Notes: generated by a model from the letters alone, not told the origin. A DNA stretch of 64,000 bases from Pecten maximus (GCF_902652985.1 NC_047015.1:44640001-44704000), one strand, 5' to 3'; shown: positions 1 through 64,000, numbered from the stretch's first letter. Numbers and translations: made by a program.

Positions 1-460
1 TCCTAAAATTGTACTCACTATAATAAATGTAAAACCTCAGTTCTGACTACATGTACATACATCGTGCCGTATATACACAGGTAACTAATGTTTTACTCTA
101 TCATGTGTACAGTGAAAGTCGTACACTTGACAATTTGTTTACTTATTACAGCTAGAGATGTGTAGAGAGAGAAGGTAACGTTCTAAGGATGGCGTGCCGC
201 TTGAGTGACAATAGTGACACTGGTGTCATGCTTGAGTAGCCATGTGCCTTCGTATATATTTACTTTAATTTGTAATGATATGATATGATTTTATGGTATT
301 TAATTTGGATTACAATAGCCCGAAGCGCTACCTACACAGCCTATTTACAAACTATCACCGTATATATACAAATATCAACACAAGGTTTGAAATGTTACGT
401 AGTCAATTTACGGACTGCAATGGTGTGAAACGTTACCTAGGAAACCTGGTACCACATTAA

Positions 461-855
461 TGGTCTAAAACGCTACATGCAGTCTATTTGTGGACTAACA
501 TGGTCTAAAACTCTACATGCAATCTATTTGTGGACTGCCATGGACTAAAACGCTACATGCAGTCTATTTGTGGACTAACATGGTCTAAAACGCTACAATC
601 AGTCTATTTGTGGACTGTTATGGACTAAAACGCTACATGCAGTCAATTCGTGGATTGTCATGGTCTAAAATGCTACATGCAGTCTATTAGTGGACTAACA
701 TGGTCTAAAACGCTACATGCAGTCTATTTGTGGACTAACATGGTCTAAAACGCTACGCGCAGGCTATTTGTGGACTAACATGGTCTAAAACGCTACGCGC
801 AGGCTATTTGTGGACTAACATGGTCTAAAACGCTCCGTGCAGTCAATGTGTGGAC
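461..855. repeat. 40-bp tandem repeat (TGGTCTAAAACGCTACATGCAGTCTATTTGTGGACTAACA), ~10 copies
   Basis: Unit recurs every ~40 nt. Confidence 0.95.
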
Positions 856-1466
856 AACCTGTAATACCACAACATTTCCCCACTGCGGTACTGTTTGTAG
901 AGCGGATAGTAAATCTGTAGTTTTGTGGGTTACATCAGTGGCCGCTCCAGGACGCTGACATCTTTTTTGTGTCACATTTAAAGATGGCAGGTTTGACATT
1001 TTTAACCCCCTACTAAGAAGTCAGTAGTTTCATTAGTCGGACCACATAATCTATGTCCCGACGCCCCAGGAGTAGCCTTTGTTAAATGTCATTGACCTTT
1101 GACATTTGTTCTCGATACTTCAAGGAAGCTCTAATGAAACCCCCGTGATCAAACCCTCAATGGACACTTACTACTTTATGGTACGATGCGGATTTGTTCC
1201 GAGACCTTCGGCATTTTGTCCATGTAGAATAAGATACTAATTTATGATGGTGTTCTCCTCAGGAAACTCTCTACGATCCACCATGACACTCTGTATGAGT
1301 ATGGAACACTAGACCACTGCAACATTACTTCACTAACACGTCAGTCTTAATTATACAACAATTAATAAAACAGATGACATGAGTTTATCCCTGTCACAGA
1401 TAGAAAGGTTACTGGACCCTTTAAAGTTAAGTCTTTTGGTGTCAACCACCTAAACCTTAAACCTTT

Positions 1467-3245
1467 ACCTGTAATATAGGACTACCACCTATACCTGTAA
1501 TATAGACTACCACCTATACCTGTAATATAGACTACTACCTATACCTGTAATATAGACTACTACCAATACCTGTAATATAGACTACCACCTATACCTGTAA
1601 TATAGACTACTACCTATACCTGTAATATAGACTACCACCTATACCTGTCATATAGGACTACCGCCTATACCTGTAATATAGGACTACTACCTATACCTGT
1701 AATATAGACTACCACCTATACCTGTAATATAGACTACCACCTATACCTGTAATATAGACTACTACCTATACCTGTAATATAGACTACCACCTATACCTGT
1801 CATATAGGACTACCGCCTATACCTGTAATATAGACTACTACCTATACCTGTAATATAGGACTACCACCTATACCTGTAATATAGGACTACCACCTATACC
1901 TGTAATATAGACTACCACCTATACCTGTAATATAGACTACCACCTATACTTGTAATATAGGACTACCACCTATACCTGTAATATAGACTACTACCTATAC
2001 CTGTAATATAGACTACCACCTATACCTGTAATATAGGACTACCACCTATACCTGTAATATAGACTACCACATATACCTGTAATATAGGACTACCACCTAT
2101 ACCTGTAATATAGGACTACTACCTATACCTGTAATATAGACTACCACCTATACCTGTAATATAGGACTACCACCTATACCTGTAATATAGGACTACTACC
2201 TATACCTGTAATATAGGACTACTACCTATACCTGTAATATAGGACTACCACCTATACCTGTAATATAGGACTACCACCTATACCTGTAATATAGGACTAC
2301 TACCTATACCTGTAATATAGGACTACCACCTATACCTGTAATATAGACTACTACCTATACCTGTAATATAGGAGTACCACCTATACCTGTAATATAGGAC
2401 TACTACCTATACCTGTAATATAGGACTACCACCTATACCTGTAATATAGACTACCACCTATACCTGTAATATAGGACTACCACCTATACCTGTAATATAG
2501 ACTACTACCTATACCTGTAATATAGACTACTACCTATACCTGTAATATAGACTACCACCTATACCTGTAATATAGGACTACCACATATACCTGTAATATA
2601 GACTACCACCTATACCTGTAATATAGGACTACCACCTATACCTGTAATATAGGACTACCACCTATACCTGTAATATAGGACTACCACCTATACCTGTAAT
2701 ATAGGACTACCACCTATACCTGTAATATAGACTACCACCTATACCTGTAATATAGGACTACCACCTATACTTGTAATATAGGACTACCACCTATACCTGT
2801 AATATAGGACTACCACCTATACCTGTAATATAGACTACCACCTATACCTGTAATATAGGACTACTACCTATACCTGTAATATAGGACTACCACCTATACC
2901 TGTAATATAGACTACCACCTATACCTGTAATATAGGACTACCACCTATACCTGTAATATAGACTACTACCTATACCTGTAATATAGACTACTACCTATAC
3001 CTGTAATATAGACTACCACCTATACCTGTAATATAGGACTACCACATATACCTGTAATATAGACTACCACCTATACCTGTAATATAGGACTACCACCTAT
3101 ACCTGTAATATAGGACTACCACCTATACCTGTAATATAGGACTACCACCTATACCTGTAATATAGGACTACCACCTATACCTGTAATATAGACTACCACC
3201 TATACCTGTAATATAGGACTATTACCTATACTTGTAACATAGGAT
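1467..3245. repeat. 24/25-bp minisatellite (ACCTATACCTGTAATATAG[G]ACTACC), ~70 copies
   Basis: Direct inspection; the two length variants differ by one G. Confidence 0.97.
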
Positions 3246-3814
3246 CTATACCGTTACCTATAAACCTAGTAAAAATGCCTACATGATTTAATCAAGATAG
3301 CATATTTTATTAATATCGTAAGGTAGTTGATAACACTGGTGGGTTTTTACATGAATGGTTTGATATATATATACTCATCATTTCCCTTTGTCTATAAATG
3401 TTCTTCTTTTTATTGAAAACCGTGACGTCGTAAAAACTACCATACGTAAAGTATCAAACGATATAGTTCAGTAATCATAGTCTTTGTGGTGTTTACGTTT
3501 GATATATAATTAATTTTAGGTATTCCGCTTGCATCTCATTTTGTATGACTAATTATATTGCTTAACACTAAAATGAGTATGTTGATTGTCGCACCTGGTT
3601 GGGCACTGACCCTAAACACAGTAAAATTAATAACACCTGTCACTCAACACCGAGATAAGTTACCTGTTGTTATAATTGTATGTATGATAAGTAACCAGAA
3701 CATCATCGATCATGAGGCAATCACGGCCTAAGTCTTATATCAGCCGTGCTCAACTAGGCATGGAAAATGTCTTGTACTTATATACAGATGCCGTTCATGT
3801 GTCGCGTAAAGACG

Positions 3815-5176
3815 TTTAGGATATCTAACATGCCCCATTACATGACGTGTAGGATATCTAACATTTCCCGTTACATGACGTATACGATATCTAACATGTC
3901 CCGTTACATGACGTATACGATATCTAACATGTCCCGTTACATGACGTATAGGATATCTAACATGTCCCGTTACATGACGTATAAGATATCTAACATTTCC
4001 CGTTACATGACGTATAGGATATCTAACATGTCCCGTAACATGACTATAGGATATCTAACATTTCCCGTTACATGACGTATGGGATATCTAATATGTCCCG
4101 TTACATGACGTATAGGATATCTAACATGTCCCGTTACATGACGTATAGGATATATAACATGTCCCGTTACATGACGTATAGGATATCTAACATGTCCAGT
4201 TACATGACGTATAGGATATCTAACATGTCCCGTTACATGACGTATAGGATATCTAACATGTCCCGTTACATGACGTATACGATATCTAACATGCCCCGTT
4301 ACATGACGTATAGGATATCTAACATGTCTCGTTACATGACGTATAGGATATCTAACATGCCCCGTTACATGACGTATAGGATATCTAACATGCCCCGTTA
4401 CATGACGTATAGGATATCTAACATGCCCCGTTACATGACGTATAGGATATCTAACATGTCCCGTTACATGACGTATAAGATATCCAACATTGCCCGTTAC
4501 ATGACGTATACGATATCTAACATTGCCCGTTACATGACGTATACGATATCTAACATTGCCCGTTACATGACGTATAAGATATCTAACATTTCCCGTTACA
4601 TGACGTATAGGATATCTAACATGTCCCGTAACATGACTATAGGATATCTAACATTTCCCGTTACATGACGTATGGGATATCTAATATGTCCCGTTACATG
4701 ACGTATAGGATATCTAACATGTCCCGTTACATGACGTATAGGATATATAACATGTCCCGTTACATGACGTATAGGATATCTAACATGTCCAGTTACATGA
4801 CGTATAGGATATCTAACATGTCCCGTTACATGACGTATAGGATATCTAACATGTCCCGTTACATGACGTATACGATATCTAACATGCCCCGTTACATGAC
4901 GTATAGGATATCTAACATGTCTCGTTACATGACGTATAGGATATCTAACATGCCCCGTTACATGACGTATAGGATATCTAACATGCCCCGTTACATGACG
5001 TATAGGATATCTAACATGCCCCGTTACATGACGTATAGGATATCTAACATGTCCCGTTACATGACGTATAAGATATCCAACATTGCCCGTTACATGACGT
5101 ATACGATATCTAACATTGCCCGTTACATGACGTATACGATATCTAACATTTCCCGTTACATGACGTATAGGATATC
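3815..5176. repeat. 33-bp minisatellite (GATATCTAACATGTCCCGTTACATGACGTATAG) with a 593-bp higher-order duplication
   Basis: 11-aa periodic pseudo-ORFs; ORFs at 4072 and 4665 have the same variant order. Confidence 0.97.
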
Positions 5177-5471
5177 CCAGGTTATGTAATGTGACTCTAA
5201 GGTGTTATAATTTCACGTACCAATGTCATATATAATACACTGTGTCATTTCCAACTACATTCCACCCTATATGTCACACAAAATGTCATACACTGTGGCG
5301 TGTAATATAAAACAGTACACACCATTATATTTACCATTGTATGGCACTGCCACTATATAACCCTACCAATTCAGTTGCGAGTTCACCAGCTTATGAACTG
5401 CCAACTGAAATTTGAATTTGAAAATTTCAAAAAAAAATCGCACGACAAATAAAAATCGCAGATGGTAAATA

Positions 5472-5633
5472 TAAGCATTGAACGGCTTTCAGTTGGCATT
5501 CATAGTCAATATGAATGCCAACTAGACAGAGGCAAATTCAACATGAAGCGCTAGCGCGCTTCCTGGAATTTGCCTCTGTCCAGTTGGCATTCATATTGAC
5601 TATGAATGCCAACTGAAAGCCGTTCAATGCTTA
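5472..5633. mobile_element. 162-bp foldback/palindromic MITE-like element with a hairpin inside each arm
   Basis: TAAGCATTGAACGGCTTTCAGTTGGCATTCATAGTCAATATG... is the reverse complement of ...CATATTGACTATGAATGCCAACTGAAAGCCGTTCAATGCTTA. Confidence 0.75.
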
Positions 5634-6510
5634 AGTGTTAGACTTCTAACACAGGATCACATAATGTCAAACAGTACACACTATTATGTTTCATGTATGA
5701 CTTTATAGTTGTTATGCTATTTACACTGAGAGCACATCCTTGTTTTTTTGCTTTTTTTGTTTTTTTGTTTTTTTGCTTTTTAAATTTAAGCCGTAGAAGT
5801 TGTGAACTGTCTCAAACAACAAAATTCCTCATCAATACTTGTATGACTTCAGTCGTGTTAAATGTGTTCGGTTGACAGGTACCCGCCGAACAGGTACCCG
5901 CCGAACAGGTACCCGCCGAATTGTCAATCACAAATTAGTACAGAATTCAGATATGATTTTTCTATTCATCCTTTTCATATACAAGTATTACTTCAAACCA
6001 AAAACTTACTGTATATGTGAAAACTAAACTTTCCTGTAAAGGACCGTTTGCTGTCATTTTACGACTTTAGAAATAAAAGTATATTGTAATTTAAATACGC
6101 ACAGTCCACGAACCTGAACGTAGGATCTTGTTAAGGTGTTACATCAATCATATTCATAACAAGTTCGGGAGAGTCATCATAACAAATAACATAAAACGTC
6201 TAGTCTAGAAGAAAACACCTGTTCAGCAGGACAGAACGGGGGCGACATTCATTGACAGGTAGGACATGGATGATTTTATTAAATCTAGATAGATTTATGC
6301 CAGTCACACACCTGATGTTGTAAAACCACCAGTAACACATCAAACCTGTTTTCACTTTACATCATAGGTTTCGTGTATAGGGCAGGTAAACCTCGCACTA
6401 AATCTCAAATTAAATGTTATACCTGTGGGCAGCTGACAGAGGCCTTTAAACTTCCCCATACCTCTGTAACTAAACTGTATACCGCTTACAGGAACCAACA
6501 AGTCGTCCAC

Positions 6511-6597
6511 AAGGAAATATCCCGAAACAGGAAAATATCCCGAAACAGGAAAATATCCCGAAACAGGAAATATCCCGAAACAGGAAAATATCCCGAA
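6511..6597. repeat. Short 17-18-bp tandem repeat (AGGAAAATATCCCGAAAC) x5
   Basis: Direct inspection. Confidence 0.85.
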
Positions 6598-9526
6598 TAT
6601 CTCAAAAGGATACTATCTCAAAATAGGACAACATTCCGAACGTCTTTACATTGAGATACACCTAACGTCTCCAAGGACAATATTTCAAATGCTCAGAAGG
6701 GCAACATTTCGAACATCTCAACGGGAAAATATTCCGACGTCTCAACAGGACAACATTCCGAACGTCTTAACTAACACAATAATAGCAATTCAATACCTTA
6801 TACAATAAATAGGCTAATGATGTATGTATGACTTACCGCGCGCGTCCCACAGCACCGGTGTGTCCGTGACTGTATTATGGACACTGATAGGTATAATGGG
6901 ATTAAGGTACCCACGGTTATATATATCCAGTCCACAATCTAATAAAGGTCCAGTCCTGTCATGATAATACCCGCCATATAATGATAGTATGATAACAATG
7001 GACGAGAACCGGTCGGGTAACAGATCCCCGGGGGTACCGTGACAATCGGGTGGCAAACATCCCCGGGGGACGGACGGCTACTTCAAGGTCATGCCATATT
7101 TCTTATTTGATGATTTTGACACTTTTTTGGAATTGAACATACCTACAGGAGTATTATAGCTAACTAAACACAAATCGACACATCTTGAGAAAATCCTACC
7201 CGCGGGCCGGTAAACTTTGCCAGTGATTGTTTAATGTATTTGCTTTGATCTGTAAGTTAATCTAAGGATGTAGATATATGACATCTTACCACGTGTAAGA
7301 TAATCCAGATATATCAGAAACTCGATCAACGTCAGCTGTTCCGGACTTTTCGGATTTTGTCTTAAGATTACATGCTACCTGCTTTTTAGCGTTATAAAAG
7401 ATGGCGACAACGTCGTACACAGTCCATACACAGAACATGTCGACGAGCAAACTGTATGCGATGTTCATATGCCAAAATCTTGGCCAAGAAAAGCGAATTT
7501 GAAAGCTGTCAAGCAACACGCTTTACAACAGTTGGGAAAAAGGTCGACGATTGTAAAATAATCTTGTCAACTTGTGTATCAAGTTTTACATTTTACCGGG
7601 GGTTTACTATTTATAAGTTATCTCTAACTGGACTTCACTCCTATTTGATGCCGCACTTTGACATTGCTTCAAAACGTAATAACTGATTTTTAATTATTTC
7701 AATCTATGTTCAACAACAGTAATGATACAATCTAAAATGATGACTAATGTCTAGTTCATGTGAAAATGAACTATGGAGGTGAAAATGAACTATGGAGGTT
7801 AAAATGTCCTTTCAAATCGTGACGTGTGATACACGACCCCCAACGCTGGACGGTTTACTACAGACATCTGTCTATAACGATATAGATATTGCTCGGCGAT
7901 GAATTATTGACCACACATAATAAACAAACTGCCATATCAGTGTACATAGAGCGACATCTCTGTTTGATGTGTCCCTAGAGCTGACACCGCGCGACCGTAA
8001 ACATGAGTAAGTCCATTCCTAGCTGGATGACCTACATACCCTCTGCATATTACACGATTCCAGCTGACCTTGGCCTTACAGAAATTGCTAACTATATCAT
8101 TCGTTAATGAACGCGCTATCAAACTGACCTTGAACTTGAAATTGCCAACTAACCTTTTTTCAATTAGACGCTACCGAACTGACCTTGAACTTTTAGAAAT
8201 TACCGACTTTAACCTTTTTGTATTACACTGCTACCCAGTCACCTAATTATCTCAGAAATTGCTAATTGACCCTGCTGTATCAAACTTGTATTGACCAGCT
8301 GACGTTCATTTGACAATTACGGACCAATTTCGTTCGAACATGGAAACTTTTCCAAAGTAGGAAACTAATCCCCCACCTTACTTCAGTAACGCATAAATGT
8401 CACTTCCCGATAATAACTATCGTTAGTATTATAACTGTGTTCAGTCGTGCATATCGATTGGTATGCATTTCCCTACTGTATACATACTCGAATTAGTCTA
8501 AATTACAGTCAAGATATACACATGGTTGTCATTTCAGTGATGGGGTGTAATTTACGTTAATATAGTGACATTTTGGGTCCAGTTTACTCCCATATAAGAT
8601 CGTCGTAAAGTTGTTTACTATCTGTTCACAGCTTAGCGTGTTTTTGTTAAGTTCAATTAGTTCGTCTGACCAGCATTCCTGTATGGATTGACCTAGATTG
8701 CTGATGTACGCTAACTCGAAACATCCCCTCCCGGACAATGGACATGCTTCACTGCACAACTCCACCACCCATTCACTCAAATATTACGGATCCCACACAG
8801 AACAATAGCTTTGTGCATTGTTGTGTATTTATACTATTTCAGTACGCTATATTTCGAACATAATATTTAAGACAATTACCTTGCCGCACACTGCCTCTCC
8901 TCCCTCTGCTGACGGCCCTCTCGATCAGCGATTTTCAACAGTCACTTCTCTGCAAGAAATACAACACTTTAGTAAATAAATTGTCTGTTTTCCACATTAA
9001 CTCTCAAAATACGCACAGGCATCGCGGAAAATAAGCCCTCATCCAAACGCACCTTCCCTCACCTGTGTACAGACAGCGAGTGTTGAGCCACGCCCCTCTA
9101 TCGACAGGCGAACGTAAAGATTTACCTTGAACAATTCGACATACCTACCTAAACACCTACCTAGGTATACGGACACTATATGACTCGGGCGGGCGTAGCC
9201 AGGCAGAGAGTTGTGACGAGATGGAGTGGTATTAGCCGTGATACATTCTTCAAATATTTGGCTGCGGGGGAGACAACTGGTCCTTATCTGTGTGCGAATG
9301 TGTGGGAGTATGTTGATTCACAATTATATTAATATGCATGACCACAAAGTTTGATAACACTATTGAGGACCCACATATTCCTTCATACGTATACGTCATA
9401 AGACTATTGAGCACAGTTACAGAGAAAACACCTAATCATTCACAATCTAAGTGCATATGCTGCAGTATTCGCCAATTAATCATAAATGTACTTTGCTTAT
9501 AACAGGCTGCAATTATGTAATATAAG

Positions 9527-9860
9527 CTGCAGTTACAGGTATCATGAACTGCAGTTACAGGTATCATGAACTTCAGTTACAGGTACAATAAACTTCAGTT
9601 ACAGGTACAATAAACTTCAGTTACAGGTACAATAAACTTCAGTTACAGGTACAATGAACTGCAGTTACAGGTACAATGAACTGCAGTTACAGGTACAATG
9701 AACTGCAGTTACAGGTACAATAAACTGCAGTTACAGGTACAATAGACTGCAGTTACAGGTACAATGAACTGCAGTTACAGGTACAATAAACTTCAGTTAC
9801 AGGTACAATAGACTGCAGTTACAGGTACAATAAACTGCAGTTGCAGCTTCAGTTACATGT
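9527..9860. repeat. 22-bp minisatellite (AACTGCAGTTACAGGTACAATG)
   Basis: Period 22 (e.g. 9661 and 9683). Confidence 0.95.
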
Positions 9861-10679
9861 ATAATGTAATTTGCCAATGTATACTACATACATGTAAACA
9901 ATTTACCTGTGCGTTTTGCATCACACAGTAGATAGTACAGGTACATGTATACAGTATACTATTTCAGAATGAGCAATACACGTAAACATAATAATCGATA
10001 AACGTTATTGTTGCTGTACCAGAACAACATTCACCATTCTCTAGTTCTCTGTTGTGTCTATCTTTATGTGCTGTATTCGAAGTCATCACACATTTAACAG
10101 GGGGTTGGGGTTACACACAGAAGCGCGTGCACTGTATCCGTTTTGCAACCTCTGAATCAGAAAAACTACAAGTGTCTTATTTTGTATAAAAACGCATTCC
10201 GGTAATTAGCGTGTTTTCAACGGCGTGGACGGATACTTGACATGATCAGAATTAAAGCTGACTTGAAATAATTGCGTTAATTAATTGAAAAAATGTTTAA
10301 CACCAGGCGGTCACGTGTAAAACACGTCACGTGTAGAACGGCCCGATGGATGGTTGGGTGGTCGTATGTAATCATGGATGTAACTGATATGTTCCCCTTA
10401 CGGCTAGACTATTCCGAGTCGTCACCTCTAAGAATGATCCACGAGCTGGTCTAAACTAATCCATCAAGATAAACATCCTATGTTGTCCTAAATCACGAAC
10501 GAGGGACGTACATATTGGTGTATCAAATATCAGTACTGTTTAGTACAAGGCTTGTAATCTCGGGTTGTTTTAGTGTGACACCGCGACATAGGGACAAGAC
10601 AAGACGACAATACGAGATAACTGAAATCAGTCACCATAATACAAAACATTTCAGTTAACGTCTTGGTAGTACAAACTAT

Positions 10680-11650
10680 ATTTCAGTTTGTACAGTCCAC
10701 GTTACAGTTATCCACGTTAGCGTTTTAGTTTGTGTAATATAATGTTACAGTTGTACAATTTAGCGTTTCAGATTATAAAAGTTAACGTTACAGTCGTAAA
10801 CGTTAGCGTTTCAGTTTGTGTAAGTCAACGTTTTGCCGTACAAGTTAGCGTTTCAGTTTGTGTAAGTTAACGTTACAGTCGTACATGCTAGCGTTTCAGT
10901 TTGTGTAAGTCAACGTTTTGCCGTACATTTTAGCGTTTCAGTTTGTGTAAGTCAACGTTTTGACGTACATGTTAGCGTTTCAGTTTGTGTAAGTTAACGT
11001 TACAGCCATAAACGGTAGCGTTTCAGTTTGTGTAAGTTAACGTTACAGTCGTACATGTTAGCGTTTCAGTTTGTGTACGTCAACGTTTTGCCGTACAAGT
11101 TAGCGTTTCAGTTTGTGTAAGTTAACGTTACAGTCGTACATGCTAGCGTTTCAGTTTGTGTAAGTCAACGTTTTGCCGTACATTTTAGCGTTTCAGTTTG
11201 TGTAAGTCAACGTATTGACGTACATGTTAGCGTTTCAGTTTGTGTAAGTCAACGTTTTGACGTACATGTTAGCGTTTCAGTTTGTGTAAGTTAACGTTAC
11301 AGCCATAAACGGTAGCGTTTCAGTTTGTGTAAGTTAACATTACAGTCGTACATGTTAGCGCTTCAGTTTGTCTAAGTTAACGTTACATTCATAAATGGTA
11401 GCGTTTCGTTTGTGTCAGTCAACGTTTTGCCGTACGCGTTAGCGTTTCAGTTTGTGTAAGTTAACGTTTTGCCGTACGCGTTAGCGTTTTAGTTTGTCTA
11501 AGTTAACGTTCCAATCCTACACGTTAGCGTTTTAGTTTGTCTAAGTTAACGTTCCAATCCTACACGTTAGTGTTTCAGTTTGTCTAAGTTAACGTTACGT
11601 TTGCGTTTCAGTTTTTGTAACTTAACGTTTCGATCGAATAAAGTAGCGTT
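10680..11650. repeat. 42/43-bp tandem repeat (GTTAGCGTTTCAGTTTGTGTAAGTCAACGTTTTGCCGTACAA)
   Basis: Period 42-43 with alternating variants. Confidence 0.92.
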
Positions 11651-13707
11651 AATTTATCCCCGGGGTCATAAAATGAAGGACAGTCATTGGTGGAGTCTCG
11701 AGACTAACCACATATCGGCCCCTTAATCCCCAACACCTTAAAGAGACGTGCATTACTCTAACCCTGGACATGTGTAATCGACTTTGGCCTGAAAAGAAAA
11801 CATTATTGAGCGAGAACCACATAACTCCGAAAACAGTTTCTACGTAATGTTTACTTTGGGTTTACATCTCACAAACTATCAACAACAAACCCCGTCAACA
11901 TACCCAGTTGGTATACTCCGTTAACATGGTCTGTATAGTATAAACCAACCCGGCCATGATTGATATTGGTTTACATCTTAGGGTATAACACTCCAAGCGA
12001 CAGTACATTACCTAATGTTAAACTCCGGAACAGACGTTTTGGAATGTCGAATTATACACTAATGCTCTATTTCCATGGGTTTGTACTGATGACGTATGAA
12101 GGGGTTTGAAATATTTCCATCAGTTTTATTCCAACATACAGCTTTTATCACTTTTTAAACGACTGGCTTTTCAGAAATGTGTTGAAAACTGTGATTGTGG
12201 AGGCGAGAAGATACATATACATAAGGACATTTATGGCGTAATATACGAGTGTTGGTAAGGACAGAGTCTCGTCTTTACCACAGTTTCTTTTTTATTAGTT
12301 TCACAGTGTTGTACATTTTATGAAAAAAAAAACACTTTTTTAATAGAATTGGTGAGAATTCTTACCATTAAACGCGAAAGATAAAAAAAAATATCGCGGA
12401 TAGATACAGAAGTTCGAACTATGCGAAATATGTTTTCTTTCTTAAAGGGATACGTTTGACATGCAGATCAAAGTATCGTTTGTTTTCAAATCTATCTGAA
12501 ACTCAGAACGTTAATTAATTTTTAACTATTATTATATTGTTTCGAGCATATTAACTATGACCCGAGGTTCCTACTGTAAGTTTCAGTATACTTGTATACG
12601 TTGAACAGCTTCCTCGTGCCAGAAAACAGATTTGCCAACACAAGACTAGGCCTACGTAATAGTTCCCAGCCGTCTCTGTATTACCCACGATAACGGCAGC
12701 TGATGATACTGATAATGTTTATAATGTGTTAAGAAACAAGGAAGTGGTGAGGGAGAGCATTGTTACCGAAACATGTTAATAACGATATACATTCAGGCTT
12801 AGATAGCAACTTAAAACAATCACTATAGGAACGTAAATTCGTAAATATTTCCTAAAAATAGCACTAGTCTAAAAATTGTAGGATTGTTTTGTTCTATCCC
12901 AATATACAGGCGACTAATGATAATACCCAATGAGCTTGCATTATTGTTCTTTGTTAACTGGGATTACCAGCCGTGAACTGGGGCCATTTTGAATAGGGTA
13001 TCCCTGTTGTAGCTGGTGGCTACCTCACTCAAATTGACTCAACAATATGAGGGAAGTCGGTCGCATGTAGTCTAGAGGAATAGGTGTTAAGTGTCTAGCC
13101 CAAGAATCCGACAATGACAAAACGTTTTAATAGATCTCAGCTTCCTGGGAAACACAAGCCGTCCCGGGTAGATATCGAACCACAAACTTCACGTTTCCAC
13201 ACGAGGTTCGTTAACTCCGCCTTTGTCTGTATCCCTGTGCATTTAACCAAGTCTTTCAAAGTTATTGAAATAATTTTCGATTCTGTCTTAAAGGCAAGTT
13301 ATATCAGACGTTGGATGCATTGATGTATTTTACAGTAGAAGTTGTTTTTTGAGCATCTGTCTTATAATTGTCTTGTATCTAAGCAAATCTAGAGCAATCT
13401 AGAATTCCAGGAACAGCATTAGTGCTACTGAAGTGGGATGGCTATAGGCATTATGGAATCTCTATCTCATTAACATCAAACGAACGTTTCTACATTAGTA
13501 ATAAGTTTGCTTTTTTTAATCTTACATTACGAGTTTCTCGTTAAGTTGGTCGATACAGCAACATTGCTCGCTTAGCAGGACCACCATGTCTCGTCCATTG
13601 TACTCGCCGGCGTCAATATAAGCTACCAGCACTGTCATTATCTAATGATCATTAAAATTACAATCATGTGGTCGATAGGAAGTTGTCGATTATCAATTGT
13701 CTTTTTT

Positions 13708-14792
13708 AGGGTAGACAATTGGCTAGGTACCCCTGTATGTTAGGGTAGACAATTGGCTAGATACCACTGTATGTTCGGGTAGACACACGGGCTAGGTACA
13801 TGTATCACTGTAGGGTAGACAACAGGGCTAGGTACATGTACCGCTGTATGTTAGGGTAGACAACCGGACTAGGTACCACTGTATGTAAGGGTAGACAACC
13901 GGACTAGGTACCACTGTATGTTAGGGTAGACAACCGGGCTAAGTACCACTGTATGTTAGGGTAGACAACCGGGCTAGGTACATGTACCACTGTATGTTAT
14001 GGTAGACAACCGGGCTAGATACCACTGTATGTAAGGGTAGACAACCGGACTAGGTACCACTGTATGTTAGGGTAGACAACCGGACTAGGTACCACTGTAT
14101 GTAAGGGTAGACAACCGGGCAAGGTACCACTGTATGTTAGGGTAGACAACCGGACTAGGTACCACTGTATGTAAGGGTAGACAACCGGGCTAGGTACCAC
14201 TGTATGTAAGGGTAGACAACCGGGCTAGGTACCACTGTGTGTAAGGGTAGACAACCGGGCTATGTACCACTGTATGTAAGGGTAGACAACCAGACTAGGT
14301 ACCACTGTATGTTAGGGTAGACAACCGGGCTAGGTACCGCTGTATGTAAGGGTAGACACACGGGCTAGGTACCACTGTATGTAAGGGTAGACACCCGGGC
14401 TAGGTACCACTGTATGTAAGGGTAGACAACCGGACTAGGTACCACTGTATGTAAGGGTAGACAACCGGACTAGGTACCATTGTATGTAAGGGTAGACAAC
14501 TGGGCTAGGTACCACTGTATGTTAGGGTAGACAACCGGGCTAGATACCACTGTATGTTAGGGTAGACAACCGGGCAAGGTATCACTGTATGTAAAGGTAG
14601 ACAACCGGACTAGGTACCACTGTATGTTAGGGTAGACAACCGGGCTAGGTACCACTGTATGTTAGGGTAGACAACCGGACTAGGTACATGTACCGCGGTA
14701 TGTAAGGGTAGACAACCGGACTAGGTACCATTGTATGTAAGGGTAGACAACTGGGCTAGGTACCGCTGTATGTTAGGGTAGACAACCGGGCT
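13708..14792. repeat. 35-bp minisatellite (GGGTAGACAACCGGGCTAGGTACCACTGTATGTAA)
   Basis: Period 35 (14161 and 14196). Confidence 0.96.
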
Positions 14793-14844
14793 ATCAAGGA
14801 ATTCAACTAGATGACCTTAGTTTGTAGGGATAGACGATCGGAAG

Positions 14845-15333
14845 TACAGGCTAGGTACGGGCTAGGTACGGGCTAGGTACTGGCTAGGTACGGGCTAGGT
14901 ACGGGCTAGGTACGGGCTAGGTACGGGCTAGGTACGGGCTAGGTACGGGCTAGGTACGGGCTAGGTACGGGCTAGGTACGGGCTAGGTACGGGCTAGGTA
15001 CTGGCTAGGTACGGGCTAGGTACAGGCTAGGTACAGGCTAGGTACGGGCTAGGTACGGGCTAGGTACGGGCTTGGTACGGGCTAGGTAAGGGCTAGGTAA
15101 GGGCTAGGTAAGGGCTAGGTACAGGCTATAGGTACGGGCTAGGTACGGGCTTGGTACGGGCTAGGTACGGGCTAGGTACGGGCTAGGTACGGGCTAGGTA
15201 CGGGCTAGGTACGGGCTTGGTACGGGCTAGGTACTGGCTAGGTACGGGCTAGGTACGGGCTTGGGACGGGCTAGGTACGGGCTAGGTTCGGGCTAGGTAC
15301 GGGCTAGGTACGGGCTAGGTACAGGTTAGGTAC
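14845..15333. repeat. 11-bp tandem repeat (GGGCTAGGTAC), ~44 copies
   Basis: Direct inspection; the unit is a substring of the adjacent 35-mer. Confidence 0.96.
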
Positions 15334-15905
15334 CCTCAATGTTACCGGTACAGAACCGGGCTATCTAAGATGTCTATCACATAGCAGTACTTATAATTGC
15401 TTTCAAGTCGTTTCAAGACAAAGCAGTCCCTACAGAGGGCCACGGGATCGGTAAATTAATTAGTCGATAAAGAAATGTGTTTGCCGATATAATTATATGT
15501 TACTAATCATTTTAATACAGTTGTTCCTAAGGCAATGGCTTCATCTTTTTCTATTAGTAGCGGTGTGTATAAAACAAACTATCAACCTCAGTGGAATATA
15601 CACGGTACAAAATCGCCTTCGGTATATTTAGTTGAGTCCCGCTGCTCGCTGCAGATGTCTGATGGAATCGTGTGTATAAATTGATAAACGTTTGTGGTTT
15701 TCTTCTGTGTACAGATCACCAACGGACCTTGAGCAACACAACAAATCAATGAACCGTGGACAGACGAGGATATAATCTTCCTCCAGTACTTTTTGAACAT
15801 ATCAATATTTTATTGTGCATCTTACGTTTTAATACAAACGTATTAAGTATGGGGATATCGATTTCCTTGGTAACAGATGATAATCACAGGTGTGAATTAC
15901 GTTTG

Positions 15906-16732
15906 CAGTGGCGTAGGAAGCGGGGGGGGGGGGGGGGGGGGGCAATTGCCCCCCCACTTTTTTCAGTGGGGGGGGCAAACATATCTTTTTGCCCCCCCAC
16001 TTTTTGACATCCAAAATCTAAAAAAGGGGAAAAACACGAATTTATATATTCATTTCGATAAATATCTGTATATTTTCGAACCGATAATGTTTTCTTGGTC
16101 TTGCGCTCGCTTTATCACTAAATTACTGCCCCCCCCCCCCCCCCCCCCCCCCTTTCGATTGCAGATCCACATAGCTTCGCTACCCTGGGACCCGCTGGGC
16201 GGCCCCCAGACCTCTCGCAAAAAGGGGAAAAAAATCGGCTCGCATGATCACTTTATTACTGGACCCCCTTTCAAAAACTCCTGGATCCGCGCCTGATCCC
16301 CAATTATTTGAAATGTGCTATATTCATTTTCCGCGGAGGGCTTGGACCCCCTTGAACACCCTATCAGGGCGCTGCCCTGGACCCGCTGGGCGGCCCCTCA
16401 GACCCCTCGTAAAAAGAAAAAAAAAAGCAAAAAAAATCGGCTCGCGCCTACGGCGCTCGCATTATTAATAAATTACTGGACCCCCCGCCCTTTCGAAAAT
16501 CCTGGCCGGGCCTGGTGATTCATGTTTTGCCATAAATAATACATTGTATATCCTGATTTGCGTAAATAACTTATTTTGTACTACATAAATTATCAAAATT
16601 ATCATGGGATGTTGAAATGATAATTATTGCCTAATTTTGCGGAGATGGCATACGATTTGTTTAGTGCGTAAAATTTAAGGTTAAAAAAACTTTTGCCCCC
16701 CCCCCACTTTTTGACGACTTCCTACGCCACTG
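15906..16732. mobile_element. Non-autonomous hAT-like MITE with 5-bp TSD
   Basis: TIR CAGTGGCGTAGGAAG / CTTCCTACGCCACTG; GTTTG on both flanks (15901-15905, 16733-16737); poly-G/C subterminal tracts. Confidence 0.85.
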
Positions 16733-16802
16733 GTTTGTAACACCTGGATCTGTACAACATCAGACTTAGCGCTCACCACAAGGCCACTGTACCAATAGAC
16801 CG

Positions 16803-17168
16803 GTACATTTATACACAGTATCATAGTACGTAGCCTGTACGGTTTACACACAGTATCATAGTACGTAGCCTGTACGGTTTACACACAGTATCATAGTACG
16901 TAGCCTGTACGGTTTATACACAGTATCATAGTACGTAACCTGTACGGTTTACACACAGTATCATAGTACGTAACCTGTACGGTTTACACACAGTATCATA
17001 GTACGTAACCTGTACGGTTTACACACAGTATCATAGTACGTAACCTGTACGGTTTACACACAGTATCATAGTATGTAACCTGTACGGTTTACACACAGTA
17101 TCATAGTACGTAACCTGTACGGTTTACACACAGTATCATAGTACGTAACCTGTACGGTTTACACACAC
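16803..17168. repeat. 35-bp tandem repeat (ACACAGTATCATAGTACGTAACCTGTACGGTTTAC), ~10 copies
   Basis: Period 35. Confidence 0.95.
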
Positions 17169-18788
17169 GGGTTTGGAATGTGTGCAGAGTACCTGTGATT
17201 TCATCCGTACGTGTTTTTGCAGAAACTTAAATTTTCACATGCCAAAATCTTTCATACACACCCATTTTAAAAAATAAAGGTATACAGATGCTGAATATAT
17301 TCCTCCTTCGACAAAAGAAGAACATGATACATCTAACATGAGAAGCTACCGCTGAGGAAGGCAAGCCGGCTCAAGTCGAAACTTTAAAGATACTACATGT
17401 TGTAGATAACCCGAAACATGCGCATCTCTCTATTTTTAGTTCCCGGCTCGGGTCGAGAAGGATTTAGTATTTATCAATTTTTCATCGTATATATTAAATA
17501 AAACATTTTACCCAGGTTTACCAGTTCTATTTCAGGCATATGTAGTTTGTATATACGGGTGTATTGCATGCAGTGATGAAGAGTTATCGATATACGTACC
17601 AGTTCTCCGGGGTGTGTTATCCGGTCCGCAGTTACACTACACATCACACCCAATCATCATGTTACTAAGTAGGTGCTTCCTCAAGCAGCAGGAAAGGGAA
17701 GTAACTCGAAATCTTTTGAGAATGGAACGTTTGCTTCACAGCTTGAAAGACAAACATGTCCACAATATCACTGAATCACTGGTTGACATCCAGTTAAGTC
17801 GTGGCTGACTTCTATTGATGTATGGTAATACGGACTTTCTTTAGCTCAATACTATCATTCTAAACCTAAGAAATAAAATATCAGTCCCACAGTTTAATTA
17901 GTGAGTAATGAGAAATAATTTTAAATAAAAAATTTAAAAAAATTTTTTTACTGGCAACTTATATATAATTTTCTTTCCAAACTTGAATAGATAAAAAAGA
18001 TCATTGACCAAGCTTGAAATTATTTTTATTTTTCTTGTTAGGGAGAGAAGTGTTCGGACAGGGAAGTTATTTTCCTATAGCAAATTATCCCCCTCTTAGT
18101 TTTTTTGCTAAATGTGTGTCGCGCGAGAAATTTGTTGTCCGCTCACGCATTTTTCTCCCAATGGAAATTATAAAAAGCTGGCAAGTATGAGTTCTTTATA
18201 TATAAATTGTCATTTTATTCATGGAACAATGCTAATTCATTGTTAAGCAATTTAAATCTTCTATAATGAATTACATTTTTATTTATTTGTATATATATCT
18301 CATAAAATAGAATCTATCTGATTTGCTTTATATGATTTCTTAGATACCGGGCATATAAACAACATGATAAAATACAAAGTTTATTTATATCGTATAATTA
18401 AATGCTAGATCAACGTTACCTGCAGTCATTTACATATAATGATATGACTGGTCGGGGAGGCGAAATTGTATAGGGAATCTAAACAAGCTAAACATGGATA
18501 TATGTTTATCATTTAGTTCAATGGAAAAAAAATGGGGAAAAAAGAAAGAAAAAGAAAGACAAGAGAGATAGAAAGAAAGAAAAGAAAGTACGGAAAACAA
18601 GAAGGTCACATAATTTCTGAAAATTCGGAGAAGAGAAAGATTTGTCTCCCTTCATTCAAATTTTACTTATGAAGTTAGTTGATTTGTACGTGTAATCGTG
18701 TTCATTAATTAACCGAAACTTTTGGTAGTTAGTTTGGGTATCATTAAAATATATATTTGTAGACATCTAGTTCCCTGCGTCCGCCCCG

Positions 18789-18821
<33 letters not shown>

Positions 18822-20248
18822 AAAAAAAGCAATAATAAATAAATCAATAAATAAAGGAAATACCCGCATTATATATGGTTGCTGGTTTCGAAAATTACCA
18901 CAAAACGTGTATGTATATCAAACAAAACGTGTATGTATATCAAACAAAACGCAGGATAATAAAACAAAACATAATTCATCATATTCATCATAGAACACAT
19001 TTAATTGTTGGATATTTCCATATGTCATTTAATTCGGCATAAAGTATATGATGTAAACTTGTATATACATATATATTAACAGATTATAACTTAGCGTGTC
19101 TGATAAATGCAATTTATTGCGGTTTTATATCGCTTAGTACAACTGGATACCAGAACAAAACAATCTTTTGATTTTAAGATATTTGAAGCCTATCTAGCTC
19201 ACCAAGCCCCACAGTTTGGGACGTTTACAAAGTTTAGTAATTTTTTTATTTTTATTTTTTTTGCAGACAAAGATTATTTTACATCCACGTTATAAGATGG
19301 GCTGCAGTTGGTCTAATGATTATCTTAATACACACAATTTACAGAGGTATTTTTGTCTGATGTGTTAGTACAATTCTAGCTTTGTTAAATCTTTCTTCGC
19401 TGTAACATTATTCAAAGATATATACAATAGCATTGTTAGTCTATTATGGTCGCAATTGAAGGTACAATTTTTTATCCCAATTAAAAAAAAAAAATACCGC
19501 CAGTTTCGGTCATATTGAATTTGGAACTTAGTAAATACACGTTTCTGCATCAATCTGGTGTTTTTGGGGTTTTTTCCCCCGAGAAATTCTGTACCTTCAG
19601 GCTATGATGATAATTGTATATATATATAGTATTTTGATTTCAGATTTTATATCCTTTAATGTGAGTGAGGAAAGCTACAATATCAGACATGCGCCGACGA
19701 GATAAGGTGTTAAAGATAGAACTAAATTGTCTACATTGTCCAAACGATAGACCACAAAACAAAACAGACATTTTTATTCTTAGACTTTCTAACTTCTTGT
19801 AATACGAGAAACAATGTGAATTTGTGCCATATATGGTAGGCATATTTCAAGAGCACGAATTAAAAAAACAACAACATATGCCTCCAAGAATGTTGATAAC
19901 GGTTATTATGAGAACTAGAAACACGCGGAAATTTAAAGCAGCAATCAAAAGTTATTATGATTTGTAATTTTAAACTATAAATAGATATTGAGCCATGTAA
20001 TTTGCTAAAACTACATAATACGGAAATGAGATCAGATCTTACGTCATGGTCATTCTGTGAAAGACTGTCCACAAAACAGGGCCATGACCAGTAGTTTTTG
20101 ATCATATAAATGTATATATTTCATTCTTATCTTTTATTTATTATATTTTGACGTCGTCGTGCCGTGTACCCAAGGACTGGTCTCATTTGGCTAGTTTATA
20201 TCGACGAGGTAGAACTCTAAAGTAAACAAGACAAGCGGCTTTTGCAAA

Positions 20249-21286
20249 ATGGACTAAATCGGTGAAAGAGCAGTGATCTAATATTTGTATCAAAAAGTTT
20301 TAACACCTCAGGATACCATAATGATATGGTAGCAACACTAGGGAAAGATGTCCCTTCATATGCTACAGTGAAAAGGTGAGTGGCGGAAATTAAGTGCGGT
20401 CGACAGAGCATTGAGGATGACCCCCGTCCTGGAAGGCCTGTCAATGTTGCAACCCCAGAAATGGTCAATAAAAGTTCATGATATTGCTATGACTGACAGA
20501 CGAGTCACAGAAAGATATATAGCCAGTAGAGTTGGCATTTCACAGGAAAGAGTACATTTCATTCTGACCGAGGATCTTGCAATGAGAAAGCTTTCGGCCC
20601 GATGGATACCAAGACTTCTGACAGCTGATCAGAAGCTTACTAGGCGCATATTATTGCGTGCTAATCTTAACCTTTTTGAGGAAGATCCTGCCAACTTTCT
20701 TAAGAGATTTGTCACTATGGATGAAACATGGGTCCAGCAATTTACCCCAGAGGCTAAACAACAATCGAAACAATGGAAGCACCCTGGCTCTCCCACGCCA
20801 AAGAGGGCAAAGACTGTTCCATCAGCTGGGATGGTTATGGCCTCGGTTTTTATATTATCTCCAAAAAAAGGAACAAACAGTCAATGACACATACTATGCT
20901 TCACTTCTGAGGCAGTTACGCGAAATATTAAACTTAAGCCCCGCGGAAAGCTCACTCAAGGTGTGTTATTCCATCAATACAATGCTCCTGTTCACAAGTC
21001 CGTCATTGCCATGGCTGCCATTCACGATTGTGGCTTTAAATTGATTGAGCATCCACTTTATTCATCTGATCTCATCATATCAGACTTTGATCTATTTCCA
21101 AAAAGGAAAACAGCTATTTCAGGCACCCACTTTGAGTCCGATGATGACATTATACATGCAGTGGATGACTTTCTGAACAGCTAAGAAGAGGAGTTTTATA
21201 AAAGTGGCACTGAGGCCCTTAAACACCGCTGGGGAAAATTCAAATCCTTCAATATTTGGCTCATAACATATCAATCAGCCCTTGTA
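20249..21286 (+). pseudogene. Degenerate mariner (DD34D) transposase with right TIR remnant
   Basis: Motifs EDDPRPGRP, WIPRLL, VTMDETW, QSKQW and HPLYSSDLIISDFDLF (YSPDLAPSD-like) split over frames with stops; mariner-like right TIR GGCTCATAACATATCAATCAGCCCTTG followed by TA at ~21258-21286; left TIR not seen. Confidence 0.92.
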
Positions 21287-21822
21287 TAACATTCTTTGTA
21301 ACTGTTTTTTTTTTACCGAATTTCCAGATAGAAAGGACAGGCTGCCTAGAATCCCCAATGTTTATGCTGGGCTGTTAAACAACGTCCACATATTTCCTTA
21401 TATCGTTTACCCAGTATAGTATTTGAGCTCAGAATCTCGGGGAGAAAATCAGGGTTACCTCCCTTCGTTTCATTTTGTAGGTATACCGATGTAGATTTCG
21501 TCAATCGCATATGGCGAAATTTTTACTTATAAGGGCACGTGACCTAGGTTTAGATGGTGGGAATCTAAGTACATTGTATCTCTCACACCGTAAACGATAT
21601 CGATACATACATATCGAAACTGCGAGTCATGTTATTGTATCGGCTGGATGTAATGGAGAATACTTCATAGGGAAACTTATCCGACCACATTTGTTAAATC
21701 ACGCACAAAAACACTCACACTTGCACTCTGTAGTGAATGTGTTATAATACCGAACTAAAACTTGATCTAAATCCTCCTATCTATTTCTCATCTGAATCTT
21801 TTAAAACTAGCATACACGCTAT

Positions 21823-22036
21823 TACCAACCTACGTCAATATCCGGCTGTGCTTTGGGTTGAAAGGCGGTCATTTTTTACCTCAGGCATATCGTTTGTCTG
21901 GGTTCCTTGAAGTTTGATTTTTTACACTGATGGCCGATTAAGATCATTAACATAGCAAACTAACCGGCGAGACGGTAAAAAAACAAATGGCCGCCTTTCC
22001 ACCCAAAACATAACCGAATGATGACGTAGGTTGGTA
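21823..22036. mobile_element. ~214-bp MITE with ~55-bp imperfect TIRs
   Basis: TACCAACCTACGTCA...GGGTTGAAAGGCGGTCATTT versus AAATGGCCGCCTTTCCACCC...TGACGTAGGTTGGTA. Confidence 0.75.
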
Positions 22037-22124
22037 CCTATGGAACTATTTAAATGCACAAGAATCTTTTCACATGTACAACTTTATTGAGTATTGATAT
22101 CCAACTTGATTGGTACACTTCTCA

Positions 22125-22298
22125 GTCGGGCCGGTCTGTGCTGTCGTGGTTGTGTCCTTGGGCGATACACTTTACCCTAATTTCATGCGACGGACCTCCC
22201 GTATGTTCTTTAGTGAGGAAGTCACCAACTACTTCACTGAGACACCGCCTCAAAATGACACTGGTTGTTCATGGGGCGATAAACCCAGCAAACAAACC
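22125..22298 (+). mobile_element. SINE fragment (CORE-like segment plus 3' tail)
   Basis: GTTGTGTCCTTGGGCGATACACTTTACC CORE-like motif; tail AAATGACACTGGTTGTT...AAACAAAC similar to those at 45578 and 60130. Confidence 0.5.
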
Positions 22299-22716
22299 CT
22301 TCCATGTTATCTCCCTTTCGTACGCACACAGAGTGATCGGAGCGCAGCCCTGGCGGAGGTTAGAGAACTACGGGAGGGAACCAGTCTAATATCAACCCTA
22401 CGTTGTCTAACAGTGCTCACAGGAAAATCTGGGTTCCTTTTTGAATAATTGGATTCACACAACTTCACGCGCACTCAACCAAAATGTATGTCCTTTTATA
22501 TTTCTATCTCGCTTTTTACGGTCCGGCATTCGTTAAATATGTTGAATCATATGTTAATTTGCATATAGTCTTATTATCAATTATCTTTCAATCCAGGCAG
22601 CCTCATGTGTTTGATATCTCACTGTTTGCATATTTGTTGGTTTCAGTCGGTCACCGGAGAAACACTCTTTGTAGAGAGTTACAACTTTACACCTCTCAAC
22701 GCGTCGGCGTCATACC

Positions 22717-23979
22717 CTATCGGATCACTGTCCGCAGACGTTTGGATTCACGATCATTACATGTATCTAATCTTTCACAGCTTGCATAACGACTTCTATT
22801 CTCAGCAGACGCTCCGATATCTGGCGAAGAAATGAATTCTGTCGATCTGGCCAGCACTCTGTCTTTCGGAAGGTTCCCAAGATGATGTCCATTACTGTGA
22901 GGACTACCGTTGCTGGCGGAGGGACGATCACAAGGGGAGTCACCCTTTACTGGTGAGTTGATAATCGCAGTGTTGTTAGGTGGTCTAAATTGCTGATTTT
23001 TCACTGCCTCTCTACCGTTAGAGTTGCCGGTTTTTCTTGGCACGTTGCTGTTGAGGTCACGACCCCGAACTGGATATCCAGTATTGCCTATGCTACGGAT
23101 ATTAAGTGGAATGCTTCCACTGCGAACACCAAGACCGCTGGTCGGATGTCCATGCACCAAATGCTCACCATAGCTAATGCTGCGGTCATGTCCATTTTGA
23201 CTATCTTTTGTTTTTTTACCCTCACGGTAATATCGCTCTCTAAATGCTGATTGGTCATGGTGATCGTTGTGAATGATCTCATTGTCGTTTGAATAGGAAC
23301 CGTTCTTTGTCGACATGATGTCAGGTGAGCCATAATGAATTGGATCATCGATTTCTTCCACTTTCACTCTTTTCTGTGTGGTACGCTTCCGTGAACAACA
23401 TGGTAGATGGACACATAGTATGCCCAGCCGGTATGTCAGTAATAGTACAACAATGACATTCTTCAATACGAAAAACACCAGACTGTATGTCAGTAATTGG
23501 AAGTAAAAGATAATAAAGAGTCGGAGAGCCAAGAACGGCCCGTCTTGTAAGAACAATCCGGCTATAGTGACGAAAATGTCTGGGAACGAGTCCCCACACC
23601 CAGCACAAACACAGCAACTATCCTTGCTTTTCTCATCTTTGGTATGTTTTCTAAACGTGTTGACAGCTCGTCTGTTCATCACAACTGGTATAAACTGAAT
23701 AAAGCTAACGGACCAAATTGTCAAGATGGCGTACGTTATCATTGCATTACCGCGGATCAAATCCTCGTCGAATAGCGCAAACAATTCCATGATATCTGAC
23801 GCCATTGCCAGGTAATCAATGAGGAGATCCGAAAGTTCCTCCCGGGTTACTCTCCCCCTGGGCAAGAGCCATCGACCAATCACAATTAAGTATACCAATG
23901 ACTCCTCCACTATCACGACCCACGTGTCGGCACTGAAGCTGCCTAGGAGATTCTCAATGTTGGCTATGATTCCGGCAGG
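22717..23979 (-). CDS. TMEM26: TMEM26-family membrane protein, last coding exon
   Basis: Acceptor ttctcttag at 23980 in frame with the ORF; TMEM26 motifs IGRWLLPRG, TREELSDLL, ASDIMELF, WSVSFIQF, LQDGPFLALRL, FFVLKN; long hydrophilic C-tail; spliced CDS 1902 nt / 633 aa. Confidence 0.92.
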   Translation of the reverse strand, partial: PAGIIANIENLLGSFSADTWVVIVEESLVYLIVIGRWLLPRGRVTREELSDLLIDYLAMASDIMELFALFDEDLIRGNAMITYAILTIWSVSFIQFIPVVMNRRAVNTFRKHTKDEKSKDSCCVCAGCGDSFPDIFVTIAGLFLQDGPFLALRLFIIFYFQLLTYSLVFFVLKNVIVVLLLTYRLGILCVHLPCCSRKRTTQKRVKVEEIDDPIHYGSPDIMSTKNGSYSNDNEIIHNDHHDQSAFRERYYREGKKTKDSQNGHDRSISYGEHLVHGHPTSGLGVRSGSIPLNIRSIGNTGYPVRGRDLNSNVPRKTGNSNGREAVKNQQFRPPNNTAIINSPVKGDSPCDRPSASNGSPHSNGHHLGNLPKDRVLARSTEFISSPDIGASAENRSRYASCERLDTCNDRESKRLRTVIR

Positions 23980-25386
23980 CTAAGAGAATAAAAAGAAAAG
24001 CATTAATAACTAAATCTATTCACTCTGCTTATTTGAATTAGAATTGTTTTTAATCATATGTTAACCCAATTACGCAAAAAAATTCTCATCACATAATATT
24101 TGGGTGTGGTAGCTAAGTCCCAAAGTTCAAACCGAGTGTCTGTATGAAAGAACCCAGTTAAAGCTGAAGATGATTATTGTGGTTTTTCTTTGAAACTAAG
24201 GAGTTTTAAAAAGCCGACATGTAGTTACACAGAAGAGGTCTGATTTATCCTCCGAAATGGCTAAAATCCGTGACACGGGACTTGATAAAACGCAGACAAA
24301 CCGATATAATTCTGATCGTCATTTATTAAGTAGTGTTTATCTAATGACATGGTGTGTCTATAACGAAAATACTGTTTTGTATAAAGAAGTTTTTGAAAGA
24401 TTGGTGAATTGCTAGCACATAAAAAATGACCGAATCGAGCACGCACTCAATTCGGTTTTGATACTGTCTATATATCAGTACATTCAATTGTAGTCATATA
24501 ATTAATGTTCACGTTAAAAATGTGTTTTCTATTTTTACCTCGAATTTGAAATATAAGATTTTGCTTGATTAACCCCTTTCAATGGGAGCACGATAACCTC
24601 TTGTCATAAAACAAAAATTGACATTTTTTAACCAATGATATAAAGAAACCCCGAAATCAATGGGTTTAAACCAAAATGGTGCTAAAGACATTTATTATTT
24701 ATAAAATTCACCAATACTTTTTCCCACATTTTTTTTTATTTCGGTGAAATATTCAAGATTGTCCCAAGATTATTTTTAAAATTCAGCATTGTCATAGCAA
24801 GAATCAATTTCTTGTGCAATATGGTGCTCTCTGATCCAAAAAAAAGCGATATAACACTTTAACAATACACTTGGTAAGTGTTTAATGAATATTATTGTAA
24901 ATGTGATATCTATAAGTTTTCCTATTCAGACGCCGATTTATTATCCCATGACCCGTACTTCTGGTCCCCAAGTAGTTGACCTACATGTACATCTACAGAC
25001 TACATTACAAAGACGAGTGTTTAAAGCTTGCACTCTGAAGCTGTTGTTTGTTTGGAATACGTACGCCCCTGGTTTATTACTCCTATAATAAACCTCATAC
25101 AAAATCAGGTATGCATTTAATTTATTCATCTGCGGTCATTGGGAAGGGATTAAGAAATTAGGAACTCTTGAGGAGATTCCACAAGGGGAAGGGGGCATGT
25201 TACAAACGTAAGTGTATGACTACACCCATTTGCCCTGTGTGTTTAGCTAAAGCGTGATTGTACCCTGTCTTAATGACACTTACTAAAAAACTAGAAACAC
25301 TCGCATCATGATAATGATAAAACGTCTTCCTGGAAATGTAAATAACTCCATTGCCATCTGGTTTTTATTAAACAGGAATCATACAC

Positions 25387-25811
25387 AGTAGTACAAAAGT
25401 GAGGGTTCTGGCGCAGTACCTCCCCTATATAATCCTTACCACCTCCCTGGCACCTCCCTAGTGGCACCCCCCTTGACAGGGGGGTACCGATGACGTCACA
25501 AATGGAGGGTTATCCAGTGCATAAAAATGACCCTCAGGGGGGTACCGATGATGTAACGGAGGGTCACGCCCCCTCTCCCCGTCAGGGGGGTACCGACCGT
25601 CATGGACATTGATGACGTGTTGGATTTTCCAATCTATTTCGACCGATTGCATCACAGTATGAAACAGACAACCATGTTGACGTGCAGCAACAGCAGCAGC
25701 AACTGACAAAGGGGGGTGCCAGGGAGGTGGTAATGATTATATAGGGGGAGGGGTGGCCCAGAAACCCCACTTTCCCTACTACGGTACCCCCCAGTGGCAC
25801 CCCCTTTGTCA

Positions 25812-25852
<41 letters not shown>

Positions 25853-26179
25853 TGCTGCTGTTGCTGCTGCTGCTGTTGCTGCACGTCAACATGGTTGTCT
25901 ATTTCATACTGTGATGCAATCGGTCGAAATAGATTGGAAAATCCAACACGTCATCAATGTCCATGACGGTCGGTACCCCCCTGACGGGGAGAGGGGGCGT
26001 GACCCTCCGTTACATCATCGGTACCCCCCTGAGGGTCATTTTTATGCACTGGATAACCCTCCATTTGTGACGTCATCGGTACCCCCCTGTCAAGGGGGGT
26101 GCCACTAGGGAGGTGCCAGGGAGGTGGTAAGGATTATATAGGGGAGGTACTGCGCCAGAACCCTCACTTTTGTACTACT
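25387..26179. mobile_element. 793-bp non-autonomous Polinton/Maverick-like foldback element in a TMEM26 intron
   Basis: Termini AGTAGTAC...GTACTACT, 6-bp TSD ATACAC (25381-25386, 26180-26185), near-identical TIRs 25387-25721 and 25795-26179. Confidence 0.75.
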
Positions 26180-26302
26180 ATACACAATACAAAAAACAAA
26201 TTCGCTTTCTACGATAAAAAATTAATTGGTGTTACAAAGAAACATATAACTTATAATATATAAGCATACATGAATGAACTAAAATCAAAAGTAAAAGATT
26301 AC

Positions 26303-26732
26303 CGTGGTCGTTGTCATAGGAACAGTAGATGTGATGATATCACTGGTGTTGACGGGAAACGGAGTGGTTGTCATGGAAACATTCAACATTGCTAAGGCAT
26401 TAGTAGTGGAAGTAGACATACTGACATTTAGAATATCCGAGATGTTGGAAGCTGCAGTTGCCATGGTAACATTTACAATGTCCGAAATGTTGAGGGTGGT
26501 GGTTGCCATGACGGCCGTCACATTACTGCTCCGTGTACTAGAAATAGTAGTGGTCAACATTCTGGTTGCAATACTGGCCGTTGGCTGAACAGTGGTAGGG
26601 GTCAAGGTGACATTGACAGCACTGGCGGTCACAACAGCTTGACTTTCCATGTACTTGTTCATCTGGGAGATCTCCAGCAACCATATGGAAGGCAATGTTA
26701 TGATGAGATAGATAGCGAAACATGGACACAAC
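26303..26732 (-). CDS. TMEM26: TMEM26-family, middle coding exon (TM plus Ser/Thr-rich loop)
   Basis: Acceptor ttgcag at 26733, donor GTAATC at 26302; phase 2 then phase 0 joins restore KW-LCPCFAIYLIITLPSIWLLE, matching the TMEM26 P.lWlLE motif. Confidence 0.9.
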
Positions 26733-26918
26733 CTGCAACAGACCAGTCTCGATTATATATATATATCATACTTACCAAATACCTTTCATTTCTATACTGG
26801 AATTAGTTTGCATTGAATCTTAAAATCGTATTAACCAATACGCGATATATTGTTAGGCCTGTTGATGGTGGCAAAAGAACACGAATGGCTACAAAATATA
26901 CTCCAATCTTGGTCTTAC

Positions 26919-27127
26919 CACTTCCACTCGATGCCCTTGTTGACTCGAATGGTGACGTATCCCTCAAGACAAACCAGCAAAACTCCCAGAGACATTAACC
27001 AATATTGAAGGTCATCCCAGGCCAAGGTCACTCGCCACGTTGCCAATACAGTGTGGAACACAAGAAGAAGTCGGACGAAAATTGCCATAGCAACCGTCGA
27101 CAGATGGGTCTTGGCCTTGTCCTCCAT
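26919..27127 (-). CDS. TMEM26: TMEM26-family, first coding exon
   Basis: ATG at 27127; AIFVRLLLVFH..WRV, YW, EG..T..KG.EWKW motifs; donor GTAAG at 26918. Confidence 0.9.
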
Positions 27128-27653
27128 TTTCAGTTAGATTTTATCAACAAGACAGCTCTGTGAATGAGTCAAATATCAGGTTGTATCAATATATATCGTT
27201 TAGTTTATATAAAGTGACACATTCTAGCAAACTACTACACATTACAGCTTGTTATTGATATCCAATGGAGTGATGATTCTAAGAATGCTTCCTGTTGAGA
27301 AGAAAAAGAATTATGCTGGCGTGAAAAGGTACGTTCTCCGGTATTTTTGTCTGCGGATGAGATTGCTTATGCATTACAAAATGTAATGAAGTCCAAGTAT
27401 GTTAATGTCATGGTTTATATCACACACACAAAGTCGAGTTCATCATCAAGTCACATTTGTATCAGGATGTGAAATGAGATATGACTTGGTAATCTAAGAC
27501 ATAAAATGTATACAAACATTATTGGTTATCTTTATAAAAAAAAAAAGCTACATTAAAAATGTTCTGTTTATATTAAAATGTATAAATATACACATTTATA
27601 TGCACGGACAGAATGCTGTGTCACTGATTATGTCTTTAATCTAATCGGGATAC

Positions 27654-28491
27654 TACGGAAGCGTATTAGGGCCACTATAAAAAAAACAAATTAAATCGTA
27701 CGTACGATTTACTAATTCGTACGTACGGATTACTAATTCGTACGTACGATTTAATAATTCCAGAAACATATATAGAGAAATTAGTAACATCGCTATTTAT
27801 TCGTGACCACTCAAGCATATCCCTTATCGAGAGCGTCTTGTCCCATATCAAACACACGCGAGCACAGGTAAATCGGGCTTAGCGCATGTGTGTATCGATG
27901 TACTGGAACTTATTCGACATGTTCTGGTTAATCCGCCGTTACGTCAGACCAAAACGTCGTCAATTTTCAATACACACAAAAAGCACATGGTTTTATTTAG
28001 GCCACTACAAAAGTTACTACATTATCCAAAAACTATCATACTTATGGGATATGGTCTTGTTTATTATGCACATTGTTGTCATTTTTCCGTATTTTCGAAA
28101 ACCCCATCTTCCCTGTGGTGTGCTTGACTTTCATACTCAAAATACGAACACTTTGACAGCAAATGTGATATATTCCATATTGATGACACTTCTGCACTTT
28201 GCTATTAATGCAATTAAAGCACATCATTGGATCTTGGTGATGATTTCAAATAGAAATTATCGATAACTATGTGTCTGGTTTTCAAGTTTTTTCCATTATG
28301 GCATTAGGAGAAGACTGAACAGAGCGACCGCAAAGGATTGTGGGAAGGTCAGGGGCCACCACGTAGACATAAGGGCAAATAGAGAGCTGCCAATCTCTCT
28401 ATATATGTCTCTGCTAATTCGTACGTACGAATTAGTAAATCGTACGTACGATTTAATATTTTTTTGATATTGGCCCTAATACGCTGCCGTA
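27654..28491. mobile_element. Non-autonomous IS3EU-like DNA transposon
   Basis: TACGGAAGCGTATTAGGGCCA / TGGCCCTAATACGCTGCCGTA termini, 6-bp TSD GGATAC, subterminal CGTACGTACG palindromes. Confidence 0.8.
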
Positions 28492-28615
28492 GGATACGGA
28501 CGGACTGTTAGCAAAATACCACCAACATGAACAACACTGAAATAAATATCAAATAATTAATACAAATTCCAATCGTTGGATTTTCTTGGATACCTCTCCC
28601 TCCTTCGTTCCTTAC

Positions 28616-28767
28616 CGTTGGCCCTGGTTTCATAAGAGTTTTAGGGGATTGTGTCTGACGGCGTGTTCCACCTCTGGGTCGGTCCCTCCCAGCGTAAACG
28701 TGTGATGAGACTTAGAACTACGACAACTTAGAGGCTCAGCACTGCCAGCCATCCATACACCAGCGCC
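28616..28767 (-). other. Putative 5'-UTR exon of TMEM26 (boundaries approximate)
   Basis: GC-richer segment bounded on the minus strand by a pyrimidine tract plus cag acceptor and a GTAAGG donor; a matching acceptor lies near 27293. Confidence 0.4.
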
Positions 28768-29534
28768 TGAGAGAAAAGAAGGAGTCACTTTACATTATCC
28801 CGGCCAAGCTTCACAACAAAGAACGACAGGCACTCTTCTCAAAATGTATACATATTTAAGTGGAGAGAATAATAACATTTTCATGTTTTCAGTATTTCGT
28901 TTAAATTATTCAGCAAAATATCTGCAGAGGAAACGAATTAAAACTCGTTTTGAATGAATATGTTCTTTAAAAACATGGATAACTCGTGTTTATATTATAA
29001 CACCAATTACAACGTTTAGTATGTGAGTAACATGGAGAGAATACTGCAATAAGTATGTGTTCTATAGTTTGGTTAACAATGCATTTATCTCCTCGACAGG
29101 TAAAACTCCGCCCCATATGTTATCAACACCTGAACTTCTAGCATTCCTCTAGTGAGATTTAAATGTTTCTTTATGTAAAATAAAGACGGTGCAAGGTCTA
29201 CTCGTAAATAAATTCGGCAAGACTGTGCATAACCCATTGGTGATAAAGAAAGCAATGATAGAAAAACCAATGTTTGAAAAGTGAGATGTACAACTCAACA
29301 CCCTTATGTGAAGTACAATGAACGTTTATAATGTAACGCTGTATAGACAAGATGGCCGCACTTATTTCTAGGTGGTTTTTATGACCATTTATCAAATTTG
29401 TATTGATAATTGTATGATAATACTGAAGCTGTGAGATGTTAGCTCGGCACAGCAGACTACGGTAATCCTGGTCTCCAATGGGAACGAGTAAGAACATAAC
29501 TGTTTCAGTTCTTGTTTCCAGAGGGACAAAGGAG

Positions 29535-30895
29535 AGTAAAATCTCTATATCAGTTCTGGTCTGCACAGGGACCGAGTATCACTAAAGTCTGTGTATTAGT
29601 TCTGGTCTCCGGAGTTACCGAGTGTGACTAAAATCTCTGTATTAGTTCTGGTCTCCGGAGTTACTGAGTATGACTAAAATCTCTGTATCAGTTCTGGTCT
29701 CCGGAGTTACTGAGTATGACTAAAATCTCTGTATTAGTTCTGGTCTGCACAGGGACCGAGTATCACTAAAATCTCTGTATTAGTTCTGGTCTGCACAGGG
29801 ACCGAATATCACTAAAATCTCTGTATTAGTTCTGGTCTCCGGAGTGACCGAGTATCACTAAAATCTCTATATTAGTTCTGGTCTCCGGAGTGACCGAGTA
29901 TCACTAAAATCTCTATATTAGTTCTGGTCTCCAGAGTGACCGAGTATGACTAAAATCTCTATATTAGTTCTGGTCTCTGGAGTTACTGAGTATCACTAAA
30001 ATCTCTGTGTTAGTTCTGGTCTCCGGAGTTACTGAGTATCACTAAAATCTCTGTGTTAGTTCTGGTCTCCGGAGTTACTGAGTATGACTAAAATCTCTGT
30101 ATTAGTTCTGGTCTCCGGAGTTACTGAGTATGACTAAAATCTCTGTATTAGTTCTGGTCTGCACAGGGACCGAGTATCACTAAAATCTCTGTATTAGTTC
30201 TGGTCTGCACAGGGACCGAGTATCACTAAAATCTCTGTATTAGTTCTGGTCTCCGGAGTTACTGAGTATCACTAAAATCTGTGTATTAGTTCTGGTCTCC
30301 GGAGTTACCGAGTGTGACTAAAATCTGTGTATTAGTTCTGGTCTGCACAGGGACCGAGTATCACTAAAATCTGTGTATTAGTTCTGGTCTCCGGAGTGAC
30401 CGAGTATGACTAAAATCTGTGTATTAGTTCTGGTCTCCGGAGTTACCGAGTGTGACTAAAATCTGTGTATTAGTTCTGGTCTGCACAGGGACCGAGTATC
30501 ACTAAAATCTGTGTATTAGTTCTGGTCTCCGGAGTTACCGAGTGTGACTAAAATCTGTGTATTAGTTCTGGTCTCCGGAGTGACTGAGTATGACTAAAAT
30601 CTGTGTATTAGTTCTGGTCTCCGGAGTTACCGAGTGTGACTAAAATCTGTGTATTAGTTCTGGTCTCCGGAGTGACTGAGTATGACTAAAATCTCTGTGT
30701 TAGTTCTGGTCTCCGGAGTTACTGAGTATGACTAAAATCTGTGTATTAGTTCTGGTCTCCGGAGTTACCGAGTGTGACTAAAATCTGTGTATTAGTTCTG
30801 GTCTCCGGAGTTACCGAGTATGACTAAAATCTGTGTATTAGTTCTGGTCTCCGGAGTTACTGAGTATGACTAAAATCTCTATATTAGTTCTATTC
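29535..30895. repeat. 46-bp minisatellite (GTATGACTAAAATCTCTGTATTAGTTCTGGTCTCCGGAGTTACTGA)
   Basis: Period 46 (29641 and 29687). Confidence 0.96.
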
Positions 30896-32290
30896 TCAAA
30901 AGGGACCAAAACAAAACGGGGAGCGTTTACGGATGTTCCTTGTAAATTGTACTCGGAAAGAAAAAAAATGTGGTTTGTTTTTAGGAAGAGTGCATGCAGA
31001 ATATGTATTATTAATGACTGACTTTTAGCAATAATAACGCTGGTTTGTCTACTCTTCATAGAGTCAAACAGCCAATAGATCGAAACCAGTCTAGATAAAT
31101 GTTGAAATAAGAATCAAAACACATGGTATACTCAATAAGTTTTTAATATTGAAACTAAGAAAAGGTGAATACATGTATATTGGTGGCACCAGTAACAGGG
31201 ATTCCGACATGGCATGCAATGTTTCCACAAACCTTAAGCGTACGATTCTCAAGTTACCGACGAAGGTATCTGACCGTACAACAGAAACACCATGCATTAA
31301 CAGTACGTAATATGTAGGGTCTCTTTCACATACATGTACAGTACATACAGTAGTAGATTGTAAGAATTATTCACCGTAATCTTAACCGTATCTTACTTAA
31401 ACTCTACTCAATTAAAGGGGATATAAATATAAATGTAGACAGTCTTGAATACTGTTTCATTTTGATATTGTTGAGTTAAAATGTGAAAGAGCCCAAATTT
31501 GATTTTTGTCCGGGGAATGATGTAACTTGTGATATATTTGGATTTTTATTTGTTTTGTTTTCTTAAGCTCTCCAGCGATTTTCTCATCACGAAACGAACC
31601 CCCCCCCCCCCCCCCCCTCAAAAAAAGCACTGAAAAGGCACTGAATAAGCTATATAACTCGTTAACATAATACTGGAGTTAAAAATCACTCAACGGTACG
31701 CCTTCCTATTTCCTGTCCATTGATACAACAGGGATGCTTTCAATTGCTTTGAATATGTCGATGATAACGTGTCAAGTCACAAGAGATTTTTAAATATTCC
31801 GATCAAAATACGTAAATGTAAAGTTTATTCATTTTACATTATATGCAATATAGTTATATCTACTTATAATAATCTCGCTTGTTGGCCCCAAAAAAGCGCG
31901 AGTTGTTGGAGGTCGTCGGAGAACCTGGAGAAAACCAAAATGGTTGGACAGATGACCCCTAACTTTTTCGCGTCTGATCGGTGAATTAAACCCCTGCAGC
32001 CGACCACCCATAATACGTAACTCCTGCATCTAACGTACAGAAAAGCGTAGTCTACCCAATTAAATACTTACAGAATTGTTATTTTATATGGCTTTATTTT
32101 TTCACTATTTTCGAAAAAACATATAAAATGAATTGAAAGTAATTACCACAAACAAAATAACAATCTATTTCACAAAAAAAGTATACATTTTTGTTTGATC
32201 AATCTGTTAATATTTGAAATATCGAAAAGCAGTATTTAAGTAAATAGCGAAATCGAACATCTACATCTTCTAACATTTATTATATATATA

Positions 32291-32513
32291 CTGTATAGTT
32301 GTTCAATTTCACGGGACATATATTTCCCGGTTGTCTCAGTCAGACCTATTTCATGGGTAGTAAATATCTCATAATCATGCCTTATATGCATTGAACACTT
32401 ATTTACCTTTGTTTGTATATATGAATATTAGCTGGGTGTTTATTTTCGCGCTATATCAAATGACCGCGAACACAGCGAAACTTAAATCCCCGAGAATATT
32501 ACCAATCATACAG
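32291..32513. mobile_element. Degenerate TA-flanked MITE (CTGTAT...ATACAG)
   Basis: TA|CTGTATAGTTG...CAATCATACAG|TA ends with internal CGCGAA-type motifs. Confidence 0.55.
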
Positions 32514-33910
32514 TATACGAAGACAACAACAGTTGTTGATAATTCATATATATTTGTTAAGGGTTTCGTAGACTATAACATTGACTATATACTGTCAAGC
32601 AATCATAAATACCTAAAATGTTTTAAAAATTACATAGGTACAGTCGAGAACGCAAACCAGTCAATGGACTGTACAAAGATATCGGGTTTGTTTGTCGAGC
32701 TTAAGCAACTTACCGGAATAGATACTAAAAAACTGCTCTAAACAACATAATCTTAATGTTTTTCGTTTGTGTTCACAGAATTGAATGCGGTATTCAAATC
32801 GGGACCTTGTTTTGGATCAGCGAGCTCGAAAAAGATCGAGAATTTCGTGTTGAACTGGCACGGCTGCTTTTACAGCTACATGAGATGACGACTCATACCT
32901 GTTCTTGCTACATACAATAGAGTATCATATCGCTTCAGTTTTAGTAGTACTGAACATCTGATGTATGACCTAGGTTCATTTAAATGCCTTTGAAGACCAG
33001 AGAAACTAGACAGTGAAAAGGCTTACTTTTAATATGTTATTTATTGCGTTTCAGCGCCTAGCTAAGACTGAAACCAGTCACTTCTGTTTTTGAAGTCATT
33101 ATACACTATATATAATGTTTGTATGAGTACTTTGTACCCTTTTTAAAATTAGCTTATGGATATTCATGTTTGAACCAGAACTAGGCCAAATAAGCAACAT
33201 TATCGCTGATAAAGCATTTGTATACATATTTAAGTGATAAAGGCCTATATATAATTTTTTCACTTACCTTTTCTTTTGTGTTTTTCAGTGAAGAATAAAG
33301 GCAAGAAAAAAATCAGCTGTTTGTGGCCACCAAAACTATTACTAGTCCCTACAATGGTACAGGTGTAACGGTAATACCTTACTCGTGTTCAAAACTCATT
33401 TACTCAGACCAAGCTATTCTGAAATGTTGTTACCCGTTGTCCTTATTATACTGCTATGTATTTGACGTATAGGGTGTCAGGAAAACTGGGCACAAGAAAC
33501 AAATAATAACATCACCAAATAGTATTCCTAACCTTAATATCAGCATCTCAGGCTCCCTTTTCCCTGCCTTAAGGATAGTATATGGGTCCACTCTGTTTAC
33601 ATTGAACAACTGCCCTTCTCGCATCCCACCTTGTCATTAATGCGTTTGTAATTATAAATACAAACAAAAACAAGGTTATCACAAACTGTACTTAGTCTGA
33701 CCTAGCCCTTTAGGGTCATTCTTTCGAACAGAGTATTATAATCCTTATTTACTGCAATAATTACAGAGTAATTTATTGTAGAGAATATGAAATAAAAATA
33801 ATTTCAGATAATTTTGCAGTAAAACCTGTCAAACATCAGTTTTATGCACTCTTCGTGTGGGGTGACGTGTTTTTGACACTGAATAGGGAGATTCCCTTAA
33901 GGCTAGATTC

Positions 33911-33978
33911 TGTTGAGGAGAACAAACAGCAGAGGTTAACTTTCGATGTTTATTTCACGGTGGTCAAGCTTCAAGTGA
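33911..33978 (-). mobile_element. Partial LTR (terminal 68 bp) identical to 36599-36666
   Basis: Exact repeat TGTTGAGGAGAACAAACAGCAGAGG...CAAGCTTCAAGTGA. Confidence 0.85.
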
Positions 33979-34964
33979 TATACAATTTGATACAATTTCA
34001 CATATAATTTAATATTAGACATGCCAAATGTTGAGAATAAAATGTTTACATCTGTTCGAAAGATTGTACAGAGTTTGAACTATAATTTAAACTTCTAATT
34101 ATTTCAATATACAATTATTCAGTTATAATCACAACTACCAAAACATGTACATAAAATCTAAATAACCATTTAGTGTAAATACACATACATTTGTACTTCA
34201 GATTACAAATAATACAATATCTGATATTCCTGCAACCACAGAATATAAACACAAAACAAAGTGATTAAAAATAAAATAAAATCTAGTTCCAAAACATTTA
34301 CTTTAGAATATACTATTTAATATTCCTACTACCCAATCCCTTAAAATAACTGATTACTAATAGATTCAGTAATATATATATTTTACACTAGTAACTAGAC
34401 TGTGACCCGACTTGTTTGACAGCTAGCACGTGTTACTGTTTACAGTTATAATCACTTCCGGTTTATGACAGGGAGTGATGAGAGGGGCGTGGCCTATTTC
34501 CGCCTAACCTTATGAACACCTGAATTATTCTAGTTAGATAAATCAAAGTTATGCGGAACTGCAAATTAATAAAACAAGAATGGAACAACACTAAACTATT
34601 CACACAAGAAAAATATACAATCATATACTGAAGTTAATACTTCCTCACAATACAGTCTGTCTGCTATACTAGTCCTAAATACCAAACAATGTCTGACAAT
34701 TTACGCGCGTCTGACAAAACTCGATAATTTACAATATCTAAACGCATATCCGATCTATAGCGTTCTTCTACAATATTTGAGTAACTGAATGACTTACAAT
34801 TCATGATCTAGTCTCGATTGAGCTTAAATCATCGTTATCTTATCAGAATTGAGGTAACTTGACAGGAGAAGTTGAGTGTGTATTTTAGACAACTTTACAG
34901 GAAACACAAGGGAGATAACTCGTATTTAAATATTTAACTTTGTCTGATAATTCACAATATAATA

Positions 34965-36226
34965 CAGTCAAACTTGTAATAGCGGACACCCTTATATAGC
35001 GGACACCTGTCCATAACGGACATTTCCAGGAATCCCCAATGAAAATCACTATATAAATATCATGTATATAGCGGACACCTTCCTAATGCGGACAGCGGAC
35101 ACTTAGTTTTGTCCGTAAAGTTGTTAAAAAATCTGTATAACGGACACGTGAAACCATAGCCGTGTTGATATTTGTGTGTAAAACGTTTCTAAATAACAAG
35201 CAAAGCCTTAATTACTCAACTCCCCTGGCAGCAATGCTAACTTAGGAAGCCACTTCATCAGTCACTAATTGTCCTGTTACCTGTAAGTTGCTGTAACAAT
35301 GGGCAGTAATTACAAGAGAGTGACCGATCGCCATCGGCAGAGGTGTTTGTTTACTCAACCCCACCGGTGACAGCGAAGCTTATAGCCATTCAACCATAGC
35401 CTAGACAACAAGAATGGTCAGGGGGTAATTAAATCATTATCAAGACCAACAAAAGAGGGACAAAGCAATAGTGATGTCTGTCATAATTGTTTTACTTACA
35501 AAATCAACCGTATGCAAATCTGACAAGGCAGGCACATGGTTGTCAGCCGCCATTTTCTCACACTCGGAACTCCTCTGAATATGACTACGTAACATATTAA
35601 GAACAGCTGAAGAGTTCCGAGTGTCTTTGTATACACTATACTGTCTAATTGACTGAACCAGAAAACGGTATTTATTAAATTAAATCCCTACATGGATTTC
35701 AGAAAATATGTCTCAAAATAAATGCTTAGGGATTATAATCATCAGAGGAAAATGCACTTTCATTTATAAAGAGTTAATGTTGTAATAGAAAAGATATTTC
35801 AAACATATTTATTTTCCAAAATATTGAGGATTAACAAAAATAGTTTTACACTGATAAGAATTACCTTTACACTTTTGACTATGTTGAGTATTTGTCTGAA
35901 TAGATATTCAGTATAGTATGATATTGTGAAGATTTGTTTTGAAACTATAGGCTTAATATAAATTATTAGAAATATCAACTTCAATTTTTGTGTCAGATGA
36001 ATGATTGAAAATTAAGCATTTATCTTTAATTTTTTGTCTTTTATTCATTTGTTTAAGTGTTTAAATATAATAAATCAGGAGACATATAGTGTACTATAAA
36101 CAGACTTTAGTTTGTTTCTTCGTTTATAAGGGACATAACTCGTTGAACCTCTATATAAAGGACACCTCTCTATAAAGGACACTTTTGTCTTGTCCCTTAG
36201 GTGTCCTTTATAGACAGGTTCGACTG
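34965..36226. mobile_element. Tc1/pogo-type non-autonomous element, TA TSD
   Basis: TA|CAGTCAAACTTGT...ACAGGTTCGACTG|TA; subterminal GGACAC repeats at both ends. Confidence 0.8.
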
Positions 36227-36598
36227 TAATTCCCTTTTAATTTACCAATAATATCTGAAGGTTATGAACAATGACTTTTAATGTAACACTTTGGAAGAAT
36301 AATATTAACCAATTCATTATTAGGCATTTTATCACTAAAATTATATACTGTACTCAAAATGTAACATATTCCTATAGATTAAGGTTTACAATTAATTTAC
36401 TATTGAAAATCTATTTACAACAGTTCAATTTCTCAAAAATACTCAAATAGAAATACAAAGAAAATGTCATAAACCTTGCAAATAAAGTTTCAATAAGGGC
36501 TTGTAATAATTAGTGAATATACATGGACATTGCATACTGAATAAAGAACTTTAAACATTTTAGAACTTTTTAAAGTGACTTAATGAAATTGTCTTACC

Positions 36599-36788
36599 TG
36601 TTGAGGAGAACAAACAGCAGAGGTTAACTTTCGATGTTTATTTCACGGTGGTCAAGCTTCAAGTGACTTGACCCACGCTAACCTCGCTGTCCGTCGCTCC
36701 CAGGGGTCGAAACGCGCATGCTTAGCGTACCTAACACCTTAAAATACAAGTTTGCAATTAGGGGTGGTGAGCCCCGGGGTTGTCAACA
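36599..36788 (-). mobile_element. 190-bp LTR downstream of the env ORF
   Basis: TGTTGA...TCAACA inverted ends; minus-strand purine-rich PPT ATAGGGGTTAAGG abuts 36788; AATAAA on the minus strand inside. Confidence 0.8.
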
Positions 36789-37449
36789 CCTTAACCCCTA
36801 TTGTGTCTCACTGTGGCCTAATTGACTGCCTAATGGATGTTTTGTTACCAAACATCGGCTACAGATTTGTTTGTAACCAAATTTGTACGTAACCGAATTA
36901 ACATCTAAAAATAGGTATACATCAATTGAGGTCATTGTTAGAGAATTAAGAATCTTATCTTTTTATTTACATTGTACCTATCTGGAATGCTATTCAAGTG
37001 TCTACATGTATATTATTACTACAAAATCAAATTTAAGTAAACTTTATCAGAAATAAGAATATTTCTGTGAAATATTGAAAATGAAAAACATTGATATTTA
37101 CAAAATAAATTCTCAATTATGTAGTTTTACATAATTGTACCATTTTCAAACTCAGTGCCATTTCTGGCATAACAACTCTCCCTTAGCCACAAAAGCTTTG
37201 GTCCCTCCAAAGCTAAACAAAAATGTGTTTTAGTTGAATATAGGACAGGAGGTTGGTATTAGTTATAAAAATGAATAAACATATATACACAGGTACAAAG
37301 TGAAAATAATAAAAGTAAAAAACAACATGACAAAGTGATATACATATCAAACAGGCATACCCTGTATGCAAAGTTTTCTATGTGTACAATAAAGTATGTT
37401 TGAGTACCACATTCAGATCAGTTGTATATTGGCAGCAAATTGAACTGTC

Positions 37450-39069
37450 CTAAGTATTTAAATTAGGGTAAAGATCATTTGAATATTTAAAAGTGCTGGC
37501 AGGTGTGTTTGAGTGATCAGAGCCTCCAACTACATCTGGTGTAAGAGGTTGATAAATGCCTTGATGAGAAATTAGAATATGAACACAAAATGGCTGCTGC
37601 AGTAATTTTTTGACTGCAAAATATTGCCAAAGATGAATATTCAAACTATTTTGAACTGAAATGCTTTGTTTAGTTAATTGATTGGTAATATTGAAACCTG
37701 GCCAGTCTACTCTAAGTTTACATGATGGAAAAGGATCCAGACTGATATCAGAGATATCATGGGGGTGTTTTATATCCCAATAGGATGGACACAAAGGCAG
37801 GTGCATAATAGGAATTAATTGACAGTCTGAACTGTTGGTAATTTCTAAAAACAAAATAGTACCTTTCTTCTTTCTTTTGCAAATAAGAACCAAAATAGCA
37901 AGGACAAGGACTAGTATAATAACATTTAGGAACACTGATGCATGAATCCATGTAAATTGTTGAAAAATTTCTACAGAAATAGGAAACTCTGACTCGGTAA
38001 GTGCTGTGGTTGGATTTGCATAATCAAATGTTGGTGGTGTCATGGATTTAACTTGACTAACTTGTTGTAACACTAATAGTGAAGTAGATAAGTTCCTAAG
38101 TTTAAAAAGTATAAATACAACTGCGATCAATGACAATGACGCAATGCTAATTGCAACTAATGTAAGAATAGTGCGTTTATCTATCCATGACTGATCGATA
38201 TCTATTTGTCCATCTAATAAAGGCTCTGCTAAAGTTTCAAAAATCATCTGGTCTTTCTTAGTGGCCTCTGCCATCTTTCTCAGACTTAAATGAGATTTTT
38301 CATCTGCAGCTAGAAATTTTGAAAATGAATGGTTGTATAATTTAAAGTTTTGTATATTGATAGGAGTAGGTGAACTAAATGTGCTGTCAGCTGAGATAGC
38401 AGTTATTTGTGATGCATTGAAAAATTCTTGTAGTAAAGCTAGATTGACTGGATATAATGGAGTTATCTGCTCTTTTGTGTTGTTGATACAATGGATTAAT
38501 CTAGGAGCATAATACCAAACTTGAGAAGACAAGGTACACATACAAGGGATTGTATGGATACAAAATGAGCACCCTGGTATGATGTACTGGTTAGCTGGAC
38601 AGTTCACAGAAACCTTTGGTGTATTGTACACAAGAACAGAAGATGGTGATATTTCCAGTACAGTTGGTTTTAGTAAAGATTTGCGAAAGCGGAAGTTACA
38701 GTGTTTGTGAATCTGAGTTTTGTCATCTACAAACAAAGCCCAAATGCATGAGGACACTGTAGCAGGTGTTAATGGTATATTAAAGTCACACAGGTATGAT
38801 TCACTACGGTCACAAGTCATAAGCTGACGACTAGTCAGAGAAGTGTAAAACTGCTTATGATATGTAACAGCAAAGTAATCGGGTAAATCCATCAACTGTG
38901 TGGCATGCTGGGTAGTGTTATTAACAGGTACAGGGAGAGAGTGAATGCGATACAGGGTTAGAGAGTTTGCACGAGATGCAATAGGAAATCTTACAGTAAG
39001 ATAAAGAGTAGAGTCATTTCTAGTATAGAAGAATTCAGCTTTCTTATACATCTCAGCAGGACTTGACAT
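37450..39069 (-). CDS. env: 5'-truncated envelope/fusion glycoprotein (baculovirus-F/errantivirus env-like) of an LTR retroelement
   Basis: Intronless 539-aa ORF; F-type pattern (LTVRFPI..LYRIHSLPVP..YFAV..C......YLC..SSC..LF..C.F), Cys-rich, N-glycosylation sequons, two TM segments; followed by PPT and LTR; frame closes ~14 codons upstream of the ATG with no signal or fusion peptide. Confidence 0.75.
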   Translation of the reverse strand: MSSPAEMYKKAEFFYTRNDSTLYLTVRFPIASRANSLTLYRIHSLPVPVNNTTQHATQLMDLPDYFAVTYHKQFYTSLTSRQLMTCDRSESYLCDFNIPLTPATVSSCIWALFVDDKTQIHKHCNFRFRKSLLKPTVLEISPSSVLVYNTPKVSVNCPANQYIIPGCSFCIHTIPCMCTLSSQVWYYAPRLIHCINNTKEQITPLYPVNLALLQEFFNASQITAISADSTFSSPTPINIQNFKLYNHSFSKFLAADEKSHLSLRKMAEATKKDQMIFETLAEPLLDGQIDIDQSWIDKRTILTLVAISIASLSLIAVVFILFKLRNLSTSLLVLQQVSQVKSMTPPTFDYANPTTALTESEFPISVEIFQQFTWIHASVFLNVIILVLVLAILVLICKRKKKGTILFLEITNSSDCQLIPIMHLPLCPSYWDIKHPHDISDISLDPFPSCKLRVDWPGFNITNQLTKQSISVQNSLNIHLWQYFAVKKLLQQPFCVHILISHQGIYQPLTPDVVGGSDHSNTPASTFKYSNDLYPNLNT

Positions 39070-39465
39070 AATCAGATGAAATCCAGAATACTTCTTTGAT
39101 AATATATCCTATCTATTAAGTAACAGGGAAGTGTCACCGTGCTAAGAGAAAAAATAAAACAGCACACCAGATCAATATACATACATCAGATACTTTTATT
39201 TTTCATTCACTTTTTATACATTTCATTAATTAAAAAGTTACCATTGAATGTGTCTGAGGTGTCTGTTTGTATACCGTAGGGCTCCTCATCCAGTATCATC
39301 TCACATTATTATGTCATCAGATGGTGGCTGACAATATCGTTCCGACTGGGTTGGGTTTTAATTTAGTCGTTTCTCTTACCAAAAGTGTAAATATCGTACG
39401 GGCTAATTAAGCGTGTTTTTTGTTAATATGCGAGGTACTGGTTTATCGCCTCTATAGATAAGTAG

Positions 39466-40002
39466 TGTAACGGGAGCTTGAGATGACATATCCCGACTAT
39501 AGCTTCTGTTATCTCCCGACTTCTAGATGATCGTATAGTAGTTTGACGAGTATAAAAGACCAGAAGAGTTGTATAAGGTTCGCTAGCTCTAACAGAGAAA
39601 TTTATTTACATTATGATATTTACAAACACTAGGTTTGTCTGGTAATCAGATCTGTACAATGACACAGTAAATATGCTGGACTCTAAATATAAACTACTTA
39701 ATTAAAGACTACCCCCATTCCGAAATATAACATAACCCTACTATAAATTGCCGGATCAACCGGGACTCTTAATTTTACCCAAAACAGAGTAACCAAGTTC
39801 TGAACGCTCTCGGCTTTTTATATTCCCAACTCCCCATATGCACGTGCAGACATTCCCAACCAATGGACTACGTCCAAAAGAGGGCGTTGCCTGCACACTT
39901 ACAATTAGCGCCAAATTAGCATACGTAAACAAAAGCAGTGGCTCTCCCCAATTTCGCTAGTATAAAGCTAACTAAACCTACACAAATCTGATTCCTATCA
40001 CA
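39466..40002 (-). mobile_element. Possible solo LTR (~537 bp)
   Basis: TGTAACGGGA...TCCTATCACA ends, flanks GTAG/TTAG (one mismatch), minus-strand TATAAAA near 39820 and AATAAA near 39605. Confidence 0.4.
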
Positions 40003-40811
40003 TTAGTATAACATTAAAGGGTAAAGGATATCCATGAGATGGATTTAAAACTATTTGTAAATTTTTGTTTGTTGTTTTTTGTTTTGTTTTTTTTTTTTTT
40101 TTTTTTTTTTTTTTCGTTTTTGTTGTTTTTTGCAATTCATGCAAGAAAATTTCGATATGATAAAAATGATATGATGTGATAAAAACGACCCTGTATCTGT
40201 ACATATTGTGAGGATGTGAATGCAATACTACTATGTAAAATTACAAGGTATTACTGACGAGATCTATTAATTACATAAATATATCTCACATATTTATTTC
40301 TATTAACTGTAAAATTCAAATAAAAAGGAAACATGTTTTGTTTATTATATCTAAACTATTAAATCATTTCGTGTTTTAGTAAGTTGATCTGAGACAGTAT
40401 AACATAAACTAAGTAATCTTGTCTTTTTTTAATTCCTTTTCCGATCCACACAATCTGGCCACTTGGATCTGTAACAACGTATTCAATGGGTCGGATCCTC
40501 TATAACTTTACAACAGGAATAGATCTTCGCAAGTGGAATTTGAGAGCGCCTATTACAAATATAAACTAACAACATGTAGCATTATTTATTTCATTTCTCC
40601 ATTTTAAAGCCTTTATAGAGAGTTTACATCTTTTCGTCCGAAAATGAAATGTCCTTACCCACTGGTAACATTTAGTATACATACTTTTTCAAATGGTCTA
40701 TAACCATTTTGTTGCACGATAGTCCGGTCTCAACCGTTCCTTAAGCTATTAGTTATATTTCATTTAAATAGATAAATAAATAAATGCTCGCACATAAGGC
40801 ATACGCGCACT

Positions 40812-42204
40812 GCTAGTTTGTATTGTACTAGTACTTGTTTTGACTAGGCTGTGACCTAGTTTGTATTGTCCTAGCACTAGTTTTATTTAGGCTATGACCT
40901 AGTTTGTATTGGAATATTATTTGTTTTGACTAGGCTATGACCTAGTTTGTATTGTAATAGTACTAGTTTTGACTAGGCTGTGACCTAGTTTGTATTGTAA
41001 TAGTACTAGTTTTGACTAGGCTATGACCTTGTTTGTTTTGCAATAGTACTAGTTTTGACTAGGCTATGACCTTGTTTGTATTGTAATAGTACTAGTTTTG
41101 ACTAGGCTATGACCTAGTTTGTATTGTAATAGTACTAGTTTTGACTAGGCTATGACCTTGTTTGTATTGCAATAGTACTAGTTTTGACTAGGCTGTGACC
41201 TAGTTTGTATTGCAATAGTACTAGTTTTGACTAGGCTCTGACCTTGTTTGTATTGCAATAGTACTAGTTTTGACTAGGCTATGACCTTGTTTGTATTGCA
41301 ATAGTACTAGTTTTGACTAGGCTATGACCTAGTTTGTATTGTAATAGTACTAGTTTTGACTAGGCTATGACCTTGTTTGTATTGCAATAGTACTAGTTTT
41401 GACTAGGCTATGGCCTAGTTTGTATTGTAATAGTACTAGTTTTGACTAGGCTATGACCTAGTTTGTATTGTAATAGTACTAGTTTTGACTAGGCTGTGAC
41501 CTAGTTTGTATTGCAATAGTACTAGTTTTGACTAGGCTATGACCTTGTTTGTATTGCAATAGTACTAGTTTTGACTAGGCTGTGACCTAGTTTGTATTGT
41601 AATAGTACTAGTTTTGACTAGGCTTTGACCTTGTTTGTATTGCAATAGTACTAGTTTTGACTAGGCTGTGACCTAGTTTGTATTGTAATAGTACTAGTTT
41701 TGACTAGGCTATGACCTAGTTTGTATTGTAATAGTACTAGTTTTGACTAGGCTATGACCTAGTTTGTATTGTAATAGTACTAGTTTTGACTAGGCTATGA
41801 CCTAGTTTGTATTGTAATAGTACTAGTTTTGACTAGGCTATGACCTAGTTTGTATTGCAATAGTACTAGTTTTGACTAGGCTATGACCTAGTTTGTATTG
41901 CAATAGTACTAGTTTTGACTAGGCTATGACCTAGTTTGTATTGCAATAGTACTAGTTTTGACTAGGCTATGACCTAGTTTGTATTGCAATAGTACTAGTT
42001 TTGACTAGGCTATGACCTAGTTTGTATTGCAATAGTACTAGTTTTGACTAGGCTATGACCTAGTTTGTATTGTAATAGTACTAGTTTTGACTAGGCTGTG
42101 ACCTTGTTTGTATTGTAATAGTACTAGTTTTGACTAGGCTGTGACCTTGTTTGTATTGTAATAGTACTAGTTTTGACTAGGCTGTGACCTAGTTTGTATT
42201 GTAA
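40812..42204. repeat. 43-bp minisatellite (CTAGTTTGTATTGTAATAGTACTAGTTTTGACTAGGCTATGAC)
   Basis: Period 43; begins ~45 nt downstream of the cGLR-A stop codon. Confidence 0.97.
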
Positions 42205-42248
42205 GGTGACCCCGTCCTCACCACTGCTGTGTTGGTACTGTTTGGTAA

Positions 42249-44201
42249 TCAATCATCTGCCAACAAAAAAGATCTAATGTCTTGGACAAGTTTTTCTACC
42301 GCGCGTGTTCTGTTCTCCGTACCAGTCTCTTTATTCAGTAACACATCCGCCAACCCGGATAAAACATTTTCCTCCGTTGCTGTGCCTTGTTCTGCTGTGC
42401 TGGTTTTGTTTTCTTTCTCAATGCTTGCCCGTTCGTCTAATATAATTGACTTCGCTATCTGTAACACTAAATTTGGGAAATTTTGTCTTGCAGCTGATCG
42501 CTCGTTGTTTTCAGAATGAGATCGTCCGATACCTTCAAATACGTCAAGTGTTGCGTCCACGTAAGATCGCTTTTTCTCGTCCTCTATCTTCTTCTTCATT
42601 TCCATCATCTTATCCAGAGGCACGTCTATCACCTTCACTCCTTTTTCATTAACTTTGACAAGGAATACCTGAAGATTCCATACTGGTTTCATGTAGACCT
42701 CCTCTAATTTCTTGACGATTTCTACACAAACATCCCTCTCCAATCCCGCGAAGAGGTTGCTCGGGAAGAAGTAGTGAAGTAACCTACCCTCGTGTAGTCG
42801 ATCTCTCATGTAGTCCAGGAGGTTCCTCAGTACATCCAGTATGTCGTCACTTTTCTCTGAGTAGGTAGACGGGTCAGTGGATTCCAGCATCCAGTATAAA
42901 GCGGTTTTCCAGTGAAAGGTTGTCAGAACTTGTGAGTATTCCTCTAGTATGCTTCTCTGGAAAGCTTTGATCATCAACAAGCATTTCATGTGACCTGGAG
43001 GCATTTCTTTGGCCAGCATAATTTCCGCCAGATTGCATGAAAGGCAGAAATCAAGCTCAGGGTGTTCGTCTTTAATAGCCGGTTTCGCTACGACTAAAAA
43101 CTGACTTTTAGTGATGGCATCTACCGTTTGTCTCTTTGGCCAATATCGTGTTCGACGAATCCAGTCATTTATATATTTCGGTGGTCCAGATAAACGGAGG
43201 GCAGGAATGAAATCCTTCATTGACCTGGCAGTGTATGTCGCTCGAACAGGCTTAGCTGGTAGCTGTCGGACAGGTAAACAATTTGAATTTCCACGGATGA
43301 CATATTTTACCTCTGTAGTTTTTTCATATCGTTTATCCTGGTCTTCTGGGCTGTTGCCCCTGACATCAGCATCATCGGCATTAGATACATTGGTAAGAAG
43401 TTTGTCATCTTCCCTCTTTTTTCCCACAGATCCAAAATTTTGGTTACCAGCGAGGGCATCAAGCAAAGGCCCAAATGTCCGATGGAAAAAGCTGTCTGAG
43501 TTTACCAGGGTTTTGTGATATTGCAGTGATTTCGCGATAGTCTCCATTATGTGAACCACCCCGTTGCTGCTGTCTTGAAATACCTCAGACCGCTTAACCC
43601 GTTCAGTATACTTCTTTCGCAATCCACTGTCGGGTACAGACCTCGGATTGGTCTTTGGGATGAGGATATCACTTTGCCAGTCTATGAAGTCGGTCGTATT
43701 GGCACCAGGTTTGATGTCTGTGTCCATCGTTACTCGCGATACACCACCCTCTTTAAATGCCTGTGGCCTGTAAAATAAGTCAAATATTCCTTTCAAACGA
43801 CCGAAGAAGACCGGATTGAGCTTTTTCACCATTGTTGCTGGGAGAAACTCGCCATCAATCAAGTCTTTTCTATCTATTTGCTTTATGAATGAGCCATTTA
43901 TATGAACAAAACATGGCAAATCCTTCCTGTATTTCAGAGATTCCACAGGTACGGTGAGATCCCCCATCAACAGAAAGTCCCAGTCGCCTTGTTCCTGTTT
44001 GGTGCGGAGTCGTGTCCCTTCCTTCGTGCTTCCTACCACCATACAGTGTTCCTGTCCATAGTCTGACATTGCCATATTGATATACCGGCAATAATTTTCT
44101 AATCTCTGGTCTTGTTGTGTAGGTCGAGCCATCACTACCAATTCGTCCAGTATCTTTGGCAGTGTCATATCCTGTAAGTCTGGAGGGATTCCGTGATTCA
44201 T
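42249..44201 (-). CDS. cGAS-like receptor / Mab-21 nucleotidyltransferase, paralog A (650 aa)
   Basis: VVGS-TKEG...GDWDFL, third acidic residue in KDFIPAL, Mab-21 C-terminal motifs LSCNLAE, KCLLMIK, TFHWKTALYW, LHYFFPSNL; acceptor tttcag at 44207 makes ATG 44201 the likely start. Confidence 0.88.
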   Translation of the reverse strand: MNHGIPPDLQDMTLPKILDELVVMARPTQQDQRLENYCRYINMAMSDYGQEHCMVVGSTKEGTRLRTKQEQGDWDFLLMGDLTVPVESLKYRKDLPCFVHINGSFIKQIDRKDLIDGEFLPATMVKKLNPVFFGRLKGIFDLFYRPQAFKEGGVSRVTMDTDIKPGANTTDFIDWQSDILIPKTNPRSVPDSGLRKKYTERVKRSEVFQDSSNGVVHIMETIAKSLQYHKTLVNSDSFFHRTFGPLLDALAGNQNFGSVGKKREDDKLLTNVSNADDADVRGNSPEDQDKRYEKTTEVKYVIRGNSNCLPVRQLPAKPVRATYTARSMKDFIPALRLSGPPKYINDWIRRTRYWPKRQTVDAITKSQFLVVAKPAIKDEHPELDFCLSCNLAEIMLAKEMPPGHMKCLLMIKAFQRSILEEYSQVLTTFHWKTALYWMLESTDPSTYSEKSDDILDVLRNLLDYMRDRLHEGRLLHYFFPSNLFAGLERDVCVEIVKKLEEVYMKPVWNLQVFLVKVNEKGVKVIDVPLDKMMEMKKKIEDEKKRSYVDATLDVFEGIGRSHSENNERSAARQNFPNLVLQIAKSIILDERASIEKENKTSTAEQGTATEENVLSGLADVLLNKETGTENRTRAVEKLVQDIRSFLLADD

Positions 44202-44427
44202 GTCTACTGAAATAAAAATAGCACAGAAATATTTAGGCACATTTTACATATGTGATACATCAGTTGAAATAGAAAGGTCGTAAGTGGCAAAGTGTTTTAA
44301 AGTTTATGTAAGTTTAAATAAAATTTGATATGATATTATTTTCAATTGCAATGTCCACCTTAGATTCTTCTTGATTTTCGAAAGTGTAAAATATAGATTT
44401 AATAGCTACACCCCCCCCCCCCCCCTA

Positions 44428-44462
<35 letters not shown>

Positions 44463-45296
44463 CACACACACACCCATCCCCTCAACACCGCCCTTATCAT
44501 ACCCTACGTGGCGATATTGCCTGTTCTGTAAGAACATGAATGTGGAATTGAGCATGCGCATTTTGTGAATGTTTGTTAGTCATTGTTTATGTACTTATCA
44601 CTATTTAAAGTTTTAATTTGATATGTGTCCTATATATATTGTTATCTGTCTGTCATCACGCGATGATGTCCTTGTCACTTATAAAGACTATTTTACACGT
44701 GAGAATCACAGATTTACTTCATCATTGTGTATAGATAAGTTTATAAATCTGATAGACACTGGGATTCATGAAGTTCATAATTACTTCCTGGTTTATGTTA
44801 AAAATGTTTTGGTGACCTTCTTTTAATTTATTATTTCTTTTGATTTAAACATAATGTAAGGCTGAATTAAACAATCGCTTTTTGATTCACAAATTATAAC
44901 ATATTACTGACTACAATTTACTAATAATTAGCAATTACAGATACTTACATGTCGTTTTTTCCCCTAGGGTCCACCTAAAGTCTGCCTACAACTGCTCGCC
45001 CTGTTTCGTTCTTATATGTGTTGAAGTGTTTTTCCGTGTGGTATTTCCATCTCGACCTCGTGCTTACGTATCCGTGATACATAGAATGTGTAAGATAGAG
45101 AGGATGTTCATCGAGTGGTGGTTATGATTCATATTTCCCCATGTATAATTTCTTACGATTACTTTTGATTCTATCGGTCAATAAACGTGTGATCTAATAA
45201 ACGGACAAACGACAGAATATATTCTAAACATCACGAAATCATCCAAAAAGTCGACGAATTGAAGAGAATCGATATATAAAATAAAGTGAAAGCCAC

Positions 45297-45567
45297 GTCG
45301 ATGAGACGTGTTGCTATGTCTGATGGTTCCGTCGATGAAATTAGACGTGTTGTTATTTCTGATGGTTCCGTCGATGAAATTAGACGTGTTGCTATGTCTG
45401 ATGGTTCCGTCGATGAAATTAGACGTGTTGCTATGTCTGATGGTTCCGTCGATGAAATAAGACGTGTTGCTATGTCTGATGGTTCAGTCGATAGAATTAG
45501 ACGCGTTGCTATGTCTGATGGTTCAGTCGATAGAATTAGACGTGTTGCTATGTCTGTGGTTCCGTCG
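45297..45567. repeat. 39-bp tandem repeat, ~7 copies
   Basis: GTCGATGAAATTAGACGTGTTGCTATGTCTGATGGTTCC. Confidence 0.95.
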
Positions 45568-45622
45568 TTCTGGTCCTAAATGACCCTAGTTGTCGATGGG
45601 CCGTAAAACATAAACCACCAAA
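45568..45622 (+). mobile_element. 55-bp 5'-truncated SINE tail with 11-bp TSD
   Basis: TGGTTCCGTCG on both sides (45557-45567, 45623-45633); tail AAATGACCCTAGTTGTCGATGGGCCGTAAAAC. Confidence 0.7.
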
Positions 45623-45740
45623 TGGTTCCGTCGGTACCAAATTGGTTAACTTCTGAGTTTGATGATGTGACATTACCTAGATTTACATGACGGATGCCAT
45701 CAATAACACAGGACGCTCACCCTTCCGGAACTGTATAACG

Positions 45741-48700
45741 TGTCTCCATGTAAATCTGTACTTTATCAAGTGTCTCCATGTAAATCTGTACTTTATCAGG
45801 GGTCTCCATGTAAATATTTACTTTATCAGGGGTATCCATGTAAATCTTTACTTTATCAAGTGTTTCCATGTAAATCTGTACTTCATCAAGCGTCTCCATG
45901 TAAACATTTAATTTATGAAGTGTCTCCATGTAAACATTTACTTTATTAACTGTCTCCATGTAAATCTTTACTTTATCAAGTGTCTCCATGTAAACATTTA
46001 CTTTTCAACTGTCTCCATGTAAATCTTTACTTTATCAAGGGTATCCATGTAAACATTTACTTTTTCAACTGTCTCCATGTAAACATTTACTTTTTCAACT
46101 GTCTCCATGTAAACAGTTACTTTATCAACTGTCTCCATGTAAACATTTACTTTTTCAACTGTCTCCATGTAAATCTTTACTTTATCAACTGTCTCCATGT
46201 AAACAGTTACTTTATCAACTGTCTCCATGTAAACATTTACTTTATCAACTGTCTCCATGTAAATCTTTACTTTATCAACTGTCTCCATGTAAATCTTTAC
46301 TTTATCAACTGTCTCCATGTAAACATTTACTTTTTCAACTGTCTCCATGTAAATCTTTACTTTATCAAGGGTATCCATGTAAACATTTACTTTTTCAACT
46401 GTCTCCATGTAAACATTTACTTTATCAACTGTCTCCATGTAAACATTTACTTTATCAAGGATCTCCATGTAAACATTTACTTTATCAACTGTCTCCATGT
46501 AAACATTTACTTTATCAACTGTCTCCATGTAAACATTTACTTTATCAAGGGTCTCCATGTAAACATTTACTTTATCAAGGGTCTCCATGTAAACATTTAC
46601 TTTGTCAACTGTCTCCATGTAAATCTTTACTTTATCAACTGTCTCCATGTAAACATTTACTTTATCAACTGTCTCCATGTAAACATTTACTTTATCAACT
46701 GTCTCCTTGTAAATCTTTTCTTTATCAAGTGTCTCCATGTAAATCTGTACTTTATCAACTGTCTCCATGTAAACATTTACTTTATCAAGGGTCACCGTTG
46801 TAAACATTTACTTTATCAAGGGTCTCCATGTAAATCTTTACTTTATCAAGGGTATCCATGTAAACATTTACTTTATCAACTGTCTCAATGTAAATCTTTA
46901 CTTTATCAAGTGTCTCCATGTAAACATTTACTTTATCAAGTGTCTCCATGTTAACATTACTTATCAACTGTCTCCATGTAAACATTTACTTTATCAACTG
47001 TCTCAATGTAAATCTTTACTTTATCAAGTGTCTCCATGTAAACATTTACTTTATCAAGTGTCTCCATGTAAACATTACTTATCAACTGTCTCCATGTAAA
47101 CATTTACTTTATCAACTGTCTCCATGTAAACATTTACTTTATCAACTGTCTCCATGTAAACATTAACTTTATCAAGGGTCTACATGTAAACATTTACTTT
47201 ATCAACTGTCTCCATGTAAATATTTACTTTATCAACTGTCTCAATGTAAATCTTTACTTTATCAAGTGTCTCCATGTAAACATTTACTTTATCAAGTGTC
47301 TCCATGTAAACATTACTTATCAACTGTCTCCATGTAAACATTTACTTTATCAACTGTCTCCATGTAAACATTTACTTTATCAACTGTCTCCATGTAAACA
47401 TTAACTTTATCAAGGGTCTACATGTAAACATTTACTTTATCAACTGTCTCCATGTAAATATTTACTTTATCAAGGGTCTGCATTTAAAGCTTTACTTTAT
47501 CAAGGGTCTCCATGTAAACATTTACTTTATAAACTGTCTCCATGTAAATATTTACTTTGTCAAGGGTATCCATGTAAACATTTACTTTATCAACTGTCTC
47601 CATGTAAACATTTACTTTATCAACTGTCTCAATGTAAATCTTTACTTTATCAAGTGTCTCCATGTAAAAATTTACTTTATCAAGTGTCTCCATGTAATTT
47701 TTTACTTTATCAAGGGTCTCCATGTAAACATTTACTTTATCAAGTGTTTCCATGTAAACATTTACTTTATCAAGTGTCTCCATGTAAACATTACTTATCA
47801 ACTGTCTCCATGTAAACATTTACTTTATCAACTGTCTCCATGTAACATTTACTTTATCAACTGTCTCCATGTAAACATTTACTTTATCAAGGGTCTCCAT
47901 GTAAACATTTACTTTATCAACTGTCTCCATGTAAATATTTACTTTATCAAGGGTCTGCATTTAAAGCTTTACTTTATCAAGGGTATCCATGTAAACATTT
48001 ACTTTATCAAGGGTATCCATGTAAACATTTACTTTATCAACTCTCTCCATGTAAACATTTACTTTATCAACTGTCTCCATGTAAACATTTACTTTATAAA
48101 CTGTCTCCATGTAAATATTTACTTTATCAAGGGTATCCATGTAAACATTTACTTTATCAACTGTCTCCATGTAAATCTTTACTTTATCAACTGTCTCCAT
48201 GTAAATCTTTACTTTATCAACTGTCTCCATGTAAACATTTACTTTATCAAGGGTATCCATGTAAACATTTACCTTTTCAACTGTCTTCATGTAAACGTTT
48301 ACTTTATCAACTGTCTCCATGTAAATCTTTACTTTATCAAGTGTTTCCATGTAAACATTTACTTTATCAAGTGTCTCCATGTAAACATTACTTATCAACT
48401 GTCTCCATGTAAACATTTACTTTATCAACTGTCTCCATGTAACATTTACTTTATCAACTGTCTCCATGTAAACATTTACTTTATCAAGGGTCTCCATGTA
48501 AATATTTCCTTTATCAAGTGTCTCCATGTAAACATTTACTTTATCAACTGTCTCCATGTAAATATTTACTTTATCAACTCTCCATGTAAACATTTACTTT
48601 ATCAACTGTCTCCATGTAAATCTTTACTTTATCAACTGTTTCCATGTAAACAGTTACTTTATCAAGGATCTCCATGTAACATTTACTTGATCAAGGGTCT

Positions 48701-48885
48701 CCATGTAAACATTTTCTTTATCAAGGGTCTCCATGTAAATTTTTACTTTATCAAGAGTATCCATGTAAACATTTACTTTATCAAGTGTCGCCATGTAAAC
48801 ATTTACTTTATCAAGGGTATCCATGTAAACAGTTACTTTATCAACTGTCTCCATGTAAACATTTACTTTATCAACTATCTCAATG
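45741..48885. repeat. 30-bp minisatellite (GTCTCCATGTAAACATTTACTTTATCAACT), ~105 copies
   Basis: 10-aa periodic pseudo-ORFs on both strands. Confidence 0.97.
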
Positions 48886-50408
48886 TTTTTTGTTGTAGTT
48901 GGGGTTTTTTTCGTTGTCGATATCATTCTCTGTCAGATTTGTTTTTCGTCTGAAATATAAACTAACGTCAAGTTATATCATGATACATCTAAATCTAAAT
49001 AAAACCAAAGTATGAAGATAACATCCACTTGATAATCAACATGGTTTACATCTGGCCATGTATATAAACTTAAATCCACAAAGGACATTGCCTTCATTTT
49101 GTTATACCCGGGTAACAGATCTTGTCAGATTTGGTCACGTTAAAGTCAATGTTTTTTTTTATAATGAACTGATGTTTCTTTTTTTAGAAACACCGGGTCA
49201 ATATTCCGTTTATGGCGTCATAATCATCGTGACATTGTATCAAGATGATTATAAATCAATTCCACAATTTTGCCAAGTTTCATTACGAGGTTAATATGGT
49301 GTTATACCGAACTGGAAGAATCAGATATCAACTGAGGGCGAAGGTTCATAATAAATAATTATTAGATATAGTCCTATTTTCCTCAATTCTCATTGGCTAA
49401 GACATGGTCACGTAGAGGTAAGAGTTTTGAGATATTGACCTGATGTTTCCAATTTCAGAAACGCCGAGTCGATATTACATTTATGACATCATAATCATTG
49501 TGTCGTCACAATGACCCCATGTCATTTTCCTGTTGTCAAGATAAATATTATGCAATACCACCTCTGATTCGGTTATTATGGTGTTGTACCGACCTATAAA
49601 AGTGAGAGCCTTCATTTAAAATATCATAGATATGTTTATGTAATAAATAGAATCTTACACTCGCCAAATTCGTCAAAATGATCATGACACATCAAAATAT
49701 TGAACTCGTTTAATAAATTCTATATGACATAGCCATTTATGTAAGATCCCTATGTATAACTCCTAATGACACAGGTCATTGAGAAAGTGATTACTGCTCT
49801 TTGAGTAGTTATATAAAGTATGTGTACTTAATGTCCTATCAACTACACTGGGGATTTACAAATATATTAACATCGAGGTAAGTGTACGTTATGCCCATGT
49901 CAACTAATTTGATATTTAATAGCTAAATTCATTAAAAAAATAATTATACATGAACCATTTGGATATCATAACATTACGACAAACTCTTGTGTCCCTTTAA
50001 TTAAGTATCACGTACCTATTTAATACTTGTATATATCTAAGGCTATAACAGACAGGAATCCAATCTCTTTGTATAGCTATATAAAATTTGTTGAGTAAAG
50101 TACAGCATATAAATTACTATTTTGAGATAGAAAACGTTCCCGCTTAAGAGGGAAACCCCCTGTATTTCTAACCCGATGTATCAACGATACATTCTCTGTG
50201 CATTACTTTGATTCCGCCTAGGTTGGGCAGAGTTATTTACCCTTGACCGGAAGACTGTCTAGTCATTTCGAGGACGGAACGTTGACCAATTGTTTCGGTC
50301 ATTATTTCATTTACATAGTCAAAACGCCTCAGCAAAGCTCAACAGAAAACTGTTTATTATTATATAAAGCAATCTTACGTAATGTAAAATAAGTGAATAT
50401 TTTATCAT

Positions 50409-50473
50409 GCACCGGGGTACAACGGAGCGGTCACTCTAAGTAATGACCACGCTCGACGTTGCTTAACTTCGGT
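50409..50473 (-). pseudogene. 5S rRNA-derived fragment
   Basis: Minus strand reads ACCGAAGTTAAGCAACGTCGAGCGTGGTCATTACTT..GTGACCGC..TACCCCGGTGC, matching the internal control region of invertebrate 5S rRNA; truncated and diverged. Confidence 0.7.
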
Positions 50474-51427
50474 ACAAAGACACGACACTCAATCGCACAG
50501 TCACAAAAGCTAAAGGGACAATGCAGCTGAAATGCTCATAAATAAATCCAGTCATATTTCTTCATATCTGATAAATGTCTTGAGTATTGAAATTAGCAAA
50601 AAGACGTCGACGTTTCGATATAAAATATATTAGTTGTTTCTTGTGAGTTGTTCCTTATTTACACTAGTGGCCACAAGGAACACGACTGATGTCACGCCTC
50701 CTACAAATGCAATGGAATGTGCTAATGAAGATCAACCGAAGTTAGTCACTTTGTCATTGTGATTTGGACCCTTCGACATTCTTGTCTCTCGTCGGTTATG
50801 TATAATATAACCGAGATCACTGCGCCATCTGCCTGATGGGTGGAACAAGTAACCAACCAGGAAAATACGGGACATATTGAAATCTGTTAATGTGTTAATA
50901 GATTAATCCAGAATGTCCAACAAATGTTCCACTGTAATAACGATTTGTGGTGGTTCTTGTCCATTATCAGTTATATATTGTTACCTCAATGCCTGCGTCA
51001 CGTGACTGGCGGACGGAATACGAAGCAAATGTATAAATATCTTAACGTGTGAATAGATAGAGTCATGATGTAAAGCAAATGTTCATCTGTGGTGGATTAT
51101 GCTAGTATAAATAACTTTTTAGATATATTTCTTCATGGAAACATATTCACAAACCGCGACAGTATCCATGACCTATTGGCTGTGGATTTTGTAGTCAACA
51201 CCTTATAATCAAATTATGTTGGTCCTCTGTCTTTCTGTGTCTTTTTACACATCAATTGATTACTCAAATTAGAAGGTCAGTATATCATTAGATTATTCAA
51301 CCAAAGCCAATTGTATTCCTAAAACACAAACTATTAAACTATAATAGAGCAATAAGAAATTGTCTATGCAACGTATTGATAAATATAAAATCCCTTATCT
51401 ATAAAATGTAGTGAACAACTGAAATTT

Positions 51428-53506
51428 TCATTTCTTTCCCGCGAAGAAGAAGGCCAGTGCCTTTTTTTCTGCTTCCTTCTCTGCCTCTCTCCTTGTCTTT
51501 TTATCAGCTCCCAATTTAGAGACGAGATCTTTAACACTATCCATAAGGCTATCTTTGGATACGCTTGGTGTAACTGCTTTCCTTGGGTCTTTTGCCTCTT
51601 CTTCTTTCCTTCGGTTTTCCTCATCTGTAGCAGCAGTCTCCGCAATCTGGAAGAGAAGGTTTTGTACCGGTACTTTTGGCTGTTGAGCGGAATCAGGATA
51701 TGGTGGTTTTGCAAATCCTTCAAGGGCGTTCGCAAATGCATCTACCGTCAACTCATCCCTTTTGTGAACTACGTCGTTCTTTACTTTCGTTAGCGTTTCC
51801 GCCGGAATTTTCACCACGCGTCGATTATGGACGCGTTCCTTTTCAAGACAAAAAAAGGACCGTAAATAAAACTCTGGATCCAAGTGGATTTCATCTATTT
51901 TCTTGACGATTTCTACGCAAACATCCCTCTCCAATCCCGCGAAGAGGTTGCTCGGGAAGAAGTAGTGAAGCAACCTACCCTCGTGTAGTCGATCTCTCAT
52001 GTAGTCCAGGAGGTTCCTTAGTACGTCCAGTATGTCGTCACTTTTCTCTGAGTAGGTAGACGGGTCAGTGGATTCTAGCATCCAGTATAAAGCAGTTTTC
52101 CAGTGGAAGGTTGTCAGGACTTTTGAGTATTCCTCTAGTATGCTTCTCTGGAAAGCTTTGACCATCAACAAACATTTCATGTGACCTGGAGGCATTTCTT
52201 TCGTCAGCATGATTTCAGCCATATTACAAGACAGACTGAAATCTATCTCCGCCTTTTCATCTTTAACAGCAGGTTTAGCAACTACGAAAAATTGGCTTCT
52301 TGAAATAACTTCTACCACCTGGGAACGTGGCCAATGTTCTTGAAGGGCACGCTGCTTCCAATCTTCTATAAATTTCGGAGGTCCAGAAAGCCTTGCTGCT
52401 GGGATGAAGTCTTTCTCTGACTTGCTGCTATACGTCGCGTAAACTTCTTGGTGTTTTGCCTCTTCAGTCGTAGTCTCCATAAGTTCTTCTTTATTGATCT
52501 GTATACTACTAGTGTTGTCACCGGCTATTACCGATTCCCTATCTGTTTGTTTGGTAGAAACATCCATGTGTTCAGTGTCTGAATGACAAATGTTCTTAAT
52601 TTCTCCTTCGGCCATACTTTCTTTTTTGTCGATCGGTTGGATCTTTGCTTTCTTGCTCGTATCGGAATCGGGAAAATTGTTCACAGTCTCTTCTTGTTTG
52701 TCGCCTGAATATTCATCCGTTGGTCTTTTGTTTGACGTTCCACTCATTCTACCAGCCAGTGCGCTCAACATTGGGCCTAATTGCTGATATATCAAGCTAG
52801 ATGACGTGTCGTTAGATCTCCTATTTTGGACAAAGTCAACAACAGCTGCAAATGATGGCAAGATGTTGTTGGGATCTTCTGTCAGAGCTTTCGATCCTTT
52901 TCTACGCTCATCAAACTGTTGTCGTAAAGCGCGTTCACTCGCAGTTCTGACGTTTTGTTTTACGTTAAGATCTTTGCAATCCCAGTCGGCAAAGTTAGTC
53001 AAATTGTAGCCTAGTCTCATGTCGGTGCTGATTGCCAGATGTGGTGTATGTCGACCATGGGACGTGGAAGACCTACTCACGATGTCGAGTATACCTTTCA
53101 AGCGAGGAAATGCCAAAGTGCTGACATCCCTTAGCAACCAAGTTGGTAAGTATACGCCATCTATCAGCTGATCACAAAAATCCTGGCCCATGAAGGACCC
53201 TTTGATGTGAACAAAGCAAGGCAGGTCTTCTCTATACTCTAAACAGTCGACAGGGACTGTGAAATTACAGAGAAGAATATAATCGTAATCTCCTTCGTCC
53301 TGTTTTGAGCGTAGGCGTGTTCCCTCTTTGGTGCTCCCGACCACCATACAATATTCTTTGCCATACGCCGAAACGAAAGTGTTGATGTATCCACAGTACT
53401 GGTCTTGACGCTTATCGTTCGGTACCGGAAGTGTCATTGCCAGTAAATTGTCTAACAAACCCGCTAAAGGCATAGTCCCAATGTCATCTTCACCACCTTC
53501 CGCCAT
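51428..53506 (-). CDS. cGAS-like receptor / Mab-21 nucleotidyltransferase, paralog B (692 aa)
   Basis: VVGSTKEG...GDYDYI, KDFIPAA, HWP, same Mab-21 C-terminal motifs; acceptor ttttcag at 53513. Confidence 0.9.
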   Translation of the reverse strand: MAEGGEDDIGTMPLAGLLDNLLAMTLPVPNDKRQDQYCGYINTFVSAYGKEYCMVVGSTKEGTRLRSKQDEGDYDYILLCNFTVPVDCLEYREDLPCFVHIKGSFMGQDFCDQLIDGVYLPTWLLRDVSTLAFPRLKGILDIVSRSSTSHGRHTPHLAISTDMRLGYNLTNFADWDCKDLNVKQNVRTASERALRQQFDERRKGSKALTEDPNNILPSFAAVVDFVQNRRSNDTSSSLIYQQLGPMLSALAGRMSGTSNKRPTDEYSGDKQEETVNNFPDSDTSKKAKIQPIDKKESMAEGEIKNICHSDTEHMDVSTKQTDRESVIAGDNTSSIQINKEELMETTTEEAKHQEVYATYSSKSEKDFIPAARLSGPPKFIEDWKQRALQEHWPRSQVVEVISRSQFFVVAKPAVKDEKAEIDFSLSCNMAEIMLTKEMPPGHMKCLLMVKAFQRSILEEYSKVLTTFHWKTALYWMLESTDPSTYSEKSDDILDVLRNLLDYMRDRLHEGRLLHYFFPSNLFAGLERDVCVEIVKKIDEIHLDPEFYLRSFFCLEKERVHNRRVVKIPAETLTKVKNDVVHKRDELTVDAFANALEGFAKPPYPDSAQQPKVPVQNLLFQIAETAATDEENRRKEEEAKDPRKAVTPSVSKDSLMDSVKDLVSKLGADKKTRREAEKEAEKKALAFFFAGKK

Positions 53507-53749
53507 GATTACCTGAAAAATTAAAGTATCTATATACTCGCATAATCCGTAAGGTATTGTAAAATTCGTCCCTTAATGCCGATGGATATTTGTTTTTTTT
53601 CTCTCTCAAGCTTATAATGAAGATTCCGTTAAGAAACAACATTGATAAAGTGTCTTCCCTTGTCTATATAAAACTTGTGTGTTTAAGTTGAGACAACAAC
53701 GAAGAAGCCACTAAAAAGTACGCAATATATGGTAATTGTGTAATAGTCT

Positions 53750-53761
53750 ACTTTCAGTTTC
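53750..53761 (-). promoter_or_regulatory. ISRE/IRF-E consensus GAAACTGAAAGT in the 5' intron of cGLR-B
   Basis: Exact GAAANNGAAA match 240 nt upstream of the coding exon; motif match only. Confidence 0.4.
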
Positions 53762-55311
53762 ATTTGTTATCTGGATGAAATGATCCTGAGAGAAGACATA
53801 GGAATTAGAAGAATATCATTAAGACATTATATCACGCCCCTCATTCGAAAACATCAACTCCACCATTCTGCATGCACGTCCTTTGCACACAACACATCCG
53901 ACGTCATTCTGAGTACAAAACAAGACCGCCCCTTCACAGTTAGGGTTTTTCGTTCTACACACACCTCATGACAACCACTCAATCGCACATCACGTCCGCT
54001 GTGTTACAAGTCCGCCGCCATCCTCAACCTCAATCGCACAAAAAGCCAGCCCCTTTACATGTACAACTCAACGTCACTACACCAACCCTCCGCCCCACAC
54101 GAACACACGTCCGCCGCCCCTACACACACAAGCGTACTGCCCCCTACACAAACGCAAGTCGGCCTCATTTTACACACACGACTACACTACAGATCATTTA
54201 TTCTAGCTAGACTATCAACGAAATGCATGTCATTGTTAATTGGAGATATATCCTAATATTCAGGTAACTTTTCATTATTTGTTTAATTTTGAAAATGTCA
54301 GTGTAACATTATGATCAACGACGTATTGATAAAAATATTCGTGTATTTGGTCACGATGGACGTGTGTATAGTTCAGCGGAATGATTGTCGATATATACAA
54401 CACATGGTAACGCAATATGGTCAATCAAAGTTCAAGGGAAATGAGTAGACAGTTACTTACCAATAAGTCGAGCTTACTACGGGACTGTCTACATCTGAAC
54501 ACCAAAATGGCACCGTCTGATCCTTGCCGTTACTAATTACCGATCGAGTGGGATTTCCAATAGGTCTATAAATAGCGGTGACGAAGTTTTGGATTCGAAA
54601 CTTGATGGAATAACCCAGTTCAAAGTATCGATTTGACTTTTCGTTAATAGTTCAAGTCAAACATGGCCTTTTGATATATATGTTTCACGTAGGAAAGTTT
54701 ATTAGATATTCCAAATATTTTAGACTACCACAGCTAATATTCTTGTGGTAGCACTGATCTACATGTTTACTAGACCAGAACATTATATACGTGTACATAC
54801 CATAGACAAACATTGATTTACATTCAGCAGAAATTAGTCACTGGAAACTTCCGCAAATGGTTATTAGCTTTCGTTTTACCCTACGACAGTGTAGGGATGA
54901 CTATAGAGCCGTCTTAGGGATTTTCTGTCGGGTAACTGTTGTATAAAGTACACGAATAGATTAAAGAGTTCAACATCTGGTCCAAAATGACAAATGGAGT
55001 TATTGTTTGCCCTCTATACGTCATTTGTTCGTTTTTACAGAGGGACCAATGTGAGAGAAATATTACCTTCAGATCGAGGAAGATTGATATCATAAAAGCT
55101 ATGATGTGTAAGAAATGTTGTTATCGGAAATTTTACTGTATGACAAGTCAGATTCAGAGTCGAAGATTGCCGGGATTCGGACCGCTCTACTAGAGTTCAT
55201 GTTCTGTCCCCAAAACAACGCCCTAGAGTACACGTTCTACCATCCCAAACATTAAATCATAAAGTACAAGTTATGTAACCTCCAATTTACGACCTATATC
55301 ATATCTTAGAA

Positions 55312-56720
55312 TGTAGGTAATGCTATCCCAATATTACATCCTAGATTACAGGTAATGTTTTCCCAATATTACATCCTAGATTAGAGGTAATGTTACCCCA
55401 ATATTACATCCTAGAGTACAGGTAATGCTACCCCAATATCACATCCCAGATTACAGGTAATGTTACCCCAATATCACATCCCATATTACAGGTAATGTTA
55501 TCCCAATATTACATCCTTGATTACAGGTAATGCTACCCCAATATCATATCCTAGATTACAGGTAATGTTTCCCCAATATTACATCCTAGAGTACAGGTAA
55601 TGTTACCCCAATATTACATCCTAGATTACAGGTAATGTTTCCCCAATAGTACATCCCAGATTACAGGTAATGTTACCCCAATATTACATCCTAGATTACA
55701 GGTAATGTTTCCCCAATATTACATCCTTGAATACAGGTAATGTTACCCCAACATCACATCCCAGATTACAGGTAATGTTACCCCAATATCACATCCTAGA
55801 TTACAGGTAATGTTTCCCCAATATTACATCCTTGAATACAGGTAATGTTACCCGAATATTACATCCTAGATTACAGGTAATGTTACCCCAATATTACATC
55901 CTAGATTACAGGTAATGTTACATCAATATTACATCCTAGATTACAGGTAAAGTTACCCCAATATCACATCATAGATTACAGGTAATGCTACCCGAATATC
56001 ACATCCCAGATTACAGGTAATGCTATCCCAATATTACATCCCAGATTACAGGTAATGTTACCCCAATATCACATCCTAGATTACAGGTAATGTTTCCCCA
56101 ATATTACATCCTTGAATACAGGTAATGTTACCTCAATATATACATCCTAGATTACAGGTAATGTTACCCCAATATTACATCCTAGATTACAGGTAATGTT
56201 ACCTCAATATTATATCCTAGATTACAGGTAATGTTACCCCAATATTACATCCTAGATTACAGGTAATGTTACTTCAATATTACATCCCAGATTACAGGTA
56301 ATGTTACCCCAATATTACATCCTAGATTACAGGTAATGTTACCCCAATATTACATCCATTATTACAGGTAATGTTACCCCAATATTACATCCAGGTTAAC
56401 AGGTAGTGATACTCTAATATTACATCCCAGATTACAGGTAAATGTACCCAAATATTACATCCGAGATTACAGGTAATGTTACCTCAATATTACATCCCAG
56501 ATTACAGGTAATGTTACTCCAATATCATATCCTAGATTACAGGTAATGTTACCCTTATATCACATCCTAGATTACAGGTAATGTTACCCTAATAGTACAT
56601 TCTAGATTACAGGTAATGTTACCTCAATATTACATCCTAGATTACAGGTAATGTTACCCTAATAGTACATTCTAGATAACAGACAATGTTACCCCCATAT
56701 TACATTCGAGATTGCAGGTT
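55312..56720. repeat. 35-bp minisatellite (GATTACAGGTAATGTTACCCCAATATTACATCCTA)
   Basis: Period 35. Confidence 0.96.
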
Positions 56721-57372
56721 TTGTTCCCGAAAATGAAATCATATAGTATATCATGATTTATTGCCAAACACGACATCCTATAGTGCAAAATTTGTTCCTT
56801 TAAATACTACACGAGGGTCATTTTATTTATCAATGGAGCTCCATGCTCAAGAGTGCATATTCTGTTCCACACAATCGGTTGTAATGTTTGTACTAGGATA
56901 GCTGACATACTAGAACAAAGTCCAATGTGCTATTGTCTCTGGTACACCTGTGTATCAGTACACGAACCTGACATAAACAAAACTGACGAAATAATAACAC
57001 AAGCTGGCTATTTGATATCAAATTATAAGTAACGATACACAAATTGTTACTCCTGTCATTCATGGCTTGGTTACCGAGACCATAATTATTGCGAAGGTGT
57101 TGTAAGAAAACAAAAGTAAAACTTGTGGTCATAATAACATGCATAACACCACATGAATAAATGAACAATTCGACGAATTTAACATAAGCGTGCTTATCAA
57201 ATGGGGCTCAGGCAAAGTCTACACAGGTCGTTGTAGATTCGCGATGACAAACTGAAAATGCTGCGAAATGTGTAATACATAGTAGTTTTTGACTACAAGT
57301 GAATTCATTAAACATTTTTTACAATTTCTTAATATAATTTATTATAGACAATATAACATTATTTCCTTGACG

Positions 57373-59229
57373 CTATATAATTTCTTTGAGTAGACCAGAT
57401 AGTTCGAACACGGTAAATAACGCAAACATCGTGTCCTGTGTTTTAGATTCAGGTGAAGTGAGATAAGTGTCAAACGTCTTCATGATCCTGTCTACAGGCA
57501 CCATCAGTGGTCTCCCCTTCTCCACCAAATCTTTAGTCAAATCAGTACAGATCGCCGAAGCCACCTTCACCACAGCCTTTTGGAACAACGGCGTATTGTC
57601 GGATGACTGGGGTGGTTCTCTAACAAATTGTTCCAAAGAAGAAACGATGTTGTCAACGACAAATTCATCAATGTCAATGCGTAGAGATTTTTGCAGTTTT
57701 TCAACGTAAGATCGAGGCACTTCAACAGTCCTTACACTACTGTTAATATCTTCATGCCTGAAAAACTCCCGTAATGCATCTACGGGATCGTCCAGAATTT
57801 CTGTGAGCTTATCTTCAATCGCACTGGTAGTTAATGCATCCAAATGACCAATGATATTGCTGGTATTGAAGTAATGTTGTAGACTAGATTTACGAAGACT
57901 TTTAAGCATGTAATTCATTACATCCTTCACCAAACTGAGCACATTCTCAACCCTATCTTTTGCTATCTGCGAGTGGTCAGCGACCTCTGACACCCAGTAT
58001 AATGCTGTTTTCCAATGGAAGGTAGTGAGGTGATCACAATACTCATCTAAATGACTGCTCTGGTACGCTTTGATCATGAGAAGGCATTTTCTTTGAACAG
58101 GATACATGCAAGCAGATAGTTGTATCTCTGCTGAGATGTAGGACAGACAAAAGTCAATATTTTTCTCTGACGCGCTATTTGCCAATGGATTACAAATCAC
58201 GTAAAACTCACTGTTGCATATACTGTTCACTACGTCGCCCCCTGGCCACGCCTTGTCACACACGCGTGATTTCCACGTATCCAGATGTTTGGGTGGACCG
58301 TCCAATGGAAATGTAGCAATGAACTTTTTTTGCGATTTCCATCGGTAGCTTGCATAAAATGCCTCATCACTATCAGTACTTTCTGGCGACCCTAATTCTT
58401 CCTCCGAGTCTGTCGTGTCTGGTTTGGCTGTTCTGGTTGGCATTGTAGCTTGGCTGTTTATCTCGTCTATAACTGCATTAACCAAGGGGCCCAAATACTG
58501 AAAATATTGCGTACTAGTTCCGTGATTGTCACTCAGAGTTTTCGTCAAAATTGTCAGCTTCCTCAAAACTTCAATAACTTTGTCGTTGATGAACATCAAA
58601 AATGGCGAATTTCTTATCCTCTGTCGGAAAAGCCTGTACACTTTATCAGCGTCAGTATCCGTTGACTTCGGTCTTATTGGAATCTCGTCACAAACCCAGT
58701 CTGTGTAGTTTGTAAGAGTAACGCCTGGCTTGTTTGGCGTAGAAATGTCGATATGAGGAGCGTGCTGACCTTGGAAAGCGCTAACCAGCAAAACAAAGGA
58801 AAACAGTCCACGTAGTCCTGTGAATGCTTCACTTCTGACTGTTTCGAGGAGGTTACTAGGGAGATATTTTCCGTCAACTAGCTCAACTGGAAGTTCATCG
58901 TGTAATTCCCTGCCGTCGATGTGAACAACACATGGGTCTATGTCATTGTAGTGCAGATACTTTGAACTTATTTGTATTTCGGAAATCATCAAATAATCAA
59001 AGTCTCCCTGATCCTGGTTTGACCGTAGTCTCGTCCGCTCGGTGGCACTGCCTACTACCATGCATCGCTCGTCCCCGTACAATGATAGAAGACTGTTGAT
59101 ATAACGGCAGTAACGATCTTGTTGGAGGTCTGAGGGAACAGGTGTAGCTTTTTTCAACAATTCTTTTGTCAACTGCTCAAAGGTCTGTGCACTGTAAATG
59201 TCGCGTTCATCATCGTCGATGTCGCTCAT
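57373..59229 (-). CDS. cGAS-like receptor / Mab-21 protein, paralog C (618 aa), third catalytic Asp replaced by Lys
   Basis: VVGSATER...GDFDYL, KKFIATF at the KDFIPA position, WP, LSYISAE, TFHWKTALYW, LQHYF..SNI; acceptor tttcag at 59242. Confidence 0.88.
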   Translation of the reverse strand: MSDIDDDERDIYSAQTFEQLTKELLKKATPVPSDLQQDRYCRYINSLLSLYGDERCMVVGSATERTRLRSNQDQGDFDYLMISEIQISSKYLHYNDIDPCVVHIDGRELHDELPVELVDGKYLPSNLLETVRSEAFTGLRGLFSFVLLVSAFQGQHAPHIDISTPNKPGVTLTNYTDWVCDEIPIRPKSTDTDADKVYRLFRQRIRNSPFLMFINDKVIEVLRKLTILTKTLSDNHGTSTQYFQYLGPLVNAVIDEINSQATMPTRTAKPDTTDSEEELGSPESTDSDEAFYASYRWKSQKKFIATFPLDGPPKHLDTWKSRVCDKAWPGGDVVNSICNSEFYVICNPLANSASEKNIDFCLSYISAEIQLSACMYPVQRKCLLMIKAYQSSHLDEYCDHLTTFHWKTALYWVSEVADHSQIAKDRVENVLSLVKDVMNYMLKSLRKSSLQHYFNTSNIIGHLDALTTSAIEDKLTEILDDPVDALREFFRHEDINSSVRTVEVPRSYVEKLQKSLRIDIDEFVVDNIVSSLEQFVREPPQSSDNTPLFQKAVVKVASAICTDLTKDLVEKGRPLMVPVDRIMKTFDTYLTSPESKTQDTMFALFTVFELSGLLKEII

Positions 59230-60124
59230 GGTTTAGGTCTTCTGAAACGGGAGATAAACCAAAGCGTCTATAAAAACCCAGCAGGCATTAGCAAGCAAAT
59301 TATCTGACATGCAGTAGATGTTTAGACTCAAAGTTAAAAATAGCTCGGCTCCACATGTTAGAAGCAGCAGATATACCATAAGATATAACACATAACGATG
59401 TTTAATGTTTACACAATCTTTTCGTATTTTCTTATATTCGGTCGGCATATCGAATCAATGTGGTATACAACAATTCAAACTTACCTATTATCTCCGAGGA
59501 TTTGGCAGCATTATTAGGCGTAGCCTGTTCTCCTAAACTCCTGTCAAACTGCACTATCGACCTTCTGTCGGTACCCGAAACATCGCGAGCTGTACACTAC
59601 GACTGTTTTGTAAGCATTTGTTTTAAACCTGTTTTTGTGTAGTTTAACAGAGGCATCAGACCAATACAGTTGTGTGAATGGGCTTAGCACTGGGCTTTGT
59701 AAGACACGGCGGTATATGTGTAACTTAAACATGTACGTATACATGTTCCTTTAGATATAATCGTCTGGTAAGTCATGGTGTATTTACCCTGGAGGTCATT
59801 GTGTATAGACTCTTGACCAAACGCAGTAATTAATTCTTCAATACAATAGTTGTTTATAGCAGGATGTATCTGTGGAATTCCTATTGTCATGTTATATTGT
59901 CAGACACAATGATAAAATGGACTCGAAACAAAATGAAGTCAAAACATTAAGCAGACTGCCGTAATTCCAAATATTTCTATCACACTTTGGACATTAGCTT
60001 AACATGTATCACCACTAATTAAACAGTGTTATGTGATTTGTTTTCGGTATGACGCCAAAACAAGTTACTGGATTGATACATCTACATAGAATGACAGGCC
60101 GTTACATATCACATCTGTCTGTTA

Positions 60125-60180
60125 TTTCGTTTTGTTTTCAGGGGTTAAACGTCCTCGCAACAGCCAGGGTCACATGAGGA
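60125..60180 (-). mobile_element. SINE 3' tail
   Basis: Minus strand GACCCTGGCTGTTGCGAGGACGTTTAAC...AAAACAAA resembles the tails at 22255 and 45578. Confidence 0.45.
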
Positions 60181-63100
60181 GGAGTGTCAAGGAAACAAAT
60201 CACAGCAAGACAGGGCAGTAAGGAAGGGAAGGAACGATTGAGTGTTGCAATGGGGGTAGAAGACCTATGTTGGTCTCTTCAGTGTCCCCTAAATAGGTAA
60301 TACAGAGGAAACTCCTTGATTCTCCATGGACCCACTTCTTTCGCCTTCTACGATTTACATACAGTGGGACACATCGGGCCTTATTCTAGGGCTTTTCAGC
60401 TCCCCTGAACAGAAGACATTGGAGAAACCATCCCCGACCCAGAAGAAGGGGTTGGGTTGGGTTGGGTTGGGGGGGCTTATTTAGTCGCCTCTTAAGAACA
60501 GTGAGATACAGCAGGCATATACTTTCCCCGCTCCCTGCATAGGTTACCACAACTGTAAATCAGCGTATATTAAAAAATGACCTCGAGTTGTTCCCTAGAG
60601 AGTGTTTTAACTTGGTTCTTTACATAAATAGTTGTATCGTTAAATTATTATCTTGTCTATATCTTTTTTATTATCTGTACACATCCTCGACATGACTGCA
60701 TTGTATTTATACTTACTACTGCCAAAAATCGTTATCCCAAACTCTGATAAGTCCAGAGACATTGTTTAACTCGAAGTACCTCAAAACCTCGGGGTATCTC
60801 GATTTTGTCTTGACCCCACTGACTTCGACTGTATCAAAACTGTGCTTGTCATTACTGTATTCTGTGCATGTGTCAATTAAACTGACTTTCGCCTGCTTTG
60901 ATATCAGATGATAAAGGTAAACAACATCATTAAAAATAGTGATAGCAATTAAATATGATGCATGTATGTAATTAAATCGAGACACAGCATATTAGCATAG
61001 TGCAGATTTACAGACAATACCGGAAATTATATTAGTCAGCAACTGAATAAAGACAAGTGTGTTTCTGGAAACGGCTTGGAGTATCAGATCATTTGATACA
61101 AAATTCAAAATTTGGGACCTGTAAATGTCAACATTCCTATATTTTAATAAATTAAACATATCCAACACTATTGTTTGAACTTTTATATTTGACATATTTT
61201 GACGATATAATTTAAATAAATGCATTGACAATGTGCACGTGTTCGACTATTAAAGTGAAAATAATATTGCAAAATGCATTCCCTTGTCAAATTACAATGT
61301 TATTACATTATATACTTGTAGAATATACAGTAGATATATTAGTTGTATTAATTAAGATATTTTCGACCAACAGTTTATAATTACACTTGATGATGAATCA
61401 GAACACATGCTCAGTCAGCTAGATAGTAACACTCAAGATCACCCGTGTTGATAATAAGAGGTACACAACGTACCTAAATTACACTCTGGTGACATTAAAA
61501 ATTGTAACTAGGATTAGATGAATGAATTAAGAATTTTGGGACAGCTAGTACTTCTATATTCAGTATTCCATTGAATGTAATCGAATACTATTTCAGACAC
61601 CATTTTACGTATAGACCTTTCCTCCAAATAGTTTTTTTGAATTCGTCAACTTTTAAAACTTTAATCATTCTTTCAATCTGTTGATGGTATATTCGAACTA
61701 ATTATTGTCGTCCACGCAATCAATATACCAATATAATATTTGCATATTCCACATGCATAAAACTGTATTTAGGTTTCCATAAACAGACATGTTCAAACCA
61801 TTCTATTGATAAGGATCATAGGGGGTCCTTGAAACTATATATGAATGTTGAAACATAGACTTGTATTTAACATCAGAACAGAGAATGAAATAGCAGGTTA
61901 AGCCAGACACCAATGTGAACCGGTATTCAAGGTATAGAACATTTTAGATATTAACAGAAATTTTTTATAAGAAAGGAAGACAATTTTACACGTTTCGTTA
62001 AGTTATTACATAACTCTTACCTTGAAATACGAGTTCGTTAGACCTCTATCAAGTGTGATAATAGTATCACCAGTTGTATACTACATCAACCCATCGGACC
62101 AGCGGTAGAATCAAACACAAAGCTTTCAGTTTAAAACAATATGCATATCCTCACACTGCAGGATATATCATAATACTCTACACTTCCCTGACCTGTTAAA
62201 TACAGGCATGTCAATTACACATGTTTATGACCACAGACTTGTCACAAGTGTAGCAATGTCGGTACGAGAATGAAAAGGATAGTTCTCATAGAATCACGAC
62301 AGGCCACGGACTATTATTAGAATGGCAACAAGTTTATTTAAAGAAAAAGAAAGATAGAAATTTAAATAATATTTGAATTTAATTTACGATATCTATCTAC
62401 GATCTAAGTGATCTATTATTTATTTACCTCATAATCAAAATGCATTTCTTTTTACCACATGTTAACCTTCATGTCGTTCATTACAATGCATTTAATTGAA
62501 TAAAGATAACATGAACAACAATGGGTTTGTACATGAATATGTTGAATTAATTAGTAGGTTTTACGACCTATGCATATTTCATATCAAAATCTACCAATAC
62601 AGTTGACATCGTCAACTACACATCACCTAACACTGAAGTTGATTGGACAAGGAGCGAGACGATATCAATGCCATTGTGACGCTTCTACACCGGAATCTGA
62701 TATGATGAAACTATAACGTAACACGTCAATCATGTTTAAAAGAAGTAATAAAGAAATCTTGATTATTTCTCATGAATGTTTATATTTCTATGAATTTTGA
62801 TTATCAAAGTATCAACGCAAGTCGCCCCATGGGGCTTCTAAGTAAATATATATTAGTATGTACGTGTAATTGAAATCCATACTGTCTTAAACACTGAAAA
62901 TAGATAACTTATCTAATGCAGTGATGCATATCGAGCCGTTTATCACAAAATATGTATTTGATTATATGAATTCTTATGAAAAAAGAGCTGCAATACAATG
63001 TATTACAATTAAGAAAACAAATAAATTTGATAATTATTTTCATAAAAACTCAAGCCACATTTAACGACCGTATCTTTAAAAACTAAAGCATTGTACATAT

Positions 63101-63461
63101 AGTTATAAACAATACTACAAAAGAGAAAACAATTGGACGAGAGTTGGGCGAGATCGCAGTTTTTGTCTCAACTCCCAATTGCAACCTGTACCATAAGAGT
63201 CTTTGCCAATCTGTAACCCTCCCAAGACCCGCCTTAGTATCTCCGCAATAAAGATGAGTATTTTCCGGATGTCTACGGGCAATTGCAGATCTAAATCCGC
63301 TGGCCTTTAGTTCATCAATATATCTCCGGCCTATGCCTTAAAATTAGTGATTATCTAGCAGGTTGTGTTTTAGTGTGTATTTAAAAGTTCTTTAAAACAA
63401 CTTAAACGTTAACAGTATAATTTCCCGGCACTATTTATGATAAACTCTTAAGAAAGAATTT

Positions 63462-63645
63462 GGGTGGACGAGTGGACTATTTGGTAAGGCACTGGCGTTA
63501 AACCTGGGCGATATGGGTTCGAGCTACTCCGGTTTCCTCCTCCAGTAAGACCCATCACGCGCTTCCATCCAGGCGAACAAAAATGATTGATATACCTGAA
63601 GTTGATATCACTTAATTTGCAATTATTTAAAACAAATACATTTTA
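63462..63645 (+). mobile_element. Degenerate tRNA-derived SINE (V-domain-like)
   Basis: B-box-like GGGTTCGAG followed by TACTCCGGTTTCCTCC; a related reverse fragment lies near 31910-31990. Confidence 0.45.
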
Positions 63646-64000
63646 AAGAAAGAGGTTACCTTTGTAAAGTGTAGATAAATCCAATCGCTGACCATATCAC
63701 TCGGAAATCTCAGACACATACAAAAAGGACGATGGGTGGAACCTTTCTCATTACATACTGACGATGAAAACAGAATAAAGGAAGAAGAAACAGGTATGTA
63801 TACACTGCAACATACAATGTGTGAGGTCGTAACTAAGTGTGTGTATTGTTTTAGGGAAATACCACGGAACCAGGTTTCTCTGCCTTCGTGTCTATAACCA
63901 TTGGGTTCAGTGGTGAGCTAAGCGGTGAAAGTGTCAATGGGGAGCAGAATGTTGTTGAATCCTATACGGCCAGTGACATGTTTACGGTATAGAAGTGTCA

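What the first reader, a model, noticed from the sequence alone, without database searches (positions are those of the whole stretch)
42249..59229. Tandem array of three divergent cGAS-like receptors (cGLR/Mab-21) with atypical architecture
Seen: three co-oriented single-coding-exon ORFs (650/692/618 aa), each with GS...DxD and the Mab-21 C-terminal motifs. All have ~270 aa between DxD and the third-Asp strand (including a helical block and a variable acidic/low-complexity segment), a family-specific TFHWKTALYW signature, and a ~110-140 aa helical C-terminal extension. I see no TPR/ankyrin domain or cGAS zinc ribbon. Known: animal cGLRs are pattern-recognition enzymes that make cyclic dinucleotides for STING and are expanded in bivalves. 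Inference: an uncharacterised innate-immune sensor cluster whose copies may differ in ligand or product.
Basis: partly seen in the sequence, partly recalled or inferred. Interest (0 to 1): 0.85.

Follow-up and report, generated by a model that had tools for sequence, protein, structure and literature searches.

The report
Three scallop cGAS-like receptor genes
Three neighbouring genes in a scallop genome encode cGAS-like immune-sensor proteins from a bivalve clade that is already catalogued; one copy has anciently lost a catalytic residue, and the other two repeatedly overwrite part of each other's sequence.

Summary
Three co-oriented minus-strand ORFs of 650, 692 and 618 aa (c1 42249-44201, c2 51428-53506, c3 57373-59229) encode paralogues with a full cGAS/cGLR fold: VIA Z 26.6, with 325 of 355 mouse cGAS residues aligned. 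Each also has a ~175-aa insert in the N-lobe and a ~130-aa helical C-terminal extension with no recognisable relative.

The cluster is not uncharted. The genome is a scallop, probably Pecten maximus. All three genes have one-to-one orthologues in other scallops. The Mizuhopecten orthologue of c1 (XP_021346622.1) was sample 13 of the 140 cGLRs purified in the published cGLR screen, and it was not among the 15 active enzymes taken forward.

The whole c3 orthogroup carries K or R in place of the third catalytic Asp, yet is the most conserved lineage. A 303-bp tract (96% identical) has been converted between c1 and c2, and the same segment evolves in concert in other scallops. The proteins are acidic to neutral (pI 5.0-6.9), unlike nucleic-acid-sensing cGLRs.

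First-reader notes on this same window had already flagged the Asp loss and the tract; both were re-tested here. Expression could not be checked. Verdict: new members of a known kind, moderate interest.

The parts
42249..44201 (-). c1: cGLR paralogue, 650 aa, single uninterrupted coding exon; G57/S58, D73/D75 and D330 intact
   Evidence: ORF. Mab-21_C 44.5 bits. AF2 model pLDDT 80.8, pTM 0.81. cGAS match Z 26.6. Motif positions.
51428..53506 (-). c2: cGLR paralogue, 692 aa; G57/S58, D73/D75 and D366 intact; has the longest acidic linker
   Evidence: 67% identical to orthologues in Ylistrum, Argopecten and Mizuhopecten.
57373..59229 (-). c3: cGLR-fold paralogue, 618 aa; GS and DxD kept, but Lys302 replaces the third catalytic Asp; likely non-catalytic
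   Evidence: All four members of the orthogroup carry K or R at this position.
58324..58326 (-). c3 codon 302 (Lys), at the position of the third catalytic Asp
   Evidence: Alignments A1 and A3; coordinates.
43212..43214 (-). c1 codon 330, the third catalytic Asp (the c2 equivalent is 52409-52411)
   Evidence: Conserved in at least 90% of 36 family members. Aligns to the Asp of MB21D2 in 'YDIVP'.
43977..44033 (-). c1 GS...DxD active-site segment (c2: 53282-53338; c3: 58996-59052)
   Evidence: G, S and both Asp are invariant in 36 sequences; coordinates.
43260..43631 (-). c1 N-lobe insert: helical block (aa 191-251) plus a disordered linker of variable length (aa 254-314)
   Evidence: DSSP and pLDDT of the model. 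The linker columns vary strongly in length across the family. Only 325 residues of model range 13-512 align to cGAS.
42252..42656 (-). c1 C-terminal helical extension (aa 516-650), outside the cGAS fold
   Evidence: cGAS alignments end at model residue 511-516. Folded alone it gives five helices at pLDDT 67.9. Best PDB match Z 6.4, which is background.
42708..43010 (-). Gene-conversion tract in c1 (aa 398-498, Mab-21_C helices including TFHWKTALYW)
   Evidence: 292 of 303 nt identical to c2, against 46-63% in the flanking 300 columns. pS 0.153 inside, ~0.79 outside.
51899..52201 (-). Gene-conversion tract in c2 (aa 436-536)
44207..44220 (-). Splice-acceptor-like pyrimidine tract plus CAG, 5 nt upstream of the c1 ATG
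   Evidence: Read directly from the sequence. Inference only; no RNA data.
53513..53526 (-). Splice-acceptor-like pyrimidine tract plus CAG, 6 nt upstream of the c2 ATG
   Evidence: Read directly from the sequence. Inference only.
59242..59258 (-). Splice-acceptor-like pyrimidine tract plus CAG, 12 nt upstream of the c3 ATG
   Evidence: Read directly from the sequence. Inference only.

Best explanation
This is an old, syntenically conserved tandem array of three cGAS-like receptor (cGLR) genes in a scallop, from a clade restricted to pteriomorph bivalves. Shown: all three proteins have the two-lobed cGAS/cGLR cage. Each also carries a clade-specific helical-plus-disordered insert in the N-lobe and a helical C-terminal extension. 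c1 and c2 keep the full GS / DxD / Asp catalytic set. Inferred: c1 and c2 are ligand-gated nucleotidyltransferases that make a nucleotide second messenger for a STING-type receptor. Because they are acidic to neutral, and an orthologue was not picked up as active with poly I:C and dsDNA, their activating ligand is probably not long double-stranded nucleic acid. c3 lost the third metal-binding Asp before scallops diversified and has been conserved since. It most likely acts without catalysis, as a regulator, decoy or adaptor. c1 and c2 repeatedly homogenise about 100 codons of the C-lobe by gene conversion.
For: Fold: Foldseek top hits are MB21D2, cGAS, Sp-cGLR1 and Cv-cGLR1, all at probability 1.00. 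VIA gives Z 26.6, rmsd 3.5 A, 325/355 residues of mouse cGAS; Cv-cGLR1 gives Z 25.0. Profile against PDB: Sp-cGLR1 7e-16, MB21D2 1.4e-12, cGAS 3e-8. Catalytic residues: G, S, D and D invariant and the third Asp at >=90% in 36 sequences. Conservation: one-to-one orthologues at 57-76% identity in Mizuhopecten, Ylistrum, Argopecten and Logan assemblies, with all three Mizuhopecten genes on one 393,706-bp contig. Paralogue pS ~0.79 (saturated) against pN 0.41-0.51. Only these three genes of the subfamily exist in the genome. Catalogue: XP_021346622.1 was cloned as a cGLR, and the paper counts 61 cGLRs and 3 STINGs for Pecten maximus. STING_LBD exons are present in this genome above cut-off. c3: K/R in all four orthologues, each exactly 618 aa and 72-76% identical. 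pI 6.89 / 5.59 / 5.02, family median 5.9, against >8.5 for nucleic-acid-sensing cGLRs (PMC9980059). Conversion.
Against: No enzymatic activity is known for any member. The one orthologue that was screened was not among the 15 active enzymes, although the screen used only nucleic-acid ligands and the figure showing per-sample results is not held. The motif deviates from the published cGLR pattern: V rather than Q/T before GS, and 223-290 aa rather than 50-90 before the third acidic residue. The NTase half is below Pfam's threshold. Conservation of GS/DxD in c3 despite loss of the third Asp leaves residual or altered chemistry possible.
Confidence: 0.6

Rival explanations
1. All three proteins, not only c3, act without making a nucleotide signal. 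They would serve as protein scaffolds or kinase enhancers, as reported for shrimp Mab21 proteins that bind and activate IKK-epsilon, or as Mab21L1-type developmental factors.
For: Shrimp LvMab21-1/2/3 neither bind dsDNA or dsRNA nor make cGAMP, but they activate IKK-epsilon directly (PMC12928593). The c1 orthologue was not selected as active in the 140-enzyme screen. The pI is acidic. The large insert and the C-terminal extension could be protein-interaction modules. c3 shows that the fold is retained without a full active site.
Against: GS and both DxD aspartates are invariant, and the third Asp is kept in at least 90% of 36 family members over mussel-oyster-scallop distances. That is hard to explain without selection for catalysis. 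The screen's authors state that many cGLRs appear inactive only because their ligand is unknown.
Confidence: 0.25
2. c1 and c2 are conventional dsRNA or dsDNA sensors like Cv-cGLR1 or Drosophila cGLR1, and they differ only in product.
For: They have the same fold as Cv-cGLR1 (Z 25.0). Nucleic-acid sensing is the commonest known cGLR mode (PMC9980059). The C-lobe segment of c1 (aa 315-520) is basic, with pI 8.8.
Against: Whole-protein pI is 5.6-6.9, against >8.5 for known nucleic-acid sensors. The orthologue incubated with poly I:C plus ISD45 was not among the active enzymes chosen. There is no zinc ribbon.
Confidence: 0.12
3. The ORFs are decaying retrocopies or unexpressed relics with no function.
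For: The coding regions are intronless and lie in a repeat-rich stretch with satellites and transposon remnants. No expression data were obtained.
Against: The frames are intact at 618-692 codons. Orthologues in at least four scallop genera are collinear end to end. Paralogue pN is far below the saturated pS. All c3 orthologues are exactly 618 aa. Acceptor-like sites just upstream of each ATG suggest a normal spliced 5' UTR rather than retroposition.
Confidence: 0.03

Closest known systems
Animal cGAS-like receptors (cGLRs) as catalogued by Li et al. 2023 (PMC9980059), specifically screen sample 13, Mizuhopecten yessoensis XP_021346622.1
   Same: XP_021346622.1 is the direct orthologue of c1 (57-58% identity, collinear over the full length). 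It has the same insert, the same C-terminal extension and the same catalytic residues.
   Different: The window adds the Pecten copies and the two other paralogues. The motif spacing (223-290 aa) and V-G-S lie outside the paper's written pattern of X50-90 and [QT]GS. No ligand or product is known.
Human MB21D2 (PDB 7lt1), an orphan cGLR
   Same: It is the best single-sequence PDB hit (E 4.3e-7) and the top Foldseek hit (E 6.5e-10). It has a complete predicted active site, no known ligand, and no zinc ribbon.
   Different: Sequence similarity is confined to the segment from the third-Asp strand onward, and identity in the structural alignment is 12%. MB21D2 lacks the ~175-aa N-lobe insert. Orthology was not tested.
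Mouse and human cGAS
   Same: The whole catalytic domain superposes (Z 26.6, 325/355 residues). The GS, DxD and third-Asp layout is the same.
   Different: There is no zinc ribbon (a 9-residue loop), no basic N-terminal tail, and an acidic pI. 14-18% identity. Extra insert and extra C-terminal extension.
Oyster Cv-cGLR1 (PDB 8gjw) and coral Sp-cGLR1 (PDB 8gjy)
   Same: Invertebrate cGLRs of the same fold: Cv-cGLR1 Z 25.0, and Sp-cGLR1 is the best profile hit at 7e-16.
   Different: Those two enzymes are activated by dsDNA and dsRNA respectively (PMC9980059), and that paper reports pI above 8.5 for nucleic-acid-sensing cGLRs. The scallop proteins are acidic and belong to a separate clade.
Catalytically incomplete Mab-21 proteins (Mab21L1/2; shrimp LvMab21-1/2/3)
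   Same: This comparison applies to c3: the cGLR fold is retained without a complete active site. Shrimp Mab21 proteins give a precedent for signalling through protein contacts.
   Different: c3 keeps GS and DxD and lacks only the third Asp. It sits in tandem with two intact paralogues. No partner is known.

Membership tests
cGLR (criteria of Li et al. 2023, PMC9980059) | Active-site motif h[QT]GS - X8-20 - [DE]h[DE]h - X50-90 - h[DE]h | tested here: inconclusive
   GS, X14 and DhDh are met in all three. The residue before GS is V, not Q/T. The spacing to the third acidic residue is 254/290/223 aa, not 50-90. The third acidic residue is present in c1 and c2 (K-D-F) but absent in c3 (K-K-F). 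The authors nevertheless included the c1 orthologue, so the written pattern was not applied strictly.
cGLR (criteria of Li et al. 2023) | [quoted passage not shown] | tested here: met
   VIA aligns 325 of 355 cGAS residues over model residues 13-512. By sequence only the C-terminal half is detectable.
cGLR (criteria of Li et al. 2023) | AlphaFold-predicted structural homology to known cGLR/CD-NTase enzymes | tested here: met
   The c1 model has pLDDT 80.8 and pTM 0.81. It matches MB21D2, cGAS, Sp-cGLR1 and Cv-cGLR1 at probability 1.00. Only c1 was modelled; c2 and c3 are inferred from the alignment.
cGLR (functional definition) | Ligand-activated synthesis of a nucleotide second messenger | not testable with these tools
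   The orthologue was screened with poly I:C and ISD45 and was not among the 15 active enzymes. The per-sample TLC figure is not held.
Pfam Mab-21_C (PF20266) | Score above the gathering threshold (24.1 bits) | tested here: met
   44.5, 43.1 and 29.5 bits.
Pfam Mab-21 NTase domain (PF03281) | Score above the gathering threshold (24.1 bits) | tested here: not met
   19, 18 and 13.1 bits, covering only profile positions ~96-194. Some mussel relatives do carry PF03281 in the precomputed annotation.
cGAS proper (orthologue of vertebrate cGAS) | Zinc-ribbon thumb H(X5)CC(X6)C between the NTase core and the C-lobe | tested here: not met
   Only 9 residues (e.g. AKEMPPGHM) lie between the AEIxL and KCLLM segments, with no Cys/His cluster.
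cGAS proper | Basic, nucleic-acid-binding surface (pI > 8.5 in nucleic-acid-sensing cGLRs) | tested here: not met
   pI 6.89, 5.59 and 5.02. This is a whole-protein value; surface electrostatics were not computed.

The most novel reading that the evidence does not exclude
c3 is a conserved pseudo-cGLR that works with its catalytically intact neighbours c1 and c2, as a regulator, decoy or adaptor. The clade as a whole senses a cationic, non-nucleic-acid ligand through its clade-specific insert and C-terminal extension. Recurrent conversion of the C-lobe between c1 and c2 would then keep a shared interaction surface identical.
Probability: 0.15. Interest if true: 0.65.

Novelty: new member of a known kind. 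Interest (0 to 1): 0.4.

Why it matters
Bivalves have the largest known cGLR repertoires, and most of those receptors are orphans. This array is a compact and tractable case. It has two intact paralogues and one naturally Asp-less paralogue that has been conserved across scallops, all acidic, all carrying the same unusual insert, and with an orthologue that has already been made recombinantly. It could help identify non-nucleic-acid cGLR ligands and show what a catalytically incomplete cGLR does. It does not reveal a new kind of system.

Tried and rejected
2. C-terminal extension: folded alone it gave a mediocre model (pLDDT 67.9). A search against 48,161 PDB representatives gave only generic helical matches (best Z 6.4), below the tool's stated background for helical bundles. 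No relative was identified; this is not evidence of a new fold.
3. Literature: a search for the Mizuhopecten locus and accession numbers found nothing in main texts. A search for scallop + cGAS + STING found no functional study of these genes.
4. Further copies or fragments: none in the window or elsewhere in the genome at E <= 1e-5. Only distant Mab-21 ORFs at 23-26% identity turned up.
5. Paralogue dN/dS: synonymous sites are saturated outside the conversion tract, so only pN << pS can be stated.
6. Complex prediction for c3 with c1 or c2 was considered but not run. I do not claim binding, and the full pair exceeds the size limit.
7. A phylogeny with the published screen panel was not built, because those sequences are available only as text in a supplement and not by reference.
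Full report
**Observation.** Three ORFs lie on the minus strand at 42249-44201 (c1, 650 aa from the first ATG; the frame opens at a GTG at 44240), 51428-53506 (c2, 692 aa) and 57373-59229 (c3, 618 aa). They are the three longest ORFs in any frame of the 64-kb window. c1 and c2 are 44% identical, and c3 is about 32% identical to c2. Each has G-S, then 14 residues, then D-x-D near the N-terminus. The distance from the second Asp to the position of the third catalytic acidic residue is 254, 290 and 223 residues. All three carry TFHWKTALYW. This is the clade's version of the general Mab-21 motif, because it aligns to SYHVKTAIFH in cGAS and PYHLRSMMLW in MB21D2.

**Organism and conservation.** The assembly has 918,306,378 bases in 3,983 contigs, and the window is C1:44,640,001-44,704,000. 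From memory that size matches the Pecten maximus assembly. The closest proteins are from the scallops Ylistrum balloti, Argopecten irradians and Mizuhopecten yessoensis.
- c2 has orthologues at 67% identity, c1 at 57-61%, and c3 at 72-76%.
- In Mizuhopecten the three orthologues (LOC110446016, LOC110446015 and LOC110446012) are reported on a contig of the same length, 393,706 bp. In Ylistrum all three are on a 4,039,350-bp contig.
- The array therefore predates the divergence of these scallop genera.
- A six-frame search of the whole genome finds only these three genes of the subfamily. Other Mab-21 ORFs of 712-796 aa on other chromosomes are 23-26% identical.
- A profile search found named relatives only in pteriomorph bivalves: Pectinidae, Mytilus, Saccostrea, Crassostrea and Pinctada. 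The protein atlas places c1 in a cluster of 107 members, mostly Mollusca.

**Fold.** By sequence only the C-terminal half is recognisable. Mab-21_C scores 44.5, 43.1 and 29.5 bits against a cut-off of 24.1. The NTase-domain model scores 13-19 bits, below its cut-off. An AlphaFold2 model of c1 built on 36 family sequences is confident (pLDDT 80.8, pTM 0.81), except for residues 254-314.
- Foldseek ranks human MB21D2, cGAS, coral Sp-cGLR1 and oyster Cv-cGLR1 first, all at probability 1.00.
- VIA-align gives Z 26.6 and rmsd 3.5 A, with 325 of 355 residues of mouse cGAS aligned to model residues 13-512. Cv-cGLR1 gives Z 25.0.
- Both lobes of the cGLR cage are therefore present.
- About 175 residues within 13-512 have no counterpart in cGAS. 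From the secondary-structure string these are mainly four helices at 191-251 and the disordered linker at 254-314, which varies greatly in length across the family.
- Residues from about 516 to 650 lie beyond the cGAS fold. Folded alone they form five helices at modest confidence (pLDDT 67.9) and match nothing above background (best Z 6.4).
- There is no room for a zinc ribbon: 9 residues stand where cGAS has its thumb.
- Pfam finds no TPR or ankyrin repeats.

**Catalytic residues.** In the 36-sequence alignment G57, S58, D73 and D75 (c1 numbering) are invariant, and D330 is kept in at least 90%. The exceptions are c3 and its orthologues. Pecten has Lys, while the Mizuhopecten, Ylistrum and Logan-derived orthologues have Arg. 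GS and DxD remain in all four. These four proteins are all exactly 618 aa and 72-76% identical, with a nearly invariant C-terminal tail. The loss is therefore ancient, and the protein has stayed under constraint. That points to a non-catalytic or altered role rather than decay.

**Selection and concerted evolution.** Between paralogues, synonymous sites are saturated (pS about 0.79) while pN is 0.41-0.51. Together with the intact orthologues, this shows long-term constraint. One segment is an exception.
- A 303-bp tract (c1 42708-43010, c2 51899-52201; c1 aa 398-498) is identical at 292 of 303 positions. The flanking 300 columns are 63% and 46% identical. Inside the tract pS is 0.153 and pN is 0.020.
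- In protein trees the tract groups paralogues by species: Pecten c1+c2 has support 94/89 and Ylistrum c1+c2 has 83/91. Mizuhopecten c1 and c2 are 87.6% identical in the tract, against 79-80% to their orthologues.
- The rest of the protein groups by orthology, with the c1 clade at 100/100 and the c2 clade at 99/99.
- Gene conversion of this C-lobe segment between c1 and c2 is therefore recurrent in scallops. c3 does not take part.

**Gene structure.** Each ORF is collinear end to end with its orthologous RefSeq protein models, so the coding region needs no splicing. A pyrimidine tract followed by CAG lies 5, 6 and 12 nt upstream of the three start codons. This suggests a non-coding first exon and a 5'-UTR intron, and it argues against recent retroposition. 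It is inference only.

**What is already known.** Li et al. (PMC9980059) define cGLRs by three criteria: the motif h[QT]GS-X8-20-[DE]h[DE]h-X50-90-h[DE]h, homology across both lobes, and AlphaFold similarity. They list 3,020 enzymes and note extreme expansions in bivalves.
- Their Table S5 counts 61 cGLRs and 3 STINGs for Pecten maximus, and 73 and 5 for Mizuhopecten yessoensis.
- Their Table S3 lists the 140 proteins purified for the screen. Sample 13 is XP_021346622.1, the Mizuhopecten orthologue of c1. Its Note field is empty, whereas the 15 active enzymes are labelled there.
- The screen used poly I:C and ISD45 dsDNA. The authors state that many cGLRs appeared inactive, probably because their ligands are unknown.
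- They also state that nucleic-acid-sensing cGLRs have pI above 8.5, while some acidic cGLRs may respond to positively charged non-nucleic-acid ligands.
- The scallop proteins have pI 6.89, 5.59 and 5.02, and the family median is 5.9 over 72 sequences.
- STING ligand-binding-domain exons are present in this genome above the Pfam cut-off.

**Mechanism.** Most likely, c1 and c2 are ligand-gated nucleotidyltransferases of the cGLR type that signal to STING. Their ligand is probably not long double-stranded nucleic acid. c3 is probably a non-catalytic paralogue. The fold and the residue conservation are shown. Catalysis, ligand, product, and any interplay among the three proteins are inferred. The main rival is that the whole clade signals through protein contacts without a nucleotide product, as reported for shrimp Mab21 proteins that activate IKK-epsilon (PMC12928593). 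The invariance of the catalytic residues outside the c3 lineage argues against that reading for c1 and c2.

**Verdict.** The claim of an uncharted cluster is not supported, because the clade is in the published catalogue and one orthologue has been purified and screened. These are new members of a known kind, of moderate interest.

Noticed in passing
window 40813-42204, 45304-45567, 45741-48886, 55315-56719: Large minisatellite arrays fill the spaces around the three genes: a 43-bp unit x32 starting 45 bp after the c1 stop codon, a 39-bp unit x7, a 30-bp unit x105 (3.1 kb), and a 35-bp unit x40. The 30-bp array produces spurious ORFs of 324 and 269 aa.
   Followed up: partly
window 22717-23916 and 26285-26731, minus strand: Two exons of a TMEM26-like gene (PF09772; 152 bits for profile positions 131-285, and 21 bits for positions 63-123), followed by a long low-complexity tail. 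It is the nearest recognisable cellular gene to the cGLR array.
   Followed up: partly
window 37450-39069, minus strand: A 539-aa ORF with hydrophobic segments, many N-x-S/T sites and Cys residues, and no Pfam match. A first-reader note calls it an envelope gene of an LTR element. This was not tested here.
   Followed up: no
window 20411-20887, plus strand: A weak match, below threshold, to a mariner-type transposase fragment (PF01359, E 0.0011, 19.2 bits).
   Followed up: no
window 57376-57450 (c3 C-terminus): The last ~24 residues of c3 are almost invariant in all four scallop orthologues and are rich in hydrophobic residues. They are far more conserved than the tails of c1 and c2. This could be an interaction or membrane-associating helix.
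   Followed up: no
window 14001-16000: A local GC-rich stretch (GC 0.496, GC skew +0.24) in a window that otherwise averages about 0.37 GC.
   Followed up: no
G000:C2:40306554-40307018 and C2:40329466-40329930; also C17, C9, C18: Other uninterrupted Mab-21 ORFs of 712-796 aa, 23-26% identical to c2 in the C-lobe. Two nearly equal hits lie 23 kb apart on C2, which suggests another tandem cGLR pair.
   Followed up: no
G000:C14:38631478-38631702 and C2:41494545-41494781: STING ligand-binding-domain exons above the Pfam cut-off (32.1 and 30 bits). The second has one in-frame TGA within the match.
   Followed up: no
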